Positions 1 to 59,540 of a DNA stretch of 59,540 nt are shown piece after piece. This DNA is from a virus: IMG/VR virus record IMGVR_UViG_3300045988_178894, positions 1-59,540 of that record. One strand, written 5' to 3'. A program made the position numbers and the translations under genes. Position 1 is the first letter of the stretch. Every line of letters begins with the position of its first letter. A model generated the notes under the pieces. That model was not told the origin of the DNA. It did not search any database and saw only the letters and a program-made list of their open reading frames with translations.

Positions 1-55
1 GGGCAACTGAACCGACACGCGAAAAGGCCCGCCCCCTCCCCGAAGGAAGAGGGCG
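1..55. repeat. terminal overlap, identical to 59486..59540 (contig closes on itself)
   Basis: Read directly: gggcaactgaaccgacacgcgaaaaggcccgccccctccccgaaggaagagggcg occurs at both window ends. The stop of ORF 59214..59495 lies inside the repeat. Confidence 0.95.
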
Positions 56-60
56 AGCCT
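25..60. terminator. bidirectional stem-loop between convergent arms
   Basis: aggcccgccccctcc / ggaagagggcgagcct pair imperfectly (about 13 bp, 2 mismatches, 1 bulge). It lies between the end of the plus arm (stop at 59495, equivalent to position 10) and the end of the minus arm (stop at 69). Confidence 0.5.
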
Positions 61-68
61 CTTGTCGG

Positions 69-536
69 CTACCTCGACATGCGCTCCAGCAGACCCTTCA
101 GGCGAAGCGTCATGGCGCAGTAGTGGTAGAGGTGGCGGGCGGCATCGCGCACATCGTCGGCGTCCGGCTGGTCAACCGACTTACCCGTCGGCCAGAACCC
201 GAGCGCCTTCAGCGTGGCGTCGCGGACCAGCGTCTTGGCCTGTGTCGGCGTCTGGTAGACGATCGGGCGCTTGTCGTAGATGTAGTCCATGATCGCGTTG
301 ACCTTCACCGGAGTGAGGTCGGCGAGGAACTGGTTGTGCGGGCGCAGGTCGAAGCGCTCGCCGACGACGACGTCCGGCTTGTAGCACCAGATGGCGCCCT
401 TGAGCGTGAACGCCGTGTCGGTGTGGCTGTCGGCGGTGAACTGGTCGTATTCGACGATCTCGACGTCGTCGCCGTCAACCACCCCCAACACCCACCCGGT
501 CGACACCCCCGGGTCGTAGGCGAAGATCTTGGTCAT
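69..536 (-). CDS. RuvC-like Holliday junction resolvase
   Basis: Track ORF 69..611. Start moved to ATG 536 (MTKIFAYDPGVSTGW), which overlaps the upstream stop as ATGA. RuvC-type acidic motifs FAYDPG, GERF, DDVRDAARH. Confidence 0.8.
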   Translation of the reverse strand: MTKIFAYDPGVSTGWVLGVVDGDDVEIVEYDQFTADSHTDTAFTLKGAIWCYKPDVVVGERFDLRPHNQFLADLTPVKVNAIMDYIYDKRPIVYQTPTQAKTLVRDATLKALGFWPTGKSVDQPDADDVRDAARHLYHYCAMTLRLKGLLERMSR

Positions 537-718
537 CAGCTCACCGCCGCCATGACCAGTCCGAACCCGACGAGGAACGCCGACAGGCAGGCGATAGCGC
601 GGAACCACCACCTGGCGAAGCCCTCCGTGTGGTCGTCAAGGGCGATCAGATACATGGAGCTGAAGATCAGAAGCACCGTGGTCACGCACCAGTAACCGAA
701 CCAGCCTCCGACGCTCAC
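536..718 (-). CDS. small membrane protein (2 predicted TM helices)
   Basis: 60 aa with GTG start in a GTGA overlap with the upstream stop. Hydrophobic runs WFGYWCVTTVLLIFSSMYLI and AIACLSAFLVGFGLVMAAV. Confidence 0.6.
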   Translation of the reverse strand: MSVGGWFGYWCVTTVLLIFSSMYLIALDDHTEGFARWWFRAIACLSAFLVGFGLVMAAVS

Positions 719-1107
719 GCCTCGATCACCACCGCGTCCTCGCCACGCAGGTCACGCGGCTCAGTCCTGCGCCAACGCCCGGAACCCTTGGCGTGCGAGG
801 CGACAGCCCGGCACATGCTCACCTTGGCGGGGTCGCAACCCTCCTTGCCCCGGTGCCACGCCAGAACGGGGATGTCGCCCTTGTCGAACCACACCCGGGT
901 CAAGGCCCGCAGCATGGCGGCCACGCCGCAGGCCCGGGAGCGCCGGACCCGCTCCGGTTCGGCCCTCGGGTCGAAGGGGGCGGGGGACCAGATGATGTCG
1001 AACTCGTTGACGCCGCCCCACAACGCCTGCCCACCGACGTTGTCGATGATGTGCACGCCGTTGGGGTGCATCTCGATGCGGATCGCAACCTTACTGCCGC
1101 GGCTCAC
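715..1107 (-). CDS. hypothetical protein
   Basis: GC3-rich frame. GTG 1107 forms a GTGA overlap with the stop of the DUF3310 gene. The longer track ORF (to 1257) would overlap that gene by 150 nt. No motif recognised. Confidence 0.6.
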   Translation of the reverse strand: MSRGSKVAIRIEMHPNGVHIIDNVGGQALWGGVNEFDIIWSPAPFDPRAEPERVRRSRACGVAAMLRALTRVWFDKGDIPVLAWHRGKEGCDPAKVSMCRAVASHAKGSGRWRRTEPRDLRGEDAVVIEA

Positions 1108-1667
1108 GGGTTGTTCCTCCGCTCCGTGTCGACGACGATGCGGGCGCACCAGGCCAGGGCCATGGCCGCCACCTGGATGAGCTCGGCGCGCTCCTCGTCG
1201 AGGTACTTCAGGTCGCGCTGGGCGCGCAGGAGCTTGAGCTCGGTCTCGTCGGGCCACGGGACGGAGGCCTCCACGTACTTGTGACTGCCGACGTTGTCCG
1301 GGTCGACGCAGATGTTGTAGTACAGGCGCCCGCCCCGGGTGAACAGCATGCCCGCCAGGGCGGTCACGTACGTGGTGTCGACACCGGCGGCCTTCAGGAC
1401 GATCTTGGCGTCGCGAATGAAGGAGTACGGGGCGCAGTCGGAGGTCCTGATGTTGGCGTCAGCGCCGTCGTAGAGGCGGATCTTGCGCTCCAGGTACCAC
1501 AGCGCCTTGGACAGGTCGTCGAGGGGGTCGGCTCCCTTCTTGCGCCCGGCTCGGCAGATGTACTTGACGACGTTGCCGGACAGGAAGTCCAGGTGCTCGG
1601 TGATCTCGATGACCTCGCGGTCGCCGAGCTGGTAGTGGGGCGGGTGGCTGATCATGTCGTCGGACAT
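1104..1667 (-). CDS. DUF3310-family protein with C-terminal extension
   Basis: MSDDMISHPPHYQLGDREVIEITEHLDFLSGNVVKYICRAGRKKG..DLSKALWYLERKI fits the DUF3310 signature. SD-like GAAAGAGAGGAACC precedes ATG 1667. Confidence 0.75.
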   Translation of the reverse strand: MSDDMISHPPHYQLGDREVIEITEHLDFLSGNVVKYICRAGRKKGADPLDDLSKALWYLERKIRLYDGADANIRTSDCAPYSFIRDAKIVLKAAGVDTTYVTALAGMLFTRGGRLYYNICVDPDNVGSHKYVEASVPWPDETELKLLRAQRDLKYLDEERAELIQVAAMALAWCARIVVDTERRNNP

Positions 1668-1684
1668 GGTTCCTCTCTTTCTTG

Positions 1685-3925
1685 TCATTCCTTGTGGTAC
1701 CGCTGGCAGGTGTAGCCGGCGGCCTTGATCACGAGATCGTCGTCGGCCCAGAAGGGCGGACGGCACATGATCTCGGACACTTCGGCGACGAGCTCGGCCT
1801 CGCTGAGGCTTCGCTTGTCGGCAGGGATTTCGCAGACGACCTCGTCGTGGATGTGGGTGACGATGGGCCACCCGGCGTCTTCCAGGTTCCGTAGTGCTTG
1901 GACGAGGATGTCGCGGGCCACTGCTTGGACGATGTTCTCGGTGATGATGCCCCCGTGCAGCGGCTTGTAGGGGACCCGAGCCCTGTCGCCCCCCGTGTTG
2001 AGGACGTGGGGTACGAGGCGGCCGGGCCCCAGCGGGGTGCCGTCGACGTCGAGGGGCTGCCTCCAGCGGCGGGTGAGGCCCCGGTAGACGATGGGCCTCT
2101 TGGAGGGCAGCCACACGTAGCGGTCCTGCCCCTTGACCTCGATGCTGACCAGGCCGGTGTCGACGCCGCCGCCGGTGCTCAGGATGCGCTCCAGCTGCGC
2201 CCAGAAGCGCCGGACGGCGGGGGACTGGGACCTCCAGATGTTCACGATCTCTTGCAGTCGCTTGCGCAGAACGTCCTCGGGGGTGTTCTTGGGCAGGATG
2301 TTCCGGCCGCCCATGGCGATCATGGCGCCAATACCTCCTCGGTACTGGAGGGCCAAACTAGCGACCTTCCCGTGCTGCCGGTCAAAACCCTTCTCGGGGC
2401 CGCCGAGCTTGGCGGCGGTAGCAACATAGATGTCCTCGTCGTTGCGGAAGGCGTCGATCATCCACTGCTCGCCAGTCAGCCATGCCATGACCCGGGCCTC
2501 GATCGACGAGTAGTCGCACACGACGAACGGCCCCATCAGCAGCGGGCGGATCAGCTTCTTCAGCTCCGGCGAGGGGATCGAGCCGCCCTCCAGCAGCCGC
2601 CCCACCGCGGCCTCCTCGGCTTGCGTGTCGTAGCCGCCGCCAGCGGCCTTGAAGCCGTCGCGGGCGAGGTTCTGGAACTGGATGAGCCGACCGGCGAACC
2701 GGCCCGTCGACGCGCCGAAGTACTGCATCGTGCCCCGCAGGCGACCGTCGTCGTTCGTGGCCCGGATGGCTGCGGTGAACTTGGCCGCGGCCGACACCGC
2801 GCACTCCTGGCGCAGCGTGAGCACCCGGCGGACGTCGTCGGGCAGTTCACCCTCCAGCAGCTCCTTGACCGTGTCCTTGCGCAGGTCCTCCGTGTCGACA
2901 CCCCGGCTCTTCAGCCACGCGCGCAGCTGGGCCACCGAGTTGCCGTTGTCGACACCGGCGATCTTCTCAATCTCCTTCAGCGCCTCGGCACGGTTGTCCT
3001 TGAAGCAGCGCTCGGCGGCCTTCGCCAGCTCGACGTCGACACGAACGCCCCGGTCGTTGATCCGCTGATCCACCTCGTAGACGGCGCGCTCGCCACAGGG
3101 GAAGTCGCGCCCGAACATCTTGGCTGCGTCGCGCATGGTCTCCACGTCCTGGTCGCAGTAGGCGCCGAACGCCGCCCAGTCGTCTGGCTTCTCCTGTGCG
3201 GTCACCCTCTCGCCCTTCCTGTTCGGCTTGGAGAACAGGTTGATGAGCCGGGTTCCGGCCTCATCCTTCTCCTCGGCGCCCAGTGCCAGGGCGAAGTCCT
3301 TCAGGGAGGCGGGCAGTCCCCACGTGCGGGCCAGGGCGGCGGTGTCGAAGAACTGCTCGGGGGGCAGGAACTTCCCCCGTCCTCGACTCTTGAGCCTCGA
3401 CAGGTTGATGCGCTCGAAGGAGGCATTGTGGGCGATCTTGAGGACCTTCCTGTCGAACAGGCCGGGGATCGCCAGGATCGCCTCATGCCCTTCGGCCCGC
3501 TGCACCGCGCCGTCGCCCAGGGCCCAGGAGCACATGAGGATGCGCCAGTCCGGGTGCTCCGTATACTTATACACTCCGCACTTGGCCAGGTCGACGGGCG
3601 AGTAGGTCTCGATGTCGAGCCACAGGACGTCCTGCGTCATCCACGGCGCCCCGCCCCTCTCCGAGGCGGTCACCGTCCAGCGGCCCTGGAGCACGAGCGG
3701 CCAGATCTCGTCGAAGCCGCCGTCGGCGGGCGCCGTCCACGGGCCCTCGACACCGAACAGGCCGATGGTCGGACGGCGGGGATCCAGGGGCCAGTCGGGG
3801 CCGGCCAGGTCGATCGACTTGCCCATGGCCCTCTTGACGTCGCGAAGCACCCCGATCTGCTCGTCAGTCAGGTCACGGGGATCGGGCACCAGGAACACGG
3901 GCTGAGCCGCCCAGAAGTCACTCAC
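1685..3925 (-). CDS. family A DNA polymerase with 3'-5' exonuclease domain
   Basis: Exo motif LWLDIETYS; pol motif A DYSSIEARV, motif B RQHGKVASLALQYRGG, motif C HIHDEVVCE. GTG start 3925 preceded by GGAGG. Confidence 0.9.
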   Translation of the reverse strand: MSDFWAAQPVFLVPDPRDLTDEQIGVLRDVKRAMGKSIDLAGPDWPLDPRRPTIGLFGVEGPWTAPADGGFDEIWPLVLQGRWTVTASERGGAPWMTQDVLWLDIETYSPVDLAKCGVYKYTEHPDWRILMCSWALGDGAVQRAEGHEAILAIPGLFDRKVLKIAHNASFERINLSRLKSRGRGKFLPPEQFFDTAALARTWGLPASLKDFALALGAEEKDEAGTRLINLFSKPNRKGERVTAQEKPDDWAAFGAYCDQDVETMRDAAKMFGRDFPCGERAVYEVDQRINDRGVRVDVELAKAAERCFKDNRAEALKEIEKIAGVDNGNSVAQLRAWLKSRGVDTEDLRKDTVKELLEGELPDDVRRVLTLRQECAVSAAAKFTAAIRATNDDGRLRGTMQYFGASTGRFAGRLIQFQNLARDGFKAAGGGYDTQAEEAAVGRLLEGGSIPSPELKKLIRPLLMGPFVVCDYSSIEARVMAWLTGEQWMIDAFRNDEDIYVATAAKLGGPEKGFDRQHGKVASLALQYRGGIGAMIAMGGRNILPKNTPEDVLRKRLQEIVNIWRSQSPAVRRFWAQLERILSTGGGVDTGLVSIEVKGQDRYVWLPSKRPIVYRGLTRRWRQPLDVDGTPLGPGRLVPHVLNTGGDRARVPYKPLHGGIITENIVQAVARDILVQALRNLEDAGWPIVTHIHDEVVCEIPADKRSLSEAELVAEVSEIMCRPPFWADDDLVIKAAGYTCQRYHKE

Positions 3926-4499
3926 CGTCGGCCTCCTGTTCCTGTTCCTGCTCCTGCGCCTTGATACGGCGGCGCTCCTCGCCCTTGACCCGCCACGGAA
4001 CCTCGCCGACCTTCTGGCGCACCTCGAACTTGGGGCGGAAGTCGATGTTGTCGGGCCCCCACGGCAGGCTGCTGTCGGGTCGCATGAACGACCAGCCGTC
4101 CATGTCGTCGAACGGGGGGAGGTTGAAGTTGGACAGGACCCAGTTGACGGCCTCCGTGCCGTTGGCCCACGTCATACCCCCGGGGCTCTTGCGCCAGTTG
4201 TCGGCCCGCTTGAGCAGGGACTTGCGCAGGCGGAGGTCGCTCGCGGCCCGCTGGCGCCCCTTGGCCTTGATGCCCGCCTTGCAGCCGCACAGCGGCCCTT
4301 CGAGCAGCCCCGACGCGGACGCCTGACTGTGGCGACCGCAGAAGATGCACTCGATGTTGAACACGGCGCCGCGGGTGGGCGTCCACCCCGTCGGGTCGAG
4401 GGACGTGATGCGCCAGTCGCCGAAGCGGTGGTCGAGGAGCGCCCCCAGGAGGGGGTGCGGTGAGTAGACGGTCTTGGCCGGCTCTCGGTGGGTGATCAT
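3918..4499 (-). CDS. hypothetical zinc-ribbon-like protein
   Basis: Real start ATG 4499 (MITHREPAKT) after GAGAAGAGAGAACC. Cys pairs CIFCGRH..CGCK. The upstream part of the track ORF has off-frame-like composition. Confidence 0.6.
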   Translation of the reverse strand: MITHREPAKTVYSPHPLLGALLDHRFGDWRITSLDPTGWTPTRGAVFNIECIFCGRHSQASASGLLEGPLCGCKAGIKAKGRQRAASDLRLRKSLLKRADNWRKSPGGMTWANGTEAVNWVLSNFNLPPFDDMDGWSFMRPDSSLPWGPDNIDFRPKFEVRQKVGEVPWRVKGEERRRIKAQEQEQEQEADGE

Positions 4500-4522
4500 G
4501 GTTCTCTCTTCTCGGTTGATGG

Positions 4523-6961
4523 TTATGCGTTGGCGGTGGCCCGGGCGGTGTAGACGACCTCGCGGTCGCCCGGGCGTTCGGGGTTGGGCAGGATGTCTCG
4601 CAGGGTCCCCTTCTTCTGGCAGTGCATGAGGACCCGGGTGAGCGCCTCGGGGCCGTCGAACTTGTTCTGGAACTTGGTGACCAGAGCGGCGTACGACACC
4701 CGGTGGCCGGGCTGGGAGGCGACCCACTGCTCGACGTCGGACACCATTCGGCTGAACCCGTTGGAGTCGACCTGGTTGACCAGGGCCTCGGCACACCTGG
4801 CCCACGTGCCCGCCAGGTCGATCGCCTTGACGACATGGCGCAGCTCGATGGTGTCCTTCATCTCCGTCATGGCCAGCAGGGCCGCCACCCGCAGGGCGGA
4901 GAACGACAGCCGCTCGCAGGTGGGGAACAGGGCCACGGCGTTGAGCGGGTGGTTGGCGGCCAGGAACGTGACGTCGTAGGCGAAGCACTTCCAGCGCTCC
5001 AAGGCGTCCTGATCGCACTTGAGGGGCACGCGCAGATCATCGAAGGGCCCCGAGACGGGCACGGCGGCCTGGAAGCCCTTGTCCCAGTGCTTGACCACGG
5101 AGGTCAGGTGGTGGATGAGCATGTCGCGCACCTGGTCGACACGGGCCCGCTCGCCCGTGCGCCACGCGACGTCGTTCGCCCCCGGTTCGAAGCCCTCGCG
5201 GGAGTCGACGACGACCAGGCACCGGGGCACGAAGCCGGAGATGATGCGCTCCATGGTCAGGTAGCGGGCGGTGAGGTCGAAGATGCCGGTGCCGTAGAAC
5301 GACATCTGGTGGTCGACACCGCCCTTTCTGGCCAGGCCCCCGGTCTTGCGCAGGATGGCGGGCACGCGCCCGTCGTAGATCTTGGTGAGCATGGGGATGA
5401 ATCCGGCCATGTAGGAGCCCTTGCGGGAGGCTGCGGCGAAGGTGTCCTGGACCTCGTCGACGCTGAGCAGCGTGGACAGGCGGGGCAGCTCGCCCAGCCA
5501 CTCCTGGAGGGCTTCGGCGGTGGCGTCCTCGGGGGCCTCGTAGCCGCTGCTGTCGACGCCGCACTCCTCGGCGACGTCGTTCAGGACGCCGCGGGCCAGG
5601 CGCAGGGCGGTGCTCTTGCGTGACTGCGTGGTGCGCCCCAGGACCAGCCAGTACAGGTTGAGGCCCATATCAGTGAAGGTGAGCGGCAGCTTGGCGTAGC
5701 GCGACAGGAGGGCGGAGAGCATGGCCAGGCCACCGGCTACGGAGAACTCCCATGGGGCCTGCGGGGACTTGTGCCCCACCCAGGAGGTGAAGGCGTCGAT
5801 GAACGTGTCGTTGATGGGCTGCTCCTCGGGGTGGAGGAACTGTACGCGCGTCCAGTACAGGCCGTTGGCGTCGGCGTCGAGCACGGAGGGCAGGCGGTCG
5901 ACAAGCGCTTCGGGCGAGGACTCATCGCCGAACTGGTTGACGCCCTCCAGGGGGGTGAGGCCGAGGACGCGCAAGATGTCGGCGTCGTCATCCATGATGA
6001 AGTCCTCGCCGTCGTGGTACTGCCGCCACCTTGCGGCGTCGCGCTGAACCTGCACCCACAGGTCGATGTCGGGGCGGTTGTCGCGCCGATACTTGTTGCA
6101 GGCGGCCTCGTGCAGGACGAGGTAGCAGGAGCGCGCGTCGAACCCGGCCTCCATGAGTATGCACTGGAGGTGGTACATGCGGGCGGACCAGTCATCGCCG
6201 ATCTCAGGGCGGATCATGAACAGGTCGTTGGCGACGGAGTTGTTGACCAGGGCGAGCAAGCGGTAGATCTCGTTGGGGTCGGTCTCCTGAGGGACTTTGG
6301 AGTCGAGCTCCTCCTGGGACAGTGGTTCGGCCGGGGGGTAGTGGGCGGCGAACTCGGCGACGGTGACGGCCTCGCCCTCGCGCTGGATCTCGACCAGGTC
6401 GACACTGCCCGCCCCTCTTCTCCTGACGGTCTCCTCGGAGTACTGGGTGACGCGGAAGGGGGCGCCGTATTCGGGCTTGGTGTTGTAGGACCAGGGGACG
6501 CGCAGCATCTTGGCCAGGGGCCAGCCGCGGTCCATGCCGTCGGCGGCATGGGCGTTGTACAGTCCGTGCGACAGGTCCTCAAGGTCGTTGTTCGACAGGT
6601 TCTCGGCGTCGAGGAACCGCCAGTAGCCGTGCCAGTGGCCCGGCGAGGTGCGCACGAACGTGGTGGGGAGGATGGCGAGCTTCGAAGGGTCCATGTCGTC
6701 GCCGTCGCAGTAGACGACGTCGCAGCGCAGCACGTTGGCCTTGGTGGCGTGGCGGGGGTCGGTCAGGGAGGGCGGCTGGGTGAACGTCATGGGCTTGAAG
6801 TAGACGTCGCTGCTGCCGTGAGCTTCGACATAGCGCCCCATGGCGGCCTTCTCGTCGGGCCACATGAACCACTTGAAGACGGTGAGGCGCCCGAAGGGGT
6901 CCTTGGTGATGATGGGCACCCAGCCGGGCGTGTCGGGCAGCACCTCTTCGAAGAAGGCCAT
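4523..6961 (-). CDS. bifunctional primase-polymerase / helicase (DUF3987-like ATPase)
   Basis: 812 aa. N-terminal prim-pol features (VVYCDGDD, HWHGYW). Central P-loop-like LVLGRTTQSRKSTA. Confidence 0.7.
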   Translation of the reverse strand: MAFFEEVLPDTPGWVPIITKDPFGRLTVFKWFMWPDEKAAMGRYVEAHGSSDVYFKPMTFTQPPSLTDPRHATKANVLRCDVVYCDGDDMDPSKLAILPTTFVRTSPGHWHGYWRFLDAENLSNNDLEDLSHGLYNAHAADGMDRGWPLAKMLRVPWSYNTKPEYGAPFRVTQYSEETVRRRGAGSVDLVEIQREGEAVTVAEFAAHYPPAEPLSQEELDSKVPQETDPNEIYRLLALVNNSVANDLFMIRPEIGDDWSARMYHLQCILMEAGFDARSCYLVLHEAACNKYRRDNRPDIDLWVQVQRDAARWRQYHDGEDFIMDDDADILRVLGLTPLEGVNQFGDESSPEALVDRLPSVLDADANGLYWTRVQFLHPEEQPINDTFIDAFTSWVGHKSPQAPWEFSVAGGLAMLSALLSRYAKLPLTFTDMGLNLYWLVLGRTTQSRKSTALRLARGVLNDVAEECGVDSSGYEAPEDATAEALQEWLGELPRLSTLLSVDEVQDTFAAASRKGSYMAGFIPMLTKIYDGRVPAILRKTGGLARKGGVDHQMSFYGTGIFDLTARYLTMERIISGFVPRCLVVVDSREGFEPGANDVAWRTGERARVDQVRDMLIHHLTSVVKHWDKGFQAAVPVSGPFDDLRVPLKCDQDALERWKCFAYDVTFLAANHPLNAVALFPTCERLSFSALRVAALLAMTEMKDTIELRHVVKAIDLAGTWARCAEALVNQVDSNGFSRMVSDVEQWVASQPGHRVSYAALVTKFQNKFDGPEALTRVLMHCQKKGTLRDILPNPERPGDREVVYTARATANA

Positions 6962-7011
6962 GTCTCTCTTTCTCTTCCTTCTTTGTTTCCGTCTCTTGCG
7001 CGGGGACGACG

Positions 7012-7048
7012 GGGCCCCGACGCCGTCAGTTTAGCGGCGTCGGGGCCC
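7012..7048 (-). terminator. GC-rich stem-loop after gene 7054..7323
   Basis: gggccccgacgccg / cggcgtcggggccc is a perfect 14-bp stem with a 9-nt loop. No U-tract. Confidence 0.55.
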
Positions 7049-7053
7049 GGTCC

Positions 7054-7323
7054 TCAGTCGAAGGTCTTGTCGGTGGCGCTCACCAGGTGCACCAGGTGGA
7101 CGGGGTCGGTGCCTTCGACACCGGCGAAGCGGGCGCTGTCGTCGTAGCGTCCCTCCCACCACTTCTCGTGGCCACCCCTAGCGCGGCTGTCGTAGACGTC
7201 GAGGGTGCCGACCTCGTCGACGCGGTCGTAGCCGCTCTCGTAGCCCCGGACGACGACGATGGTGTCGCCGCCCTCCTCATCGCGCATCTGCGTCAGCTTC
7301 TCGATGAGTTCGTCGAGGGTCAT
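7054..7323 (-). CDS. hypothetical protein
   Basis: 89 aa, GC3-rich, ATG start, followed by the hairpin. Confidence 0.65.
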   Translation of the reverse strand: MTLDELIEKLTQMRDEEGGDTIVVVRGYESGYDRVDEVGTLDVYDSRARGGHEKWWEGRYDDSARFAGVEGTDPVHLVHLVSATDKTFD

Positions 7324-7365
7324 CTGTTGTCCTCTCTTCTGTACTTTTCGCGGAAATGGTTGTTC

Positions 7366-7836
7366 CTAGTGAAAGCCCAACTCAAGGGCCGCATCGAGAA
7401 TCTCCTCGGCCAGTTGGGTCAGGAGAGGCTGCGGTATGAGCCCTCGGCCGAGTCGAAGGAGGATGACCTGTCGGAGCGCTCGATCGAGAGTGAAGTCAAC
7501 ACCGGGGGCCCAGGTGCGAAGCGCCTGCGGGAGAGCGTCATGAGTGAGCCAACGTCGCAGGTCCGGGCCAAAAGTCTTCTCAGCCCGCAGGGAGATCTGA
7601 TAGAGCCCGCGGTCGGAGACCGCGACGTGGCGCATCAAACCGTAGGGGGTGTCCGCCCTACAGTAAGTCTTCTCCTCCTGCGGCGTGTTTCGTGTCAGGT
7701 CGGATCCGTCCCGGTATCCGAGAGCCCGACCGATGTCGGCCGCGACGAACCAGACCGTGTCGTCTTCCTCAAGAAACGCGCGCACCTCCTGGTCTTCGTA
7801 TCGCAGACTGATCATCTTGTGCTTCGGGGATGGCAT
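7366..7836 (-). CDS. Bro-N domain (antirepressor-like) protein
   Basis: LRYEDQEVRAFLEEDDTVWFVAADIGRALGYRD fits the Bro-N pattern (F....vR......WFvA.Dv...LGY). Confidence 0.75.
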   Translation of the reverse strand: MPSPKHKMISLRYEDQEVRAFLEEDDTVWFVAADIGRALGYRDGSDLTRNTPQEEKTYCRADTPYGLMRHVAVSDRGLYQISLRAEKTFGPDLRRWLTHDALPQALRTWAPGVDFTLDRALRQVILLRLGRGLIPQPLLTQLAEEILDAALELGFH

Positions 7837-7851
7837 CTTCTCTTCTTTCTG

Positions 7852-8598
7852 TTAGCTCTCGTGGTTCAGTCGGTGCGCGAACTTCTCTCGCCAAACCCGC
7901 TCCATGAGAGGTCGGTCGGCTTCAGTGTAAGCACAGACGTCGCGGATCTGGCCCTCGGGGGTTTCGTAGGGGTACTTACCCGGCACTTGTCCAGCGTGGG
8001 CCGACTTGTACGCCTTCTTGACCTCCTTGCCGAAGACGGAGGAGTAGCGCCGAACTTCGTCCCTGGTGGCGCCCTGCTGGATCTTGAAGTCTTGTGCGTA
8101 CAGGGGCCGTGCTTGGGCCTCGATCTGCGGAGCCTCGCCCATGGCGCGGGCAAGGATGATGCGGGCCTTGGCTTCGAGGTGGTCGGGACTGACAGCACCC
8201 TTGGCGAGGGCGATCAGCTCCATCAGTTCCTTGGCCTCGGTCCGCGGGTTGACCGCGACGCCCTCGTTGAAGTACCTGTCGAGGGCGTCGGCCGCCTCGC
8301 ACTGGTAGGCGTCGATCAAGGCGCGCGATCGCTCATCCTTGATCCGGCCAGTGTCTATGGTGGCCAGCCACATGGCGAAGGTACGGCGGTCGATGAACGT
8401 CATCTCGCGCTTCTTGCCGTCCGCGGCAACCGCGTGCATCATACACGCGGTTGCCCAGGACCGACGCCGAAGCCTCTGCCACTGGCCGTTGGCGTCCAGA
8501 CCAAGCGTCTCGCAGACGGGCCGCAGGGCGACGTAGGCGCCGTCGGCGGTGGTGTAGATGGTGGTGTCGTGGAATGGGACTCGTGTGAGCTCCTTCAC
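7852..8598 (-). CDS. P22 Ant-like antirepressor (P22_AR N-terminal-type domain)
   Basis: VPFHDTTIYTTADGAYVALRPVCETLGLDANGQWQRL...DGKKREMTFIDRRTFAMWLATID resembles the P22 antirepressor N-domain. Confidence 0.65.
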   Translation of the reverse strand: MKELTRVPFHDTTIYTTADGAYVALRPVCETLGLDANGQWQRLRRRSWATACMMHAVAADGKKREMTFIDRRTFAMWLATIDTGRIKDERSRALIDAYQCEAADALDRYFNEGVAVNPRTEAKELMELIALAKGAVSPDHLEAKARIILARAMGEAPQIEAQARPLYAQDFKIQQGATRDEVRRYSSVFGKEVKKAYKSAHAGQVPGKYPYETPEGQIRDVCAYTEADRPLMERVWREKFAHRLNHES

Positions 8599-8942
8599 GG
8601 GATCTCTCCTTCTTGGTTGGCGGTGTTGATGTCGCGGCGCAGGCTGACGGTCAGGACCTCATTCACAAGCCACCTCCTGAAGGCCGCGGCCTTCGTGAAT
8701 CGGCTGCGGGAGAGGCTGTCGAGCAGGTCCTCGCCGCGAACGAGGGTGGACGTGCGCGCCCCCCTGTTCGTGTGAACAGTATAGGGCCGAAGACGGTCCG
8801 CGTCAACCGTTCGAACCAACTCGGCCGCGCTCTTATGGCCCGAAGCCGTCGCCGCATCCCGCGACACGAACCACACCCGCCCGTCGCCGTCGACATCTTC
8901 GAACAGACGGACCGGGTGGCCCTCGTACTCCAGCGTCAGCAC
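8595..8942 (-). CDS. Bro-N domain protein
   Basis: YEGHPVRLFEDVDGDGRVWFVSRDAATASGHKS; C-terminal AAFRRWLVNEVL. GTG start. Confidence 0.65.
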   Translation of the reverse strand: MLTLEYEGHPVRLFEDVDGDGRVWFVSRDAATASGHKSAAELVRTVDADRLRPYTVHTNRGARTSTLVRGEDLLDSLSRSRFTKAAAFRRWLVNEVLTVSLRRDINTANQEGEIP

Positions 8943-9277
8943 GACCTCCCCTCCTCCCTTGCCCGCTCCCGGGCGTCCTTGCGCAGCTCGACATCCAGGA
9001 CCTCGTCCAGCAGCCAGCGGTAGAAGCCCTCGGACCGCTCGGACCGGGACCGGAACGCCAGGCCGATCAGCGCTCGGGCCGACACCGCCCTGGCGTCGTG
9101 CACCCCCCGGCGCCCCTGCACCTTGAACCAGCGGACCTCGTTCTTGCTGAACCTGCGCAGCATGTTGGGCGAGTCCCGGTACCCCAGGGCCACGGCCACG
9201 TCCGCGGCGACGAACCAGGCGCCGTCGTCATCGACGAACGCCCGCAGCTCATTCTTCTCGTAGTAGAACAAAAGCAT
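8936..9277 (-). CDS. Bro-N domain protein
   Basis: YEKNELRAFVDDDGAWFVAADVAVALGYRDSPN; C-terminal EGFYRWLLDEVL parallels the neighbouring paralog. Confidence 0.7.
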   Translation of the reverse strand: MLLFYYEKNELRAFVDDDGAWFVAADVAVALGYRDSPNMLRRFSKNEVRWFKVQGRRGVHDARAVSARALIGLAFRSRSERSEGFYRWLLDEVLDVELRKDARERAREEGRSC

Positions 9278-9294
9278 GACTTCTCCTTCCCCGA

Positions 9295-9336
9295 CACGGC
9301 CGGGGGCTCCGCCATATGACAGAACCCCCGGCCGGT
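9295..9336 (-). terminator. stem-loop between DUF669-like gene and the Bro array
   Basis: accggccggggg / cccccggccggt is a 12-bp perfect stem with an 18-nt loop. Confidence 0.5.
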
Positions 9337-9346
9337 CATCATGGAA

Positions 9347-9958
9347 TCAGAACGGAGTGGTCGAGCTGTCGACCGGCTCGTACTCGACCTCGTCGACCTG
9401 CCCCCGCGGGCTGCCCATCAGCGGAGAGCCGTCGGGGTTGAACATCGGCTGCCCGGTCTCGCGGTCCACGCGCTGACGCGGCGGGGCCACCGACGTCTTG
9501 ATCGTGCACTTGCGACGCAGCATCAGCGCGAACAGGCGGTCGACAGTCGTCTTCAGCCCAGCCGCGTTGAGCATGGGCGCCCGCTCGCGCGGGTCCTCGC
9601 GCCACAGGTCCACAGCCTCCAGCATCCGCCGGAAACCGGGGTTGAGGACCCGCGTGGTCCGCCCCTGCTCCGTGCGCTTGAAGTAGAGGACCGTGTACCC
9701 CAGCACGACGACACCGTGGTCGGGGTCGTTGGCGTCGTCGATGGCGTACGTGAGGACGGCCATCGGCAGACCCTTGGACGACAGTCGGCACTCCGTCTTG
9801 GTGACGACGGCGTTGTGGAAGCCGGGCTCGGGGGCGCGGAACGAGAACTCCTCCGCGACCTCCACCTGGGACAGGTCGAGGCCGTCCAGGGCGGTGAGGT
9901 CCGCGCCGGACGTACCGGCGGCGGGGGCGAACGGGGCGAAGGGGTCGTTGGCGGTCAT
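9347..9958 (-). CDS. putative ssDNA-binding protein (DUF669-like by position)
   Basis: Start ATG 9958 in an ATGA overlap with the AAA_24 gene stop. Function inferred from the common Sak4/DUF669 gene pairing; no diagnostic motif seen. Confidence 0.45.
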   Translation of the reverse strand: MTANDPFAPFAPAAGTSGADLTALDGLDLSQVEVAEEFSFRAPEPGFHNAVVTKTECRLSSKGLPMAVLTYAIDDANDPDHGVVVLGYTVLYFKRTEQGRTTRVLNPGFRRMLEAVDLWREDPRERAPMLNAAGLKTTVDRLFALMLRRKCTIKTSVAPPRQRVDRETGQPMFNPDGSPLMGSPRGQVDEVEYEPVDSSTTPF

Positions 9959-10722
9959 GCGTTCTCCTTGTTGGTGTTGGTGTTGTGAGCAAGAGACCAG
10001 ATCTGTGACATGGTCGGGTTGATCAGGTGGTCGGGGAAGGAGCGGGTGCGCCGCTTCGTGATGGTGCCGGGCATGAAGAACGACGCCCGCATGACGGGCT
10101 TGCCCTCGTTCTGTCCGGCCTGCATGTAGACGACGAAGTCGAACTTCGAGGGCATGTGCTTGCCGGACTGGTTGCCCTTGAAGGCGGGCCCCACCTGCGT
10201 CTCCCCCGTGACCGAGTTGACCATGCGGTCCACGTGGGTGGTGACGATGAGGTTGACGCCGTCGACACGGCGGAAGGCGTCGACGAGGGTCACCACGTTG
10301 TCGTAGGCGTCGGTCCACGGCACATAGTTGTTGCCGGGGTTGGCGGTCTTGGCCTCGCGGACGATGAGCTCCTGGAGGGCGTCGACGGTGTCGAGCACGA
10401 CGGTGCGGTAGGGGAACGCCCCGGCCTGCATGGCGGGGCGCACGACCTGGTAGATGAACTTGTTCGTCTCAGCCCAGGTGTCCAGGTGGACGATGGTCAG
10501 GTTGTCCAGGTCGCCCCAGTCGCGCAGAGGGAGGGTTCCCCTCTCGAAGTCGAGGTAGAGCACGGGGCTCATCTCCTCGGCCTTGGAGGCGGTGGCGGCC
10601 AGTGAGGTCTTCGCCGTTCCGGCCCCTCCGTACATGAGTAGCGAGATATCCTTGAGCTCCTGCGGATCCTCCGCCTTGAAACCGGCCGCTGCGAGCATCT
10701 TATCGAATGCTGCCGTCGACAT
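9955..10722 (-). CDS. AAA_24 / Sak4-like RecA-fold ATPase
   Basis: Walker A LLMYGGAGTAKTS, Walker B-like TVVLDTVD. Size and order are typical of the phage Sak4 family. Confidence 0.7.
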   Translation of the reverse strand: MSTAAFDKMLAAAGFKAEDPQELKDISLLMYGGAGTAKTSLAATASKAEEMSPVLYLDFERGTLPLRDWGDLDNLTIVHLDTWAETNKFIYQVVRPAMQAGAFPYRTVVLDTVDALQELIVREAKTANPGNNYVPWTDAYDNVVTLVDAFRRVDGVNLIVTTHVDRMVNSVTGETQVGPAFKGNQSGKHMPSKFDFVVYMQAGQNEGKPVMRASFFMPGTITKRRTRSFPDHLINPTMSQIWSLAHNTNTNKENA

Positions 10723-11135
10723 CAGGCCGCCTCTCCGCTGTTGTTGTTCGGGCCCTCATCGAGCGGGAACAGCGCCAGCTGCTTCCAGCCCGGCAGCGTC
10801 AGGGTGTCGACGAGCTCGGCGCCCTCGACGCCGCGCAGGCGCCACAGGGCCACCAGGCGCTCCAGGTCATCCTCAGTGCGCAGGTTGACCTCCTCGCCCC
10901 GGCTGGTCAGCGTGCACTCGATGCGGTCGTGCCCCCTCGTGCCAGCCGGACGAGTCAGCGCGAGGACGAGCGGCTCGGTGTCGATGTTGAGCTCATTGGT
11001 GATGGTCCACATCGTGGTACTGTCTCCACACAGGAGCCGCACCTCCTCGCCGTCGCTGACGATCAGACCGGGCAGCCGCCCCATCCTCTCCAGGGCACGC
11101 TCAATGCCCCTGGTACGAATCGCCGAGCCCTTCAT
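10722..11135 (-). CDS. hypothetical protein
   Basis: ATG 11135 (MKGSAIR) forms an ATGA overlap with the upstream stop. Confidence 0.55.
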   Translation of the reverse strand: MKGSAIRTRGIERALERMGRLPGLIVSDGEEVRLLCGDSTTMWTITNELNIDTEPLVLALTRPAGTRGHDRIECTLTSRGEEVNLRTEDDLERLVALWRLRGVEGAELVDTLTLPGWKQLALFPLDEGPNNNSGEAA

Positions 11136-11392
11136 CGCGCCTCCCTCTCGATCCACTTGAGGACCTCGTCGTGGTAGCCCACGTAGGCCCGCGTCCAGCC
11201 CGTCGACTCACTCCACTCGAAGATGGCGACGGCCCCGTTGTTCCCGGCGACCAGTGCCATCTGACGCCCGTCCTTGGTGTAGACGACCCTGTAGCGGCCC
11301 AGGTTGTTGCGGGGTCGGTCGAGCACCCACCCCGCCTTCCTCAGCGCCTCTTCGATCATGCCGATACTGGTGATCACGGCATGCCTCCCCAT
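11132..11392 (-). CDS. hypothetical protein (start uncertain: ATG 11392, GTG 11377 or ATG 11359)
   Basis: GC3-rich frame. GTG 11377 would give a GTGA overlap with the upstream stop. Confidence 0.55.
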   Translation of the reverse strand: MGRHAVITSIGMIEEALRKAGWVLDRPRNNLGRYRVVYTKDGRQMALVAGNNGAVAIFEWSESTGWTRAYVGYHDEVLKWIEREAR

Positions 11393-12162
11393 GCGGCCAT
11401 GTCGGCCTCCTCCTTCTTCAGTCGCTTGCAGCGGTAGCAGCCGGGCGAGGACTCGTACCCTCCACTCGACACCCCCGCCCCTTCCTTCTCCTCGCCACGG
11501 ACCCGGGCCACGAGCTCGCTGAAACGGCCCAGGACGGCCTCGGCGACGGCCCGACGGTACTGGAACACCAGCGTCCGGGCCGCGCCCGGCAGAACGTCCG
11601 TGGATGCGTCACGCGGGATCATGAGCAGGCTCGCCCGCTCCACCTCGTAGCCGTCGCGCTCCAGGGCGTAGCCGTAGAGCATCATCTGCGCGTAGTACTT
11701 CCACGCGGTCTCCCAGATGATCCTGTCCCGATCCATGAGGACCGAGCCGTCCAGGCGGTTGTGCACCACGGAGGAGACCCCCGCGATGCGGGCCTTCGAC
11801 AGGACCTTCCAGTCGATGACCTCCCTGCGCTCGATGTCGAACAGGTCGACAGTGCCCCTGATCGGTCCGTAGCCGTCAACCTGGGCGACGTCGACCCGCT
11901 TCTCCACGAGGACCAGCCCCGCCCGCCCCTCCGGGGAGTTCGACAGGCGCTGCTGGGCGAGCAGGTGGAAGGCCGTGCCCAGCAGCGGGGCGAGCGGGGT
12001 GCCCGCCCTCTTGTCCTCGTAGGTGCCGCGGATCTTATCGGCCAGGCAGCGTTCGCACACCTCGCCGAGTTCGGAGGGCCCCACGTGGCGCTGCCGGTCC
12101 CGGTCGGTGGGGGCTCCGACGATCTCCAGCGCCCGGCCGGTGGCCTCAGAGCCCCACATCAC
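11374..12162 (-). CDS. PD-(D/E)xK nuclease, Cas4/RecB-like exonuclease
   Basis: VDLFD..EVIDWKV (D..ExK), QMMLYGYA (QxxxY). Cys pairs CERC near the N-terminus and CYRC near the C-terminus suggest an Fe-S site. Confidence 0.7.
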   Translation of the reverse strand: MMWGSEATGRALEIVGAPTDRDRQRHVGPSELGEVCERCLADKIRGTYEDKRAGTPLAPLLGTAFHLLAQQRLSNSPEGRAGLVLVEKRVDVAQVDGYGPIRGTVDLFDIERREVIDWKVLSKARIAGVSSVVHNRLDGSVLMDRDRIIWETAWKYYAQMMLYGYALERDGYEVERASLLMIPRDASTDVLPGAARTLVFQYRRAVAEAVLGRFSELVARVRGEEKEGAGVSSGGYESSPGCYRCKRLKKEEADMAAWGGMP

Positions 12163-12524
12163 AGGCCCTCGTCTTCGCCGTCGCTCCGAACCCGCTGCAC
12201 GAGGTAGGGTTCGCCGCTCTCGCAGGCCTGCGCATAGATGTCGGGGAACCGCTCCTTCAGGGCTCCGGGGTCGATGACCTCCTTGTACACGCCCATCCGT
12301 TCGTCCGTCGACACAAGCCTCTCGTCGAGCAGGGCGGCGGCGACGAAGGGGCGGAAGTGCGACCGGCGGGTGAGCACGGCGCCGTCGTAGCGGTCGAGCC
12401 CCCGTCGGGTCATCTCGGCGGTGATCGCCTGGTTGAGGCCGGTCAACTGCCTGTTGACGGCGGAGCGGGCCTCGATGAGCCCGGCCCGTCGTTCGATCAA
12501 TTCGGACAGTTCGTCATCGTTCAC
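12159..12524 (-). CDS. hypothetical protein
   Basis: 121 aa, ATG start, coupled to the downstream nuclease gene. Confidence 0.6.
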   Translation of the reverse strand: MNDDELSELIERRAGLIEARSAVNRQLTGLNQAITAEMTRRGLDRYDGAVLTRRSHFRPFVAAALLDERLVSTDERMGVYKEVIDPGALKERFPDIYAQACESGEPYLVQRVRSDGEDEGL

Positions 12525-12544
12525 GTACTGTTCCTCTCTTCCTT

Positions 12545-13993
12545 CTAGATGAGCCCTGATTCCGTCAGGGCGCGGTGCCTTTCGGCAAGTCTTCCGACGA
12601 CGGTGTCGTCAATGGTCCCGGGGCACTGCACCAGGTAGCGCACGACGCCCCGTTCCTGCCCGGAACGATGCAGTCGCCCCTGAGCCTGCTCGTTGATGAC
12701 CAGGGAGGAGTCCCTCGACAGCCAGATCTCGGTATGGCAGTCCGTCTGGAGTCCGTCGACGCCCTCGGCGATGGCGGACACGACGGCCAGGAGGATCTGA
12801 ACCCCGTGGTCGTCGCGGAACGTGCGCCAGCCCTCGTGGTCGTCCCCGCTGACCTGCTCCACCCGGTAGCCCGCCTTCTCCAGGCGCCACCGCAACGGCA
12901 CCAGGAACTTGCGGGAGTGGGTGAAGACGATGACCCGCTCGTCGCCGAGGTCCCGGAGGATATCGAGCAGGGCGTCGATCTTGCCGCTCTTCGAATCCTT
13001 GTCGAAGGTGACGACCTCCTTCACTCCCCCTTCCCGTGTCTGCAAGGCGTGCTCCGTGACGATGGGCTGGGCGAGGGTGACCTGCTGAAGGCGCGTGTCG
13101 AGAACAACCGGGAGGTTGACGGCCACGGGGTGGTCGTCGAGCCATGCGATCGCCTTGTCCCGCCACTGCTTGTAGATGCGCTTCTGGTCCCGAGTCATGG
13201 TGGCCGCCACCCGGCGGATGTCGACGTCGGCCAGTTCGGGTAGGGCCTGCTCCCGCGTCACCGACACCCAGCACGGCGTCGTGGCCCGCACTCGTCCGGG
13301 CCACTTCTCCTCGCCGTAGAGCTTCCCGTACCCGGTGTCGGAATACGGGTTGAACTGCGACTTGAAGAAGAAGTCGGCGAAGCGGGTGAACGAGGTGTAG
13401 CGCACGGGCCACAGGAAGTGCAGGGCCCCGAAGATGTTGACGGGCAGGTTGCCCGCCGGTGTGGCCGACAGAGCCAGACGGCGCCTAGCCCGGATGCGGC
13501 ACAGGACCTTGGAGTTGAGGGACCGGGGGTTGCAGGCGCGGTGCACCTCGTCGGCGATGACGACGTCGAAGAGGGTGCCTCCGAAAGCGTGCGTGTCGGG
13601 GGCGGAGACCATCTTCCCGGTCCGGTTGTCCTTCTTCTTGTGCTTGTTGCGAGCGGTCATGAGGGACCAGCCGATGAAGAAGACCCCACACTCCTGCCTG
13701 TCCCACAGAGCTTCGAGGTTCGCCTTCCTGTCCGCGCCCTTGGCCGCGCACTCGCGCAGCTCCAGGCCCCAGACCTCCTCAACGTGGCGCCGCCAGCCGT
13801 CGATGGTGTGCAGGGGCGCGACGATGAGGACGCGGGCGCCCTCGGGTTCCCTCCCCTCTTCTTTCAGACTCCGCTCGGCGCAGGCCAGGGCCGTCAGAGT
13901 CTTCCCCGCTCCTAGGGCGAGGGCCAAAAGGCCCGTGCCCCCGGCGGCGGCGACCTGCTCGACCGCCGCCGCCTGGTAGTCACGAAGCTCCAT
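12545..13993 (-). CDS. SNF2-family DEAD/H helicase
   Basis: Start ATG 13993 (MELRDYQ). Motif I LGAGKT, motif II VIADEVH, motif III LALSATP, motif VI QAQGRLHRSGQ. Confidence 0.85.
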   Translation of the reverse strand: MELRDYQAAAVEQVAAAGGTGLLALALGAGKTLTALACAERSLKEEGREPEGARVLIVAPLHTIDGWRRHVEEVWGLELRECAAKGADRKANLEALWDRQECGVFFIGWSLMTARNKHKKKDNRTGKMVSAPDTHAFGGTLFDVVIADEVHRACNPRSLNSKVLCRIRARRRLALSATPAGNLPVNIFGALHFLWPVRYTSFTRFADFFFKSQFNPYSDTGYGKLYGEEKWPGRVRATTPCWVSVTREQALPELADVDIRRVAATMTRDQKRIYKQWRDKAIAWLDDHPVAVNLPVVLDTRLQQVTLAQPIVTEHALQTREGGVKEVVTFDKDSKSGKIDALLDILRDLGDERVIVFTHSRKFLVPLRWRLEKAGYRVEQVSGDDHEGWRTFRDDHGVQILLAVVSAIAEGVDGLQTDCHTEIWLSRDSSLVINEQAQGRLHRSGQERGVVRYLVQCPGTIDDTVVGRLAERHRALTESGLI

Positions 13994-14390
13994 CGCCGCC
14001 CCGCTCCTCCCACTTCTTGAGCGTGTTGCGAGCCAGGTCCTCGACGTCGACGGCCACCTTGCGCAGGATGTGATCGACATCGTTGCCGCGGTAGTAGACG
14101 ACGTCGTCGCAGCGCTGGTAGCCCTCATGGATCCCGTCGGTGAGCAGACTCGGCTCGCTGACGTGGAAGGCCACCTCCGGCACCATGACCCCGTGGTCGC
14201 GCAGATAGTAGTACGGGCCCCTCAGGGTACCCAGCACGTGCCACAGCCAGGGGTCCCTGATGCGCACGCACACGTCCGCGCCACCCTCGTCATCCCACTT
14301 GTCGTCTTCTGTAGCGCAAGCCGACACCCGCACGGGCGGGATGTCGTCGGGCAGGTGCGCCTTGAGCCGGTCTTCGATGTAGTTGATCAT
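13980..14390 (-). CDS. hypothetical protein
   Basis: 136 aa, ATG start, GC3-rich. Confidence 0.6.
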   Translation of the reverse strand: MINYIEDRLKAHLPDDIPPVRVSACATEDDKWDDEGGADVCVRIRDPWLWHVLGTLRGPYYYLRDHGVMVPEVAFHVSEPSLLTDGIHEGYQRCDDVVYYRGNDVDHILRKVAVDVEDLARNTLKKWEERGGDGAS

Positions 14391-14407
14391 CTCTCTTCCT
14401 CTCTCCC

Positions 14408-14731
14408 CTACTTGACGGGGATGTCGATGTTCATGAGCGACGGCAGGGTCCGTTCGACGATCAGGTCAGGCTTGTCGAGGCGGGCGGTGTCGAGGTTGAT
14501 CTCGATGAGCTCCCCCGCCCGCCCGGTGCGCCGCATCAGCGTGAGCACGTCCCAGGCGGTGATGGCCGCCGTCCACTCCTGGCCGCCCATGACCCACACG
14601 ATCATGCACAGTCCCTCAGGGCCCTGGCTCTCGTCGGTGGGCAGGGGCCTGTAGCCCTTGCGGATCATGGCCACGCGCAGCCCCAGCATGGCCAGGGCCA
14701 GCTCGTTCGTCCTCTTGTCCTCAGCACTCAT
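14408..14731 (-). CDS. hypothetical protein
   Basis: Start ATG 14731 (MSAEDKRT). The upstream part of the track ORF looks off-frame. Confidence 0.55.
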   Translation of the reverse strand: MSAEDKRTNELALAMLGLRVAMIRKGYRPLPTDESQGPEGLCMIVWVMGGQEWTAAITAWDVLTLMRRTGRAGELIEINLDTARLDKPDLIVERTLPSLMNIDIPVK

Positions 14732-15080
14732 CGTCGTCCTCCTTCCTCGCCACGTCGGTTCCGGCCGGGGCCTCGTAGGGGTTGATCCGCAGCATCCACT
14801 GCGTGCCGTCGGGGGCGTCGTCGAGGCGGGAGAATCCATCTGGCCGGTGGACCAGGGTGCGCTGGGCGGTGGCCGCCAGGACCACGTAGTGGACCCACGA
14901 CATCCACTTGTCTCGTTCGGCCTGTCCGTCCCAGGCGTTGGCCATGTCGACCAGTCGGTTGAGCATGTCGTCCAGGTACTCCCAGTGCACTCGCTTGGCG
15001 CTCTTAAGGTTTCCGCACCACAGTTCGATGCGGTCGTCGGTGTAGGGGCGGCCGGGCTCGTTGAAGTACTCGAAGTTCAC
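14721..15080 (-). CDS. hypothetical protein (DDAPDG-motif paralog 1)
   Basis: GTG start in a GTGA overlap. SRLDDAPDGTQWMLRINP resembles SIIDDAPDGQNWSVVFTP in the next gene. Confidence 0.6.
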   Translation of the reverse strand: MNFEYFNEPGRPYTDDRIELWCGNLKSAKRVHWEYLDDMLNRLVDMANAWDGQAERDKWMSWVHYVVLAATAQRTLVHRPDGFSRLDDAPDGTQWMLRINPYEAPAGTDVARKEDDDEC

Positions 15081-15328
15081 CGCCGCCCCCTGGCCGGAGT
15101 GAACACGACGGACCAGTTCTGGCCGTCGGGGGCGTCGTCGATGATGCTCGTGGCCTCCTCAGTGCCACCCAGGGAGTCCATGGCGTCGCGCTGGGCGACG
15201 AGGCGGTCGGCGAACACCGTCCACTCCATCCCCTCGATCTCCGAGGTCCTGGAGACCCGGCGGACGACACCGCGCAGCCTGGCGACGGTGACCTCCTGGC
15301 CGTTGCGCAGGATCTTCGTGTTGAGCAT
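15077..15328 (-). CDS. hypothetical protein (DDAPDG-motif paralog 2)
   Basis: 83 aa, ATG start, shares a motif with 14721..15080. Confidence 0.6.
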   Translation of the reverse strand: MLNTKILRNGQEVTVARLRGVVRRVSRTSEIEGMEWTVFADRLVAQRDAMDSLGGTEEATSIIDDAPDGQNWSVVFTPARGRR

Positions 15329-15340
15329 GTTGCTGTCCTC

Positions 15341-15976
15341 TCACTCGGTGTGGTTGTTAAGGTCCCAGATAACGTAGCGGGGCAGGGCGCCCCCGGGTGC
15401 GATGCGCTCGACACCGTACTGCCGGGGGGTGTCGACCACGACCTGCACGGACCCGTACCCGTTCGTGTTTTCGGGATTCATGCACACGGTCCCCTGCGTC
15501 GTCGTGATGATCGTGGAGCCGTCGCCCGTGCGCTCGATGATGTGCGGCCCCAACCGCTTGGCCGCGTCGGCGGCGATCAGGCGGATCGTCTGGTCCGCCA
15601 GGGCCCTGATCCCCGCATCCACGGCGTCGTTGTAGTAGTCGTGCTCCCTCATGTCCAGGAAGGGCCCCATACCGGAGTCCCTGAGGCGCACGGTCCCCTT
15701 GCGGACGTTGAATTTGTAGATGCCGTCGAGCGCCCGGTCCAGGCTGGGAAGGATGTCGTCGGTGAACGCCCGCTCGGTGAGGTACATGGCGGCGGCGACG
15801 TCGGTGATGTCCTGGTCGCGCCCGCCCAACCAGATGGTCATGCTGCCGAAGGTGTCCTCGTAAGGCCAAGCGGTTCTGTCGTCCCAGTCGCAGGTGACCT
15901 GACCGTCGCTGAACTGGACGGCGCTGCGCATAGCCTTGGGCAGGTGGCCCTTGATTCTCTCCTCCGCAGTGCTCAC
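15341..15976 (-). CDS. hypothetical protein
   Basis: 211 aa, GTG start in a GTGA overlap. Confidence 0.6.
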   Translation of the reverse strand: MSTAEERIKGHLPKAMRSAVQFSDGQVTCDWDDRTAWPYEDTFGSMTIWLGGRDQDITDVAAAMYLTERAFTDDILPSLDRALDGIYKFNVRKGTVRLRDSGMGPFLDMREHDYYNDAVDAGIRALADQTIRLIAADAAKRLGPHIIERTGDGSTIITTTQGTVCMNPENTNGYGSVQVVVDTPRQYGVERIAPGGALPRYVIWDLNNHTE

Positions 15977-16185
15977 AGCAGGGCCCCCTCGCAGTCGACG
16001 CGGACCTCGAAGGGGAGGTCCTCCACGACGTCGTTGAAGCGGGGGTGGTGGGCCAGGTCGTCCACCGCCTGCCAGTAGTCGAGGTCTTCCTCGCCCGCGT
16101 TAGGGTGCCCGAAGGGGTGCGCGGGCAGGCCGTCCAGGTACATGTTGGTGACCCTCGCCGCCAGGTTCTCGATGTCAGTCGCCAT
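15973..16185 (-). CDS. hypothetical protein
   Basis: Start ATG 16185 (MATDIENL) after GGAAGAGAGGAACAGCA. Confidence 0.55.
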   Translation of the reverse strand: MATDIENLAARVTNMYLDGLPAHPFGHPNAGEEDLDYWQAVDDLAHHPRFNDVVEDLPFEVRVDCEGALL

Positions 16186-16609
16186 TGCTGTTCCTCTCTT
16201 CCTCTTCTCCTCCCGGCTGCGCCAGGAGGAAGACCTTCCATGTCTCATCATACCGGTACACCCCGCCGTCGGCGAGTACTATCTCGTTCTCGTTCAGTGC
16301 TGCGATCCCCAGGCCCCGCTCGCAGCTGATCCGCACCGAGCGGTCGTACTCGCACAGTCTCTCGTCGGCCTCGACCAGCAGCTCCCTGGCCGCCCTCTGC
16401 GAGTACCTCGACACCCGCCTGGTGATGCGGATCTGCCGATGCTTGACGACAAGTCCGCGCAGCGGACGGCCGAACAGGGCCAGCATGTAGGCCCCGTCCC
16501 GGGTGCGGACCCCGCGGGCGTGCACCAGGCGCTCGACGTCGTCCAGCGACACGCCCGCATGCTTGGCCAGCACCCGGGCCAGGCTGTCCAGGTTCGTCCT
16601 CGGGGTCAC
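16175..16609 (-). CDS. hypothetical protein
   Basis: GTG 16609 forms a GTGA overlap with the upstream stop (VTPRTNLDSLARVLAKHAGVS). Confidence 0.5.
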   Translation of the reverse strand: MTPRTNLDSLARVLAKHAGVSLDDVERLVHARGVRTRDGAYMLALFGRPLRGLVVKHRQIRITRRVSRYSQRAARELLVEADERLCEYDRSVRISCERGLGIAALNENEIVLADGGVYRYDETWKVFLLAQPGGEEEERNSNGD

Positions 16610-17427
16610 TCCTCCTCCTCCTTCTCGGCGTCCTCGTCGATCAGCCAGGCGATGGCGGCTTCCATGGTCTCGAAGTCCTCGGGGCTCATCATCGCGTTCG
16701 TCGCCCGCTTGACGAAGAACGTGTCGCTGCTCTTCGCCGACAGGCAGTTGATCACGCACCGCGAACCGCCGTCAGCCGGGTAGCGCAGGTCGACATCCAG
16801 GCTCAGCGCCCGCCCGGAGCGAATGTTGTCGAAAACCCAGTCCGACGACAGGCTCTGCCGCACGTCGGCGAAACCCTCCTCCGGCTGGAGGTCGATGTTG
16901 TCGACGATGGTCTCGCGGATGAACGAACGCAGATCCATGGCGCCCTTGTCGTAGGCGTCGGCAAGCACCATCCCCAGATCGTCGTCGACCTCGACAGTTC
17001 CCTCGTCGTTGAAGCAGATCATCCCGTCCTCACGCTCGCCGCCGGCCAGGTAGTTGACCATGTCGAGCACGGTCCCGACGACGTCGCCGGCCAGGTTGTT
17101 CATGGCCTCGTCCATATCCTGCGGGCTGTCGGTATCCCCGGCACCGGAGCGCGCCCAGTCCGCCGTCCACCACTCCAGGTCGGGAGTGTACTCGTCCTCA
17201 TTCGTGTTCAGTCTCCACTCCAAGTAGATGGTCTCCTCGCTGTGCGCCGTGTCCGCGTCGCCCAGGTCGATGACCAGGCGGGCCGTCCCGTCCTTGCCGG
17301 GGATGAGCCTCAGATCGCTGTCCTCGTCGTCCTCCCGCCCGGGGAAGTAGACGCCGACGCCGTAAGGCAGCGCTCGATCGAGGGCCTCGACCAGTTCGCC
17401 CCAGTCATCCGTCGTCTTGTTGTTCAC
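16606..17427 (-). CDS. strongly acidic hypothetical protein
   Basis: 273 aa, GTG start. Asp/Glu-rich throughout, ending in DEDAEKEEEE. Confidence 0.65.
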   Translation of the reverse strand: MNNKTTDDWGELVEALDRALPYGVGVYFPGREDDEDSDLRLIPGKDGTARLVIDLGDADTAHSEETIYLEWRLNTNEDEYTPDLEWWTADWARSGAGDTDSPQDMDEAMNNLAGDVVGTVLDMVNYLAGGEREDGMICFNDEGTVEVDDDLGMVLADAYDKGAMDLRSFIRETIVDNIDLQPEEGFADVRQSLSSDWVFDNIRSGRALSLDVDLRYPADGGSRCVINCLSAKSSDTFFVKRATNAMMSPEDFETMEAAIAWLIDEDAEKEEEE

Positions 17428-17459
17428 GATGATTCCTCTCTCTTCGATCTTGTGAACCG

Positions 17460-17510
17460 GCCCCCGGGGAGGACTCGAACCTCCGCATGCCGGAACCCTC
17501 CGGCCGGGGG
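17460..17510 (-). ncRNA. tRNA-like minihelix (acceptor + small hairpin + T-arm; no D arm, no 7-nt anticodon loop)
   Basis: Minus strand: CCCCCGG-CCGGAGGGTTCCGG-CATGC-GGAGG-TTCGAGT-CCTCC-CCGGGGG-C. Perfect 7-bp acceptor pairing and a canonical T-loop. Confidence 0.55.
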
Positions 17511-17520
17511 CGCCCGTCGG

Positions 17521-17922
17521 CTACCTCTTGAGCAGTCTGCGGGCGGTGGCTCCGGAGGCGGTCAGCCCCAGGCAGCCGTAGGTAACCCCATCCCGGCGCA
17601 CGTTGCGTCCGGGCGTGAGGATGTCATCCCGGTCGGGGAACAGTTCCTCGACCGTCGTCTGCACCATGCGCGTCACGATGAGGAACGTGTCCTCCCGGTA
17701 AGGCGGGAGGAAGGCGTGCGTGGCCCGCCCCTTGCACGACACGGGGATGACCGTGATCCCTCGCCACCCGGGCGTGGTGACGCCCACCGAGGTCATCCCC
17801 TCGTCCCGGTGTCGGACGGTGGGCGAGTTGCCGTCGGCCTGAAGCACCAGGATGGTGGTCTCCCGATCGGCGGGGTCGACAATCCGCAGCTGCCGGCCCG
17901 TCATGTTCAGGATGCGCGTCAT
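17521..17922 (-). CDS. hypothetical protein (paralog of 23831..24178)
   Basis: Start ATG 17922 (MTRILNMTGRQLRIV). Shares LN(L/M)T, IV(T/A), RxD(I/L), GC.GL landmarks with 23831..24178. Confidence 0.6.
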   Translation of the reverse strand: MTRILNMTGRQLRIVDPADRETTILVLQADGNSPTVRHRDEGMTSVGVTTPGWRGITVIPVSCKGRATHAFLPPYREDTFLIVTRMVQTTVEELFPDRDDILTPGRNVRRDGVTYGCLGLTASGATARRLLKR

Positions 17923-18248
17923 CAGTCCCCCTCCTCGATGTTCTTGGGCTCGGGTCCCCTGTTCTCGGCCATTACGGGCCTCCCGGCCTCCCACTCCTCG
18001 TCCGTCTTTCCCGCCTTGTACCCCTCGATGAAGTCGATCAGACCGTCAGGGTCGTCGACGAATCGCTTTCTCAGGCGGTAGCAGGTCTGCCAGCGGACCC
18101 GGTGCATCTCGAAGACGGCGTCGAAGAGCTCGTTGTCTTCCGACAGTCCCCAGTACTGGCTTCCCAGGCACTCGGTGATGATCCCCTGGAGCCAGACCTC
18201 GGCGCTGAATCGCCTGTCCCAGGCGGTGTAGGGCGTGTGGTCACTCAT
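17922..18248 (-). CDS. hypothetical protein
   Basis: Start ATG 18248 (MSDHTPYTAW) after GGAAAGAGAGGAAC. Confidence 0.6.
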   Translation of the reverse strand: MSDHTPYTAWDRRFSAEVWLQGIITECLGSQYWGLSEDNELFDAVFEMHRVRWQTCYRLRKRFVDDPDGLIDFIEGYKAGKTDEEWEAGRPVMAENRGPEPKNIEEGD

Positions 18249-18276
18249 GTGTTCCTCTCTTTCCTCTTGTGGCTGT

Positions 18277-19005
18277 TCAGTCGGTTTCCAGGCTCTTCTC
18301 GACACGGCTGAGCAGGGCCTTGATGGCGTCCTCGCTCTCGCTCGACAGGCCCGTGGGCCGCCCGCCGGGGCAGAACTCCAGGGTGTCGGGCTCCCCGTGG
18401 AGAACCGGCCGCATGTCGATGCGCCCGAAGGCGTGGACGGTGATGATCTTGACCGGCAGGTAGCACTCCCGGTCCCAGATCCGGAACTCCATGCTCTCAT
18501 CGCGCTTCTCCGTCGACGTGATGGTGATCCGCCAACTGCGCGGATCCCAGGAGTTGAGCACGTTGCTCACCCACCGTCTCGCCTTCTCGTAGGCGATGAG
18601 CCGGGTGGCGCTGTCCAGGCGGGCCTGGACCACACGCCAGTTCTCCTCGTCCCACACGTCGACGAGGAGGGTGGCCCTCTCAGGGTTCGTCTCGGGGTTG
18701 AACCAGAAGACCCGCCCTGCGTCGATGACCAGGTGGTTGTAGAAGCAGGTCTCGTTCTCCAGCCACGCCCGCAGGACCTTGTCGACGATCCAGCCGATCG
18801 TCCCGTCCTCGCCGATGCACCGTTCCTCGCAGGATTCGTGCTCGACGATCAGGTCGAACTCGGGCACAACCTCGAAGTCGAGGCCGTGGAAGTTCGTGGG
18901 GATGATTCCCCTCCCGTTCTCCCGACCCCCGGGCTCCAGCGCTCCGCTGAGCCCCGGGGGCAGGTGCTTTGCGACGTCGTACCAGCCGTCGGGCATGGTG
19001 GTCAT
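18277..19005 (-). CDS. hypothetical protein
   Basis: 242 aa, ATG in an ATGA overlap. Confidence 0.6.
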   Translation of the reverse strand: MTTMPDGWYDVAKHLPPGLSGALEPGGRENGRGIIPTNFHGLDFEVVPEFDLIVEHESCEERCIGEDGTIGWIVDKVLRAWLENETCFYNHLVIDAGRVFWFNPETNPERATLLVDVWDEENWRVVQARLDSATRLIAYEKARRWVSNVLNSWDPRSWRITITSTEKRDESMEFRIWDRECYLPVKIITVHAFGRIDMRPVLHGEPDTLEFCPGGRPTGLSSESEDAIKALLSRVEKSLETD

Positions 19006-19751
19006 CGTCCCGTCACCTCGTCGATCGTCTTGCGGTAGTCCATCAGGGACGAGTAGTGCACCCCGTAGGACGCGATCTCCGCCGTCACGTACGGGTCGAC
19101 TTCGATGCCGAGTCGGGTGACCCTCCCCGTTCCGCCGTCAACGCGGATGATCAGCCTGCCCTTCGGGGCATCGATGGCGGCCGTCCGGGGGTCGAGGATC
19201 TGGGTGGTAGCGGTATCGACACCGGCCCGCATGATCCGATCGAGGGACTCCAGCACGATCGCCCGCAGGAGGCTGCGCTCAAGGCGGTCGGCGGCGTACT
19301 CGACGAAGGCGCCCAGTCCCTTCTCGAAATCCCCCCGCTTCAGGGGCATGTCCCTGAAGGATGCGATGGGAACCTCGTCCCACATGATCCCCTCATCGTC
19401 GGTCCGCAGCGCTCCCGCGTCGTCCCCCGGCAGATTGTCGATGACCTGGCGCAGGGCGGCGGCCTCGATGCTGCGTGCGACTTCGCGGGGCTTCAGTCCC
19501 CACCTGCACACGGCATTCGGGCCGGAACCGGGCTTGTTGAGCAGCAGTTGGATCCCGCCGCCCTCCCCCGCCGTCCGGCGCAGGGCGGCGATGTACTCGG
19601 TGTTACCGTTCGGCCAGACGGTGTGGATCTCCAGGCCGTCGGGGCTCCGGGCCTCCGTCAGCAGGACCCTCTTGTCGCGCAGGTACGGGGGCAGGTACAA
19701 GCGCACCTGTTCCCAGAACTCAGTCACCTCGGTACGGTCATCAGCGTCCAC
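19002..19751 (-). CDS. hypothetical protein (tandem paralog A)
   Basis: GTG 19751 (VDADDRTEVTEFWEQV). Collinear similarity to 19741..20535 (ADDR.E..EFW..V..LP; TVW.NGN.E.IA; LPG; F.EY...R). Confidence 0.55.
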   Translation of the reverse strand: MDADDRTEVTEFWEQVRLYLPPYLRDKRVLLTEARSPDGLEIHTVWPNGNTEYIAALRRTAGEGGGIQLLLNKPGSGPNAVCRWGLKPREVARSIEAAALRQVIDNLPGDDAGALRTDDEGIMWDEVPIASFRDMPLKRGDFEKGLGAFVEYAADRLERSLLRAIVLESLDRIMRAGVDTATTQILDPRTAAIDAPKGRLIIRVDGGTGRVTRLGIEVDPYVTAEIASYGVHYSSLMDYRKTIDEVTGR

Positions 19752-20535
19752 TGTCGTTCTCCTTCCCCTTGTTCTCGCTGTGCCCGCCGCTGACGGCGAC
19801 GTGGATGAGCAGCTGCATGGTGCAGTACGGGTACGACACGCCCCGCGAACCCATCGTGATGTCGACACTTCCCAGGACCTCCCCGTCCAGGGTGGACAGG
19901 GCGACCTCGGCCGTCCCCCGGTTGGTGCGGATCTTGATGGCCCGCTCGGGCAGGCCGATGCTGCTCATCCCGAGGGCGGGGGACACCGCCACCGTGAAGG
20001 GGACCTCCTCAAGGAGGAAGTAGTCGACCATGGTGGTCAGCGCCCGGCGGGCCAGGGCCCTGTCGGCCCGCTCCTGCACGTACTCGGTGAACTCGCCCAT
20101 GTTCTTCGCTCCGCAACCGTAGTCGCAGAAGTCGGCGACGATCGACTCATCCCACTCGAAGTAGTCCCCTGCGGTCCACGCACCGGGCAGGTGCTGGCGG
20201 ACCTGGTCGGCGGCCCGCTTCTCGATGACTCCGGCCACCCGCTTGGCATCGACGTCGGTCAGGGTGCGGCCGCCGGTGCCGGGTTCGACGACGAGGAGGT
20301 TGAACCTGTCCTCCTCGTCCTCCCTCCCCGGGGTCTTGGCGAGCATGTACAGGGAGGCGATGCGCTCCTCGTTCCCGTTCCACCACACGGTGAAGATGTC
20401 GATGTCGTCGGGGTCCAGCGACGGCCGGGCCGACACGAAGTCCCCTCGTCGGATCATCCTGGGCAGCAGGTCCTTGACCTCAGCCCAGAACTCCGCCATC
20501 TCCTCGCTCATCTCGATCCTGTCGTCAGCTGACAT
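19741..20535 (-). CDS. hypothetical protein (tandem paralog B)
   Basis: 264 aa, begins MSADDRIEMSEEMAEFWAEV. Confidence 0.6.
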   Translation of the reverse strand: MSADDRIEMSEEMAEFWAEVKDLLPRMIRRGDFVSARPSLDPDDIDIFTVWWNGNEERIASLYMLAKTPGREDEEDRFNLLVVEPGTGGRTLTDVDAKRVAGVIEKRAADQVRQHLPGAWTAGDYFEWDESIVADFCDYGCGAKNMGEFTEYVQERADRALARRALTTMVDYFLLEEVPFTVAVSPALGMSSIGLPERAIKIRTNRGTAEVALSTLDGEVLGSVDITMGSRGVSYPYCTMQLLIHVAVSGGHSENKGKENDSGR

Positions 20536-21265
20536 GGCTCTCCTTCCTCTTGTTCTTCTCGATCACGTTGTTCAGGAACAGGACGGCCCGTTCGTGGGCC
20601 TCCTGCACGGCCTCGGACCCCCAGGCCAGGTGGAAGCACGGCCCCCGACCCTTCGGGTCCAGGATGTTGACGTCGATCAGGCCCTCGTCGTCGGGGGCGA
20701 TGACGATCTCGACGCTCCCGTGCCCGCCGGTGAGGTACCGGATCATGTTCGGCGTGGACTCCTTGGTCACCCGGAGGGGGATGTCGTTGTCCAGGTCCGT
20801 GGCGAAGTCGCCGACCCAGCACTCAGCCGCCTCGGATCGGATCTGATCCCTGTACTCCCGCAGGTCCGTGGTGTTCACGTCCAGGAGTTCGTTCATGTTG
20901 TCCGACACCCAGCTCAGGCCGAAGTAGTCGTCCCAGACCAAAGGCAGGTCCCCGACGAGGACGTTCAGCGCGGAGTGGAACACGGCCAGGGCGATGTTAC
21001 CGACGTACTCGTGCGTGTAGGGGATCGGGTACGGGTCCAGGTCCCTGCTCCAGCTCCTCAGCGGCGTGAAGAACTCCTCTCCCGCGTCGCCCTCGCCGAT
21101 GACGCCCAGGACCCGGTCGCCCCCGACACCCATCAAGGTGACGACGCCGGTGTTCAGGTCGAGTCGCAGCATGCGCACCACAGCCTCGGAGGGGACCTGC
21201 GCCAGCACGCGCATCCAGATCCTCGTGCGCTCGTCGAACGTGTCCCACGTGATCTCCTCGATCAT
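20525..21265 (-). CDS. hypothetical protein
   Basis: 246 aa, ATG in an ATGA overlap. Confidence 0.6.
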   Translation of the reverse strand: MIEEITWDTFDERTRIWMRVLAQVPSEAVVRMLRLDLNTGVVTLMGVGGDRVLGVIGEGDAGEEFFTPLRSWSRDLDPYPIPYTHEYVGNIALAVFHSALNVLVGDLPLVWDDYFGLSWVSDNMNELLDVNTTDLREYRDQIRSEAAECWVGDFATDLDNDIPLRVTKESTPNMIRYLTGGHGSVEIVIAPDDEGLIDVNILDPKGRGPCFHLAWGSEAVQEAHERAVLFLNNVIEKNKRKESHVS

Positions 21266-21579
21266 GCGTTCCCCTCCTTCTCCGCCCGCCCCCGCCGATC
21301 CCGGATCGCCTCGTGCAGGACGAGGAAGTTGGCGACGGCGACGATCACCTCCTCCTCCCGCGCGCTACCGCGCTGGAAGGTGACCCGCCGGCCCTTGTCG
21401 TCGGCATCGTGGTACGTCGCAGCGGTGCCGCTCTCGTCGGGGCCGCCCAGGTACAGGGTCGCGTGCGCTCCCCCACTGCCGGGGATCTCGATGCGGGCGT
21501 AGGAGTGCTCCCCGCCCATGACCCGTGCCGATGGGGCGTCGCGGGTGACCTCGGCAATGAACTGCTGAATGGTTCTCAA
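21262..21579 (-). CDS. hypothetical protein (TTG start)
   Basis: 105 aa. TTG 21579 preceded by GAAGAGGAGACGAGAG. Confidence 0.5.
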   Translation of the reverse strand: MRTIQQFIAEVTRDAPSARVMGGEHSYARIEIPGSGGAHATLYLGGPDESGTAATYHDADDKGRRVTFQRGSAREEEVIVAVANFLVLHEAIRDRRGRAEKEGNA

Positions 21580-21634
21580 GGCTCTCGTCTCCTCTTCTCT
21601 TTCCTCCGGTTCTCAAGCGGATGCTTGGAACCCG

Positions 21635-21676
21635 CGCCGGACGGGGGAGTCGAACCCCCGCTTCGACCGTCCCGGC
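21635..21676 (-). ncRNA. tRNA-like minihelix (acceptor + T-arm only)
   Basis: Minus strand: GCCGGGAC-GGTCGAAGC-GGGGG-TTCGACT-CCCCC-GTCCGGC-G. 7 bp of acceptor pairing with one bulged G. Confidence 0.55.
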
Positions 21677-21691
21677 TGTTAGCGTGCGGGG

Positions 21692-22123
21692 TCACCACAC
21701 GTAGATGTCCACCTCGTGCGTGGCGCTGCCGACGGTGCGACAGCAGTCGACGCAGACGGCTCCCGCCCAGGACGGGTCCGGTACGGTCCCGACCTTGCGC
21801 GCCTCGTACTTGTGTCGTGCCTCGTGCTGGGGGCACAGCGGACCGTAGTGGCTGTTGCCGTTCCGGGGCAGGACGACATAGCCCTCGGCGTTCAGGGCGG
21901 ATTCCAGGAAGCCCCGGAGCACGGGCTCGGCCAGAGGGTCCCGCCCGTCGTAGGACTTCCTGCCGAGCAGGCCGTTGGCCAGCGCCCGCAGTCCCTCCCA
22001 GGTGAGCACGTGGTCGGCCCACGACGGGGCCGGGTTCCACTCGGGTGAGGCGTCCGCCTCCAGGGCCTCGACGATCCGCTCGATGAGGGCGTCGGTGCCG
22101 GTCTTGGCCTCGTTCTCGTCCAT
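21692..22123 (-). CDS. hypothetical Cys-rich protein
   Basis: 143 aa, ATG start. C-terminal CPQH...CVDCC. Confidence 0.6.
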   Translation of the reverse strand: MDENEAKTGTDALIERIVEALEADASPEWNPAPSWADHVLTWEGLRALANGLLGRKSYDGRDPLAEPVLRGFLESALNAEGYVVLPRNGNSHYGPLCPQHEARHKYEARKVGTVPDPSWAGAVCVDCCRTVGSATHEVDIYVW

Positions 22124-22153
22124 TGTTCTCTCTTCTCGGTTGGTTGTTGTCGC

Positions 22154-22453
22154 TCAGCGACGGTCCTGGAACAGGGCGGCGTGCAGGGCCGCCCAGATCT
22201 CCCAGTCCAGGCTGTCATTGGCGGTGAAAACACTCTCAGCCCGACGGGTGAACGTGTCCCGAGCGACCTTAAGGCCCCTCCGGCGCATCTGGGACACGGC
22301 GAGCCGGGCGATCAGGTCCGGTCGGATGCCATCGGGCGAGTCAGCGTCCTCGAAGATGTACCTGAAGACGTTCCTCGCCTCTTCCAGGTTTCCTGCGAGC
22401 AGCGCGCTGCGGACGAGCAGGGCCTGCTCGTGCAGCCAAGTCGTCATATTCAC
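22154..22453 (-). CDS. hypothetical protein
   Basis: GTG 22453 lies 7 nt after GAGAGGAGG (alternative ATG 22447). Confidence 0.55.
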   Translation of the reverse strand: MNMTTWLHEQALLVRSALLAGNLEEARNVFRYIFEDADSPDGIRPDLIARLAVSQMRRRGLKVARDTFTRRAESVFTANDSLDWEIWAALHAALFQDRR

Positions 22454-22487
22454 GGTGATGCCTCCTCTCTTCTCTTGGTTGGCATCG

Positions 22488-22534
22488 TGCTCCCGGCGGG
22501 GCTCGAACCCGCTGTGCGGCCGTGCGACGGGAGC
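22488..22534 (-). ncRNA. tRNA-like minihelix (acceptor + T-arm only)
   Basis: Minus strand: GCTCCCG-TCGCACGGCCGCACA-GCGGG-TTCGAGC-CCCGC-CGGGAGC-A. Perfect 7-bp acceptor. Starts 9 nt after the stop of 22544..22852. Confidence 0.6.
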
Positions 22535-22543
22535 GGCCGCTGT

Positions 22544-22852
22544 TCAGGCGGCGTTGGTTGCGAGGATGAAGATGCGGGTCAGGGCGTCCTCGTCCCAGAG
22601 GGCTCCGCTGTTCAGCGTTTCGTCCGTCTCCCAGTCGACGATCCGGTAGGAGCCCCGGACGGGATTCCCGTCGGCGGCCCAGACGAAGCACACGTCAATG
22701 TCCTGCTCCCGGTCCTCGTCGGTGATCTCCCAGATGACTTCAAGGCCGCCGTTCGAGGCGGGCTCCCGCCGCACCCGGGCGTCGGCGGGGATGACGCGCC
22801 AGTTGCGGGCGTGCCAGGTGGCGTACCCGGCGTTCATGGTGTAGTCGTTCAT
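22544..22852 (-). CDS. hypothetical protein
   Basis: 102 aa, ATG after GAGAGAAGAGAACC. Confidence 0.6.
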   Translation of the reverse strand: MNDYTMNAGYATWHARNWRVIPADARVRREPASNGGLEVIWEITDEDREQDIDVCFVWAADGNPVRGSYRIVDWETDETLNSGALWDEDALTRIFILATNAA

Positions 22853-22880
22853 GGTTCTCTTCTCTCAAATGATGAGCGCC

Positions 22881-22914
22881 GGGGCAGGTGAGTATCAAAA
22901 TCTCGTCCCGCCCC
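22881..22914 (-). repeat. conserved hairpin copy 1 (anticodon-arm-like loop)
   Basis: Minus strand: GGGGCGGG-A-CGAG-AUUUUGAUA-CUCA-CCUGCCCC. Homologous to 23790..23821. Confidence 0.6.
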
Positions 22915-22934
22915 GGCCCGGTTATGGGCTGGGA

Positions 22935-23681
22935 TCAGGCGTAGATCATGACCGCCCGCGTCAGGGCGTCCTCTGTGGCGGCCACGGGGATCGCATCGTA
23001 GAGTCCGACGGCGCCGATCTCATACTCCTCCCGCTCGCCGCCGAGCGGGCTCCCGCCGGGGCCCCAGCTGAAACTGATGTTGTCCGCCGCGGGGCGCAGC
23101 GGGTGCCGCGGGTAGAGGACGACTTGGAGGCCGCCGTCGTTTCGGGCGTAGAACACGGCCCTGGTCTGCGTCGGGACCGGGGTACGCAGCCGCCACTCGA
23201 CGAACGCCTTCATCGCGGCGCCTTCGATACCGCGTCCCGCGTCCACGTGGCGCAGGATCGCGTCCAGGTTCTCCCACGGCATGTCGTTGCCCTTACGCCA
23301 GGCGAACACGACATGGGCAGGGATCACGCCCCACGGCGTCTCAAGGGAACCCGGCTCATCGCCGAGAAAGAACCTCCCGGCGTCGCCGCGGTCCTGGACC
23401 AGCCAGGACGAGATGAGCAGTGAGGCAATCTTCTCCCGCACCTGGTCGACCGTGGGCCAGTCCGGGCCGTACCAGTGGACGGCGTCCTGACCTTCCTGGC
23501 CGTCCCAGCCCGGCTGGAAAGCAAGGACGCCCTCGTCCGCGTAGAACCCGGGCGGGGCGTAGTAAGGCATATGCCTGAGCTCCTCGTAGGGGCGCAGAAT
23601 CCCGCCGTCCAGGAGCGGTCCGATCTCGTCCCACCGGGACGGGTCGACAATCCGGTTTCCGATCTTGGTATCAGCGCTCAT
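22935..23681 (-). CDS. hypothetical protein
   Basis: Start ATG 23681 (MSADTKIGN) after GGAAGAGAGAGAGAGAGGAAACCACA. Confidence 0.6.
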   Translation of the reverse strand: MSADTKIGNRIVDPSRWDEIGPLLDGGILRPYEELRHMPYYAPPGFYADEGVLAFQPGWDGQEGQDAVHWYGPDWPTVDQVREKIASLLISSWLVQDRGDAGRFFLGDEPGSLETPWGVIPAHVVFAWRKGNDMPWENLDAILRHVDAGRGIEGAAMKAFVEWRLRTPVPTQTRAVFYARNDGGLQVVLYPRHPLRPAADNISFSWGPGGSPLGGEREEYEIGAVGLYDAIPVAATEDALTRAVMIYA

Positions 23682-23736
23682 TGTGGTTTCCTCTCTCTCT
23701 CTCTCTTCCGGTGCCGTACTTTTGCACGACAATCAC

Positions 23737-23780
23737 GCCCCGGGCCCGCGGCGAACGGGTAGGAGTCCTCCTCCCGGGGC
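23737..23780 (-). repeat. degenerate tRNA-like element closed by GCCCCGGG/CCCGGGGC
   Basis: Minus strand: GCCCCGGG-AGGAGGACTCCTA-CCCG-TTCGCCG-CGGG-CCCGGGGC. Keeps a T-loop-like TTCGCCG. Confidence 0.45.
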
Positions 23781-23789
23781 TAATGGGTT

Positions 23790-23821
23790 GGGCGGGCGAG
23801 TATTGGAATCTCGTCCCGCCC
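23790..23821 (-). repeat. conserved hairpin copy 2 (anticodon-arm-like loop)
   Basis: Minus strand: GGGCGGG-A-CGAG-AUUCCAAUA-CUCG-CCCGCCC. Confidence 0.6.
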
Positions 23822-23830
23822 GGGCTGGGT

Positions 23831-24178
23831 TCAGGCGCGGCGGGTAAGCCCGTCGCAGCCGATCACGGTGCCGTCCTCATCGCGGATGAGGCGGCCGGGG
23901 CTCATCAGATCGCCGCGGTGCCGCGGGGCCGCGTCGGCCACGGCCTTGGCGACGATGAGCACGACGCCCTCCTCGGGATCGGGCAGGCCGACAATCTCCC
24001 GCGGGCTCCCGGCGACGGCGACGGCGATCTCGTGTCCAGCGATGTTCGTCTGCTCCGGGGGAAGCCGATCGTAGATAACCCGGGCCGCCCCGTCGGGGCT
24101 GGGCGGAATGGTGATGTACTCCCCGTCCACAGTCTTGACGTACAGGGCGTGGGGCGTCAGGTTCAGGTAGGTGATCAT
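23831..24178 (-). CDS. hypothetical protein (paralog of 17521..17922)
   Basis: 115 aa, begins MITYLNLTPHALYV; C-terminal GTVIGCDGL. Confidence 0.6.
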   Translation of the reverse strand: MITYLNLTPHALYVKTVDGEYITIPPSPDGAARVIYDRLPPEQTNIAGHEIAVAVAGSPREIVGLPDPEEGVVLIVAKAVADAAPRHRGDLMSPGRLIRDEDGTVIGCDGLTRRA

Positions 24179-24196
24179 GATGGTCCTCTCTTCAAA

Positions 24197-24264
24197 GGCT
24201 CGAATTATTTCGAGCCCCGCGCCCCGGGGCGGCAGCGGGCCGCGGCGATCCTCTCTCCCGGGGC
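24197..24264 (-). repeat. degenerate tRNA-like element plus adjacent perfect hairpin
   Basis: Minus strand: GCCCCGGG-AGAGAGGATCGCC-GCGGC-CCGCT-GCCGC-CCCGGGGC (24264..24221), then GGCTCGAA-ATAA-TTCGAGCC (24216..24197). Confidence 0.45.
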
Positions 24265-24288
24265 TGATAGCGGGATACGGGGCGGGGT

Positions 24289-24606
24289 TCAGTCCTCGGG
24301 TTCGGCGTACAGGGCCCGGACCACTTCCTGACGGGCCCTGTCACTGGGCGCGATGCCCGTGATACGCACGATGACGGCGTCCGGAAGCTCCGCCACGAGG
24401 CTGACCACCTGGGGCAGCGTGAGGCCCCGAGTGAGGGCGCGGTAGCCGTCCTCTTCGATCTCGGCCTCCCACAGGGAGGCCTTGCGGCCGTCGGGATCGG
24501 TGAGTACCTCATAGGCCTCCGCATAGGCCAGAGCGGCGATCCCGCCCATGCGGGCGATGGGGATACGCCACACAGCGCAGGGGAAGCCGTAGAGCATCGC
24601 ATTCAT
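24289..24606 (-). CDS. hypothetical protein
   Basis: 105 aa. ATG preceded by the conserved leader CCAACCGAAAGGAACCGAACA. Confidence 0.6.
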   Translation of the reverse strand: MNAMLYGFPCAVWRIPIARMGGIAALAYAEAYEVLTDPDGRKASLWEAEIEEDGYRALTRGLTLPQVVSLVAELPDAVIVRITGIAPSDRARQEVVRALYAEPED

Positions 24607-24648
24607 TGTTCGGTTCCTTTCGGTTGGTTTTTCTTACCCGGGCCGGCG

Positions 24649-25032
24649 CTAGCGCCGGTTCTGACGCCAGATGACGTAGCTAGTGCCCTTGCCGTTCCCC
24701 GCCGTAGCGGCGTCCCAACGGCAGCCGGCGTAGCCGTCGGGGATGGCCCCATCGCCATCCTCATCCGTGAGGCAGTCGGCGACCGATTCCCACGCACATT
24801 CCTCCGTCCCGCCCATTGCTGCGCGCTCGCAGTGGGGCGCGAGGTAGGTGTTATGGGCGGTAGCGGTAGCAGTAGCGGCCGGGGTAGCGGTCCCGGTCGG
24901 GACCGTATTGCGGGCGCCGTCGGCGATGAAGGCCGCGGCGCCGGCGATCATCGCGCCCGCGGCGACGACGGCCGCGCCGGTGTACAGGACACGAGACGCG
25001 GTCCAGTCATTCGGGAAAGCGTACACGATCAT
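24649..25032 (-). CDS. membrane-anchored or secreted hypothetical protein
   Basis: 127 aa. N-terminal hydrophobic segment LYTGAAVVAAGAMIAGAAAFIA, then Thr/Ala-rich linker and Cys-containing domain. Confidence 0.6.
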   Translation of the reverse strand: MIVYAFPNDWTASRVLYTGAAVVAAGAMIAGAAAFIADGARNTVPTGTATPAATATATAHNTYLAPHCERAAMGGTEECAWESVADCLTDEDGDGAIPDGYAGCRWDAATAGNGKGTSYVIWRQNRR

Positions 25033-25132
25033 GGTGAATTATTCCTCTCGGTTCAGTGGGTGTGTGCCGCGAAGCGGCATCCCCGCTAACGCGGGGTTAA
25101 ATGTTGGGTTGGCGGGTTGGTGGGCCGGCGGA

Positions 25133-25474
25133 TTAGTAGCCGTACTCCATAAGCCAATCGGCCAACTCAAATTCGGATTCCACTTCCTTACGGAAAATGG
25201 TCTCTCCCGCCCTATCCTTTCCGTCCCGGAAAGCGTACTCAACGACGACGCCCCGCTCGAAGCGTCCGTCGGCGCCCCACTCCGCATGGGCGTGCAGCTC
25301 TCGCCCGCGCCAGCCTCGGACCCATGCGGCCAGCACAGAACCGTCGGAGTACTTAGTCATACCATAGGTTTCGGCGGCCAGTTTGGTCCACGTACGCCTG
25401 AACCACTCCCACCCAGTGGGCGGTGGGGGCATATTCTTAAGCACCTCAATCACTTCGGGAGTGTCACAGTACAT
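25133..25474 (-). CDS. hypothetical protein
   Basis: Start ATG 25474 (MYCDTPEVIE) after GGAAGGAAGGATCCAAA. Confidence 0.6.
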   Translation of the reverse strand: MYCDTPEVIEVLKNMPPPPTGWEWFRRTWTKLAAETYGMTKYSDGSVLAAWVRGWRGRELHAHAEWGADGRFERGVVVEYAFRDGKDRAGETIFRKEVESEFELADWLMEYGY

Positions 25475-25526
25475 TTTGGATCCTTCCTTCCGGTTCAGGT
25501 AGGCGCAAACGATCGTTTGCGCTTCG

Positions 25527-25580
25527 CGCCCGGGCGCGGGATCGAACCGCGCTGCTGCCTCCGCCGTGAGGCGGCCGGGC
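25527..25580 (-). ncRNA. tRNA-like element (acceptor + one hairpin + T-arm)
   Basis: Minus strand: GCCCGGC-C-GCCTC-ACGGCG-GAGGC-AGCAG-CGCGG-TTCGATC-CCGCG-CCCGGGC-G. 6 of 7 acceptor pairs. Followed by palindrome GCGCAAACGATCGTTTGCGC. Confidence 0.55.
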
Positions 25581-25608
25581 TGATAGTAGGAGTAGGGATT
25601 AGGGCCGG

Positions 25609-26178
25609 TCAGAGCTCCCAGATCTCGGCCTGGGTCCAGTCCCAGGCCTCCTGTCCGCAGCACTCGCAGGTGTGAGTGTAGTCCGCGGCCGTCGTGCCCG
25701 CGTGCATCCAAGTGCCGCGGCCGCCGGCGGACGCCTCGAAGGCGTCCAGGTCCGCGGCCCATGCGGCCGATTCCGCGTCCAGTTCGGCGTCGGGCCGCTC
25801 ACCGTTCACGAGGTACGCCGTGCACTCGCTGCACAGCGTGGCGGTGCGGTCAAGGGTCACGTCCCGGGACGTGACCACGATCGGCGTCGCATCGGCGCAG
25901 GGGTAGGCGGACCGGAGCGCGTCGACCGCGTCGACGCAGTGCTCCCAGGCCCAATCGGTGGGCACGTCCTTCTCGTCCCGGCCGCTGTCCTGCGCGATCA
26001 CGTGAGCGATATCGTCGGCCGTGATCACGGTGCGCCTCATGTGCTCGCTGAGGATGAGGCACACGGCCTCAGCGTAGGTGATCTTACGCTCCCGGTCCTC
26101 TTCGGCGGCGAAGGCGTCCAGCACGCCGTTGAGAGTGCAGTTCTCAACGGGCATGGGGATGTAGGTCTTGGTGTCCAT
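25609..26178 (-). CDS. acidic hypothetical protein, first gene of the leftward arm
   Basis: Start ATG 26178 (MDTKTYIPMP) after CCGAAAGGAACCCGAAA. C-terminal CECC motif. Confidence 0.6.
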   Translation of the reverse strand: MDTKTYIPMPVENCTLNGVLDAFAAEEDRERKITYAEAVCLILSEHMRRTVITADDIAHVIAQDSGRDEKDVPTDWAWEHCVDAVDALRSAYPCADATPIVVTSRDVTLDRTATLCSECTAYLVNGERPDAELDAESAAWAADLDAFEASAGGRGTWMHAGTTAADYTHTCECCGQEAWDWTQAEIWEL

Positions 26179-26486
26179 TTTCGGGTTCCTTTCGGATGGG
26201 TGGGGATGATGGTCCCGCGATTGGGCGGGATCGCGCCCGGTCCTCTTTTGACAGAGTCCTCTCGTCACCATGCGGGTGACCGGGGCGTTTCTGAGACGCC
26301 CGCTTGGCGTTACCGGGCCGTATACTTCGTCTTATGTCCGTTATTTGTACACCTAAAAATCATTTCGGTTCGTCCCGGCCGACGACGCACTGCCCCGCTC
26401 CCGGAGGAATGGGGCGACGCATCGTCGGCGCTATGGGGCGTCCTAGTGACCTTATGGCACGGACTGCAACTGGCCTACCGGCCGCT

Positions 26487-26521
26487 CGCGGTAATTTTTA
26501 ACCGTCTATTGCATTACCGCG
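26487..26521. promoter_or_regulatory. 9-bp inverted repeat (candidate operator)
   Basis: cgcggtaat-N17-attaccgcg. On the minus strand it spans a weak candidate promoter TTGAGA-N18-TGCAAT. Confidence 0.3.
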
Positions 26522-26927
26522 AATATGTAGTTCTCAATCTTCCCGGGGTAAGGATGAGATAGTCGGTGGGGTTCCGCTTCTCTCTTCCTCCCTGTGATGA
26601 CTCTAGTCTAGCGCGCTCGCTGGGGAAAGTCTAGTCTTAAATCTGTGTTCTACGTCTCTTTTGAGTTTGTGGTTCAAACTCGGGAGATCGGGCCCGCCGT
26701 ACGGCGGGAATCGACAGAAACCTTGGCTTCCTCTCTCTCCTACGCGGGGGACTATCCCGGCCGCGCCGTCGCCCTAGGGCGACGGGGAGGCGCACTATCC
26801 AATTTTCATCACGCGCGCTCACCGGGTAGGGGAGCACAGTGCCCCGGCGTCGGCTTGCACGACGCCCGTCTCTATGGTCCGGGGCGCCCCGTGAGGGGCG
26901 AAGTATGTGGGGGTAGGGCAAGCGGAG

Positions 26928-27269
26928 TTAGGCGGCCGGCGCCGGATGCCGGCTGGCCGCGTAGGCGCGGGGGTAGCCGGCCGCGGTCGACAGAGCGTCT
27001 GCGAGGCGTCCCCTCCAATCGCCCTCGGTGGGATAGCCGGCCGGGGCGTGGGGCAGGCCGGCGACGGTGTAGGCGATGTCCGCCGGCCCCAGAGGGGCGA
27101 GCAGGCCGTCGGCGACCGATCGGTGGATCGGGTATCCCCGCATGAGGTCACGGGCGAGCTCATCCGCGCATCGGCGGATGAGTCCCTGAGCCGGGACGCG
27201 CTGGCGATAGCAGCTAGCGGGATACCCCCACATGGCGGGGACCTGGGTTGGGGCCTTGGCGGGGTTCAT
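26928..27269 (-). CDS. hypothetical protein (only confident ORF in the control region)
   Basis: 113 aa, GC3-rich. ATG preceded by the same leader CCAACCGAAAGGAACCGAA used by genes at 24606 and 26178. Confidence 0.6.
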   Translation of the reverse strand: MNPAKAPTQVPAMWGYPASCYRQRVPAQGLIRRCADELARDLMRGYPIHRSVADGLLAPLGPADIAYTVAGLPHAPAGYPTEGDWRGRLADALSTAAGYPRAYAASRHPAPAA

Positions 27270-27314
27270 TTCGGTTCCTTTCGGTTGGTTGGTCGTTTCC
27301 TTCTGACGGGTATA

Positions 27315-27343
27315 AAGGTACTCGCCCCGTGAGGGCTAGTCAA
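27315..27343 (-). promoter_or_regulatory. candidate leftward promoter TTGACT-N17-TACCTT
   Basis: Minus strand: -35 at 27343..27338 and -10 at 27320..27315, about 45 nt upstream of ATG 27269. Confidence 0.4.
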
Positions 27344-27491
27344 GCCGATGAGGGAGGAAAGTAGTGTGTTCTCCGTCATATTTTGGGTTGGTGGTTTGTA
27401 CCGGTACGAACTCCGCTCACTGCGCGGGCACGGCATAGCCGGCGATCCTCTCTCTCATGGGCGCCGGGGCGCAGCGCAGCGGAGACGAGCG

Positions 27492-27633
27492 AAGCGAGGC
27501 AGCCAAGCGCATGTCGGGCTCTCTCTCTCTCTTCCCGCGGGGATGATCCTCGCATGTTTCACGTGGAACATGCGAGTAGGGAAGCGGGGCGGGTGCGGAT
27601 GGGGGAGTCGACATGCGCTTGGCTGCCTCGCTT
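27492..27633. repeat. nested long palindrome
   Basis: Outer arms 27492..27516 and 27609..27633 are perfect 25-bp complements. Inner hairpin ctcgcatgtt (27549..27558) / aacatgcgag (27567..27576) surrounds a tcacgtgg loop. Confidence 0.85.
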
Positions 27634-28121
27634 GCGTGCTCCTGCGTCGCACGCGCGCTCGTCTCGCCAGCGCAGGACGGGGTATGACGTAGGACACATA
27701 GAAGCGATGATGCATAGGTTGGACGGGGAGGCAAGGGACCTTGGTCCCGAAGATGATTAGGGGAGTGGGTGGGGGTAGGGCGAAAGTTTCGGGTAGCCGA
27801 AGAATGGTACGTGTGGCGTGGTATGGGTGGCGGGGTATTACGTCAGGCGTATCATCCTCGGGGAGGAGGAGTGTGATGAAGGACACGGAGGAATGGTGGT
27901 TGACAGAAGCGGGGGAGTATGCTATGGAAAATGTGATGAAGGTCATACGGGGAAGGTATTGCACATAACACTGTTATGTGCATGTGTGAGTAGCAATCTC
28001 GCGTGAGGGTGGGTTGGGAGTATGGAAATCTGGTCCCAAAAATAGTGAACAACGGGGAAATGTGACTCGGATCATATGCATAAAGATACGGTTGAGTGCA
28101 TAATGGACTTTCTTCGTAATA

Positions 28122-28196
28122 GATGATGATGATGATGATGATGATGAATGATGATGAATGATAGATGATGATGAATGATAGATGATAGACGATGAC
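28122..28196. repeat. GAT microsatellite and degenerate derivatives
   Basis: (gat)8 followed by gaatgatgat / gaatgata / gatgatgat / gaatgata / gatgata / gacgatgac. Confidence 0.9.
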
Positions 28197-28227
28197 TATA
28201 TATGGTAAATGACAGTCTTTAATTCTG

Positions 28228-28325
28228 CGTTTACTATATTCGATTCTTACTTGGATGTGACGTGGGTTACGTTCACTATATTCGATTTTGTGACACGGGT
28301 TACTTTCACTATTTTCGTTTGTGGC
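28228..28325. repeat. three iteron-like direct repeats in the AT-rich core (candidate origin)
   Basis: ttactatattcgatt (28231), tcactatattcgatt (28273), tcactattttcgttt (28306). Interleaved tgtgacgtgggttac (28256) and tgtgacacgggttac (28290). Confidence 0.6.
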
Positions 28326-29691
28326 CTGGCTCACGTTTATCTATGTTTGGCAGTCTTTTACGCATACGTCGACCACGGATTGGTACTCACTAGACGAGCG
28401 TATATCTATGTCAGCTGCGTGGTTTGTATCAGTACAAAGCCGAATCGTCGCTGTACGGGGCCTAGAACGGCCGATACCCCTACCCCTAGGCGACTACACC
28501 GGGCCGTGCGTGATAGGCCGCCAGCGTGGCTTACAGCGAGCCCCGGGGGTACATGCGCCCATATGGGTAGGCGCACGCATACGTGCACGCGCGCGTGATA
28601 GCACACATGGGGAGATTTGGCTAGGGTGAGTTTGTGTGCGGTGAGTCATGTGTCTTGACACAGCGTGTGTGAGCAAGGCAACAAATTAGTGGGAGTGCCC
28701 CATCGTTTCGATTTGGGGTAGGAGCTGCATTCCGCCCACGGGGACCTTTCGTTGGCACCGTAGGGAAAGGTGCCGATAAGTACCGTTATGACATTTTACT
28801 TAGCAGACCGTCTACATACCGGGGGATTTTTGAGGGGAGCATTCTAGTGCGAGCGTGGGGGAAAATCAATGTGACGTGCGTCGCAGGCCGGCGAAGGCGA
28901 AATCGGATGCTCTCGACAACGGGGTGTGGCACGCGGGTGTGAGGTCGCTCATCTTTCCCCGCACCCTGCGCCTCTTAACCCCCGACTTCCCTACTCGCCT
29001 AGCAGAGTACCCCTCGCTTTGTCAAAACCGTCGCCCCTCACCTGAAGAGTGTTTCCAAATGATTATGCACGATTTTATCCATGGCTGCATAAACGTGTTC
29101 TGGGTCACTGAGTACTAAAAACGCCCCATCCTCCCCACACCTCCCATCCGTCACATAGGCCCTTAGTCCCCCCACCCCGACCTCCCCCACTCCTCCCAAC
29201 GAAAAGTCCCACTTAGCCGACCCTAAGAAATCTCCGCATATTTCCTATGCATACCGCTGCATAAAGGCCGTATATTATGCATTGTCCACCATTTGGGACT
29301 CAAAACGTTTCAACGTTAGTTGGGCCACATTTTCGTATGCATCCCTCCCTCCCTCTTCCAACCTCCAAACCTGTTACCCGTGTGACCAGACAACACCAAA
29401 CATCACCAACCACCCCCGAGAATTATGGTTTTCCGAAGACAGATGTCACAGTGACCAGTGTGACGATCCCCTTCCGTTTTCTCCTCCCCTCAGGAGGGAA
29501 GAGGGGGTGTCGATACCCCGAAGGGGACCTGGGCGCCCATAGTTTCTTTATTTACTGCGCAAACCCCTTCCTCCTCTTCCCCCTCTTCTCCCTCAAGAAC
29601 CCCGCCAGTCACAGCCCGGCCCTCAGCCCTTCCGCGCCCCGCCGCCAACGCCAGGGGGTGTCGAGCAACCGGGGCAGTGTCGACAAGCCCC

Positions 29692-29719
29692 TTGACAGCC
29701 CGCCAACCCCGGTTATAAT
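29692..29719 (+). promoter_or_regulatory. consensus sigma70-type rightward promoter
   Basis: TTGACA (29692..29697), 16-nt spacer, TATAAT (29714..29719). About 90 nt upstream of the first rightward gene. Confidence 0.7.
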
Positions 29720-29811
29720 CGCGCGCCCGCACACGCACGCCCGCGCGCGGTGATAAGAAGGAAGCGGGGACGGGAGGAGGGGGTGTCGCGTCCCCGTGCT
29801 ACTCTCCAGTC

Positions 29812-30354
29812 ATGCGGATCACCATCAAGCCGCCGAACCCGGCCCCGTCGCCACCCCTGCCCGCGGGCGCCCTGCTCACCCTCCGTGTCGAAGCCGCCGA
29901 CCCGGCCCCGCGAATCGACGGCCCGGTGTCGATCGCCTACGAGGGCCGCTACGCCCCCGCCAACAACCCCCCGGCCTTCCTCTTCCCCGCCCCCGGCCCG
30001 CAGGGCGTGTCGATGCGCACCAGCGCCCACAGCCCCTTCCGGCTGCCCCCTGAGAGCCGCACCGACCCGTACGTCGACATCCCCGCCCACGAGGGCGACA
30101 CGATCACGGCCGTCCTCACCACACCACCCCCCGACGGCAAGACCTACAGCGCGGCCCTCAGGGCCCCGGCGGGCCCCAACCAGACCCCCGTCGAGCTGAC
30201 CCTCGTCGAGGGCGGTGCGGCGACGCCCCCCGGTCCCCCGCCAACGCCCCAGCCCGCACCGGGGCTGACCATCACACCCGACGACCCCGACGACCCCGAC
30301 GTCCTCACCCTCGACCCCGCCCCCGGCAACGACAGCATCGTCGTCGTCAACTGA
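29812..30354 (+). CDS. Pro-rich hypothetical protein
   Basis: 180 aa with strong GC3 bias. No obvious SD next to ATG 29812. Confidence 0.6.
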   Translation: MRITIKPPNPAPSPPLPAGALLTLRVEAADPAPRIDGPVSIAYEGRYAPANNPPAFLFPAPGPQGVSMRTSAHSPFRLPPESRTDPYVDIPAHEGDTITAVLTTPPPDGKTYSAALRAPAGPNQTPVELTLVEGGAATPPGPPPTPQPAPGLTITPDDPDDPDVLTLDPAPGNDSIVVVN

Positions 30355-30368
30355 AGGAGCCCCCGACC

Positions 30369-32330
30369 ATGACGACCTACGACGTGTACTCGAAGAGGGG
30401 CGCCGACAACCGCTTCGCGCCCAAGGCCGATGTCGGGGCGCTCACCAGCGCGCAGATCGCTCAGGGGGCCGAGATAGGGACCCTGAAGGAGCAGGTGCGG
30501 GCCCAGCTGGTGCTGGCGAACATGCTGCCCCGGCTCGGCGGGCCGAACACCCCCTCGACCGTGGTCGTCGGGTTCATCGGGGACTCGTGGTGCACCGCCG
30601 GGGCCGGAGGCCAGGGGGGCGCCCCCGAGGAGGCGACCATGCCCCAGATCGCCGCCAAGCGGCTCGGTGTCGCGGCCGCCGTCAGCGGGCAGGGCTCCAC
30701 GGGGTGGGCCCGGACCCCCTCCCCGCAGGGCGACACCGGGTTCTTCAGCGCCCCCGCCCGTGTCGACGCCGTCCTCGACGCCCACCCCTCCTTATTGGTC
30801 GTCGTCGGCTCCGTGAACGACAACTGGGCGATCGACCAGCCCCCCGTCCCCTCCGACCCCGCCTCCGGCCCGGCCGCCATCAAGGCCTCGGTGCAGGCTC
30901 TCGTCACTCGCGTCAGAGACCGGGCCCCCGCCCTGCCGATCATCGTCGTCGGGCCCCAGCCCACCTCTGAGTACCGCACCTACGCGGGCTCCAGCCACAA
31001 GAACGCCAAGGCCGTCCTCGACGGTGTCACGGCCGCCGGGGGCGCGCCCAACGGCGTCTGGTTCAGCGACTGGCTCGGCGTCGCGGTCAGCCCGGCCACC
31101 AGGTGGGACCCGGCCTCATCGCCCAACCGGCACTGGGGGCGGGGCGAGGTCATCTGCTACGAGGGCGTCAACTACGAGGTGACGGAGGCGTCCTGGGTCC
31201 CGAGCGGGAACCCCGACGCCGCCGACCCCTACCTGGCGTCGTTCCTGCCGTCGCCTCCGGTGTCGAGGAGGACGGCCGTGCTGTCGGGGCGGGGGGCCGT
31301 CGGCAAGACCCCCGCCAGCGGGACCCGGGCGCTGTGGCTCATGGGCGACGAGACGCACGTGAACGTGGCCGGGGCGCAGGCGTTCGGCGTCGAGCTGGCG
31401 GACAGGATCATCGGGGGCGTTCAGGCGCTGCGCGAGTGGATCATCGCCAAGGGCCCCGTCGTCGTCCGCCCGGCGCCCGCCCCGAGCCCGAACCCCCAGC
31501 CCGCCCGGCCCACGGGGGCGGCGGCCGACGTGCGCGACGCGCGCTGGGGCGTGAAGTGGGGGGCGCTGTCGGCGACGGCGTTGCAGGGGGCCCTGGCGCA
31601 GCTGCCGGAGGGCGCGGCCGTGAGGGGGTCGGCGGCTCTGCCGGTGCGCATGAGCAAGGACGAGGGCGCGGACAGGTTCGTGACGTCCACGGTGTCGTCC
31701 ATCACCCCGAAGGGCGGCGGTGCGGCCGTGCGCATCAACCAGTCCACGGTTCCGCAGCTCAAGGCCGTCGAGGACGTCAACGGGGTCGTGGCGACACTGG
31801 GGGAGGCGCTCGACATCCTGGACGCCGCCCCGGCGCGCACGCCGATCATCGTGGAGTGCATGGACACGTCGAACGACATCATCGCGGACTACTGGGTGTA
31901 CGACCGCAAGATGATGGAGTTCCTGCTGGCCCGCTACGGGGCGGCGGCCTCCAAGCGGGTCGTCGTCGCCACCAACGGGACGCTGAACGCGGCCAGACAG
32001 AAGGCGAAGGCGGATGCGGCGCTGAGGGTGCTGCCCCGCCTGGCGTACAAGCCGTCGGGGCCGTGGACCGCCGAGGACATCAACGCCCTGAAGGCCGTGG
32101 ACATGATCGCCTGCCGGTCCAACGACACCTCCAAGCCGGAGGTGCTGGCGGCCATCAAGAACCACCCGGAGGGGCCGGGGCTGTGGTGGGCGGGCATGAC
32201 GACGGCGGCGCACGTCGATGCCGCCAGGGCGGCGTCGAAGGCGGCGGGGCTGGCGATCGAGGGCTGGATCATGGAGGCGAAGGAGGCCGCTCCGGGGGCC
32301 CTGTCGACGGCGCTGCCCGTCAGGCCGTAA
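30369..32330 (+). CDS. SGNH/GDSL-type hydrolase with tail-fibre-like N-terminus
   Basis: AAGGAG SD. GDS block VVVGFIGDSW and downstream VVVGSVND. N-terminus MTTYDVYSKRGADNRFA matches 34416..36032. Confidence 0.65.
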   Translation: MTTYDVYSKRGADNRFAPKADVGALTSAQIAQGAEIGTLKEQVRAQLVLANMLPRLGGPNTPSTVVVGFIGDSWCTAGAGGQGGAPEEATMPQIAAKRLGVAAAVSGQGSTGWARTPSPQGDTGFFSAPARVDAVLDAHPSLLVVVGSVNDNWAIDQPPVPSDPASGPAAIKASVQALVTRVRDRAPALPIIVVGPQPTSEYRTYAGSSHKNAKAVLDGVTAAGGAPNGVWFSDWLGVAVSPATRWDPASSPNRHWGRGEVICYEGVNYEVTEASWVPSGNPDAADPYLASFLPSPPVSRRTAVLSGRGAVGKTPASGTRALWLMGDETHVNVAGAQAFGVELADRIIGGVQALREWIIAKGPVVVRPAPAPSPNPQPARPTGAAADVRDARWGVKWGALSATALQGALAQLPEGAAVRGSAALPVRMSKDEGADRFVTSTVSSITPKGGGAAVRINQSTVPQLKAVEDVNGVVATLGEALDILDAAPARTPIIVECMDTSNDIIADYWVYDRKMMEFLLARYGAAASKRVVVATNGTLNAARQKAKADAALRVLPRLAYKPSGPWTAEDINALKAVDMIACRSNDTSKPEVLAAIKNHPEGPGLWWAGMTTAAHVDAARAASKAAGLAIEGWIMEAKEAAPGALSTALPVRP

Positions 32331-32364
32331 TTACATGAGGACGAGGAAAGAAGGAGGAGCCGAC

Positions 32365-34107
32365 ATGAGTGTTGTTGGTGACGAGGCCGCTGCGAGGATG
32401 GCGTACTGGTGCGCCACCGATGAGAAGGGGGGTGTCGGGTACGACCAGGACACCAGGGAGGAGATCCGGGACTTCTCCTACATCGGCACCCCGCGGCTGA
32501 CCGGGGCCGTGGACTCGGACTGTTCGGCCATGGTCGCTGCCGCGTGCAACCTGGGGCTGCGGGCGGCCGGTGTCGTGCCCGCGGACGCGGCGGACACGGA
32601 TTCGCGTCTGCTGCCCGCGTCCACGTGGACGGGGTCGATGAGGGCCGAGCTGGAGGCGCGGGGTTGGAGCGAGGTCCACTGGGATGACGCCGCCATGACG
32701 CCCGACGGCGGTTTCAGGCGGGGCGACGTGGTCCTGTCGTCCGGGGCCGAGGGGGGTGTTGGGCATGTGGCCATGGTCGTGGACGACAACCCCTCTGATC
32801 CGGTCCTGGCCGAGGCGTGGATCGACGAGCGCGGGGAGATCACCGGCGGGGCTGTCGGCGACCAGACCGGTTCGGAGACCAGGCTCGTATCCTACTCGGC
32901 GCATATCTATACGCAGCGCGGTGCGTGGACGTCCTGCCACCGGTACGCGGGCGCGGAAGCAACCCCCGCCCCGCCCGCCTCCTCTTCGTCCGCCCCCGCC
33001 CCTTCCAACGGCGGCAAGGCCGGGCCGCTGCTCGGTATCGACATCTCCAAGTGGCAGGCGGGCATCGACCTGACGGCCGTCAACCCCGACTTCGTCATCG
33101 TCAAGGTGACGCAGGACGCCGGGGCCTACGCCACCACCAACCCGAGCCACGTCGAGCAGATCGAGGCGGCCCTGGCCCTGGGGCGGCCCACCGGTGTGTA
33201 CCACTACGTCGGGGGTGGGGACAACGGCAACGCCGACGACGCCCTTGCGGAGGCGAACAGGTTCCTGGACGCCGTCAGGGCGACCGGTCACCAGGACGAC
33301 GTCTTCTACGCCATCGACTGGGAGTCGATCGAGAACTCGGCCTGGGGGAACCCGGCGTACCTGTCGATCATCGTCGGCAAGGTGCAGTCGGCCACGGGCA
33401 AGCCCGTCCTCCTGTACGCCTCCTCGGGGAGCTACCCGTGGCAGGTCGCCCAGGACTACGGGTGCGTGCCGTGGGTGGCGCAGTACGCCGACGAGGAGCC
33501 CACGGGGTGGGATGCCAACCCGTGGTCGGACGGCTCCTGGGGCACCGAGGGGCGCATGCACCAGTACACGGGCACGGGGCGGGTGCCCGGCTACGGGGGC
33601 GACCTGGACCTGGACGTGTGGCACGCCTCCGAGGGGGCCCTGCGGGCCCTGGCCCCCTCCGGCGGCCCTGTTGCGGCCCGTTCCGCCGCACCGGCCCCCG
33701 AGCCCCGCGAGACGGCCCTCGACGGCCAGGAGCTGCTGGAGGTCGACGGCGAGTGGGGCTCACGGACCGTCGCCCGCTTCCAGCAGGTCATGGGCACCCC
33801 CATCGACGGCGTCCTCGACGACGACGGGTCCGCCTGTATCGAGGCGTTCCAGCGGTTCCTCAACGGGGCCGTCGGCTCCGCCCACCTGACCAACCTCATC
33901 GGCGCCCCCGCCCTTGAGGTCGACGGCATCGACGGCGAGCGCACCTGGAAGGCGTTCCAGTTCCTCGTGTGGGCCTGGCACCGGGAGTACGTGCCCGACG
34001 GCTGGGACTTCGGCGACTGGGTCGACGGCGTCGACGGTCCGGCCACCGTCAAGGCCCTCCAGCGGGCGCTGAACGTGTCGACGGCGGGCACCGGTAGACT
34101 GTGGTAG
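32365..34107 (+). CDS. endolysin (Cys peptidase + GH25 muramidase + peptidoglycan-binding repeats)
   Basis: Start ATG 32365 after GAAAGAAGGAGGAG. DCSAMV...GHVAMV (papain-like), GIDISKWQAGIDL...YHYV (GH25), LEVDGEWGSRTVARFQQ and LEVDGIDGERTWKAFQ (PG_binding_1-like). Confidence 0.85.
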   Translation: MSVVGDEAAARMAYWCATDEKGGVGYDQDTREEIRDFSYIGTPRLTGAVDSDCSAMVAAACNLGLRAAGVVPADAADTDSRLLPASTWTGSMRAELEARGWSEVHWDDAAMTPDGGFRRGDVVLSSGAEGGVGHVAMVVDDNPSDPVLAEAWIDERGEITGGAVGDQTGSETRLVSYSAHIYTQRGAWTSCHRYAGAEATPAPPASSSSAPAPSNGGKAGPLLGIDISKWQAGIDLTAVNPDFVIVKVTQDAGAYATTNPSHVEQIEAALALGRPTGVYHYVGGGDNGNADDALAEANRFLDAVRATGHQDDVFYAIDWESIENSAWGNPAYLSIIVGKVQSATGKPVLLYASSGSYPWQVAQDYGCVPWVAQYADEEPTGWDANPWSDGSWGTEGRMHQYTGTGRVPGYGGDLDLDVWHASEGALRALAPSGGPVAARSAAPAPEPRETALDGQELLEVDGEWGSRTVARFQQVMGTPIDGVLDDDGSACIEAFQRFLNGAVGSAHLTNLIGAPALEVDGIDGERTWKAFQFLVWAWHREYVPDGWDFGDWVDGVDGPATVKALQRALNVSTAGTGRLW

Positions 34108-34139
34108 TCCCCGTCCAACCATCCACCCAGGAGGAACCA

Positions 34140-34349
34140 GTGGCCAACCACAAGGCCATCACCATCACCGCCCCCCAGCGCAAGGCCGTCTACGCCCTCG
34201 TGGCGGCCGCCCTCGTCGTCGGGGCCGCCTTCGGATTCTGGACCGCCGACGACGCCCGGCAGTGGGCCGAGGCCGCCGCCCAGGCCGCCGGGGCCCTCGC
34301 CAACATCCTGGCCCTGGCGCACGTCTACGACCCCGGCTCCGAGGGCTGA
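34140..34349 (+). CDS. small membrane protein (holin candidate)
   Basis: GTG 34140 after CAGGAGGAACCA. One TM segment AVYALVAAALVVGAAFGFW. Immediately follows the endolysin. Confidence 0.5.
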   Translation: MANHKAITITAPQRKAVYALVAAALVVGAAFGFWTADDARQWAEAAAQAAGALANILALAHVYDPGSEG

Positions 34350-34355
34350 CACGAG

Positions 34356-34387
34356 GACGCCGGGGGTGAATAAAAGCCCCCGGCGTC
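34356..34387 (+). terminator. stem-loop
   Basis: gacgccggggg / cccccggcgtc is a perfect 11-bp stem with a 10-nt loop. Confidence 0.6.
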
Positions 34388-34415
34388 TGCATGAATATAC
34401 GAACGGAGAGGGACC

Positions 34416-36032
34416 ATGACCGCGTACGAGGTCTACTCGCGGGGCGGAGCCGACAGGAGGTTCGCCCTCCGCACCGAGACCGACGCCATCCGCGGGCTCC
34501 TGCCCGCCCTCACCGGGACCGGCACCGTCATCACCCTGCGCACCGGCGAACACGCCCCCGCGGGGGCCAGATCCGGGACCATGGTGCTGCGGGAGCGGGC
34601 CGCCCTCGAAGGGGGCGTCGTCGTGCGCTCCTCGGCCGTGGGCCGGGCCCAGGCCGGTGTCGGCGACCCCCTCACCGCCACCAGTGAGCCCGGCGACCTG
34701 GCCGTGCTCATCATGGCCGCCCAGCTCCAGGCCGACCCGACGCCCTCGCCCATTCCCGAGGGCTGGACGGGGACGTGGCAGCCGCAGATCGGGGGCACCA
34801 ACCGCTCCGGCTATGTGGCCACGCGGAAGGTGACGGCCGCCACCGACACCCGCGGCGTGGAGTGGTGGGTCAAGACCAAGGCCTGGACCGCCAGGCAGAG
34901 GGCCGTGCTCGTCGTCCTGGCCGGTGTCGACGCCGACAGGGCGGCCGCCGGGCAGTGGAGCGCGGCTCTGGGCGCGGCCCCGGCGGGCGCGACGGCCCGG
35001 CTGCTCGTGTCGGCCGCCCACGGCACCAAGGACAACAGGATGGCGGCCTGGACCCTTGAAGGCGGGGCCGTCGTCGCCGACGGGCTGGCGGACGTGTCGA
35101 CCATGGAATCCTGGTCGGCGGTGCGCGTCGTGCTGGGAGGGGCGGACCGGGCCCCCGATGGCGCGGCGGCGAACCCCCCGGCCGCCTGGGCGCAGGTGGG
35201 TCTGGTGGCCCGGGCCGCCGGTGGGGGCGAGGACCTCGACGGGACGACGGTGCCCCTGTGGTTCGGCGGGGAGCAGACCCGGGCGGGGGTGTCGATCATG
35301 CCCTACGGGGCCCGGTCCACCTCGGCGCTGAAGGAGCGCAAGGGGATCGTCGTCGGGCACCGGGGCATGAGCGAGGCGGGGGATGTCGTGGAGCACACGA
35401 TGGCCGCGTACACCCGGGCGGTGGAGTGCGGTGTCGACGCCCTGGAGATCTCCTGCCACAGGACTTCGGACGGGGTGTGGTTCGCCTCGCACGACTCCAC
35501 CCTGGAGCGTTTGGGGGGCCCGTCAACGCCCATTCGGGACATGACCTGGGCTCAGGTCCAGGCGGCCTTCGCCGCTCGCCCTGAGGCCGTGCCGGTGACC
35601 CTGAAGGACTACCTGGCGACCTACGGCGCAACGCACGTGACGATCTTCGACCCCAAGACGGAGATGGCCCGGTCGGACGAGTACCTGGCCCTGCTGGCGC
35701 CGTACAAGGACCGTGTCGTCGTCAAGGCATTCGCCGATGCAGGCTGGTTGTTCGCCAAGGTCAAGCAGGCCGGGTGGGCGACGTGGGGGTACGCCTACGC
35801 CCGAAACCGGGGTCAGACCTGGTACGCGGACTTCGTGACGGCGACGAACCTGGACTTCCTGTCGATGGAGTGGGATGCGTCGGATGACGTGTGGGAGCCG
35901 CTGGTGGCCACCGGCAAGCCGGTCATCGCCCACATCCCCGCCACGGCCGCCCAGGCGGCGGAGGGCGCCCGCAAGGGTGCTGCGGGGTGCATCACGTCGC
36001 GCGCCGACCTCGTGGCCGGGCTGAAGGTGTAG
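34416..36032 (+). CDS. glycerophosphodiester phosphodiesterase (GDPD)-domain protein with tail-fibre-like N-terminus
   Basis: IVVGHRGMSEAGDVVEHTMAAY..GVDALEISCHRTSDGVWFASHDSTLERL fits the GDPD HRG..E..HD pattern. N-terminus MTAYEVYSRGGADRRFA. Confidence 0.7.
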   Translation: MTAYEVYSRGGADRRFALRTETDAIRGLLPALTGTGTVITLRTGEHAPAGARSGTMVLRERAALEGGVVVRSSAVGRAQAGVGDPLTATSEPGDLAVLIMAAQLQADPTPSPIPEGWTGTWQPQIGGTNRSGYVATRKVTAATDTRGVEWWVKTKAWTARQRAVLVVLAGVDADRAAAGQWSAALGAAPAGATARLLVSAAHGTKDNRMAAWTLEGGAVVADGLADVSTMESWSAVRVVLGGADRAPDGAAANPPAAWAQVGLVARAAGGGEDLDGTTVPLWFGGEQTRAGVSIMPYGARSTSALKERKGIVVGHRGMSEAGDVVEHTMAAYTRAVECGVDALEISCHRTSDGVWFASHDSTLERLGGPSTPIRDMTWAQVQAAFAARPEAVPVTLKDYLATYGATHVTIFDPKTEMARSDEYLALLAPYKDRVVVKAFADAGWLFAKVKQAGWATWGYAYARNRGQTWYADFVTATNLDFLSMEWDASDDVWEPLVATGKPVIAHIPATAAQAAEGARKGAAGCITSRADLVAGLKV

Positions 36033-36073
36033 TACGCTTGCCCGGCGGGCTTCTCATCTCTCTTCCCCCGCAC

Positions 36074-36107
36074 GCCCCCGGTGTCGACCGTCTACGACAC
36101 CGGGGGC
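36074..36107 (+). terminator. stem-loop
   Basis: gcccccggtgtcg / cgacaccgggggc is a perfect 13-bp stem with an 8-nt loop. Confidence 0.65.
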
Positions 36108-36113
36108 ACTCGT

Positions 36114-36142
36114 TTGCAGAAAACAGATGTATACTGTATGCT
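36114..36142 (+). promoter_or_regulatory. candidate promoter TTGCAG-N17-TATGCT
   Basis: Immediately after the terminator and about 50 nt upstream of GTG 36192. The spacer and -10 contain tgtatac/tgtatgc/tgta repeats. Confidence 0.5.
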
Positions 36143-36191
36143 GTAGTCACGGCCCGGGACGGAACGGGCCCGGAAGAGAGGAAGATGCAGC

Positions 36192-36782
36192 GTGAGCAGG
36201 ATCAACGAGAGACGAGCCGAGATTCTCGCCAGGGCCAGGGAGCGCAGGGCGGAGATCGCCCACACGGCGCCGTCCGAGAACACCTTGCGCCGACGGGACC
36301 AGGTCAAGCGCGTCAAGGGCCTTCTTCGCGAGTTCATCCTCGATCACGGCATCGAGATCAAGGATGCGGGTCGGGCCCTGGGGTACGAGTCCACCGCCCG
36401 TCTGCCCCGCCACCTCAGCCGTGGCATGATCGACCTTGAGGATCTCCTGGCGATGGCCGAGTACTTCGAGGACCTCGACATCACTGCCATCCTTCGCGAC
36501 GTCATCATCGGTGCTGACCTCCGCCCCGACGAGGCGCAGGCCCGCCGGGAGGGGACGATCACCCCCGACGGCGAGAGGATCGCGATCGAGGCCCCGAAGG
36601 AGGAGGTATCCCCCGCGACCACGTCCGCGCCGTCTGCCCCCTCGCCGCAGGAGGGGGACGTCGAGGAGATCGTGATCATCCAGCCCGACGCCGTCGCCCC
36701 GCCGCAGGAGGATGACGAGCCCTCACTCGACACCGACGAGGGGTTGCAGGCCTGGGCCAACCGGTTCGGGTTCGCCATGTGA
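36192..36782 (+). CDS. helix-turn-helix DNA-binding protein
   Basis: GTG start 7 nt after AGAGGAAG. HTH-like IKDAGRALGYESTARLPRHLSRG. Acidic, Pro-rich C-terminal half. Confidence 0.6.
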   Translation: MSRINERRAEILARARERRAEIAHTAPSENTLRRRDQVKRVKGLLREFILDHGIEIKDAGRALGYESTARLPRHLSRGMIDLEDLLAMAEYFEDLDITAILRDVIIGADLRPDEAQARREGTITPDGERIAIEAPKEEVSPATTSAPSAPSPQEGDVEEIVIIQPDAVAPPQEDDEPSLDTDEGLQAWANRFGFAM

Positions 36783-36842
36783 CGGCTTGACAGACGCCCG
36801 ACGGGGTGGGAGTATCTCCTCGGGAGACGGCATACACCCCAG

Positions 36843-36871
36843 CCCCCGGCACCAGCGGACGGTGCCGGGGG
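36843..36871 (+). terminator. stem-loop followed by a T-rich stretch
   Basis: cccccggcacc / ggtgccggggg is a perfect 11-bp stem, followed by ttgttct. Confidence 0.6.
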
Positions 36872-36889
36872 TTGTTCTATACTCGGGGC

Positions 36890-37066
36890 ATGGGATGGGA
36901 CATCAACGAGGTTCGGGTCGACACGCTGCTACCGGACGACCCCCGGCTCCATATTGGCACCATCACAGCCGACAAGGTTCGCGCGGGAAGTTTCGATCTG
37001 GGCGCATATCTCACCGAGGAGCAGATCGCGTACCTTCGTCGCGCCGTCATGAAGGGCTCCTCCTGA
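36890..37066 (+). CDS. hypothetical protein (possibly leaderless)
   Basis: ATG 36890 (MGWDINEV). TATACT at 36878..36883 lies 6 nt upstream and there is no SD. Confidence 0.5.
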   Translation: MGWDINEVRVDTLLPDDPRLHIGTITADKVRAGSFDLGAYLTEEQIAYLRRAVMKGSS

Positions 37067-37254
37067 TGCTCGCCGCCGTCGCGATCATAGCGCTGCTCAC
37101 AGGACTCGCCCTCGGCCTCATCGCCGGGGTCCATTGGAAGGGGAAGGTGGACGATGAAAGGCTTAGTGGATTCCTCACCGAGCTCGAAGCCACGGCGGAC
37201 CGGGTCGCAGTCCAGGCCCGCGAAGACGCCATCGAGCGGGCGGGGCGCTATTAA
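37066..37254 (+). CDS. small membrane protein
   Basis: ATG overlaps the upstream TGA by 1 nt. TM segment MLAAVAIIALLTGLALGLIAGV. Confidence 0.5.
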   Translation: MLAAVAIIALLTGLALGLIAGVHWKGKVDDERLSGFLTELEATADRVAVQAREDAIERAGRY

Positions 37255-37288
37255 GCGCGTCGTCGACGCGCCGCCCCCCACCGAGGGC

Positions 37289-37852
37289 GTGGTGGCCCGC
37301 AGGAGCGTGACCGAGGAGCAGGTCGACGAGGCCAAGCGGAACCTGGTCGTCAACGCCCTCCTCAAGGGGGGCACCCGGGGGGATGTCGCCCACCAGGCGG
37401 GGCTGAGCGAGGCCCAGGTCTTCCGCATCGAGGAGGAGTACTACACGGGGCAGGCCATGCTATCCGAGCACGCCCGCCTCATGAAGCAGCTGGCCCGTCT
37501 CGACCGGATTCTGGGCATGCTCGACGCCCGTGTGCAGTCCGCGCTTCTGGCCAACCCCGACGCTGACCCCAAGTATTTCGAAGCCCTTCTCAAGGCCATC
37601 GACCAGGTGTCGGACCTCATGGGCCTGAAGAAGACCCGGATCCAGACTGAGGTGCGAGTCATCGAGGAGCGGCAGGTCAACATCATCGTCGCCTTCACCC
37701 GCTCCGTCGTCGAGGCCATGGAGGCCCACCTGCGGCCCATGCTCACCATGGCGGGGCGCGAGCAGCTGGAGGCCAAGCGCGAGGAGTGGCTGGCGCAGGC
37801 CACACAGGCCAGCGCGGAGATCCTTGAGGCCACCGCCCCCATGGAGCTGTGA
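37289..37852 (+). CDS. terminase small subunit (start uncertain: GTG 37289, 37292 or 37307)
   Basis: HTH-like KGGTRGDVAHQAGLSEAQVFRIE followed by long helical segments. Directly precedes the large terminase. Confidence 0.55.
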   Translation: MVARRSVTEEQVDEAKRNLVVNALLKGGTRGDVAHQAGLSEAQVFRIEEEYYTGQAMLSEHARLMKQLARLDRILGMLDARVQSALLANPDADPKYFEALLKAIDQVSDLMGLKKTRIQTEVRVIEERQVNIIVAFTRSVVEAMEAHLRPMLTMAGREQLEAKREEWLAQATQASAEILEATAPMEL

Positions 37853-37856
37853 GCGC

Positions 37857-40451
37857 ATGACACCTGTTCTGGATTTTCGGGCCGTTGCCGCCTCGTTCGG
37901 TGAGGGGGCCCGGGCGGAGCGCCTAGCCCGGGACCCGGTGGCCTGGGTGGAGGAGCGCCTGGGGGAGTTCCTGTGGTCCAAGCAGCGGGAGATCGTCCGC
38001 TCTGTCGTGGAGAACAAGCGGACGATGGTGGCTTCTTGTCACTCCGCGGGCAAGGGGGCGAGCGTGGACACGCTCCTGCTCACGACAGAGGGTTGGAAGA
38101 CCTACGGCACTGTCCGTGTCGGGGACCGGGTCTTCAACGAGGACGGGAAGCCCGTCGCTGTTACGGCCAAGAAGGTCTGGCCGGGCAGACCCCACTATCG
38201 CGTCGAGTTTGGCGACGGGGCCGCGGGTGTGTTCGACGGCGCCCATGAGTGGGAGGCCATCTATCTGAACCGCCGTCCTCGGAAGGTTCGGGACTGGCGC
38301 GACCACTGGAGTTCCGCCGAGCGGGTTGAGACCCAGTACATCGCCGCGCATCTGCGCACCGACGCCGGGCAGCTCGCCTACCGGGTCCCCTTGGCGCGGG
38401 CACTGCGCACAACTGGTACGGCCCCGGATATCGACCCCTACCTGCTGGGCTACTGGCTCGGCGACGGAACCCGGGGGGCCGGGGCGATCACGTTCGACGA
38501 CCGGGATGAGAGCCATCTGGCTGCCGAGTGCGAACGGGCGGGGCACCCCCTCCTGCCGACGCGCATGCAGGACAGCGAGCACGGGCGAGCGGCAACCCCC
38601 CGGCTGTTGAGGCTCAAGCTTCGGGATGTCGGCGTCTTGGATGACAAGCACGTACCCGAATCGGTTCAGCGGGCGCCCCTGGAGTACAGGCTCGCTGTGG
38701 TGCAGGGCCTGCTCGACTCCGACGGCTTCGTGGCCAATAACGGGGTCTCGGTCGGGCTGGATCTGTGCAATGAGCGGCTGGCCGTCGGACTGATTGAGCT
38801 CATCCGCGGCTTGGGGACCAGCGTGCAGGGGCGTCCTGGTCCGGCCAAGCTCTACGGGCGTCAGACCAGTACTCGGTGGCGCATGAACTTCACCCCGGTC
38901 GGTTGGGAGCCGTTCCGGCTCGCCCGTAAGAGGGATGCCTTCAGGGGTGCGCGGACCAGCAGACCGACGCAGCGAACGATTGAGAAGTGCGAGTACGTCG
39001 GTGTCGGGGACACCGTGTGCATCGAGGTTGAGGGACCCTCGCACCTGTACCTCACAGGGCGCGACCTGGTGCCCACGCACAACTCTCACCTCGCCTCGCG
39101 AGTAATAAGTTGGTGGCTCGACACCAAGGACGTCTCACCCACCGAAACACGAGTCATCACCACCGCCCCCTCCTGGAACCAGGTCGCCAACGTCATGTGG
39201 GCCTACGTCAAGGAAGTCCAGGACAAGCTCCACATGCCCGGCAACATCACAGCCAAAGCCACCTGGACCTTCCCCGGCTACAAGGCGCCCACCGCCTACG
39301 GACGCAAACCCTCCGACTACGACGAATCCTCCTTCCAGGGCATCCACGCCACCAACGTGCTCGTCGTCGTCGACGAGGCCGGAGGCGTGCCCGAGTCGAT
39401 CTTCACCTCCGTCGAGGCCATCACCACCAACGCCAACGCCCGCATCCTCGCCATCGCCAACCCCGACGACCCCGGCTCCTACATGGCCAAGGTCTGGCGC
39501 GAAGAATCCAAGAAGGCCCCCGAGGACCGCAGATGGAACCTCATCACCATCTCCGCCTTCGACACCCCCAACTTCACCGGCGAGGACGTGCCCGAGAGGG
39601 CCCGCACCAATCTGTTGCAACAGGAATGGGTTGAGGACGCCCGCGTGCGCTGGGGCGAGACCGACCCCCGCTGGCAGGCCAAGGTCCTCGCCCAGTTCCC
39701 CGACGTCGGCGAGGACGGCCTGTTCAACCTCGGACGAGTGCTCGTGTCCATGAACGGGTACGCGGACTTCGAGGAGCACGACGACCGGAAGGTGCTCGGC
39801 GTCGACGTCGGCCTGTCCATCACCGGCGACTACTCCGTCATCGCCCTCAACCGGGGCGGGCGCGTGTCGATCCTCGACAAGGTCAAGGGGTATGACGGCA
39901 ACAAGCTCGCCAGGCTCATCGGGCAGCGGGTCAAGGAGCTGGGCGGTGTCGACGAGATCCGCATCGACGCCGTCGGCGTGGGCCGGGGAGTGCAGGCCGT
40001 CCTCGACAACCACCTGCCCGAGGGCACCCTGGTGCGCTGGATCGTCGGCAACGCCGCGTCGCCCAACAAGCTCAAGTGGTACAACTTCCGGGCCGCCATG
40101 TACGACTCCGTCTCCGAGCTCATCAACGAGGGCGCCCTGGCCATCCCCCCGGAGGACACCTCCGACGAGCGCACGCGGGGCCTGTACGACGAGTTCCGCA
40201 CCATCAAGTACGAGTACCGCGGAACCGCCCTGCTCATCGAGTCCAAGGACTCGCTCAAGAGGCGCGGTGAATCCTCGCCCGACACCATCGACGCCATCTG
40301 CTACGCCTCCATGCCCGCCGAGGTCATCGACGGTGGCGGCAAGGATCCGATACTCGAACTCACCCTGGACACCGCCGCAGGGCCCCGTGTCGACGAGAGC
40401 CCGATCATCGACGAGTGGGGCAACGAGGCCTGGTCCTTCGCCCCGGCGTGA
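37857..40451 (+). CDS. terminase large subunit, interrupted by an intein
   Basis: ATG 37857. P-loop region SCHSAGKGA...; Walker B VLVVVDEAGG; AIANPDDP; nuclease-type C-terminal half. Confidence 0.85.
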   Translation: MTPVLDFRAVAASFGEGARAERLARDPVAWVEERLGEFLWSKQREIVRSVVENKRTMVASCHSAGKGASVDTLLLTTEGWKTYGTVRVGDRVFNEDGKPVAVTAKKVWPGRPHYRVEFGDGAAGVFDGAHEWEAIYLNRRPRKVRDWRDHWSSAERVETQYIAAHLRTDAGQLAYRVPLARALRTTGTAPDIDPYLLGYWLGDGTRGAGAITFDDRDESHLAAECERAGHPLLPTRMQDSEHGRAATPRLLRLKLRDVGVLDDKHVPESVQRAPLEYRLAVVQGLLDSDGFVANNGVSVGLDLCNERLAVGLIELIRGLGTSVQGRPGPAKLYGRQTSTRWRMNFTPVGWEPFRLARKRDAFRGARTSRPTQRTIEKCEYVGVGDTVCIEVEGPSHLYLTGRDLVPTHNSHLASRVISWWLDTKDVSPTETRVITTAPSWNQVANVMWAYVKEVQDKLHMPGNITAKATWTFPGYKAPTAYGRKPSDYDESSFQGIHATNVLVVVDEAGGVPESIFTSVEAITTNANARILAIANPDDPGSYMAKVWREESKKAPEDRRWNLITISAFDTPNFTGEDVPERARTNLLQQEWVEDARVRWGETDPRWQAKVLAQFPDVGEDGLFNLGRVLVSMNGYADFEEHDDRKVLGVDVGLSITGDYSVIALNRGGRVSILDKVKGYDGNKLARLIGQRVKELGGVDEIRIDAVGVGRGVQAVLDNHLPEGTLVRWIVGNAASPNKLKWYNFRAAMYDSVSELINEGALAIPPEDTSDERTRGLYDEFRTIKYEYRGTALLIESKDSLKRRGESSPDTIDAICYASMPAEVIDGGGKDPILELTLDTAAGPRVDESPIIDEWGNEAWSFAPA
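38061..39083 (+). mobile_element. intein with LAGLIDADG homing-endonuclease domain (about 341 aa; N-junction +/- a few codons)
   Basis: SVDTLLLTTEGW..VGDRV (N-splicing block), LLGYWLGDGTRG and VVQGLLDSDGFV (LAGLIDADG pair). C-terminal LVPTHN followed by Ser +1. Inserted in the ATPase P-loop. Confidence 0.8.
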
Positions 40452-40496
40452 CGGGATAGTATAGCCGCGGAACAAAAAGAGGAAGAAGGAGGGGCC

Positions 40497-41924
40497 GTGG
40501 GCGTCATCCGGTGGCTGGAGCGGTTCGGGACCGACGGGCGCGCAGAAGCGGCCATGGAATCCGCCGCCCGGGCGTTCTCCGACACGGCGGACGCCCTGAC
40601 CCGGGCGTCCTTCAGACAAGAGGACGTCGGTTGGTACGACCCCTCCGGACGCGCCTCCGACCTCGTGCCCCTGAGCGTCATCAAGGAGCACTCCATCCGC
40701 TCGCGGCGCCTGGCCACCTACAACACCATCGTCAAGCGCGGCATCAACATCCGAAACGCCTACATGTGGACCGACGTGCCCGAACCCCGCAAGATCCCCA
40801 AGCGGGCCGCCGAACGCCTCGACGCCGTACTGCTCGGCCGGGAGGCCCGGGTGCGCGACGAGGCCGCCTTCAACACCGACGGCATGGTCATCTACAGGGT
40901 GTCACCCGGCGGGAACGTGGCGCCCGTGCCCATCACCCGCGTGCAGGGCATTGCCCGGGCCGAGGACGCCCTCGAAGAGGCCGACATCCACGCCCTGCTC
41001 ATCACCCCCGTGCCCCTGGAGGACCCCTCGCGGGCCACCCTCCCCGACCCCGAATGGGTCATCCTCGACGGCAAGCCCCGCGTCGACGTCGTCGACCAGG
41101 GCGGCTACAAGACCAACAAGACCGACGTGCTCGTTGTGGCTTGCGTCAACCGCCTCGCCGGGGAGCAGTGGGGCAAGCCCGACCTCATGGGCGCCGTGTA
41201 CTGGGCTCAGGCCTACAAGGAGTACCTGGAGGCCGGGCACGTCCTGGCCAAGGCGCTCGCCCGCGTCGCCTTCAAGGTCAAGTCCACCACCTCCGCTCAG
41301 CAGCAGGCGGTCATAGACAAGATGTCCACCCTCCAGGGCACGGGGGCCACCGCCTCGCTCGGCGCCGACCAGGACCTCCTGGCCGTGTCGAAGGCCGGGG
41401 CCGGGATCGAGTTCTCCGCCGGGACGCCCCTGGCCGCCATGGTCGCCGCCGCCCTCGACGTGCCCCTGTCCGTCCTGCTCACCGACGGATCCGCCGGGGG
41501 GCGCCAGGGCGCCGAGACCGCCCTGGAGGAGCCCACCTTCAAGGCCCTGGAGCTTCGGCGTCAGGTGCACAAGGACCTGGTGAAGCGGGTGCTCCGGGCC
41601 GCCGGGTTCAAGACCGAGGTGGACCTGGCGCCCCTGTCCAACGACCTCATCCAGCGCTGGGGGCAGGTCGTCACGCTCGGCCTCCAGAACGGCATCCTGC
41701 ACCGCGTCGAGGCCCGCGAGCTGTTCCTGCGCCGCTTCGCCCCCGTGAACGCCAAGCCGGTGTCGGCGCTGCCCGACTGGGAGGACCTGTCCGCTCCGCA
41801 GCATCAGCTCGGCTCGGGCGAGGAAGAGGACCAGGGCAAGGAGGACGGCAACACGGGGGTCGGGCCACTTTCCGACGGGACGAACTCCTCGCGCGACGGC
41901 GAGGGCAAGACGACCAACGCCTGA
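40497..41924 (+). CDS. portal protein
   Basis: 475 aa. GTG after AGAGGAAGAAGGAGG. Position after the large terminase. Acidic C-terminal tail. Confidence 0.75.
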   Translation: MGVIRWLERFGTDGRAEAAMESAARAFSDTADALTRASFRQEDVGWYDPSGRASDLVPLSVIKEHSIRSRRLATYNTIVKRGINIRNAYMWTDVPEPRKIPKRAAERLDAVLLGREARVRDEAAFNTDGMVIYRVSPGGNVAPVPITRVQGIARAEDALEEADIHALLITPVPLEDPSRATLPDPEWVILDGKPRVDVVDQGGYKTNKTDVLVVACVNRLAGEQWGKPDLMGAVYWAQAYKEYLEAGHVLAKALARVAFKVKSTTSAQQQAVIDKMSTLQGTGATASLGADQDLLAVSKAGAGIEFSAGTPLAAMVAAALDVPLSVLLTDGSAGGRQGAETALEEPTFKALELRRQVHKDLVKRVLRAAGFKTEVDLAPLSNDLIQRWGQVVTLGLQNGILHRVEARELFLRRFAPVNAKPVSALPDWEDLSAPQHQLGSGEEEDQGKEDGNTGVGPLSDGTNSSRDGEGKTTNA

Positions 41925-41962
41925 TGCACCGCGCTGTATATTAGTTCACCGGGAGGACAAAC

Positions 41963-42892
41963 ATGACGCGAACCTACTTCCGCCTCAACCAGGGCAGCGC
42001 CCTGCTGGAGGCCAAGAAGCCGGGCGAGAAGGACGACGGCGCCGGACGGTACCGCATCCGCATCATCGCGCCCGGACGCGGGTCCACCGGCATGTACACC
42101 GCCCCCAACCTCGCCGAATCCGCGCCCCTGTTCACGCCCGGCACCCACATGTTTGTCGACCACCAGACGATGACCGAGGACTGGGAGCGCCCGGAGCGCT
42201 CGGTGCGCGACCTCGCCGGGGTCTTCGAATCCGGGGCCGAGATCATGCCCGACGGGTCACTGGAGGCCGACATCAAGGTCTACCCCTCCGTCAACGGGAT
42301 CATCCGCGAACGGTGGACGGATATCGGCGTGTCGATCAACGGCTGGTCCGTTGAGGAAATAGGGCCCGACGGCGTCGTGCCCGTCCTCGCCGGGATCCAG
42401 TCCGTCGACTTTGTCACCAGGGCCGGAGCCAAGGGCGCCGTCCTGGAGGTCCTCGAATCCGACGGCCGCTGGCGCGTCAAGAACCCCCCCACCCCGTCCA
42501 ACCCCACCAACACCAATGTTCAGGAGGAACAGGCCGTGAAGCCGGAGGATATCTGCAAGGCGGTGTCGGAGGCTCTTGCGGCCGCCATGCCCGCCGCCAT
42601 CAAGGAGGCCGCCGCCATGCTCGCGGCGGACCAGGAGAAGAAGGCCGTCGAGGCTGAGAAGAAGGCGCCCGCCGTCGACCCCTACGAGGCCGCCGCAAAG
42701 GTCGCCGAGGCCGACGACCTGCCCAAGGAGGCCCGCGCCCGCGTCATGGAGGCCGTCAAGCGCGGCGCCGGTGTCGACGACGCCATCGAGGCCGAGCGCG
42801 CCTACATCAAGGCCATCGCCCCCGCGCCCGTCGCCCGCGAGACCGGTTCGGGCGGCGCCGACGATGTCCAGGTCACCTCCTGGGCCAAGTGA
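41963..42892 (+). CDS. capsid scaffolding / maturation-protease-like protein
   Basis: RIRIIAPGRGSTGMYTAPNLAESAPLFTPGTHMFVDH N-terminal block. Ala/Glu/Lys-rich helical C-terminal half. Position between portal and capsid genes. Confidence 0.6.
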   Translation: MTRTYFRLNQGSALLEAKKPGEKDDGAGRYRIRIIAPGRGSTGMYTAPNLAESAPLFTPGTHMFVDHQTMTEDWERPERSVRDLAGVFESGAEIMPDGSLEADIKVYPSVNGIIRERWTDIGVSINGWSVEEIGPDGVVPVLAGIQSVDFVTRAGAKGAVLEVLESDGRWRVKNPPTPSNPTNTNVQEEQAVKPEDICKAVSEALAAAMPAAIKEAAAMLAADQEKKAVEAEKKAPAVDPYEAAAKVAEADDLPKEARARVMEAVKRGAGVDDAIEAERAYIKAIAPAPVARETGSGGADDVQVTSWAK

Positions 42893-42911
42893 ACGAAAGG
42901 GCTGAACGAAC

Positions 42912-43409
42912 ATGATCGGAATCAACGAGTTCGGCGGTCGGAAGATCTCCGACATCCAGGTCTTCGAGTACACCGACACCCTCTCCCTGCCCGTCAGCAA
43001 GACCGACTACGGCCGCAGCCACATCGGCGACATCGTCAAGGTCGGCGGCATCGTCGGCCTCCTCGTCACCGAGATCGCCGCCACCCCCGAGGAGATCAAG
43101 AAGGCCGTCAAGGCCGTCGAGGACGCGGGCGGCACCTATATCCCCGCCACCAAGCCCACCGGCGGCTTCAACGCCCCCGGCTACGCCTCCGTGCGCATCA
43201 GGGGCGGCGTGTTCAAGATGAGCGTCAAGCACTCCGGCGCCGTCAAGGTCGGCTCCCCCGTCTACGCCGAGAAGCTCACCGACGGCCGCCACGCCATCTC
43301 CACGACCAAGGCGGCTGACGGCTTCCTCGTCGGCTACCTGTACAACGCCCTGCCCGCGCAGGGGGCGGAGCACGTCGTGCCCGTCATCTTCGACCCGACC
43401 GCCCGCTGA
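42912..43409 (+). CDS. DUF2190-like head decoration/accessory protein
   Basis: 165 aa. Location immediately upstream of the major capsid gene. Gly/Val-rich beta-type composition. Confidence 0.45.
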   Translation: MIGINEFGGRKISDIQVFEYTDTLSLPVSKTDYGRSHIGDIVKVGGIVGLLVTEIAATPEEIKKAVKAVEDAGGTYIPATKPTGGFNAPGYASVRIRGGVFKMSVKHSGAVKVGSPVYAEKLTDGRHAISTTKAADGFLVGYLYNALPAQGAEHVVPVIFDPTAR

Positions 43410-43434
43410 TCGCGGACCGGGAAAGGAGTAACCC

Positions 43435-44652
43435 ATGATTCAGGGCAGGATCTGCGAGAACCGCAACGAGTTCGCCCACCACCTCGACCTGGCGCTCAAG
43501 GGCGTGCCCTCCTCGCAGGGCGTCGTCAAGGAGACCGTCATGATGACCCTCGGCCTGGCGCCCAGGGTCACCGAGGCCGTCACCTCCGACATGGTCGCCG
43601 GGTGGTTCACCTCCGTCGCCCAGGGCGCCTTCGAGAGCCAGTACGCCGAGCAGACCACCACCTGGGAGAAGTTCGCCTCCACCGAGGCGCTGCCCTCCTT
43701 CCGCCCCACCCAGCTCTACGAGCTCGACCACGACATCGACGCCACGCTCCTGCGCGACAACGGCGGCGAGGTCGTCGTCCCCCAGACGATGCCGCGCATC
43801 CCCGAGCTCACCCCTTACCCCACCTTCGGGTACCGGGCCTCCGGACGCTGGGTGGAGGTGCACAAGGAGGGTGTGCGCCTCCAGATGTCCTGGGAGGCGT
43901 TCATCAACGACAACTGGAACATCATCGCCCAGTTCCCCAAGGACGCCGCGTTCCTGGCCTCGCGCACCGTCGACGCCGCCGTCTACGGCGCCCTGTTCTC
44001 CCTGGACGCCGCCGCGCCCGGCTTCAACACGAGCATCATCGCCGACGCCAATGCCACGGTCCTCCAGGCCCGCACCGCCGACGGCGCCTACGTGCTGCGC
44101 GACGTGCCGAAGAACTCGCCGCTGACCTTCGAGGCCCTGTGCGCCGCCATCTGGCAGGTGCGCCACACCAAGGTCAACGGCCGGTACATCCAGGTGCCCA
44201 AGTTCGTCCTGCTCGTGCCCCCGACCCTCAAGCCCATGGCCGACATGGTCACCTCCATGACGTCCATCGAGCACAAGGAGAAGGACGCGGCCGGGGCGAC
44301 GTCGAACAAGACGATCCTGTCGACCACGCCGACGGCGGGCGTGGAGGTCGTCGAGTCCGACATGGTCGGCCTGCTCGGCGGGCCCACCCAGGGCGACACC
44401 AACTGGATCCTGGCCCCGGCCGGTGGCCGCACCGCCGCACGGCGCACCATCCTGCGCACCACGCTGATGGGCATGGAGGGCGTCGAGCTGCGGGCCGCGG
44501 CCAACCAGGGCACGTCTCTGGGTGGCGGGGCCCTGTCGGCCACCTCCGGTTCGTTCGACAACGACGACATCCAGTTCCGCGCCCGCATGGTCACCGGTGG
44601 CGCCGTCCTGCACACGGACGGCATCGTCGCCTCGACCGGCCTGGGCGCCTGA
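43435..44652 (+). CDS. major capsid protein
   Basis: 405 aa. SD GAAAGGAG. Followed by the strongest intrinsic terminator in the window. Position in the head module. Confidence 0.75.
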   Translation: MIQGRICENRNEFAHHLDLALKGVPSSQGVVKETVMMTLGLAPRVTEAVTSDMVAGWFTSVAQGAFESQYAEQTTTWEKFASTEALPSFRPTQLYELDHDIDATLLRDNGGEVVVPQTMPRIPELTPYPTFGYRASGRWVEVHKEGVRLQMSWEAFINDNWNIIAQFPKDAAFLASRTVDAAVYGALFSLDAAAPGFNTSIIADANATVLQARTADGAYVLRDVPKNSPLTFEALCAAIWQVRHTKVNGRYIQVPKFVLLVPPTLKPMADMVTSMTSIEHKEKDAAGATSNKTILSTTPTAGVEVVESDMVGLLGGPTQGDTNWILAPAGGRTAARRTILRTTLMGMEGVELRAAANQGTSLGGGALSATSGSFDNDDIQFRARMVTGGAVLHTDGIVASTGLGA

Positions 44653-44658
44653 TAGACG

Positions 44659-44703
44659 CCCCGCCCCTCGGGTTGCAGGCAGAGATCCGAGGGGCGGGGT
44701 TTT
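44659..44703 (+). terminator. intrinsic terminator
   Basis: ccccgcccctcgg / ccgaggggcgggg is a perfect 13-bp stem followed by tttt. Confidence 0.8.
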
Positions 44704-44728
44704 CCGTATCGAGTAGGAGGGGAAGAAA

Positions 44729-45109
44729 GTGCCTGTGGCGTTTGACACAAATGTGGGTAGGGTAAGGCTTCTTATCCCCGACATCGAGGAACGCTCCGAC
44801 CCCCGCGACCTGCGCCAGCCCCCCTCCTACCTGTTCACCGACGAACAGATCCAGGCCTTCCTCGACATCAACAACGGCAACGTCAAGCGCGCAGCCGCCG
44901 ATGCCGTCCGCGTCATCGCCACCACGCAGTCCCTCCTGCTCAAAGTCCTGTCCACCGACGACAAGTCCACCGACGGGGCCAAGCTCGGCGCCGAACTGCG
45001 CGCCCAGTCCAAGCGCCTCATGGACGAAGCCGACTCCGACGACAAGCGCTCCATCGGGTTTGACATCGCCGAATGGACCCCCCAGCCCCAGGACTACGCA
45101 TGGCACTGA
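44729..45109 (+). CDS. head-tail connector/adaptor protein
   Basis: GTG after GTAGGAGGGGAAGAAA. First gene after the capsid terminator. Function called by synteny. Confidence 0.55.
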   Translation: MPVAFDTNVGRVRLLIPDIEERSDPRDLRQPPSYLFTDEQIQAFLDINNGNVKRAAADAVRVIATTQSLLLKVLSTDDKSTDGAKLGAELRAQSKRLMDEADSDDKRSIGFDIAEWTPQPQDYAWH

Positions 45110-45609
45110 GCTCACTCGCCTTCAAGGACCCCCACTTCGACTCCGCCGCCTACGACTTCCTGTCGCTGCTGTGCAACAGCCTCATCGCCATCTACCCCCC
45201 GGCCGTCGGCAACGGCGAAGGCGAAGAGGACACCTGGGTGCCCGGAACCGGCGTCGTCAAGAAGAAGGTCGACCCCATTTGGCGCGGCTGGGCCGCCATC
45301 ACCCCCAACAAGGACTGGCGCGCCCGCAACCGTCGCCAGTCCTACGAGGACACCGCCACCCACGCCTACCGCGTCCAGCTATGGCACATCGACAAGAACC
45401 TCCTCGTGCCCGCCGAGCAGTGGGGCGACCGGACCAAGCGGATTCGACTCGACTTCAACCAGCGCCTCCGTGTCGAGAGGCACGACACCGACCCCCAGCT
45501 GGAGGGGATGGCCATGGTCATCCGCAACCCCGTCACCGACTCCGACTGGTGGCAGCCCACCCTCCTGTGCGACGTCTCCGTCAACGACCTGCGGGGGGAG
45601 GGCTGGTGA
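45100..45609 (+). CDS. head closure / head-tail joining protein
   Basis: ATG 45100 (MALSSLAFKD) overlaps the upstream gene end. Function called by synteny. Confidence 0.5.
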   Translation: MALSSLAFKDPHFDSAAYDFLSLLCNSLIAIYPPAVGNGEGEEDTWVPGTGVVKKKVDPIWRGWAAITPNKDWRARNRRQSYEDTATHAYRVQLWHIDKNLLVPAEQWGDRTKRIRLDFNQRLRVERHDTDPQLEGMAMVIRNPVTDSDWWQPTLLCDVSVNDLRGEGW

Positions 45610-46046
45610 AACCCGACATCGAGATCCACGGTCAGGTTGTAGGGCCCCGCGACGTGCGTAGGGCGCTGCGCGCCACCGAAGAGAAAGCGCTCCGCCAAGC
45701 CCTGGCCGACACCCGCCGCACCGTCGACAAGGCCGTCCTCGCCGCTGTCGAAGCCATCCTGAACACCGTCGACACATCCGGCGCCGGGATGCCCTATAAG
45801 CACAACCCGAACACCGACGCCCGCGTCCACACCGGGGCCATGCGCGGCTCCGTCGGTGCCAGGTGGGAGAAGGACGACCCCAGCGGCGTGGCCGTCTTCA
45901 TCGGCTTCGTCGAAGGGCCCGACTACACCGTCTTCCAGGAGGAAGGCACACGCAAGCTGCGGGCCATGGCCTCGCTCGCCAAAGCACGGGCCATCGTCGA
46001 AGACGCCCTCGACAGCCACGGCAACCTCGTGGAGGCGACCAAGTGA
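45606..46046 (+). CDS. HK97 gp10-like tail-completion protein
   Basis: GTG in a GTGA overlap. Function called by synteny and size. Confidence 0.5.
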   Translation: MKPDIEIHGQVVGPRDVRRALRATEEKALRQALADTRRTVDKAVLAAVEAILNTVDTSGAGMPYKHNPNTDARVHTGAMRGSVGARWEKDDPSGVAVFIGFVEGPDYTVFQEEGTRKLRAMASLAKARAIVEDALDSHGNLVEATK

Positions 46047-46450
46047 ACGTCTACGAGGTTGACCAGGCGCTCATGGCGCACCTGAGGGGCATCCCCGGCC
46101 TGACCGTCGTCGAGGACGCCGTGCCTGGCGGAGCTGAGGGCAAGAGCGTCTACGCCGTCTTCTTCGGCGGCGACCTCACCCCCCGCGCCAAGGCGGTGTC
46201 GATGGCTTCGCCGAGGTACTCCGCCATGATGCACACCTTCGCCGTCCTCGTTGCCGCCCGCACCGCCTCTGTTCGCAACTCCGTGCGCGAAGAGGTCCGG
46301 AACAGGCTCGTGGGCTGGAGCGCCCCCGGTGTCGGACAGGTCCGCGAAACCGGGCAGCTCAACTCCTACGGAGACACCGACGCCACCATCCAGCCGCTCA
46401 AATATGCTTGCTACATGACGTTCCAGACCATGATCAGCGAGGCCGTCTGA
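46043..46450 (+). CDS. tail terminator-like protein
   Basis: GTG in a GTGA overlap. Function called by synteny. Confidence 0.5.
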   Translation: MNVYEVDQALMAHLRGIPGLTVVEDAVPGGAEGKSVYAVFFGGDLTPRAKAVSMASPRYSAMMHTFAVLVAARTASVRNSVREEVRNRLVGWSAPGVGQVRETGQLNSYGDTDATIQPLKYACYMTFQTMISEAV

Positions 46451-46659
46451 TGCCCCGCTACAGAACCCCTGAGGGGATCGTCGTGGAAAAGGACGAAGGC
46501 TACGCGCGGACGCTGCCCTCTCTGTTCGAGCCCGTACCACCCGACACCCCCCTGTCGCCACGAGAGTGCTGCGGGGGAACCGGGTGGATAGTCAACGGCC
46601 GGGTGGTACATCCCGGCGACCCTGTCAACTCCAAGGAGGAGAACAACCATGGCAGCTAG
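46450..46659 (+). CDS. hypothetical protein
   Basis: ATG overlaps the upstream TGA by 1 nt. 69 aa. Confidence 0.45.
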   Translation: MPRYRTPEGIVVEKDEGYARTLPSLFEPVPPDTPLSPRECCGGTGWIVNGRVVHPGDPVNSKEENNHGS

Positions 46660-47194
46660 CGCCGGAACCAAGATGATGCCCGGCAACATCACCGTCTGGT
46701 GGGTGCCCATCGAGAAGGCCGCCACTCCGGCCGAGGCCCTCAAGGCCGCCACCCTCAAGGACCCCGCCGTCGTCAACCTCTCGTGCGCCATCGTCACCGG
46801 CCTCACCCTCAACGCCACCGACTCCGAGACGGACTCCACGGCGTCGATCTGCGACACCGCGGGCGTGTCGACCCCGACCCGCGACGCCTACGAGGCCAAC
46901 CTGACGTTCTTCCGCCAGGACCTCGCCGCCGCCGACGCCGCGAACTCCGTCTTCACCAAGGCGTACGAGGCGTTCAAGAAGGGCGGCGCCAAGGCCAACA
47001 AGCGCGGCTGGCTGGTCAAGCGGGTCGGCTACCCGGTCGACACCGAGCCCGCCAAGGACCAGGAGGTCTCCATCTTCCTGGTCATGCCCGACAACCCGCA
47101 GGACGTGTCCTCGGACGCCACCACCCCCATCCAGTTCACCGTGCCCTTCCTGCCGCAGGGCACCATGATCCTCAACGAGAAGCTCACCGAGTGA
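46649..47194 (+). CDS. major tail protein
   Basis: 181 aa. SD AAGGAGGAG. Followed by a terminator and then the chaperone pair. Confidence 0.7.
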   Translation: MAASAGTKMMPGNITVWWVPIEKAATPAEALKAATLKDPAVVNLSCAIVTGLTLNATDSETDSTASICDTAGVSTPTRDAYEANLTFFRQDLAAADAANSVFTKAYEAFKKGGAKANKRGWLVKRVGYPVDTEPAKDQEVSIFLVMPDNPQDVSSDATTPIQFTVPFLPQGTMILNEKLTE

Positions 47195-47213
47195 TCGTTT
47201 GACGGATACACTT

Positions 47214-47245
47214 AACCCGGGTTCACGAGGACCCGGGTTTTGTGT
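47214..47245 (+). terminator. stem-loop followed by a T-rich stretch
   Basis: aacccgggt / acccgggtt is a 9-bp stem followed by ttgtgtt. Confidence 0.6.
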
Positions 47246-47269
47246 TCAAGAAGAGGAAGGCCCGCTGCC

Positions 47270-47911
47270 ATGGCTGACGACGACAAGAAGACGGCAACGA
47301 CCGAGGAGGACGAAGGCTTCGACCTGGGAGCCGCCCTCGACGGCGTGCGCCAGGCCACCAAGACCGTCAAGATCTACCTCGACGCCCAGGCCGCCGACAA
47401 GGCCTTCCAGCTCAACGGCGCCCTCCTGGAGGCCCGCGCCGACGCCAAGGACGGCGTCGAGCAGGTCATGTCGATCACCGAGGAGGCCCCCACTATCCGC
47501 CTGGAGCGCGAGCTCAAGGAGGCCATCACCGCCCTCGACGAGAAGGCCATGACCTTCCGCCTGAGGGCGCTGGCGTCCAAGGAGATGGACGTCATCAGGA
47601 ACGTCGTCGTCAACAAGATCAAGGCCCCCCGGAACCAGAACGAGGAGTCCGCCAACGAGTTCCGCAGGGAGCGTCAGGGCGTCCTCAACGAGTACTTCCT
47701 GTCGCACTCCGTCATCGACGTTGTCTTCCGCGGTAAGACGCGCAGGGGGCTCAGCCTCGACGACGCTAGGAAGCTGCATGAGGCGCTGCCCGCTTCCGAA
47801 TGGGACCGGCTGACGGATACGTTCCTGGAGGCCCAGGCCGCCCTCGGTGCCATGCAGCAGGTGATGGCCGACCCCACGTTTCGTTGGGCCCTGCCTGACG
47901 ACGCCGAGTAA
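47270..47911 (+). CDS. tail assembly chaperone (G-like)
   Basis: ATG 47270 (MADDDKK) after AGAGGAAGG. Position between the major tail protein and the tape measure. Confidence 0.7.
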   Translation: MADDDKKTATTEEDEGFDLGAALDGVRQATKTVKIYLDAQAADKAFQLNGALLEARADAKDGVEQVMSITEEAPTIRLERELKEAITALDEKAMTFRLRALASKEMDVIRNVVVNKIKAPRNQNEESANEFRRERQGVLNEYFLSHSVIDVVFRGKTRRGLSLDDARKLHEALPASEWDRLTDTFLEAQAALGAMQQVMADPTFRWALPDDAE

Positions 47912-48362
47912 TCAGCGCTTCCTCCTGGCGATCTCCACCGCCGTCGACAGCCACCTGCCCCCCACCCTGTACCTCGGCGGCTGGGGCGCATATGGGCGCA
48001 CCATCCCCAGGTGGGATGAGATTGCCGGCGGCTTCATCTCCGAGGAACTGCCTCAGGGTTATCGCAACAAGCTCGACGTCGCCCTGGAGCTCGGCTATGC
48101 CTTCTATAAGCAGTCGCTCTGTCAGCGCTGCGGCACCCCCGCCTGGTATGGGCGGTCCACGGACAGTCGCATCGACTTCGAAACTGAGGACATGGTGTGC
48201 TACGCCTGTCAGCATCTAGAGCAGGAGGAGAACCAGGAAGGCAAGAAGGGCAGCCGCAGGCCGGGCGTCACCAAGATCGTGCGGCCTGTCGGGGTGAAGT
48301 ACGAGGCGATCGGACGCCAGGATCCCCTGCCGCCGCCCTGGGAGACCATCCGCTCCCTGTAG
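47865..48362 (+). CDS. tail assembly chaperone extension (T-like), reached by frameshift from 47270..47911
   Basis: Strongly GC3-biased open frame (..QRFLLAISTAVDSHLPPTLYLGGWGAYGRTIPRWDEIAGG..). No ATG/GTG/TTG start until far downstream. It is the +1 frame relative to the G gene, open from 47865. Confidence 0.6.
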   Translation, partial: WPTPRFVGPCLTTPSNQRFLLAISTAVDSHLPPTLYLGGWGAYGRTIPRWDEIAGGFISEELPQGYRNKLDVALELGYAFYKQSLCQRCGTPAWYGRSTDSRIDFETEDMVCYACQHLEQEENQEGKKGSRRPGVTKIVRPVGVKYEAIGRQDPLPPPWETIRSL

Positions 48363-48408
48363 CTCCAGGCTAGAATGTTTGACGGGCGAACTAACGAAAG
48401 GGGCGACC

Positions 48409-51400
48409 GTGGCCGGAATGGGTGACCTCGGGTTCAAGGTCTTCGTCGACGCCTCCGGGGCCACCCAGGGGGCCAACGAGTACGAACAGGCCGCGGCCCG
48501 TGTTGCTCGCGCCACGCGCGCCATGGCCCAGGCCGCCAAGGGCGCCAAGTCCGCCGTACTTCAGAACGCCGTGTCGGGGCGCAACGGGTCCGAGTACCGG
48601 ACCATGATGAAGCAGATCGACGCCTACAAGGCTATGATCGACGTCACCCGCAAGCTCGCCGCCGCCAAGCGCGAGCTCCAGGACGTCGACATTAAGCAGG
48701 CCGCGCAGGACGTCCACGAGGCCGTCAAGGCGATGGCCCAGATCACCAAGACCACGGACTACATCGGCAGCCCCCAGCTGAACAAGGTCAAGGAAATGGT
48801 CGAGATGTACTCCAGGCTGGCCAACGCCGCCCGGGATCTCGCCAAGGCCAACCGTGAGCTGGAGGCCTCACAGCCCAAAGCCGCGGCCCCCAAGCCCGCC
48901 GACACCGGCTACGCCAAGTCTGACTTCGAGCGTCAGTCCGCCATCAGCCGGTACCAGTACCGGGCGTATGCCGCCAAGACCATCCAGAAGTCCGCCGGCT
49001 CCTCGGGTAACGACGTCACCCGGGCCATCCGCGACGAGACCGCCGCCTACAAGGACCTCGTCGACGCCATCGGCAAAGCCGCCGCTGCCGAAGAGAAGCG
49101 GGCCATCGACGCCGGAATCAGCCACGACCTTGCGCAGGCCAAACGACAGGAGGCCGAGGAGGCCAAGCGCCTGGCCGCCGCCGAACGCGAAGCCATCGCT
49201 ATCAGCAAGCAGGCGCGCGCGTTTGAAGCCACTCAGATCGCCCACACCGAGGCCAACATCAGTGCCAACAACAGGTACATCGAATCCCTGGAGGCCACCC
49301 GCTTCGCCGCCCAGGACTTGCGCAACTACCTCACCCTTCTGGCTGCTGGCATGGGCGCCCTGTTCACCGCCTCCGTGGCCGCCGCCGCCAGCCAGGAACG
49401 CGCTTTCGCCGACGTCGCCCGCACCACCCAGCTGTCCGCCCAGACAGCCGAAATGCGGGCTCTGTCGAACACCTACCACGACCTGTCCACCCAGATCTCC
49501 ACCACCTACGAGGACCTGTCGGCCATCGGATCACTCGGCGCCCAGATGGGCATCAGCGCCGACAAGCTCGGCGACTTCACCCACGCCGTCGCCGGGTTCA
49601 CCACCATTACGGGAACCAGTATCGACAGTGCCACCGAAGCGTTCGGCCGATTCTTCGAAATGGTGGACAACGCCGGTGTCGAAGCAGACCACTCCTCCGA
49701 GCGGTACATGAACTTCGCATCGCAGGTCGCCGAGCTCGGAGCCAAGTCCGTGGCCACCGAGTCCGAGATCCTCACCATGGCCAACTCGATCGCCGCCACC
49801 GCGGCGTCCGCCGGTGTCGGCCAGGACGCCATCCTCGCCTACGCCACCGCCATGGCATCCCTCGGGATCAAGCAGGAGTGGGCGCGCGGCTCCCTCCAGC
49901 GCGTCTTCGGGTCCATCAACGACGCCGTCGCCGAAGCCGGCGAGGGCCTCGATAAGTTCGCCACCGTCCTGGGCATGACCACGACGGAGGCGGAGAACCT
50001 GTGGCGCACCGACCCCTCCACGTTCTTCAACAACCTGCTCGCCTCCCTCAACAACGTCACCGACTCCGTTGAGCGTTGGACCATCATCAAGAACCTCGGG
50101 TTCAAGAACACCCGCGACATCCAGCTGCTCCAGCGGCTCAGCCTCAACATCGACCTGGTCAACGAGTCGTTCAAGAACTCCGCCGACGCCGCCCGCAACA
50201 CCCGGTTCCTCGACAACAGCCTGGGAACCCTCAACGACACGCTCACCGAAACCATCGCCCGGTGGAAGAACTCGCTGGCCAACCTGTCCGCCGCACTCGG
50301 TGGACCCTTCCTCACGCCTGTCAAAGCTCTCATCAAGGCCCTCACCTTCCTTCAGAACCTCCTGGCCAACATCGGTAACAACTCTTTCGGCCGGATCTTC
50401 ATGGTCGCCGCGGGCGGCCTCGCCGTCTTCGGCTCACTCCTGGCCGTGTCGAAACTGCTCCAGGTCGTCCTCCTCAACGTCGCCTCCTCCTACATCACCC
50501 TGCGCAAGAACATGATCGAAGCCGGCCTGTCCGGCTCGCTGTCGTGGGCCAACACCATCCGCCTGATCAAACAGGCCAACGCTGCCCTCAACGAGAACAT
50601 CGTCCTCACGGGCGCCCACAACCAGATGCAGAAGTCCTTCAACCTCGGCGACATGATCCGCGGCGCAGTCGACGGGGTTCGCAACATGGCGTCCGCCGCC
50701 AAGGCCGCCGTCACCAACACCGGCCTGCTCGGCATCGCCATGAACGGGGTGCGTGCCGCCGCCGCCGGGATCGCCTCCATGGGGCCTGTCGGCTGGATCG
50801 GCATCGCCTCCATCGCCATCCCCACCGTCATCGCCCTCTACAACGAATGGGCCGGCTCTGCTGAGAGAGCCAAACAGGCCACCGAGGACGCCCGCCGCGC
50901 CAACCTCGAAGCCTTCGGCGGGGCCGACGCCCTGGCCAAGGCCATCCTCCAGGACGCCCAGGAAGCTGCCGACGGAACCCAGCAGACCTTCGGCGCCCTG
51001 GAAGTCGCCGTCCAGGGGTCCGCCGACTCCACCAAGGACAGCGCCGACACCCTCTACTACTGGATCGACGCTTCCGGCAACCTCGTCCAGGCCACCAAGG
51101 ACCAGGCCGCCGCCCTGGGCTACTCCACCCTGGCGATCGGCGACCACACTGCCGCCCTCATCAAGGACGCCATTGCCAGCTCCGACGCCTTCAAGGCCCT
51201 GTCGGCAAATGACTTCAAGACGCTCACCGACCAGGGCTTCGACTGGAAGGAGTGGGCCAAGCAGTACGCCACCGGCGGCCAGGATGCCGCCAACTCCTAC
51301 ATCAACGGGTTCATCGAGACGCTCAAGGCCCGGAAGGACGAGATCTTCAAGGCCAACACGTACGAGGCGCGCACCTACTCCGGCCCCTACGACTACACCG

Positions 51401-53757
51401 GCACTGTCACCCGGAGGTACAACGACACCCAGGCCGGGCGGGACGCCGAGCAGCAGGTCCAGAACCTCAACGACCAGATCAAGGCCCTGGAAGACCTGAA
51501 GGGAAAACTCGGCGACGTGTCCGGTGCTGCCGCCGACGCCGTGTCATCGCAGGCCGCCCTTGGCCAGGTCGTCCAGGGGCTCACCGGGAACACCCAGGAC
51601 GCCGCGGACGCCCAGAGTGGCCTGGCCGACGCCACCGCCGACGCCGCCGAGGACGCCAAGACCGCTGGGCAGGCGTGGGATGAGTACCGCCAGGCCCTCG
51701 ACTCCATTGTCGATTCCGCCTTTGCGTTCACCGACGCCGAAGCGAACATGTACTCCGCCCTCGACAACCTCAACCAGAGTTTGTACGACAACGGCAACGT
51801 CTTCAACACCTGGTCCGAGGGAGGACGCGAGAACACCAAGGCCCTTGAGGAGTACCTGAAGTCCGTCGCCCAGTACGCTTCGCAGACCGCTGAGAGCATC
51901 GGCCTGTCGGGCCAGCAGGCGCAGGACTTCATCGCCGAATACGTGCTGAGCGCCATCGACGACCTCAAAGCCCAGGGTGTCGACACCACCTGGGTGGACA
52001 AGTACATGGACGACGTTGTCAACTCGATCGGCCAGACCGTCCAGGGTCCGACCCTCGACATGTCCGACATGAACCACGGCCTCCAGGACGCCGTCAACAA
52101 CGCCAACCAGGCGGCCGCCCTCATCCAGCAGATTTTGCGGGGTGTCGGCATCTCCACCTCCTCGCGGCCCGGGGGTGGCCTGAACACCGGTGGGCGTCGG
52201 CTCACCAAGGGCCTCGGGTCGAAGGGCGGCCTGACCACCAAGCAGATCATCGCGGGGCCCTCCATCGGGATGATGGGGTTTACCGGACGCTCCGGCGGCG
52301 GCTCGATCCGCGGCCTGGCGGGCACCATGTTCCAGGGGAACAAGCAGCGCTACCAGTTCACCCCCAAGCAGTCTTCTTCGGGCCACGGCGGTGGGGGCGG
52401 AGGCGGCGGTGGCCGTGGCGGCTCCGGCGGCGGGGGCGGCGGTGGCCACGACTACACGCCCCGGTCTACCTCGTCGCGCACCAAGAAGGAGAAGACCCCC
52501 GAAGAGATCTTCGAGGACTTCCTCTCGCGCCTCGACAAGGCCATGAACTCGGCCCTGAACAAGTTCTGGCAGAACCAGGACGCCAAGGACAAGTACCACG
52601 CCCAGCTCAACTCGATGCGCAAGACCATCGAGGACGCTAAGAAGTCCCTTGAGGACCTCGGCAACGAGATCTGGGATCTGAACAACACACTCTCCGAGAA
52701 GGAGAACGACCTGGCCAACCAGAGGTACTTCCAGTCCGTCGCCAAGAAGTACGGCGACACCTCCCGCGTGCGCGACATTCAGGTCGACATCGACAAGACC
52801 ACGAAGGACATCTCCGACACCCAGAAGTCGATCGCGGAGAAGACCAAGGAGATCAACAAGACCAAGGAGGGCATGTACGCGCTCCAGGGGTACACGGAGG
52901 CGGCCATCAACAACAGGGCCGCCCTCAAGGCCCTCCAGGCGACCATGGTCGACATGATCAACGCCTACGCCGCCTCGGGGGCGTCCACGGAGCAGCTCAC
53001 CGCCTACGCCGCCCAGCTCAAGCAGGAGTTCATCGCCCAGGCCACCCAGATGGGCTTCAACCAGGGCGAGGTGGCGACCCTGTCCGGGGCGTTCGACAAC
53101 CTCACCCGGACGATCCAGGCCGTGCCCCGCGTCGTCGACGTCGACGTGTCCGACAACGGCACCTCCGACCGCACCGGCGCCGGGATCAGCCGCATGGCCT
53201 CCAACGGGGGCGCCGGCTACACGGCCCCCGTCACCGCCCAGGCCGACACCTACAGGGCGGGTAAGCAGCTGAGCGATTTCACCAGGGACCGGTACATGAC
53301 GGTCTACGTTCAGGCCGTGCGCACCGGGGCCGCCCTGGGGGCCCTGGGGGCGATGGGCGGTTTCCGCTACGCCCACGGCGGCCGCGTGCCCGGCCTGGCC
53401 GGGGGCGGGGGCATGCTCGGCGGCCGCAGGCGCACCGGCAACTGGGACGCCGACGACATGCTCGGCATCACGTCGGCGGGCGGCGTCATCGGCGTCCAGT
53501 CCGGCGAGTACGTCATGCCCCGCTCCAGCGTCGACAAGTACGGGCCCGGCATGATGGAGTCCATTCGCGCCGGACAGTACCGCCCCGAGGTCAAGGTCAA
53601 CAACGGCCCCGGCCTGTCGGGACCCATTACGATCAACCCCAACCAGATCCACCAGCTCGCCCGCGCCGTGTCCACTGTCCTCAACCTGGACGGGCGGGCC
53701 GTGGGCGCGGCCGTCAACAACGTCAACGCCCGAAGCGGACGGAGGGGGACCTACTGA
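48409..53757 (+). CDS. tape measure protein
   Basis: About 1780 aa. GTG 48409 lies 6 nt after GAAAGGGG (track TTG 48379 is also possible). Long Ala/Gln/Lys-rich helical regions, TM-like block, Gly run at 52381..52449. Confidence 0.85.
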   Translation: MAGMGDLGFKVFVDASGATQGANEYEQAAARVARATRAMAQAAKGAKSAVLQNAVSGRNGSEYRTMMKQIDAYKAMIDVTRKLAAAKRELQDVDIKQAAQDVHEAVKAMAQITKTTDYIGSPQLNKVKEMVEMYSRLANAARDLAKANRELEASQPKAAAPKPADTGYAKSDFERQSAISRYQYRAYAAKTIQKSAGSSGNDVTRAIRDETAAYKDLVDAIGKAAAAEEKRAIDAGISHDLAQAKRQEAEEAKRLAAAEREAIAISKQARAFEATQIAHTEANISANNRYIESLEATRFAAQDLRNYLTLLAAGMGALFTASVAAAASQERAFADVARTTQLSAQTAEMRALSNTYHDLSTQISTTYEDLSAIGSLGAQMGISADKLGDFTHAVAGFTTITGTSIDSATEAFGRFFEMVDNAGVEADHSSERYMNFASQVAELGAKSVATESEILTMANSIAATAASAGVGQDAILAYATAMASLGIKQEWARGSLQRVFGSINDAVAEAGEGLDKFATVLGMTTTEAENLWRTDPSTFFNNLLASLNNVTDSVERWTIIKNLGFKNTRDIQLLQRLSLNIDLVNESFKNSADAARNTRFLDNSLGTLNDTLTETIARWKNSLANLSAALGGPFLTPVKALIKALTFLQNLLANIGNNSFGRIFMVAAGGLAVFGSLLAVSKLLQVVLLNVASSYITLRKNMIEAGLSGSLSWANTIRLIKQANAALNENIVLTGAHNQMQKSFNLGDMIRGAVDGVRNMASAAKAAVTNTGLLGIAMNGVRAAAAGIASMGPVGWIGIASIAIPTVIALYNEWAGSAERAKQATEDARRANLEAFGGADALAKAILQDAQEAADGTQQTFGALEVAVQGSADSTKDSADTLYYWIDASGNLVQATKDQAAALGYSTLAIGDHTAALIKDAIASSDAFKALSANDFKTLTDQGFDWKEWAKQYATGGQDAANSYINGFIETLKARKDEIFKANTYEARTYSGPYDYTGTVTRRYNDTQAGRDAEQQVQNLNDQIKALEDLKGKLGDVSGAAADAVSSQAALGQVVQGLTGNTQDAADAQSGLADATADAAEDAKTAGQAWDEYRQALDSIVDSAFAFTDAEANMYSALDNLNQSLYDNGNVFNTWSEGGRENTKALEEYLKSVAQYASQTAESIGLSGQQAQDFIAEYVLSAIDDLKAQGVDTTWVDKYMDDVVNSIGQTVQGPTLDMSDMNHGLQDAVNNANQAAALIQQILRGVGISTSSRPGGGLNTGGRRLTKGLGSKGGLTTKQIIAGPSIGMMGFTGRSGGGSIRGLAGTMFQGNKQRYQFTPKQSSSGHGGGGGGGGGRGGSGGGGGGGHDYTPRSTSSRTKKEKTPEEIFEDFLSRLDKAMNSALNKFWQNQDAKDKYHAQLNSMRKTIEDAKKSLEDLGNEIWDLNNTLSEKENDLANQRYFQSVAKKYGDTSRVRDIQVDIDKTTKDISDTQKSIAEKTKEINKTKEGMYALQGYTEAAINNRAALKALQATMVDMINAYAASGASTEQLTAYAAQLKQEFIAQATQMGFNQGEVATLSGAFDNLTRTIQAVPRVVDVDVSDNGTSDRTGAGISRMASNGGAGYTAPVTAQADTYRAGKQLSDFTRDRYMTVYVQAVRTGAALGALGAMGGFRYAHGGRVPGLAGGGGMLGGRRRTGNWDADDMLGITSAGGVIGVQSGEYVMPRSSVDKYGPGMMESIRAGQYRPEVKVNNGPGLSGPITINPNQIHQLARAVSTVLNLDGRAVGAAVNNVNARSGRRGTY

Positions 53758-54593
53758 TGCCAGCACACCACGGTGTCGCCGCCCTGTGGACGGGCAGGCG
53801 CTTCGCCTGGATCCCCGCACCCGACGCCCCCGCCTCGCACACGCTGGTGTCGTGGGGGTCCGCCGACCAGCTCATCAACGGTTCCACCGCCGTCACCGCA
53901 TCCCGGTACGCGGCCCGCACCATCGAGCTGTCGTGGTCCAACCTGACCCGCTCCGAGCTCCTCCTCATCCAGGACATGCTCACCTGGGCGGGGGAGGACG
54001 AGATCCTCTACCGCGACGACATGAACACCGGCGGCAACATCCTCTCCCCGTTCCTGGGGCGCCCCCACCTGCACGCCGACACCCTGTCCCCGCTCGCCTA
54101 CGACGACAACGGCGTCGCCCTCGCCCGTGTCGTCGACGTCGGCAACGGCCCCCTCAAGGCCCTGGAGTTCACCGGCGCCCCCGCCACCGACGGCAAACCG
54201 CACGTGTACCGCGAGCACGTGCTCATCCCCCCGGGCGCCGACATGCACATCGTCGCCTCCGGCGCCCTCGCCGCCCCCGGCGTCGTCCAGGTCACCGGCG
54301 GCGTCAACATCTCGCCCGCCGCCATCACCCGCATCCCCGGACTCGACGACGCCCCCAGGATCGTCGACGTCGTCGTCACCGCCCCCGCCGTGGCCGACCA
54401 GGTCCTCACCTGGGTGCGGGCCGCCTTCTCCGCCCGCGGGGCCGCCGCCCCTGACATCTGGCCCTACGCCACCCCGGAGGGATTCGGTTCCATGCGCGTC
54501 GAGCCCGGGTCCCTGGCCGTCACCGGCGTCAACCCCGCCTACGGGCTGTTCTCCGCCACCGTCACCCTGCGGGAGGTCTGGCCGTGGCTGTGA
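53757..54593 (+). CDS. minor tail protein (distal tail protein by position)
   Basis: ATG overlaps the tape measure TGA by 1 nt. 278 aa. Confidence 0.55.
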   Translation: MPAHHGVAALWTGRRFAWIPAPDAPASHTLVSWGSADQLINGSTAVTASRYAARTIELSWSNLTRSELLLIQDMLTWAGEDEILYRDDMNTGGNILSPFLGRPHLHADTLSPLAYDDNGVALARVVDVGNGPLKALEFTGAPATDGKPHVYREHVLIPPGADMHIVASGALAAPGVVQVTGGVNISPAAITRIPGLDDAPRIVDVVVTAPAVADQVLTWVRAAFSARGAAAPDIWPYATPEGFGSMRVEPGSLAVTGVNPAYGLFSATVTLREVWPWL

Positions 54594-56059
54594 GATTCTT
54601 CGGCGCCCCCACCGGTGTCGGCTCCTGGTCCTACGACGAGGACGCCGTGTCCCTGGACCGGGACGAGTCCCCCTCGGGCACCGCCACGGTCACCGTCGGC
54701 GGCACCGGCTCGTTCACCCCCGCCGACCTGACCCCCCTGCTCGGCAAGACACTGATCGTCCAGTCCACCGGCCACGGCCGGTCGGACATGATGATTACCG
54801 ACATCAGCATCGACGACGACTCCTGGTCCATCACCGGCGGCTCCGGCCTGGCGGCCCTCAACCAGGTCGGCACCCTCAACCCGGTGCACCGGACCGACCT
54901 GACGTCGATCCTCAGCCGATGCTTCTTCGCCGTCAACTGGCCCCTGCCGCCCGTCAACATCGACCCCGCCCTGAAGGACGAGCGCTACAACCTGCCCGGC
55001 GGGCGCGACAACATGTGGTCCATGCTGCGCAGGTTCCTGTCCGCGAATATGCTCGACCTGTCGTGGCGGGACAGCGCCATCACCATCACCCCCAGGCCCG
55101 GGCGCAGCGTCTACCTCCAGGACCGCACCATGTCCTCCACGGTCGGCCTGGAGGACGGCGCCCGATCCAAGGAGATCCGGGTCAACGTCTACCACCGCAC
55201 TCGCATCGGGGCCGCCGCCGGGGCCAATGCCGACCGGGGCCTCATCTACCCGGTGGCGCCGTCGAAGTACCCGGGGGCGGACGTCCAGTACGGGGACTCC
55301 AGCGACACGGGGGCGCTGAGCGTCAACGCCGGTGAGCGCACGGAGGCCACCATCCGCTTCGGCGCCGAGGTCTCCTACGTCAACCAGCCCACCATGGTCC
55401 GCGGCATCCCCTTCAAGGACGGCTCGCCGGACCTGACGGCCATGCGCAACGGCCTGTACGTCGTCGTCGGCAAGGACAACAAGCCGATCATGCCCGCCCA
55501 GTGGAAGGACATGGGCGGGGGCCTCACCGTGAAGCTCAACGACGACCGGCGCTCGGCCACCGTGATCCTGTCGGGCATGAACTACGAGCACCTGTCCCCC
55601 TACCGGGTCTGCGAATCCGACGGGAAGGTAGACCACCCGGCGTTGTATCTGATCGGCGGCTACGGATCCTACGTCGACGTGGAGACCCTGAGCCTGGCCA
55701 CGGGGGCGAAGGGCACGGACGACGTCACCACGATCGACAACCCCGCCATCGACACCACGGCCAAGGGCTGGGCGGCGGCCCAGGCGGCCGCGCAGGCCCG
55801 CGTCGGCTCCACGCTGACATTGCAGTGGAAGGGGTCTCCGCCCTCCGGCCGGGTCCTGGGGTCCCTGCCAGGGGCTCGTTTCCGCTACCGGGGGCACTGG
55901 TGGCGGATCGACTCGGCCACGATCGAGGAGGGGTCGGTGTCGCTCCAGGCCACCAGCCACCCGCTGCTGGCCGACTACAACCGCAAGTACCCACGGGTGT
56001 CGGACCTGCCACTGGCGGGGCGCACACTGCGCGACCTGTCCACGATCGGAGTCCTGTGA
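54584..56059 (+). CDS. minor tail protein (tail-tip/Tal-like by position)
   Basis: GTG 54584 overlaps the upstream gene end. 491 aa. Confidence 0.55.
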   Translation: MAVRFFGAPTGVGSWSYDEDAVSLDRDESPSGTATVTVGGTGSFTPADLTPLLGKTLIVQSTGHGRSDMMITDISIDDDSWSITGGSGLAALNQVGTLNPVHRTDLTSILSRCFFAVNWPLPPVNIDPALKDERYNLPGGRDNMWSMLRRFLSANMLDLSWRDSAITITPRPGRSVYLQDRTMSSTVGLEDGARSKEIRVNVYHRTRIGAAAGANADRGLIYPVAPSKYPGADVQYGDSSDTGALSVNAGERTEATIRFGAEVSYVNQPTMVRGIPFKDGSPDLTAMRNGLYVVVGKDNKPIMPAQWKDMGGGLTVKLNDDRRSATVILSGMNYEHLSPYRVCESDGKVDHPALYLIGGYGSYVDVETLSLATGAKGTDDVTTIDNPAIDTTAKGWAAAQAAAQARVGSTLTLQWKGSPPSGRVLGSLPGARFRYRGHWWRIDSATIEEGSVSLQATSHPLLADYNRKYPRVSDLPLAGRTLRDLSTIGVL

Positions 56060-58083
56060 TGGCGTTCACCGCATCCGTGTTCCCCGCCTCCAACCTCTCG
56101 CCCCAGTCGCAGCAGTGGCGGGGGGCCGTGGAGAGGCGGGTGTCGATCCTGGAGGAGGGCGACACGTCCGCCCACGCCAGGCGCATCATGAGCCGGTGGA
56201 CGGCGGCCGTGGGGTCCATCGGCGGTCTGGAGGAGCGCCTCGACGACGCCCAGTCGCTCGCGCAGATCGCCGGGGCCATGGCCGACGACGCCGTCTCCTG
56301 GCACGACGCGCCCCCCGTGTCGCCGGGCCCGGGCGTGGAGAACCCGGACATCCCCGTCAACCAGAACGCCACCTGGTACGTGTGCGAACTGTCCAAGCAG
56401 GGCGGTGTCGACAAGGACCGCGTCAAGCAGGTGTGGCAGTGGTCGCCGCCGGGCATCGACGGCGACGCGGACGGCAAGTGGGTGCAGCAGCACTGGGGCA
56501 CGGACACCCTGGGCGAGGGGGCTGTCGACTACAAGCACCTGGCCGCCGCCGCCAAGGGGGACCTGGAGGCCGCCAAGGCCCTGAAGGGGCGTTTCGACAC
56601 CCTGGCCGCCTCGTACGAGCAGACGAAGGCGGACCTGGAGCAGGCGAAGAAGGACGTCGCCAAGGCCGTAGCCGGGGCGAAGGACGTCATCATCTCCGAC
56701 ACGGAGCCCACCGGGGCCGACCGCAAGCCGGGGAACCTGTGGGTGTCGACCGCTGGCGGCACCACGAAGCTCTACGTCTTCGACGGCACGGCTAACGCCT
56801 GGGTTCTCGTCGAGGGGGATGACGCCGCCCAGGCCGCGGCCGCCGCCGCCGAGGCGCAGAAGAAGGCGAAGGAGGCCCTGGACAAGGCGCAGGCCGTGGA
56901 GGACATGGCCACGGCCGCCAAGCTCGCCGCCGAGCGCGCCCAGAAGTCCGCCGACGGGAAGAACACGATCTTCTACCAGGCCAACAAGCCCTCGCTCAAC
57001 GGGCGCAATGACGGGGACCTGTGGTACGACACGGACGACAACTACCGGATGTACCGCTTCCGAGCCGGTGTCGAGGACTTCATCGAAGCGGGAGTGTCAG
57101 CCGCGGACCTCACGGGCACCATGTCGAACAGCATGGTCGAGGGGGTGTGGAAGCAGGCGCAGTCCTCCGGGGCCGTGGCCAGGAACCCGGTCGAGGGGTC
57201 GATGATCGCCAATGGGGCCATCACCACCACTCATGTGCAGGGCCTCGACGCCGGGGTCATCACCTCCGGGTTCCTCGGCTCCGACCGCATCGCCGCCAGG
57301 TCCCTCACCGCCGCCGTGCTGGCCGCCGGGACCATCACCGTCGAAAGCGGCGTCATCGGCAGCCTGAACGCCAACGACATCAAGTTCGGCACCCTGTCGG
57401 GCGACCGCATCGACGCCAACACACTGCGCGGAAAGCTCATCGAGGGCGGAACCATCAAGGGCGGACTGGTCACCGGGGGCAGGGTTCTGGGCGCAACCCT
57501 GGCCACCACGACGAACGGGGACGGCGACCGCGTGGAGATCGACGCCAGTCACGGTCTGACCGTGTGGCGGGGGAACAAGGTGTACGCCCAACTGCATCCG
57601 TCCCTGGCCAACGGCCTGGCGTTGAACAACCCGCACAGCGGCAATCTGGTTCAGGGGCCGTACGCCGACTTGACGGACGTGTCGTCGATCATCTTCGGGG
57701 CCCAGTTCCAGTTCCGCCGCAACCCCACGACTGTCAACGCCGCCGCCGACGGGTGCGTCGCCTACCAGTGGTCCTTCAACGCCCCCTCCTCGGGGCGGGC
57801 CATCATCATCGCGTCGATCAACTGCGTGTCGGGGGCCCAGAACCCCAACCAGCGGGCCCTCTTCATCCTGCGCAACAGGGACTCGGGCTCGTGGATGGAG
57901 ACAGGCTACGTGTATAACGGTTACGGGTGGCAGTCCGACGTACCCATGTTCATGGGCATGGCCACCAAACTGCCCACGACGGGCAAGTGCACGATCTGGA
58001 CGAAGATGGGCATGCGCAACAACGGGGCCAACTACATCGGCTGGGGCTCGGACTTCGCCTCCGCCATGTTCATCCCCTGCTGA
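56059..58083 (+). CDS. tail fibre protein
   Basis: ATG 56059 (MAFTASVF) overlaps the upstream TGA by 1 nt. Ala/Lys/Glu coiled-coil segments (AAQAAAAAAEAQKKAKEALDKAQ), then a Gly-rich beta-type C-terminal domain. Confidence 0.65.
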   Translation: MAFTASVFPASNLSPQSQQWRGAVERRVSILEEGDTSAHARRIMSRWTAAVGSIGGLEERLDDAQSLAQIAGAMADDAVSWHDAPPVSPGPGVENPDIPVNQNATWYVCELSKQGGVDKDRVKQVWQWSPPGIDGDADGKWVQQHWGTDTLGEGAVDYKHLAAAAKGDLEAAKALKGRFDTLAASYEQTKADLEQAKKDVAKAVAGAKDVIISDTEPTGADRKPGNLWVSTAGGTTKLYVFDGTANAWVLVEGDDAAQAAAAAAEAQKKAKEALDKAQAVEDMATAAKLAAERAQKSADGKNTIFYQANKPSLNGRNDGDLWYDTDDNYRMYRFRAGVEDFIEAGVSAADLTGTMSNSMVEGVWKQAQSSGAVARNPVEGSMIANGAITTTHVQGLDAGVITSGFLGSDRIAARSLTAAVLAAGTITVESGVIGSLNANDIKFGTLSGDRIDANTLRGKLIEGGTIKGGLVTGGRVLGATLATTTNGDGDRVEIDASHGLTVWRGNKVYAQLHPSLANGLALNNPHSGNLVQGPYADLTDVSSIIFGAQFQFRRNPTTVNAAADGCVAYQWSFNAPSSGRAIIIASINCVSGAQNPNQRALFILRNRDSGSWMETGYVYNGYGWQSDVPMFMGMATKLPTTGKCTIWTKMGMRNNGANYIGWGSDFASAMFIPC

Positions 58084-58106
58084 CGGAGAGAAGGGACAAT
58101 AGGACC

Positions 58107-58778
58107 ATGACCGGAACCGACCGCAACGGCATCTACACGTACTCGGGCGACGACGTCGCCGCCGACTGGCCCACCCTGCTCAACCTCGGCGTCTCCTCGG
58201 TGTCGAACGTGATCTCCAAGCTGCGCCAGTCGTCCATCTACAAGGCGGCCAACGCCGCCGCCGCCAACACCCTGCGCGACACCCTCGTCGCCGCCGGGAT
58301 CACCCCCACCGCCACCGACCCCATCCTCGTATACCTCACCTCCAACGGGCGCATCATCGCCTGGGACGGGGCCACCTGGAAGTCCGACGGCTCCAACATC
58401 ACCTCCTGGATGATCACCGGCAGCGAGGTCGCCACCCCCGCCACCCCCATCACCAACGCCATCCTCGTCGGCAGCCGTGGCGAGGCCAGCAGGTTCCGGG
58501 AGGAAGCGGGCTCAACCGTCATCAGGGTGCCCACCCCCCTGGACTCCAAGTTCACCGGATTCATCAGCCTGGCCCGCAAGTACACAGGCATCGCCACGGC
58601 CCTGATCACCAACGGCGACGTGTGGTCCTTCGGGGGGAACATCGGGGGCGCCGGTTACGGGTGGGACAAGGTCAAGAACAACGAGGGCGTCATCGTCCGC
58701 GTCCCCTACGTGGCCCGGGGCGCCGCACCCGGCAGCCTCATCCGCATCAACTACGCCATCAAGGGATGGGAGGCGTGA
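58107..58778 (+). CDS. minor tail protein
   Basis: ATG 58107 (MTGTDRNGIYTYSGDD). 223 aa. Follows the fibre gene. Confidence 0.5.
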   Translation: MTGTDRNGIYTYSGDDVAADWPTLLNLGVSSVSNVISKLRQSSIYKAANAAAANTLRDTLVAAGITPTATDPILVYLTSNGRIIAWDGATWKSDGSNITSWMITGSEVATPATPITNAILVGSRGEASRFREEAGSTVIRVPTPLDSKFTGFISLARKYTGIATALITNGDVWSFGGNIGGAGYGWDKVKNNEGVIVRVPYVARGAAPGSLIRINYAIKGWEA

Positions 58779-59209
58779 GCCTCATGTACATACCGCACCC
58801 GCCCTGGGCCAACACCCTCGACCGGGGGCTGCGCGCCGTCGGCTACCTGGCCCTGTCGGTGTTCTCCATCCGCGAGGCCGGGCTCATGCCCTACACGCCC
58901 GACGCCGCCATCTGGTACAACCTCGCCGTCCACATGGTCCTGGCCGCGACAGCAGGCGGCTGCGCGCTCGCATGCCTGACCGGACGCTCGCAGGCGGAGA
59001 TGGTCATCCTGCCCCTCGTCCTGGGGTGCGCGTCGGCCTCCTGGATCCTCGTCGTATCCGCCCACGGCCTGGGCGCCCGATCCGCCCTGCTCCTGTCCGT
59101 CGTGTTCCTGCTGTCCGCTAGAATGAACTGGCTGCGGTGGTTGCGACACCGCGCCATAATCCTCACCGCGCTACGCGATCGCAACGGTAACGGCACAGAC
59201 AGGGGGTGA
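58775..59209 (+). CDS. multi-pass membrane protein (about 4 TM)
   Basis: GTG 58775 in a GTGA overlap (alternative ATG 58784). Hydrophobic segments LRAVGYLALSVFSI, LAVHMVLAATAGGCALACL, MVILPLVLGCASASWILVV, ALLLSVVFLL. Confidence 0.55.
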   Translation: MSLMYIPHPPWANTLDRGLRAVGYLALSVFSIREAGLMPYTPDAAIWYNLAVHMVLAATAGGCALACLTGRSQAEMVILPLVLGCASASWILVVSAHGLGARSALLLSVVFLLSARMNWLRWLRHRAIILTALRDRNGNGTDRG

Positions 59210-59213
59210 TCGC

Positions 59214-59495
59214 TTGACGCCCCTGCTCACCACGGTGGGGTCCGTCATCGCCCTCATCACCTCCGCCCTGGCCGCCTGGGGCTCCTGGGTGAAGGTCAGC
59301 GCCGACCGCAAGCGGGGCGTGGGCGAGGCGGAGATGGCCCGCTCGCGCTTCGGTCTGGAGGCTCTTCAGGCGGCCCTGAACACGAAGGACACGATCATCG
59401 CCCAGTACCAGGAGGAGAACAACCGCCTGCGCATCGAGGTGCACGACCTGAAGGTCGAGGTCGGACGGCTGCAAAGACGCCGTAAGGGCAACTGA
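59214..59495 (+). CDS. N-terminally anchored coiled-coil protein
   Basis: TTG start. TM segment LLTTVGSVIALITSALAAWGSW, then a heptad-like region NNRLRIEVHDLKVEVGRLQ. Last gene before the convergent terminator. Confidence 0.5.
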   Translation: MTPLLTTVGSVIALITSALAAWGSWVKVSADRKRGVGEAEMARSRFGLEALQAALNTKDTIIAQYQEENNRLRIEVHDLKVEVGRLQRRRKGN

Positions 59496-59540
59496 ACCGA
59501 CACGCGAAAAGGCCCGCCCCCTCCCCGAAGGAAGAGGGCG
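59486..59540. repeat. terminal overlap, identical to 1..55
   Basis: Same 55-nt string as window start. The fixed short length suggests an assembler k-mer overlap of a circular or permuted molecule. Confidence 0.95.

What the first reader, a model, noticed from the sequence alone, without database searches (positions are those of the whole stretch)
21580..25608. Truncated tRNA-like elements (acceptor stem + canonical T-arm, no D or anticodon arm) punctuate the leftward accessory operon
On the minus strand, successive intergenic gaps carry textbook T-arms: a 5-bp stem ending in G, a 7-nt loop TTCGANN, and a return stem starting with C. They are GGGGG-TTCGACT-CCCCC (21643..21659), GCGGG-TTCGAGC-CCCGC (22496..22512) and CGCGG-TTCGATC-CCGCG (25535..25551). 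A fourth lies at 17468..17484. Each T-arm is followed directly by 7 nt that pair with 7-8 nt lying only 9-22 nt upstream of it (for example GCTCCCG...CGGGAGC, perfect). That spacing gives an acceptor/T-arm minihelix with no room for D and anticodon arms, and no CCA is encoded. Two more gaps (23737..23780 and 24221..24264) hold degenerate relatives closed by GCCCCGGG/CCCGGGGC. One keeps CCCG-TTCGCCG-CGGG, and both share the lead-in AT(C/T)A-GCCC with the 25580 copy. All begin 9-28 nt after a stop codon and end before the next gene's SD. Four independent T-loop matches with matching acceptor pairing are not expected by chance. I do not know of a described equivalent inside phage mRNAs. Hypotheses (inference): RNase P / RNase Z / CCA-enzyme-recognised processing or 3'-end-stabilising punctuation of the polycistronic early transcript; decoys for host tRNA-targeting defence nucleases or toxins; decayed remnants of a tRNA array.
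Basis: partly seen in the sequence, partly recalled or inferred. Interest (0 to 1): 0.85.

Follow-up and report, generated by a model that had tools for sequence, protein, structure and literature searches.

The report
Anticodon-less tRNA mimics between phage genes
The gaps between genes on the leftward arm of this Actinomyces phage hold seven conserved RNA elements that copy only the top half of a tRNA. I found the same unannotated element in cultured Gordonia phages and in many viral metagenome contigs, so it is a widespread class that I could not find described, and it probably recruits the host's tRNA-processing enzymes.

Summary
Four perfect T-arms (5-bp stem, G53-C61, loop TTCGANN), each followed directly by an acceptor 3' strand that pairs a few nt upstream, lie on the minus strand at the stated coordinates. 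Shuffles give 0.16 such sites per window. Two degenerate copies are confirmed and I found a seventh at 26841-26885. All seven are intergenic and in the sense orientation.

ARAGORN and Rfam find no tRNA. There is no anticodon arm, and the acceptor and T stems always stack to 12 bp.

In related IMG/VR phages the acceptor and T-arm are invariant. The middle part varies from 9 to 70 nt, with compensatory hairpins and G-U wobbles that are legal only on the gene strand.

Covariance models built only from the 16 unannotated intergenic copies in Gordonia phage VanLee recover E5, E1, E2, E0 and D6 as the top window hits (E from 2.6e-10 to 0.015). The same models gave 125 hits at E<0.01 in 636,947 bases of 59 other loci, including a tandem array.

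CRISPR spacers point to Actinomyces as the host.

The most likely function is inferred, not shown: these are RNase P and RNase Z processing signals that cut the polycistronic mRNA. Release as small decoy RNAs is the main rival. I rate it a new variant of a known kind (tRNA-like structures).

The parts
17460..17511 (-). E0. Acceptor GCCCCCG(G)/(C)CGGGGGC, D-arm-like hairpin CCGGA-GGGU-UCCGG, T-arm GGAGG-TTCGAGT-CCTCC. Starts 9 nt after the stop codon of gene 17521-17922 and lies upstream of gene 16606-17427.
   Evidence: VanLee model R1 scores it 23.4 bits, E 7.5e-4
21636..21676 (-). E1. Acceptor GCCGGGA/GTCCGGC, 10-nt linker CGGTCGAAGC, T-arm GGGGG-TTCGACT-CCCCC, then G73-CG.
   Evidence: VanLee model R2 scores it 50.3 bits, E 2.2e-10, gapless including the linker; R1 30.3 bits
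21608..21632 (-). Hairpin GGTTCCAAGC-atcc-GCTTGaGAACC, 3 nt after E1 and ahead of the Shine-Dalgarno sequence of gene 21262-21579. Its sequence differs between relatives but it stays a hairpin.
22489..22534 (-). E2. Acceptor GCTCCCG/CGGGAGC (perfect), linker TCG..GGCCGC.., T-arm GCGGG-TTCGAGC-CCCGC, then A73-CGA.
   Evidence: R1 27.8 bits, E 5e-5; 3' half identical to that of a tRNA-Glu(CUC) in L031
23737..23780 (-). D3, a degenerate copy. Acceptor GCCCCGG(G), hairpin AGGAG-ga-CTCCT, arm (A)CCCG-TTCGCCG-CGGG(C).
   Evidence: only 11.2 bits with R1, so membership rests on its homologues in relatives
23712..23731 (-). Hairpin TGTCGTGC-aaaa-GTACGGCA, 5 nt after D3.
24221..24264 (-). D4, a degenerate copy. 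Acceptor GCCCCGG/CCGGGGC, arm (C)GCGG-CCCGCTG-CCGC(C). The L010 homologue has loop TTCGCTG.
   Evidence: 11.3 bits with R1; a CRISPR spacer (L061_17) matches it exactly
24195..24218 (-). Hairpin GGGGCTCGAA-ataa-TTCGAGCCTT, 2 nt after D4 and running into a short T run.
25528..25580 (-). E5. Acceptor GCCCGG/CCGGGC (6 bp), hairpin CCGCC-tcac-GGCGG, AGGCAGCA, 6-bp T-stem GCGCGG-TTCGATC-CCGCGC, then G73-CGA.
   Evidence: R1 47.7 bits, E 2.6e-10; spacers from six CRISPR arrays match it
25503..25522 (-). Hairpin GCGCAAAC-gatc-GTTTGCGC, 5 nt after E5.
26841..26885 (-). Acceptor GCCCCGG/CCGGGGC (perfect), linker ACCATAGAGACGGG, arm CGTCG-TGCAAGC-CGACG, then A73. Lies downstream of gene 26928-27269.
   Evidence: R1 18.5 bits, E 0.015

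Best explanation
**What they are.** Each element is an RNA structure on the sense strand of the leftward polycistronic transcript. It reproduces the top half of a tRNA:
- an acceptor stem stacked on a T-stem, always 12 bp in total;
- a canonical T-loop UUCGAYY closed by G53-C61;
- a conserved GG that could cap the T-loop as G18/G19 do;
- a purine at position 73.

The anticodon domain is replaced by a free-to-vary linker or small hairpin. The elements derive from real tRNA genes (Glu-like, Leu-like) that lost the anticodon domain.

**Proposed mechanism (inferred).**
1. Host RNase P, which recognises exactly this T-arm/acceptor stack and measures from the elbow, cuts at -1/+1.
2. A 3' tRNA-processing activity (RNase Z type; the encoded R73-C74-G75 is not the CCA antideterminant) cuts after position 73.
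3. The operon is thereby chopped into separate mRNAs.
4. The hairpin that follows most copies becomes the protective 5' end of the downstream cistron.
5. A roughly 45-nt minihelix is released as a by-product.

**Shown:** the structure, its conservation, strand specificity, intergenic position and family-wide occurrence.

**Inferred:** every enzymatic step.
For: **Structure and statistics**
- 4 strict copies versus 0.16 expected.
- A spliced core alignment of 35 distinct acceptor/T-arm cores from 10 sub-families has 94.5% of cells paired. Shuffles give 70%, slid registers give at most 60%, and 9 of 12 pairs change on both sides.
- A family-wide alignment of 102 distinct sequences has 97.2% of cells paired and 14 of 15 pairs changing on both sides. 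G53-C61 is kept in 102 of 102 and loop TTCGA in 93-102 of 102.

**Strand.** G-U wobbles occur on the gene strand only: E2 position 6 is C or T, the E5 T-stem is TGCGG/CCGCG, and E1 position 67 is T or C.

**Selection on the top half only.** The middle part ranges from 9 to 70 nt, with compensatory hairpins (CCGCC/GGCGG, CCGTC/GACGG, and unrelated 11-12 bp versions). Meanwhile the 24-30 nt 3' part is identical in phages whose neighbouring protein is only 62-74% identical.

**Independent model.** Covariance models built only from Gordonia phage VanLee rank E5, E1, E2, E0 and D6 as the top five window hits, all on the minus strand.

**Position**
- All seven window copies lie between genes on the same strand, and all 16 VanLee copies lie between annotated genes on the same strand.
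- In the window, 4 of the 6 copies that precede a gene are followed within 2-5 nt by a stable hairpin. Most VanLee copies are followed by one too.
- No intrinsic terminators were predicted at these sites.

**No phage enzyme.** The window encodes no tRNA-processing, ligase, CCA-adding or Ro protein, so host enzymes must act.

**Literature**
- RNase P binds the T-stem-loop/acceptor stack and measures from the elbow, and CCA is the RNase Z antideterminant (PMC4919913).
- An anticodon-less tRNA-like domain with a 7-bp acceptor stem (M. smegmatis YrlA) is cut by RNase P in vitro and is cleaved and CCA-tailed in vivo in an actinobacterium (PMC4201824).

**Closest Rfam family.** VanLee copies give sub-threshold hits to mascRNA-menRNA, a tRNA-like 3'-end processing signal.
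Against: - No transcript-end data exist, so no cleavage has been shown.
- Position -1 is A in 87 of 102 copies, whereas E. coli RNase P is known to prefer U (own knowledge).
- Pure structural recognition would not require the observed sequence invariance of the stems within a sub-family.
- One viral contig (L137) carries 8 copies in tandem, and L106 has two copies back to back, with no ORFs between them. This fits a small-RNA product better than mRNA punctuation.
- Many adjacent genes in the same operon have no element between them, for example 17922-21265 in the window.
Confidence: 0.5

Rival explanations
1. The released minihelix is itself the product. After RNase P and RNase Z processing and CCA addition, the roughly 45-nt anticodon-less 'mini-tRNAs' accumulate. 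They act as decoys or sponges for factors that recognise the acceptor end or elbow of tRNA. Candidates are acceptor-end-modifying defence toxins (own knowledge: MenT/AbiEii nucleotidyltransferases, CapRel-type pyrophosphokinases) or tRNA-processing and modification enzymes.
For: - There is a tandem array of 8 copies without ORFs (L137) and a back-to-back pair (L106).
- There are up to 16 copies per genome.
- Acceptor and T-arm sequence is invariant within sub-families, while structure-neutral change is allowed only in the middle part. This suggests a sequence-specific partner.
- Different sub-families copy different tRNA acceptor identities, Glu-like and Leu-like.
- The precedent is YrlA, which is CCA-tailed in M. 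smegmatis.
Against: - No expression or stability data exist.
- No target is known.
- In the window and in VanLee, every copy sits exactly between a stop codon and the next ribosome-binding site, which a free-standing small-RNA gene would not need.
- CCA is not encoded.
Confidence: 0.2
2. They are DNA-level recombination sites. The conserved 30-60 bp blocks serve as shared homology (or as folded single-stranded sites, like integron attC) at which accessory gene cassettes are exchanged between phages. The tRNA likeness would only be a relic of origin.
For: - E5 is flanked by 9 upstream types and 15 downstream types, in 31 combinations across 42 loci. Homology breaks right after position 72/73.
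- E2 shows the same pattern.
- The phage encodes a Sak4-like annealase and an exonuclease.
Against: - The middle of each element is hypervariable while both ends are conserved. That is the signature of selection on a folded RNA, not of recent exchange.
- G-U wobbles are strand-specific.
- The T-loop consensus, G53-C61 and the 12-bp stack are kept across Gordonia and Actinomyces phages with unrelated flanks.
- No integrase was found.
- Mosaic junctions may simply be a consequence of having conserved blocks.
Confidence: 0.1
3. They are generic RNA stability or attenuation elements: a barrier to 3' exonucleases, or a factor-independent terminator without a U tract. They would work as any stable stem-loop does, with no involvement of tRNA enzymes.
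For: - The structures are GC-rich and stable, with MFE of about -24 to -34 kcal/mol.
- They lie just downstream of stop codons.
- Hairpins without U tracts have been proposed as actinobacterial terminators (own knowledge).
Against: - A generic hairpin would not keep UUCGA, G53-C61, the GG, R73 and a fixed 12-bp stack in 102 sequences.
- The terminator scan finds nothing at these sites.
Confidence: 0.1
4. They are functionless decaying pseudogenes of a former phage tRNA array.
For: - They derive from tRNAs.
- A distant relative (Arthrobacter phage Amigo) has real tRNAs in the equivalent operon.
- D3 and D4 have degenerate T-loops.
Against: - The top half is invariant across phages with 62-74% protein identity.
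- Changes are compensatory.
- The same architecture recurs in unrelated phage lineages.
Confidence: 0.03

Closest known systems
mascRNA / MEN-beta tRNA-like structures at the 3' ends of the MALAT1 and NEAT1 lncRNAs (Rfam RF01684)
   Same: A tRNA-like fold embedded in a longer transcript, with a good acceptor/T-arm half and a poor anticodon part. It serves as an RNase P (and RNase Z, CCA-adding enzyme) processing signal and releases a small tRNA-like RNA. It is the best, though sub-threshold, Rfam hit for the VanLee copies (26.8 bits against a gathering score of 42.5).
   Different: It is eukaryotic and nuclear, with one copy per lncRNA and a full cloverleaf-like shape. Here the context is bacterial phage mRNA, with 7-16 copies per genome, no anticodon arm at all, and no significant sequence match.
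Mitochondrial 'tRNA punctuation' of polycistronic transcripts
   Same: tRNA-shaped units lie between cistrons of one long transcript, so that RNase P and RNase Z cuts release the mRNAs.
   Different: Mitochondrial punctuation marks are the functional tRNAs themselves. Here the units cannot decode. Processing is not shown here.
Bacterial Y RNA YrlA tRNA-like domain (PMC4201824)
   Same: An anticodon-less tRNA mimic with T-arm, D-arm and acceptor-like stem. It is found in Actinobacteria and in some phages. The M. smegmatis version is cut by RNase P and CCA-tailed.
   Different: YrlA is a stand-alone ncRNA encoded next to a Ro60/Rsr gene, and it has a Ro-binding stem. The window has no Ro/TROVE gene, Rfam gives no Y-RNA hit, and the copies lie between cistrons.
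tmRNA tRNA-like domain
   Same: Acceptor stem plus T-arm, with a D-loop remnant and no anticodon arm.
   Different: The tmRNA domain brackets a long mRNA-like and pseudoknot domain and carries G3-U70 for alanylation. ARAGORN finds no tmRNA and none of the copies has G3-U70.
RNase P-processed phage regulatory RNAs (P1/P7 C4, P4 CI, phi80 M3; own knowledge)
   Same: Phage transcripts matured by host RNase P through an acceptor-stem-like helix.
   Different: They are single regulatory RNAs without a consensus T-loop, and they are not repeated between genes.
Promoter-stem-loop cassettes (PeSL) of T4-type phages and integron attC sites (own knowledge)
   Same: Repeated structured intergenic elements that bound small accessory gene cassettes and coincide with mosaic junctions.
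   Different: Those act as promoter/terminator pairs or as integrase sites. They show no tRNA features.

Membership tests
Canonical tRNA (Rfam RF00005 / ARAGORN) | Complete cloverleaf with D-arm and anticodon stem-loop, detectable by tRNA finders | tested here: not met
   ARAGORN finds 0 genes in the window. Rfam with E up to 10 gives only a 19.4-bit tRNA-Sec local hit on E0, with the anticodon and variable arms deleted. Only 7-39 nt lie between the acceptor 5' strand and the T-stem in the 102 aligned copies; some long variants in relatives reach about 70 nt.
Canonical tRNA (Rfam RF00005 / ARAGORN) | T-arm: 5-bp stem closed by G53-C61, 7-nt loop T54-T55-C56-R57-A58 | tested here: met
   E0, E1, E2 and E5 are perfect. 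Family-wide, G53-C61 is kept in 102 of 102, and T, T, C, G, A in 101, 99, 102, 93 and 101 of 102. D3, D4 and D6 deviate in the loop.
Canonical tRNA (Rfam RF00005 / ARAGORN) | Acceptor stem stacked directly on the T-stem (12 bp) with a purine-rich discriminator position | tested here: met
   The stack is 7+5, 6+6 or 8+4 bp in most copies (E0 has one extra nucleotide or pair). R73 is kept in 98 of 102.
VanLee-type intergenic tRNA-like minihelix (family defined here by models R1 and R2) | Significant score with covariance models built only from Gordonia phage VanLee copies | tested here: met
   R1 scores: E5 47.7 bits, E1 30.3, E2 27.8, E0 23.4, D6 18.5 (E from 2.6e-10 to 0.015). R2 scores E1 at 50.3 bits. 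D3 and D4 reach only 11 bits (E about 1.3), so they do not meet this test on their own.
VanLee-type intergenic tRNA-like minihelix (family defined here by models R1 and R2) | Sense orientation in a gap between same-strand genes, followed by R73-C-G | tested here: met
   Window. VanLee: all 16 copies lie between annotated CDS. C74 is kept in 102 of 102 and G75 in 91 of 102 (partly forced by the retrieval pattern).
tmRNA | Tag-peptide reading frame and pseudoknots between the two halves of the tRNA-like domain; G3-U70 | tested here: not met
   ARAGORN finds no tmRNA. Position 3-70 is C-G or U-A in all sub-families.
Y RNA (YrlA) | Encoded next to a Ro60/Rsr (TROVE) gene; Ro-binding stem | tested here: not met
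   None of the 56 predicted window proteins has a TROVE or Ro family hit. No Rfam Y-RNA hit. VanLee does encode a Ro-like protein, but it lies about 5 kb or more from most copies and on the other strand.
mascRNA-menRNA (RF01684) | Score at or above the Rfam gathering threshold | tested here: not met
   The best score is 26.8 bits against 42.5 (VanLee copy). There is no hit in the window.
RNase P / RNase Z / CCA-adding enzyme substrate | Cleavage at -1/+1 and after N73, then CCA addition | not testable with these tools
   This needs end mapping or in vitro assays. Only the known structural determinants are present (PMC4919913, PMC4201824).
Intrinsic terminator | GC-rich hairpin followed by a U tract | tested here: not met
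   No minus-strand terminator-like site falls at any element. Only the hairpin after D4 runs into a short T run.
attP / tRNA 3' fragment left by integration | A single 3' tRNA fragment next to an integrase, with no matching 5' acceptor strand | tested here: not met
   There are seven copies, each with its own pairing 5' strand. No integrase family was found.
Integron attC | IntI integrase; R''/L''-L'/R' boxes with extrahelical bases | tested here: not met
   No integrase was found, and the conserved positions are tRNA positions. attC boxes were not searched for explicitly.

The most novel reading that the evidence does not exclude
Phages of Actinobacteria encode families of anticodon-less 'mini-tRNAs'. 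These are cut out of early transcripts by RNase P and RNase Z, CCA-tailed, and possibly even charged. They then act in trans as decoys or sponges for host factors that recognise the tRNA acceptor end or elbow. An example would be anti-phage toxins that modify tRNA 3' ends. That would make them an RNA-based counter-defence class, not just processing signals.
Probability: 0.17. Interest if true: 0.9.

Novelty: new variant of a known kind. Interest (0 to 1): 0.78.

Why it matters
If the elements are processed as proposed, this would be a bacterial and phage counterpart of mitochondrial tRNA punctuation and of mascRNA-type 3'-end formation. The phage would use the host's tRNA maturation enzymes to cut a long operon of small accessory genes into separately stabilised messages.

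- **Spread.** The class is not confined to this window. It is present and unannotated in cultured Gordonia phages (16 copies in VanLee), and the VanLee model gave 125 hits at E<0.01 across IMG/VR contigs from many metagenomes.
- **Testability.** It can be tested directly in a tractable SEA-PHAGES host-phage pair.
- **Annotation.** It explains the regular gaps of about 100 nt in such genomes.
- **Tools.** It offers natural tRNA-based polycistron-processing parts for Actinobacteria.
- **Evolution.** It marks the junctions at which accessory cassettes are shuffled.
- **Immunity.** It is a conserved target of host CRISPR spacers.
- **Alternative.** If the released minihelices act in trans, they would be a new kind of phage small RNA.

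Tried and rejected
- **Complete tRNAs that were mis-parsed.** Rejected. ARAGORN finds none, Rfam finds none, and the spacing is too short. ARAGORN's odd calls on long variants in relatives (tRNA-Phe aaa, tRNA-???, tRNA-Met) overlap coding sequence or need 4-nt anticodons.
- **Close cultured relatives of the phage.** None found by megablast. Protein searches reach only 28-35% identity.
- **Host tRNA match.** The single genome-contig scan with the E2 3' half gave only a Peribacteria tRNA-Glu and orphan fragments in Myxococcota. The test against Actinomyces tRNAs could therefore not be done.
- **Structure-only descriptor without T-loop sequence.** Not informative in this 67% GC genome: 17 and 25 hits against 11.5 per strand in shuffles.
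- **MAFFT alignment of all sub-families.** It put the 5' strands out of register. I used a spliced core alignment and model-based alignments instead. Both lean towards the structure, which I controlled with shuffled and slid registers.
- **Phage-encoded tRNA enzymes, Ro or integrase.** None found in the window.
- **Internal promoters or terminators at the elements.** None convincing.
- **Literature.** Ten full-text searches found no description of these elements. A catalogue of more than 10,000 unnamed viral structured-RNA candidates (PMC10690425) could include them, but I did not check its supplements.

Full report
**Setting.** The window is a phage genome of about 59.5 kb and 67% GC.
- The left arm (1 to about 27300) is read on the minus strand. 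It carries DNA polymerase A, a DUF3987 primase/helicase, an SNF2 helicase, a Sak4-like annealase, an exonuclease, Bro/Ant proteins and many small genes of unknown function.
- The right arm, from 29800, is read on the plus strand and carries lysis and virion genes.
- A perfect TTGACA-16-TATAAT promoter at 29692-29719 points rightward. Weaker leftward candidates lie at 28200-29450, in a 3.5-kb low-GC stretch that is mostly non-coding.
- No cultured close relative exists.
- Type I-E CRISPR arrays in metagenome contigs carry 27 spacers that match the window. The Cas1 next to one array is 89-90% identical to Actinomyces Cas1e, so the host is an Actinomyces species.

Four perfect T-arms lie on the minus strand at 17468-17484, 21643-21659, 22496-22512 and 25535-25551. 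Each has a 5-bp stem closed by G-C and a loop TTCGANN. Each is followed directly by a strand that pairs with a strand 10-23 nt upstream of the T-arm.
- The strict motif occurs 4 times on the minus strand and 0 times on the plus strand. 500 dinucleotide shuffles give 0.16 on average for both strands.
- ARAGORN finds no tRNA. Rfam finds only a 19-bit local tRNA-Sec match on the 17460 copy.
- The two 'degenerate' copies (23737-23780 and 24221-24264) are confirmed through their homologues, several of which have better T-arms.
- A seventh copy lies at 26841-26885.
- All seven are intergenic, in the sense orientation, and 9-50 nt after a stop codon.
- None encodes CCA.
- MFE folds give the Y-shaped or minihelix structure for most copies.

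**Comparative evidence within the phage clade.** Ten IMG/VR loci were found through a neighbouring protein (62-74% identity). Further loci were found by DNA pattern. They show the following.
- Each sub-family keeps its acceptor strands and T-arm unchanged. The sub-families are E0, E1, E2, E5, D3, D4 and D6, plus E6 and EX, which are absent from the window.
- The part between the 5' acceptor strand and the T-arm varies from 9 to about 70 nt.
- In E5 the inner hairpin keeps CCGC/GCGG. Its fifth pair is C-G, U-A or U-G, its loops run from 4 to 10 nt, and some phages carry unrelated 11-12 bp versions.
- The single-sided changes in the stems are G-U wobbles that are legal only on the gene strand: E2 position 6 C/U, the E5 T-stem UGCGG/CCGCG, and E1 position 67 U/C.
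- Across sub-families, a spliced core alignment has 94.5% of cells paired, against 70% in shuffles and at most 60% in slid registers. 9 of 12 pairs change on both sides. This alignment was assembled by hand from my own structural parse.
- The two stems usually add up to 12 bp (7+5, 6+6 or 8+4).
- Conserved ends with a free middle argue for selection on a folded sense-strand RNA. They argue against neutral decay and against simple recent exchange.

**Origin.**
- The 24-nt 3' half of E2 is identical to the 3' half of a tRNA-Glu(CUC) (Peribacteria locus L031), and its 5' strand matches at 6 of 7 positions.
- E1 starts GCCGGGA-CGG, like the L031 tRNA-Leu (GCCGGGA-UGG). E6 (GCCCGGA-YGGUC) resembles E. 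coli tRNA-Leu as I recall it.
- The conserved GG of the linker or small hairpin (UGGU in 59-65 of about 70 sequences that have those columns) sits where G18-G19 would be.
- A distant relative, Arthrobacter phage Amigo, has two real tRNAs in the equivalent leftward operon.
- The elements therefore look like tRNA genes that lost the anticodon domain but kept the top half.

**The class is much wider than this window.**
- A blastn search with E5 hit unannotated gaps of cultured Gordonia phage VanLee.
- In VanLee's leftward operon of small hypothetical genes, the regular gaps of about 100 nt each hold the same unit. The unit reads: A, then a 6-bp acceptor stem, then either a D-arm-like GCUC-UGGU-GAGC hairpin or a 10-nt linker A-N-GGUCG-YA-N, then a 6-bp T-stem with loop UUCGAYU, then the acceptor 3' strand, then R73-C-G. 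In most gaps a variable hairpin, a conserved leader (CACGGCACCCAAC) and the ribosome-binding site follow.
- The strict descriptor finds 16 copies on that strand, all between annotated genes. On the other strand it finds one hit, the real tRNA-Arg.
- Eight of these paralogues show 97.5% pairing, with 7 of 15 pairs changing on both sides.
- Covariance models built only from VanLee copies were run over the whole window with filters off. The top five hits were E5 (47.7 bits, E 2.6e-10), E1 (30.3 bits), E2 (27.8 bits), E0 (23.4 bits) and D6 (18.5 bits, E 0.015), all on the minus strand. The short-linker model aligned E1 without gaps at 50.3 bits. D3 and D4 reach only 11 bits.
- A degenerate pattern retrieved 68 IMG/VR loci from many metagenomes. 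The VanLee model gave 125 hits at E<0.01 there, typically several per contig on one strand: 15 in L119, 9 in L099 and 6 in L112. It did not hit the real tRNAs of Amigo or VanLee.
- One contig (L137) has a tandem array of eight units of about 120 nt without ORFs.
- The family alignment (102 distinct sequences) has 97.2% pairing and 14 of 15 pairs with double changes. It keeps G53-C61 in all sequences, UUCGA almost always, A at -1 in 87, R73 in 98, C74 in 102 and G75 in 91. The median length is 45 nt. This alignment is fitted to the model, and the retrieval pattern forces some positions for one hit per locus.
- Rfam has no family for these elements. The nearest is mascRNA-menRNA, below threshold.

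**Mosaic junctions and CRISPR.**
- E5 is found between 9 upstream and 15 downstream flank types, in 31 combinations across 42 loci. Similarity stops right after position 72/73. E2 behaves likewise.
- Six Actinomyces CRISPR arrays were retrieved because each carries a spacer matching the E5 3' half, in both orientations. One of them also carries a spacer matching D4.

**Mechanism.** Everything that RNase P, RNase Z and the CCA-adding enzyme are known to recognise is present and conserved: the T-stem-loop/acceptor stack of fixed length, the elbow, and the absence of an encoded CCA (PMC4919913). Everything they do not need is absent or free to vary.
- An anticodon-less tRNA-like domain with a 7-bp acceptor stem is cut by RNase P and CCA-tailed in M. 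smegmatis (PMC4201824).
- The phage brings no enzyme of its own.
- I therefore propose that the elements are processing signals that cut the polycistronic transcript. The hairpin that follows most copies would then form the protected 5' end of the next message.
- This is inference, and I put it at about 0.5.
- That the elements are conserved tRNA-top-half RNA structures I put at about 0.9.
- The tandem array, the high copy number and the sequence-level invariance of the stems keep open the reading that the released minihelices are functional small RNAs, such as decoys (about 0.2).
- Recombination sites, generic stability hairpins and neutral pseudogenes are less likely, for the reasons given under the rival explanations.

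**Novelty.** Ten full-text searches and Rfam 15 gave no description of these elements. A 2023 catalogue of unnamed viral structured-RNA candidates may contain them. I rate this as a new variant of a known kind: tRNA-like structures used as processing signals or mimics. It has a new context (punctuation of phage accessory operons), a new minimal architecture, and a wide distribution that I did not find reported.

Noticed in passing
L047, L052, L053, L061, L065, L073 (metagenome loci); window sites e.g. 1050-1082, 2678-2710, 19025-19056, 24221-24249, 25524-25555, 59155-59185: Very long type I-E CRISPR arrays (repeat GTAAACCCCGCGCGAGCGGGGATGATCC, 60-147 repeats) carry 27 spacers that match the window. 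Spacers from six arrays match E5 (these arrays were retrieved through that match) and one spacer matches D4. The adjacent Cas1 is 89-90% identical to Actinomyces Cas1e, which identifies the host genus.
   Followed up: yes
L079/L080 = Gordonia phage VanLee NC_073474.1 71.5-82.7 kb (minus strand), also 62140-62188: There are 16 unannotated tRNA-like minihelices in the regular gaps of about 100 nt between small hypothetical genes. The related phages Morgana, Cafasso and Aleemily match too. VanLee also encodes a Ro-like protein, a nucleotidyltransferase, a polynucleotide kinase and a tRNA-Arg.
   Followed up: yes
L137 3440-4260 (minus strand); L106 119-205: L137 has a tandem array of eight minihelix units of about 120 nt (two alternating sequence types). 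G-rich spacers end in cATGGAGAAC..GGTA, and there are no ORFs between units. L106 has two copies directly back to back.
   Followed up: partly
window 22878-22917 and 23790-23821 (minus strand): A second repeated intergenic hairpin family (GGGCGGGACGAGATT..(T/C)(G/C)ATACTC..CCCGCCC). It is also found next to E2 in many relatives. Its loop holds a weak TTGATA ... CATCAT promoter-like match.
   Followed up: no
window 26272-29800: A 3.5-kb stretch that is mostly non-coding, at 56-62% GC, between the two divergent arms. It has a (CAT)8 microsatellite at 28123-28146, several leftward promoter-like sites, and a perfect sigma-70 consensus on the plus strand at 29692-29719.
   Followed up: partly
window 25581-25604 and equivalents in relatives: C/T-rich, G-poor tracts of CCCTAC-type repeats lie between the stop codon and several elements. 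They could be Rho-loading or unstructured spacer sequences.
   Followed up: no
family-wide (A8); window 21633-21635, 22486-22488, 25525-25527: R73-C74-G75 directly after the acceptor stem is almost invariant in Actinomyces phage, Gordonia phage and metagenomic copies. Some E5 copies in relatives read GCCA instead. The reason is unknown.
   Followed up: partly
window 23685-23709; most gene starts on the left arm: Long purine-only leaders of (GA)n type (GGAAGAGAGAGAGAGAGAGGAAACC) serve as, or surround, the ribosome-binding sites.
   Followed up: no
window 25033-25132 (minus strand): This gap has no tRNA-like element. It has two small hairpins instead: CCCCGCGTTAGCGGGG at 25081-25096 and GCCGCTTCGCGGC at 25066-25078.
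   Followed up: no
window 19002-19751 and 19741-20535: Two adjacent left-arm genes are paralogues (32% identity over about 235 aa).
   Followed up: partly
L138 1400-1530 = Mycobacterium phage BeanWater MF919494.1 about 92.28-92.41 kb: An unannotated gap inside the tRNA cluster holds a minihelix-like piece with encoded CCA (GGGAGAG...GGGTGGTTCGAATCCACCCTCTCCCACCA). It also holds a tRNA-sized sequence that ARAGORN does not call.
   Followed up: partly
L029, L030, L032 (Archangium, Pyxidicoccus genomes): Orphan 3' halves of a tRNA-Glu-like gene (identical to the E2 3' half) with no full tRNA called. They are probably integration scars.
   Followed up: no
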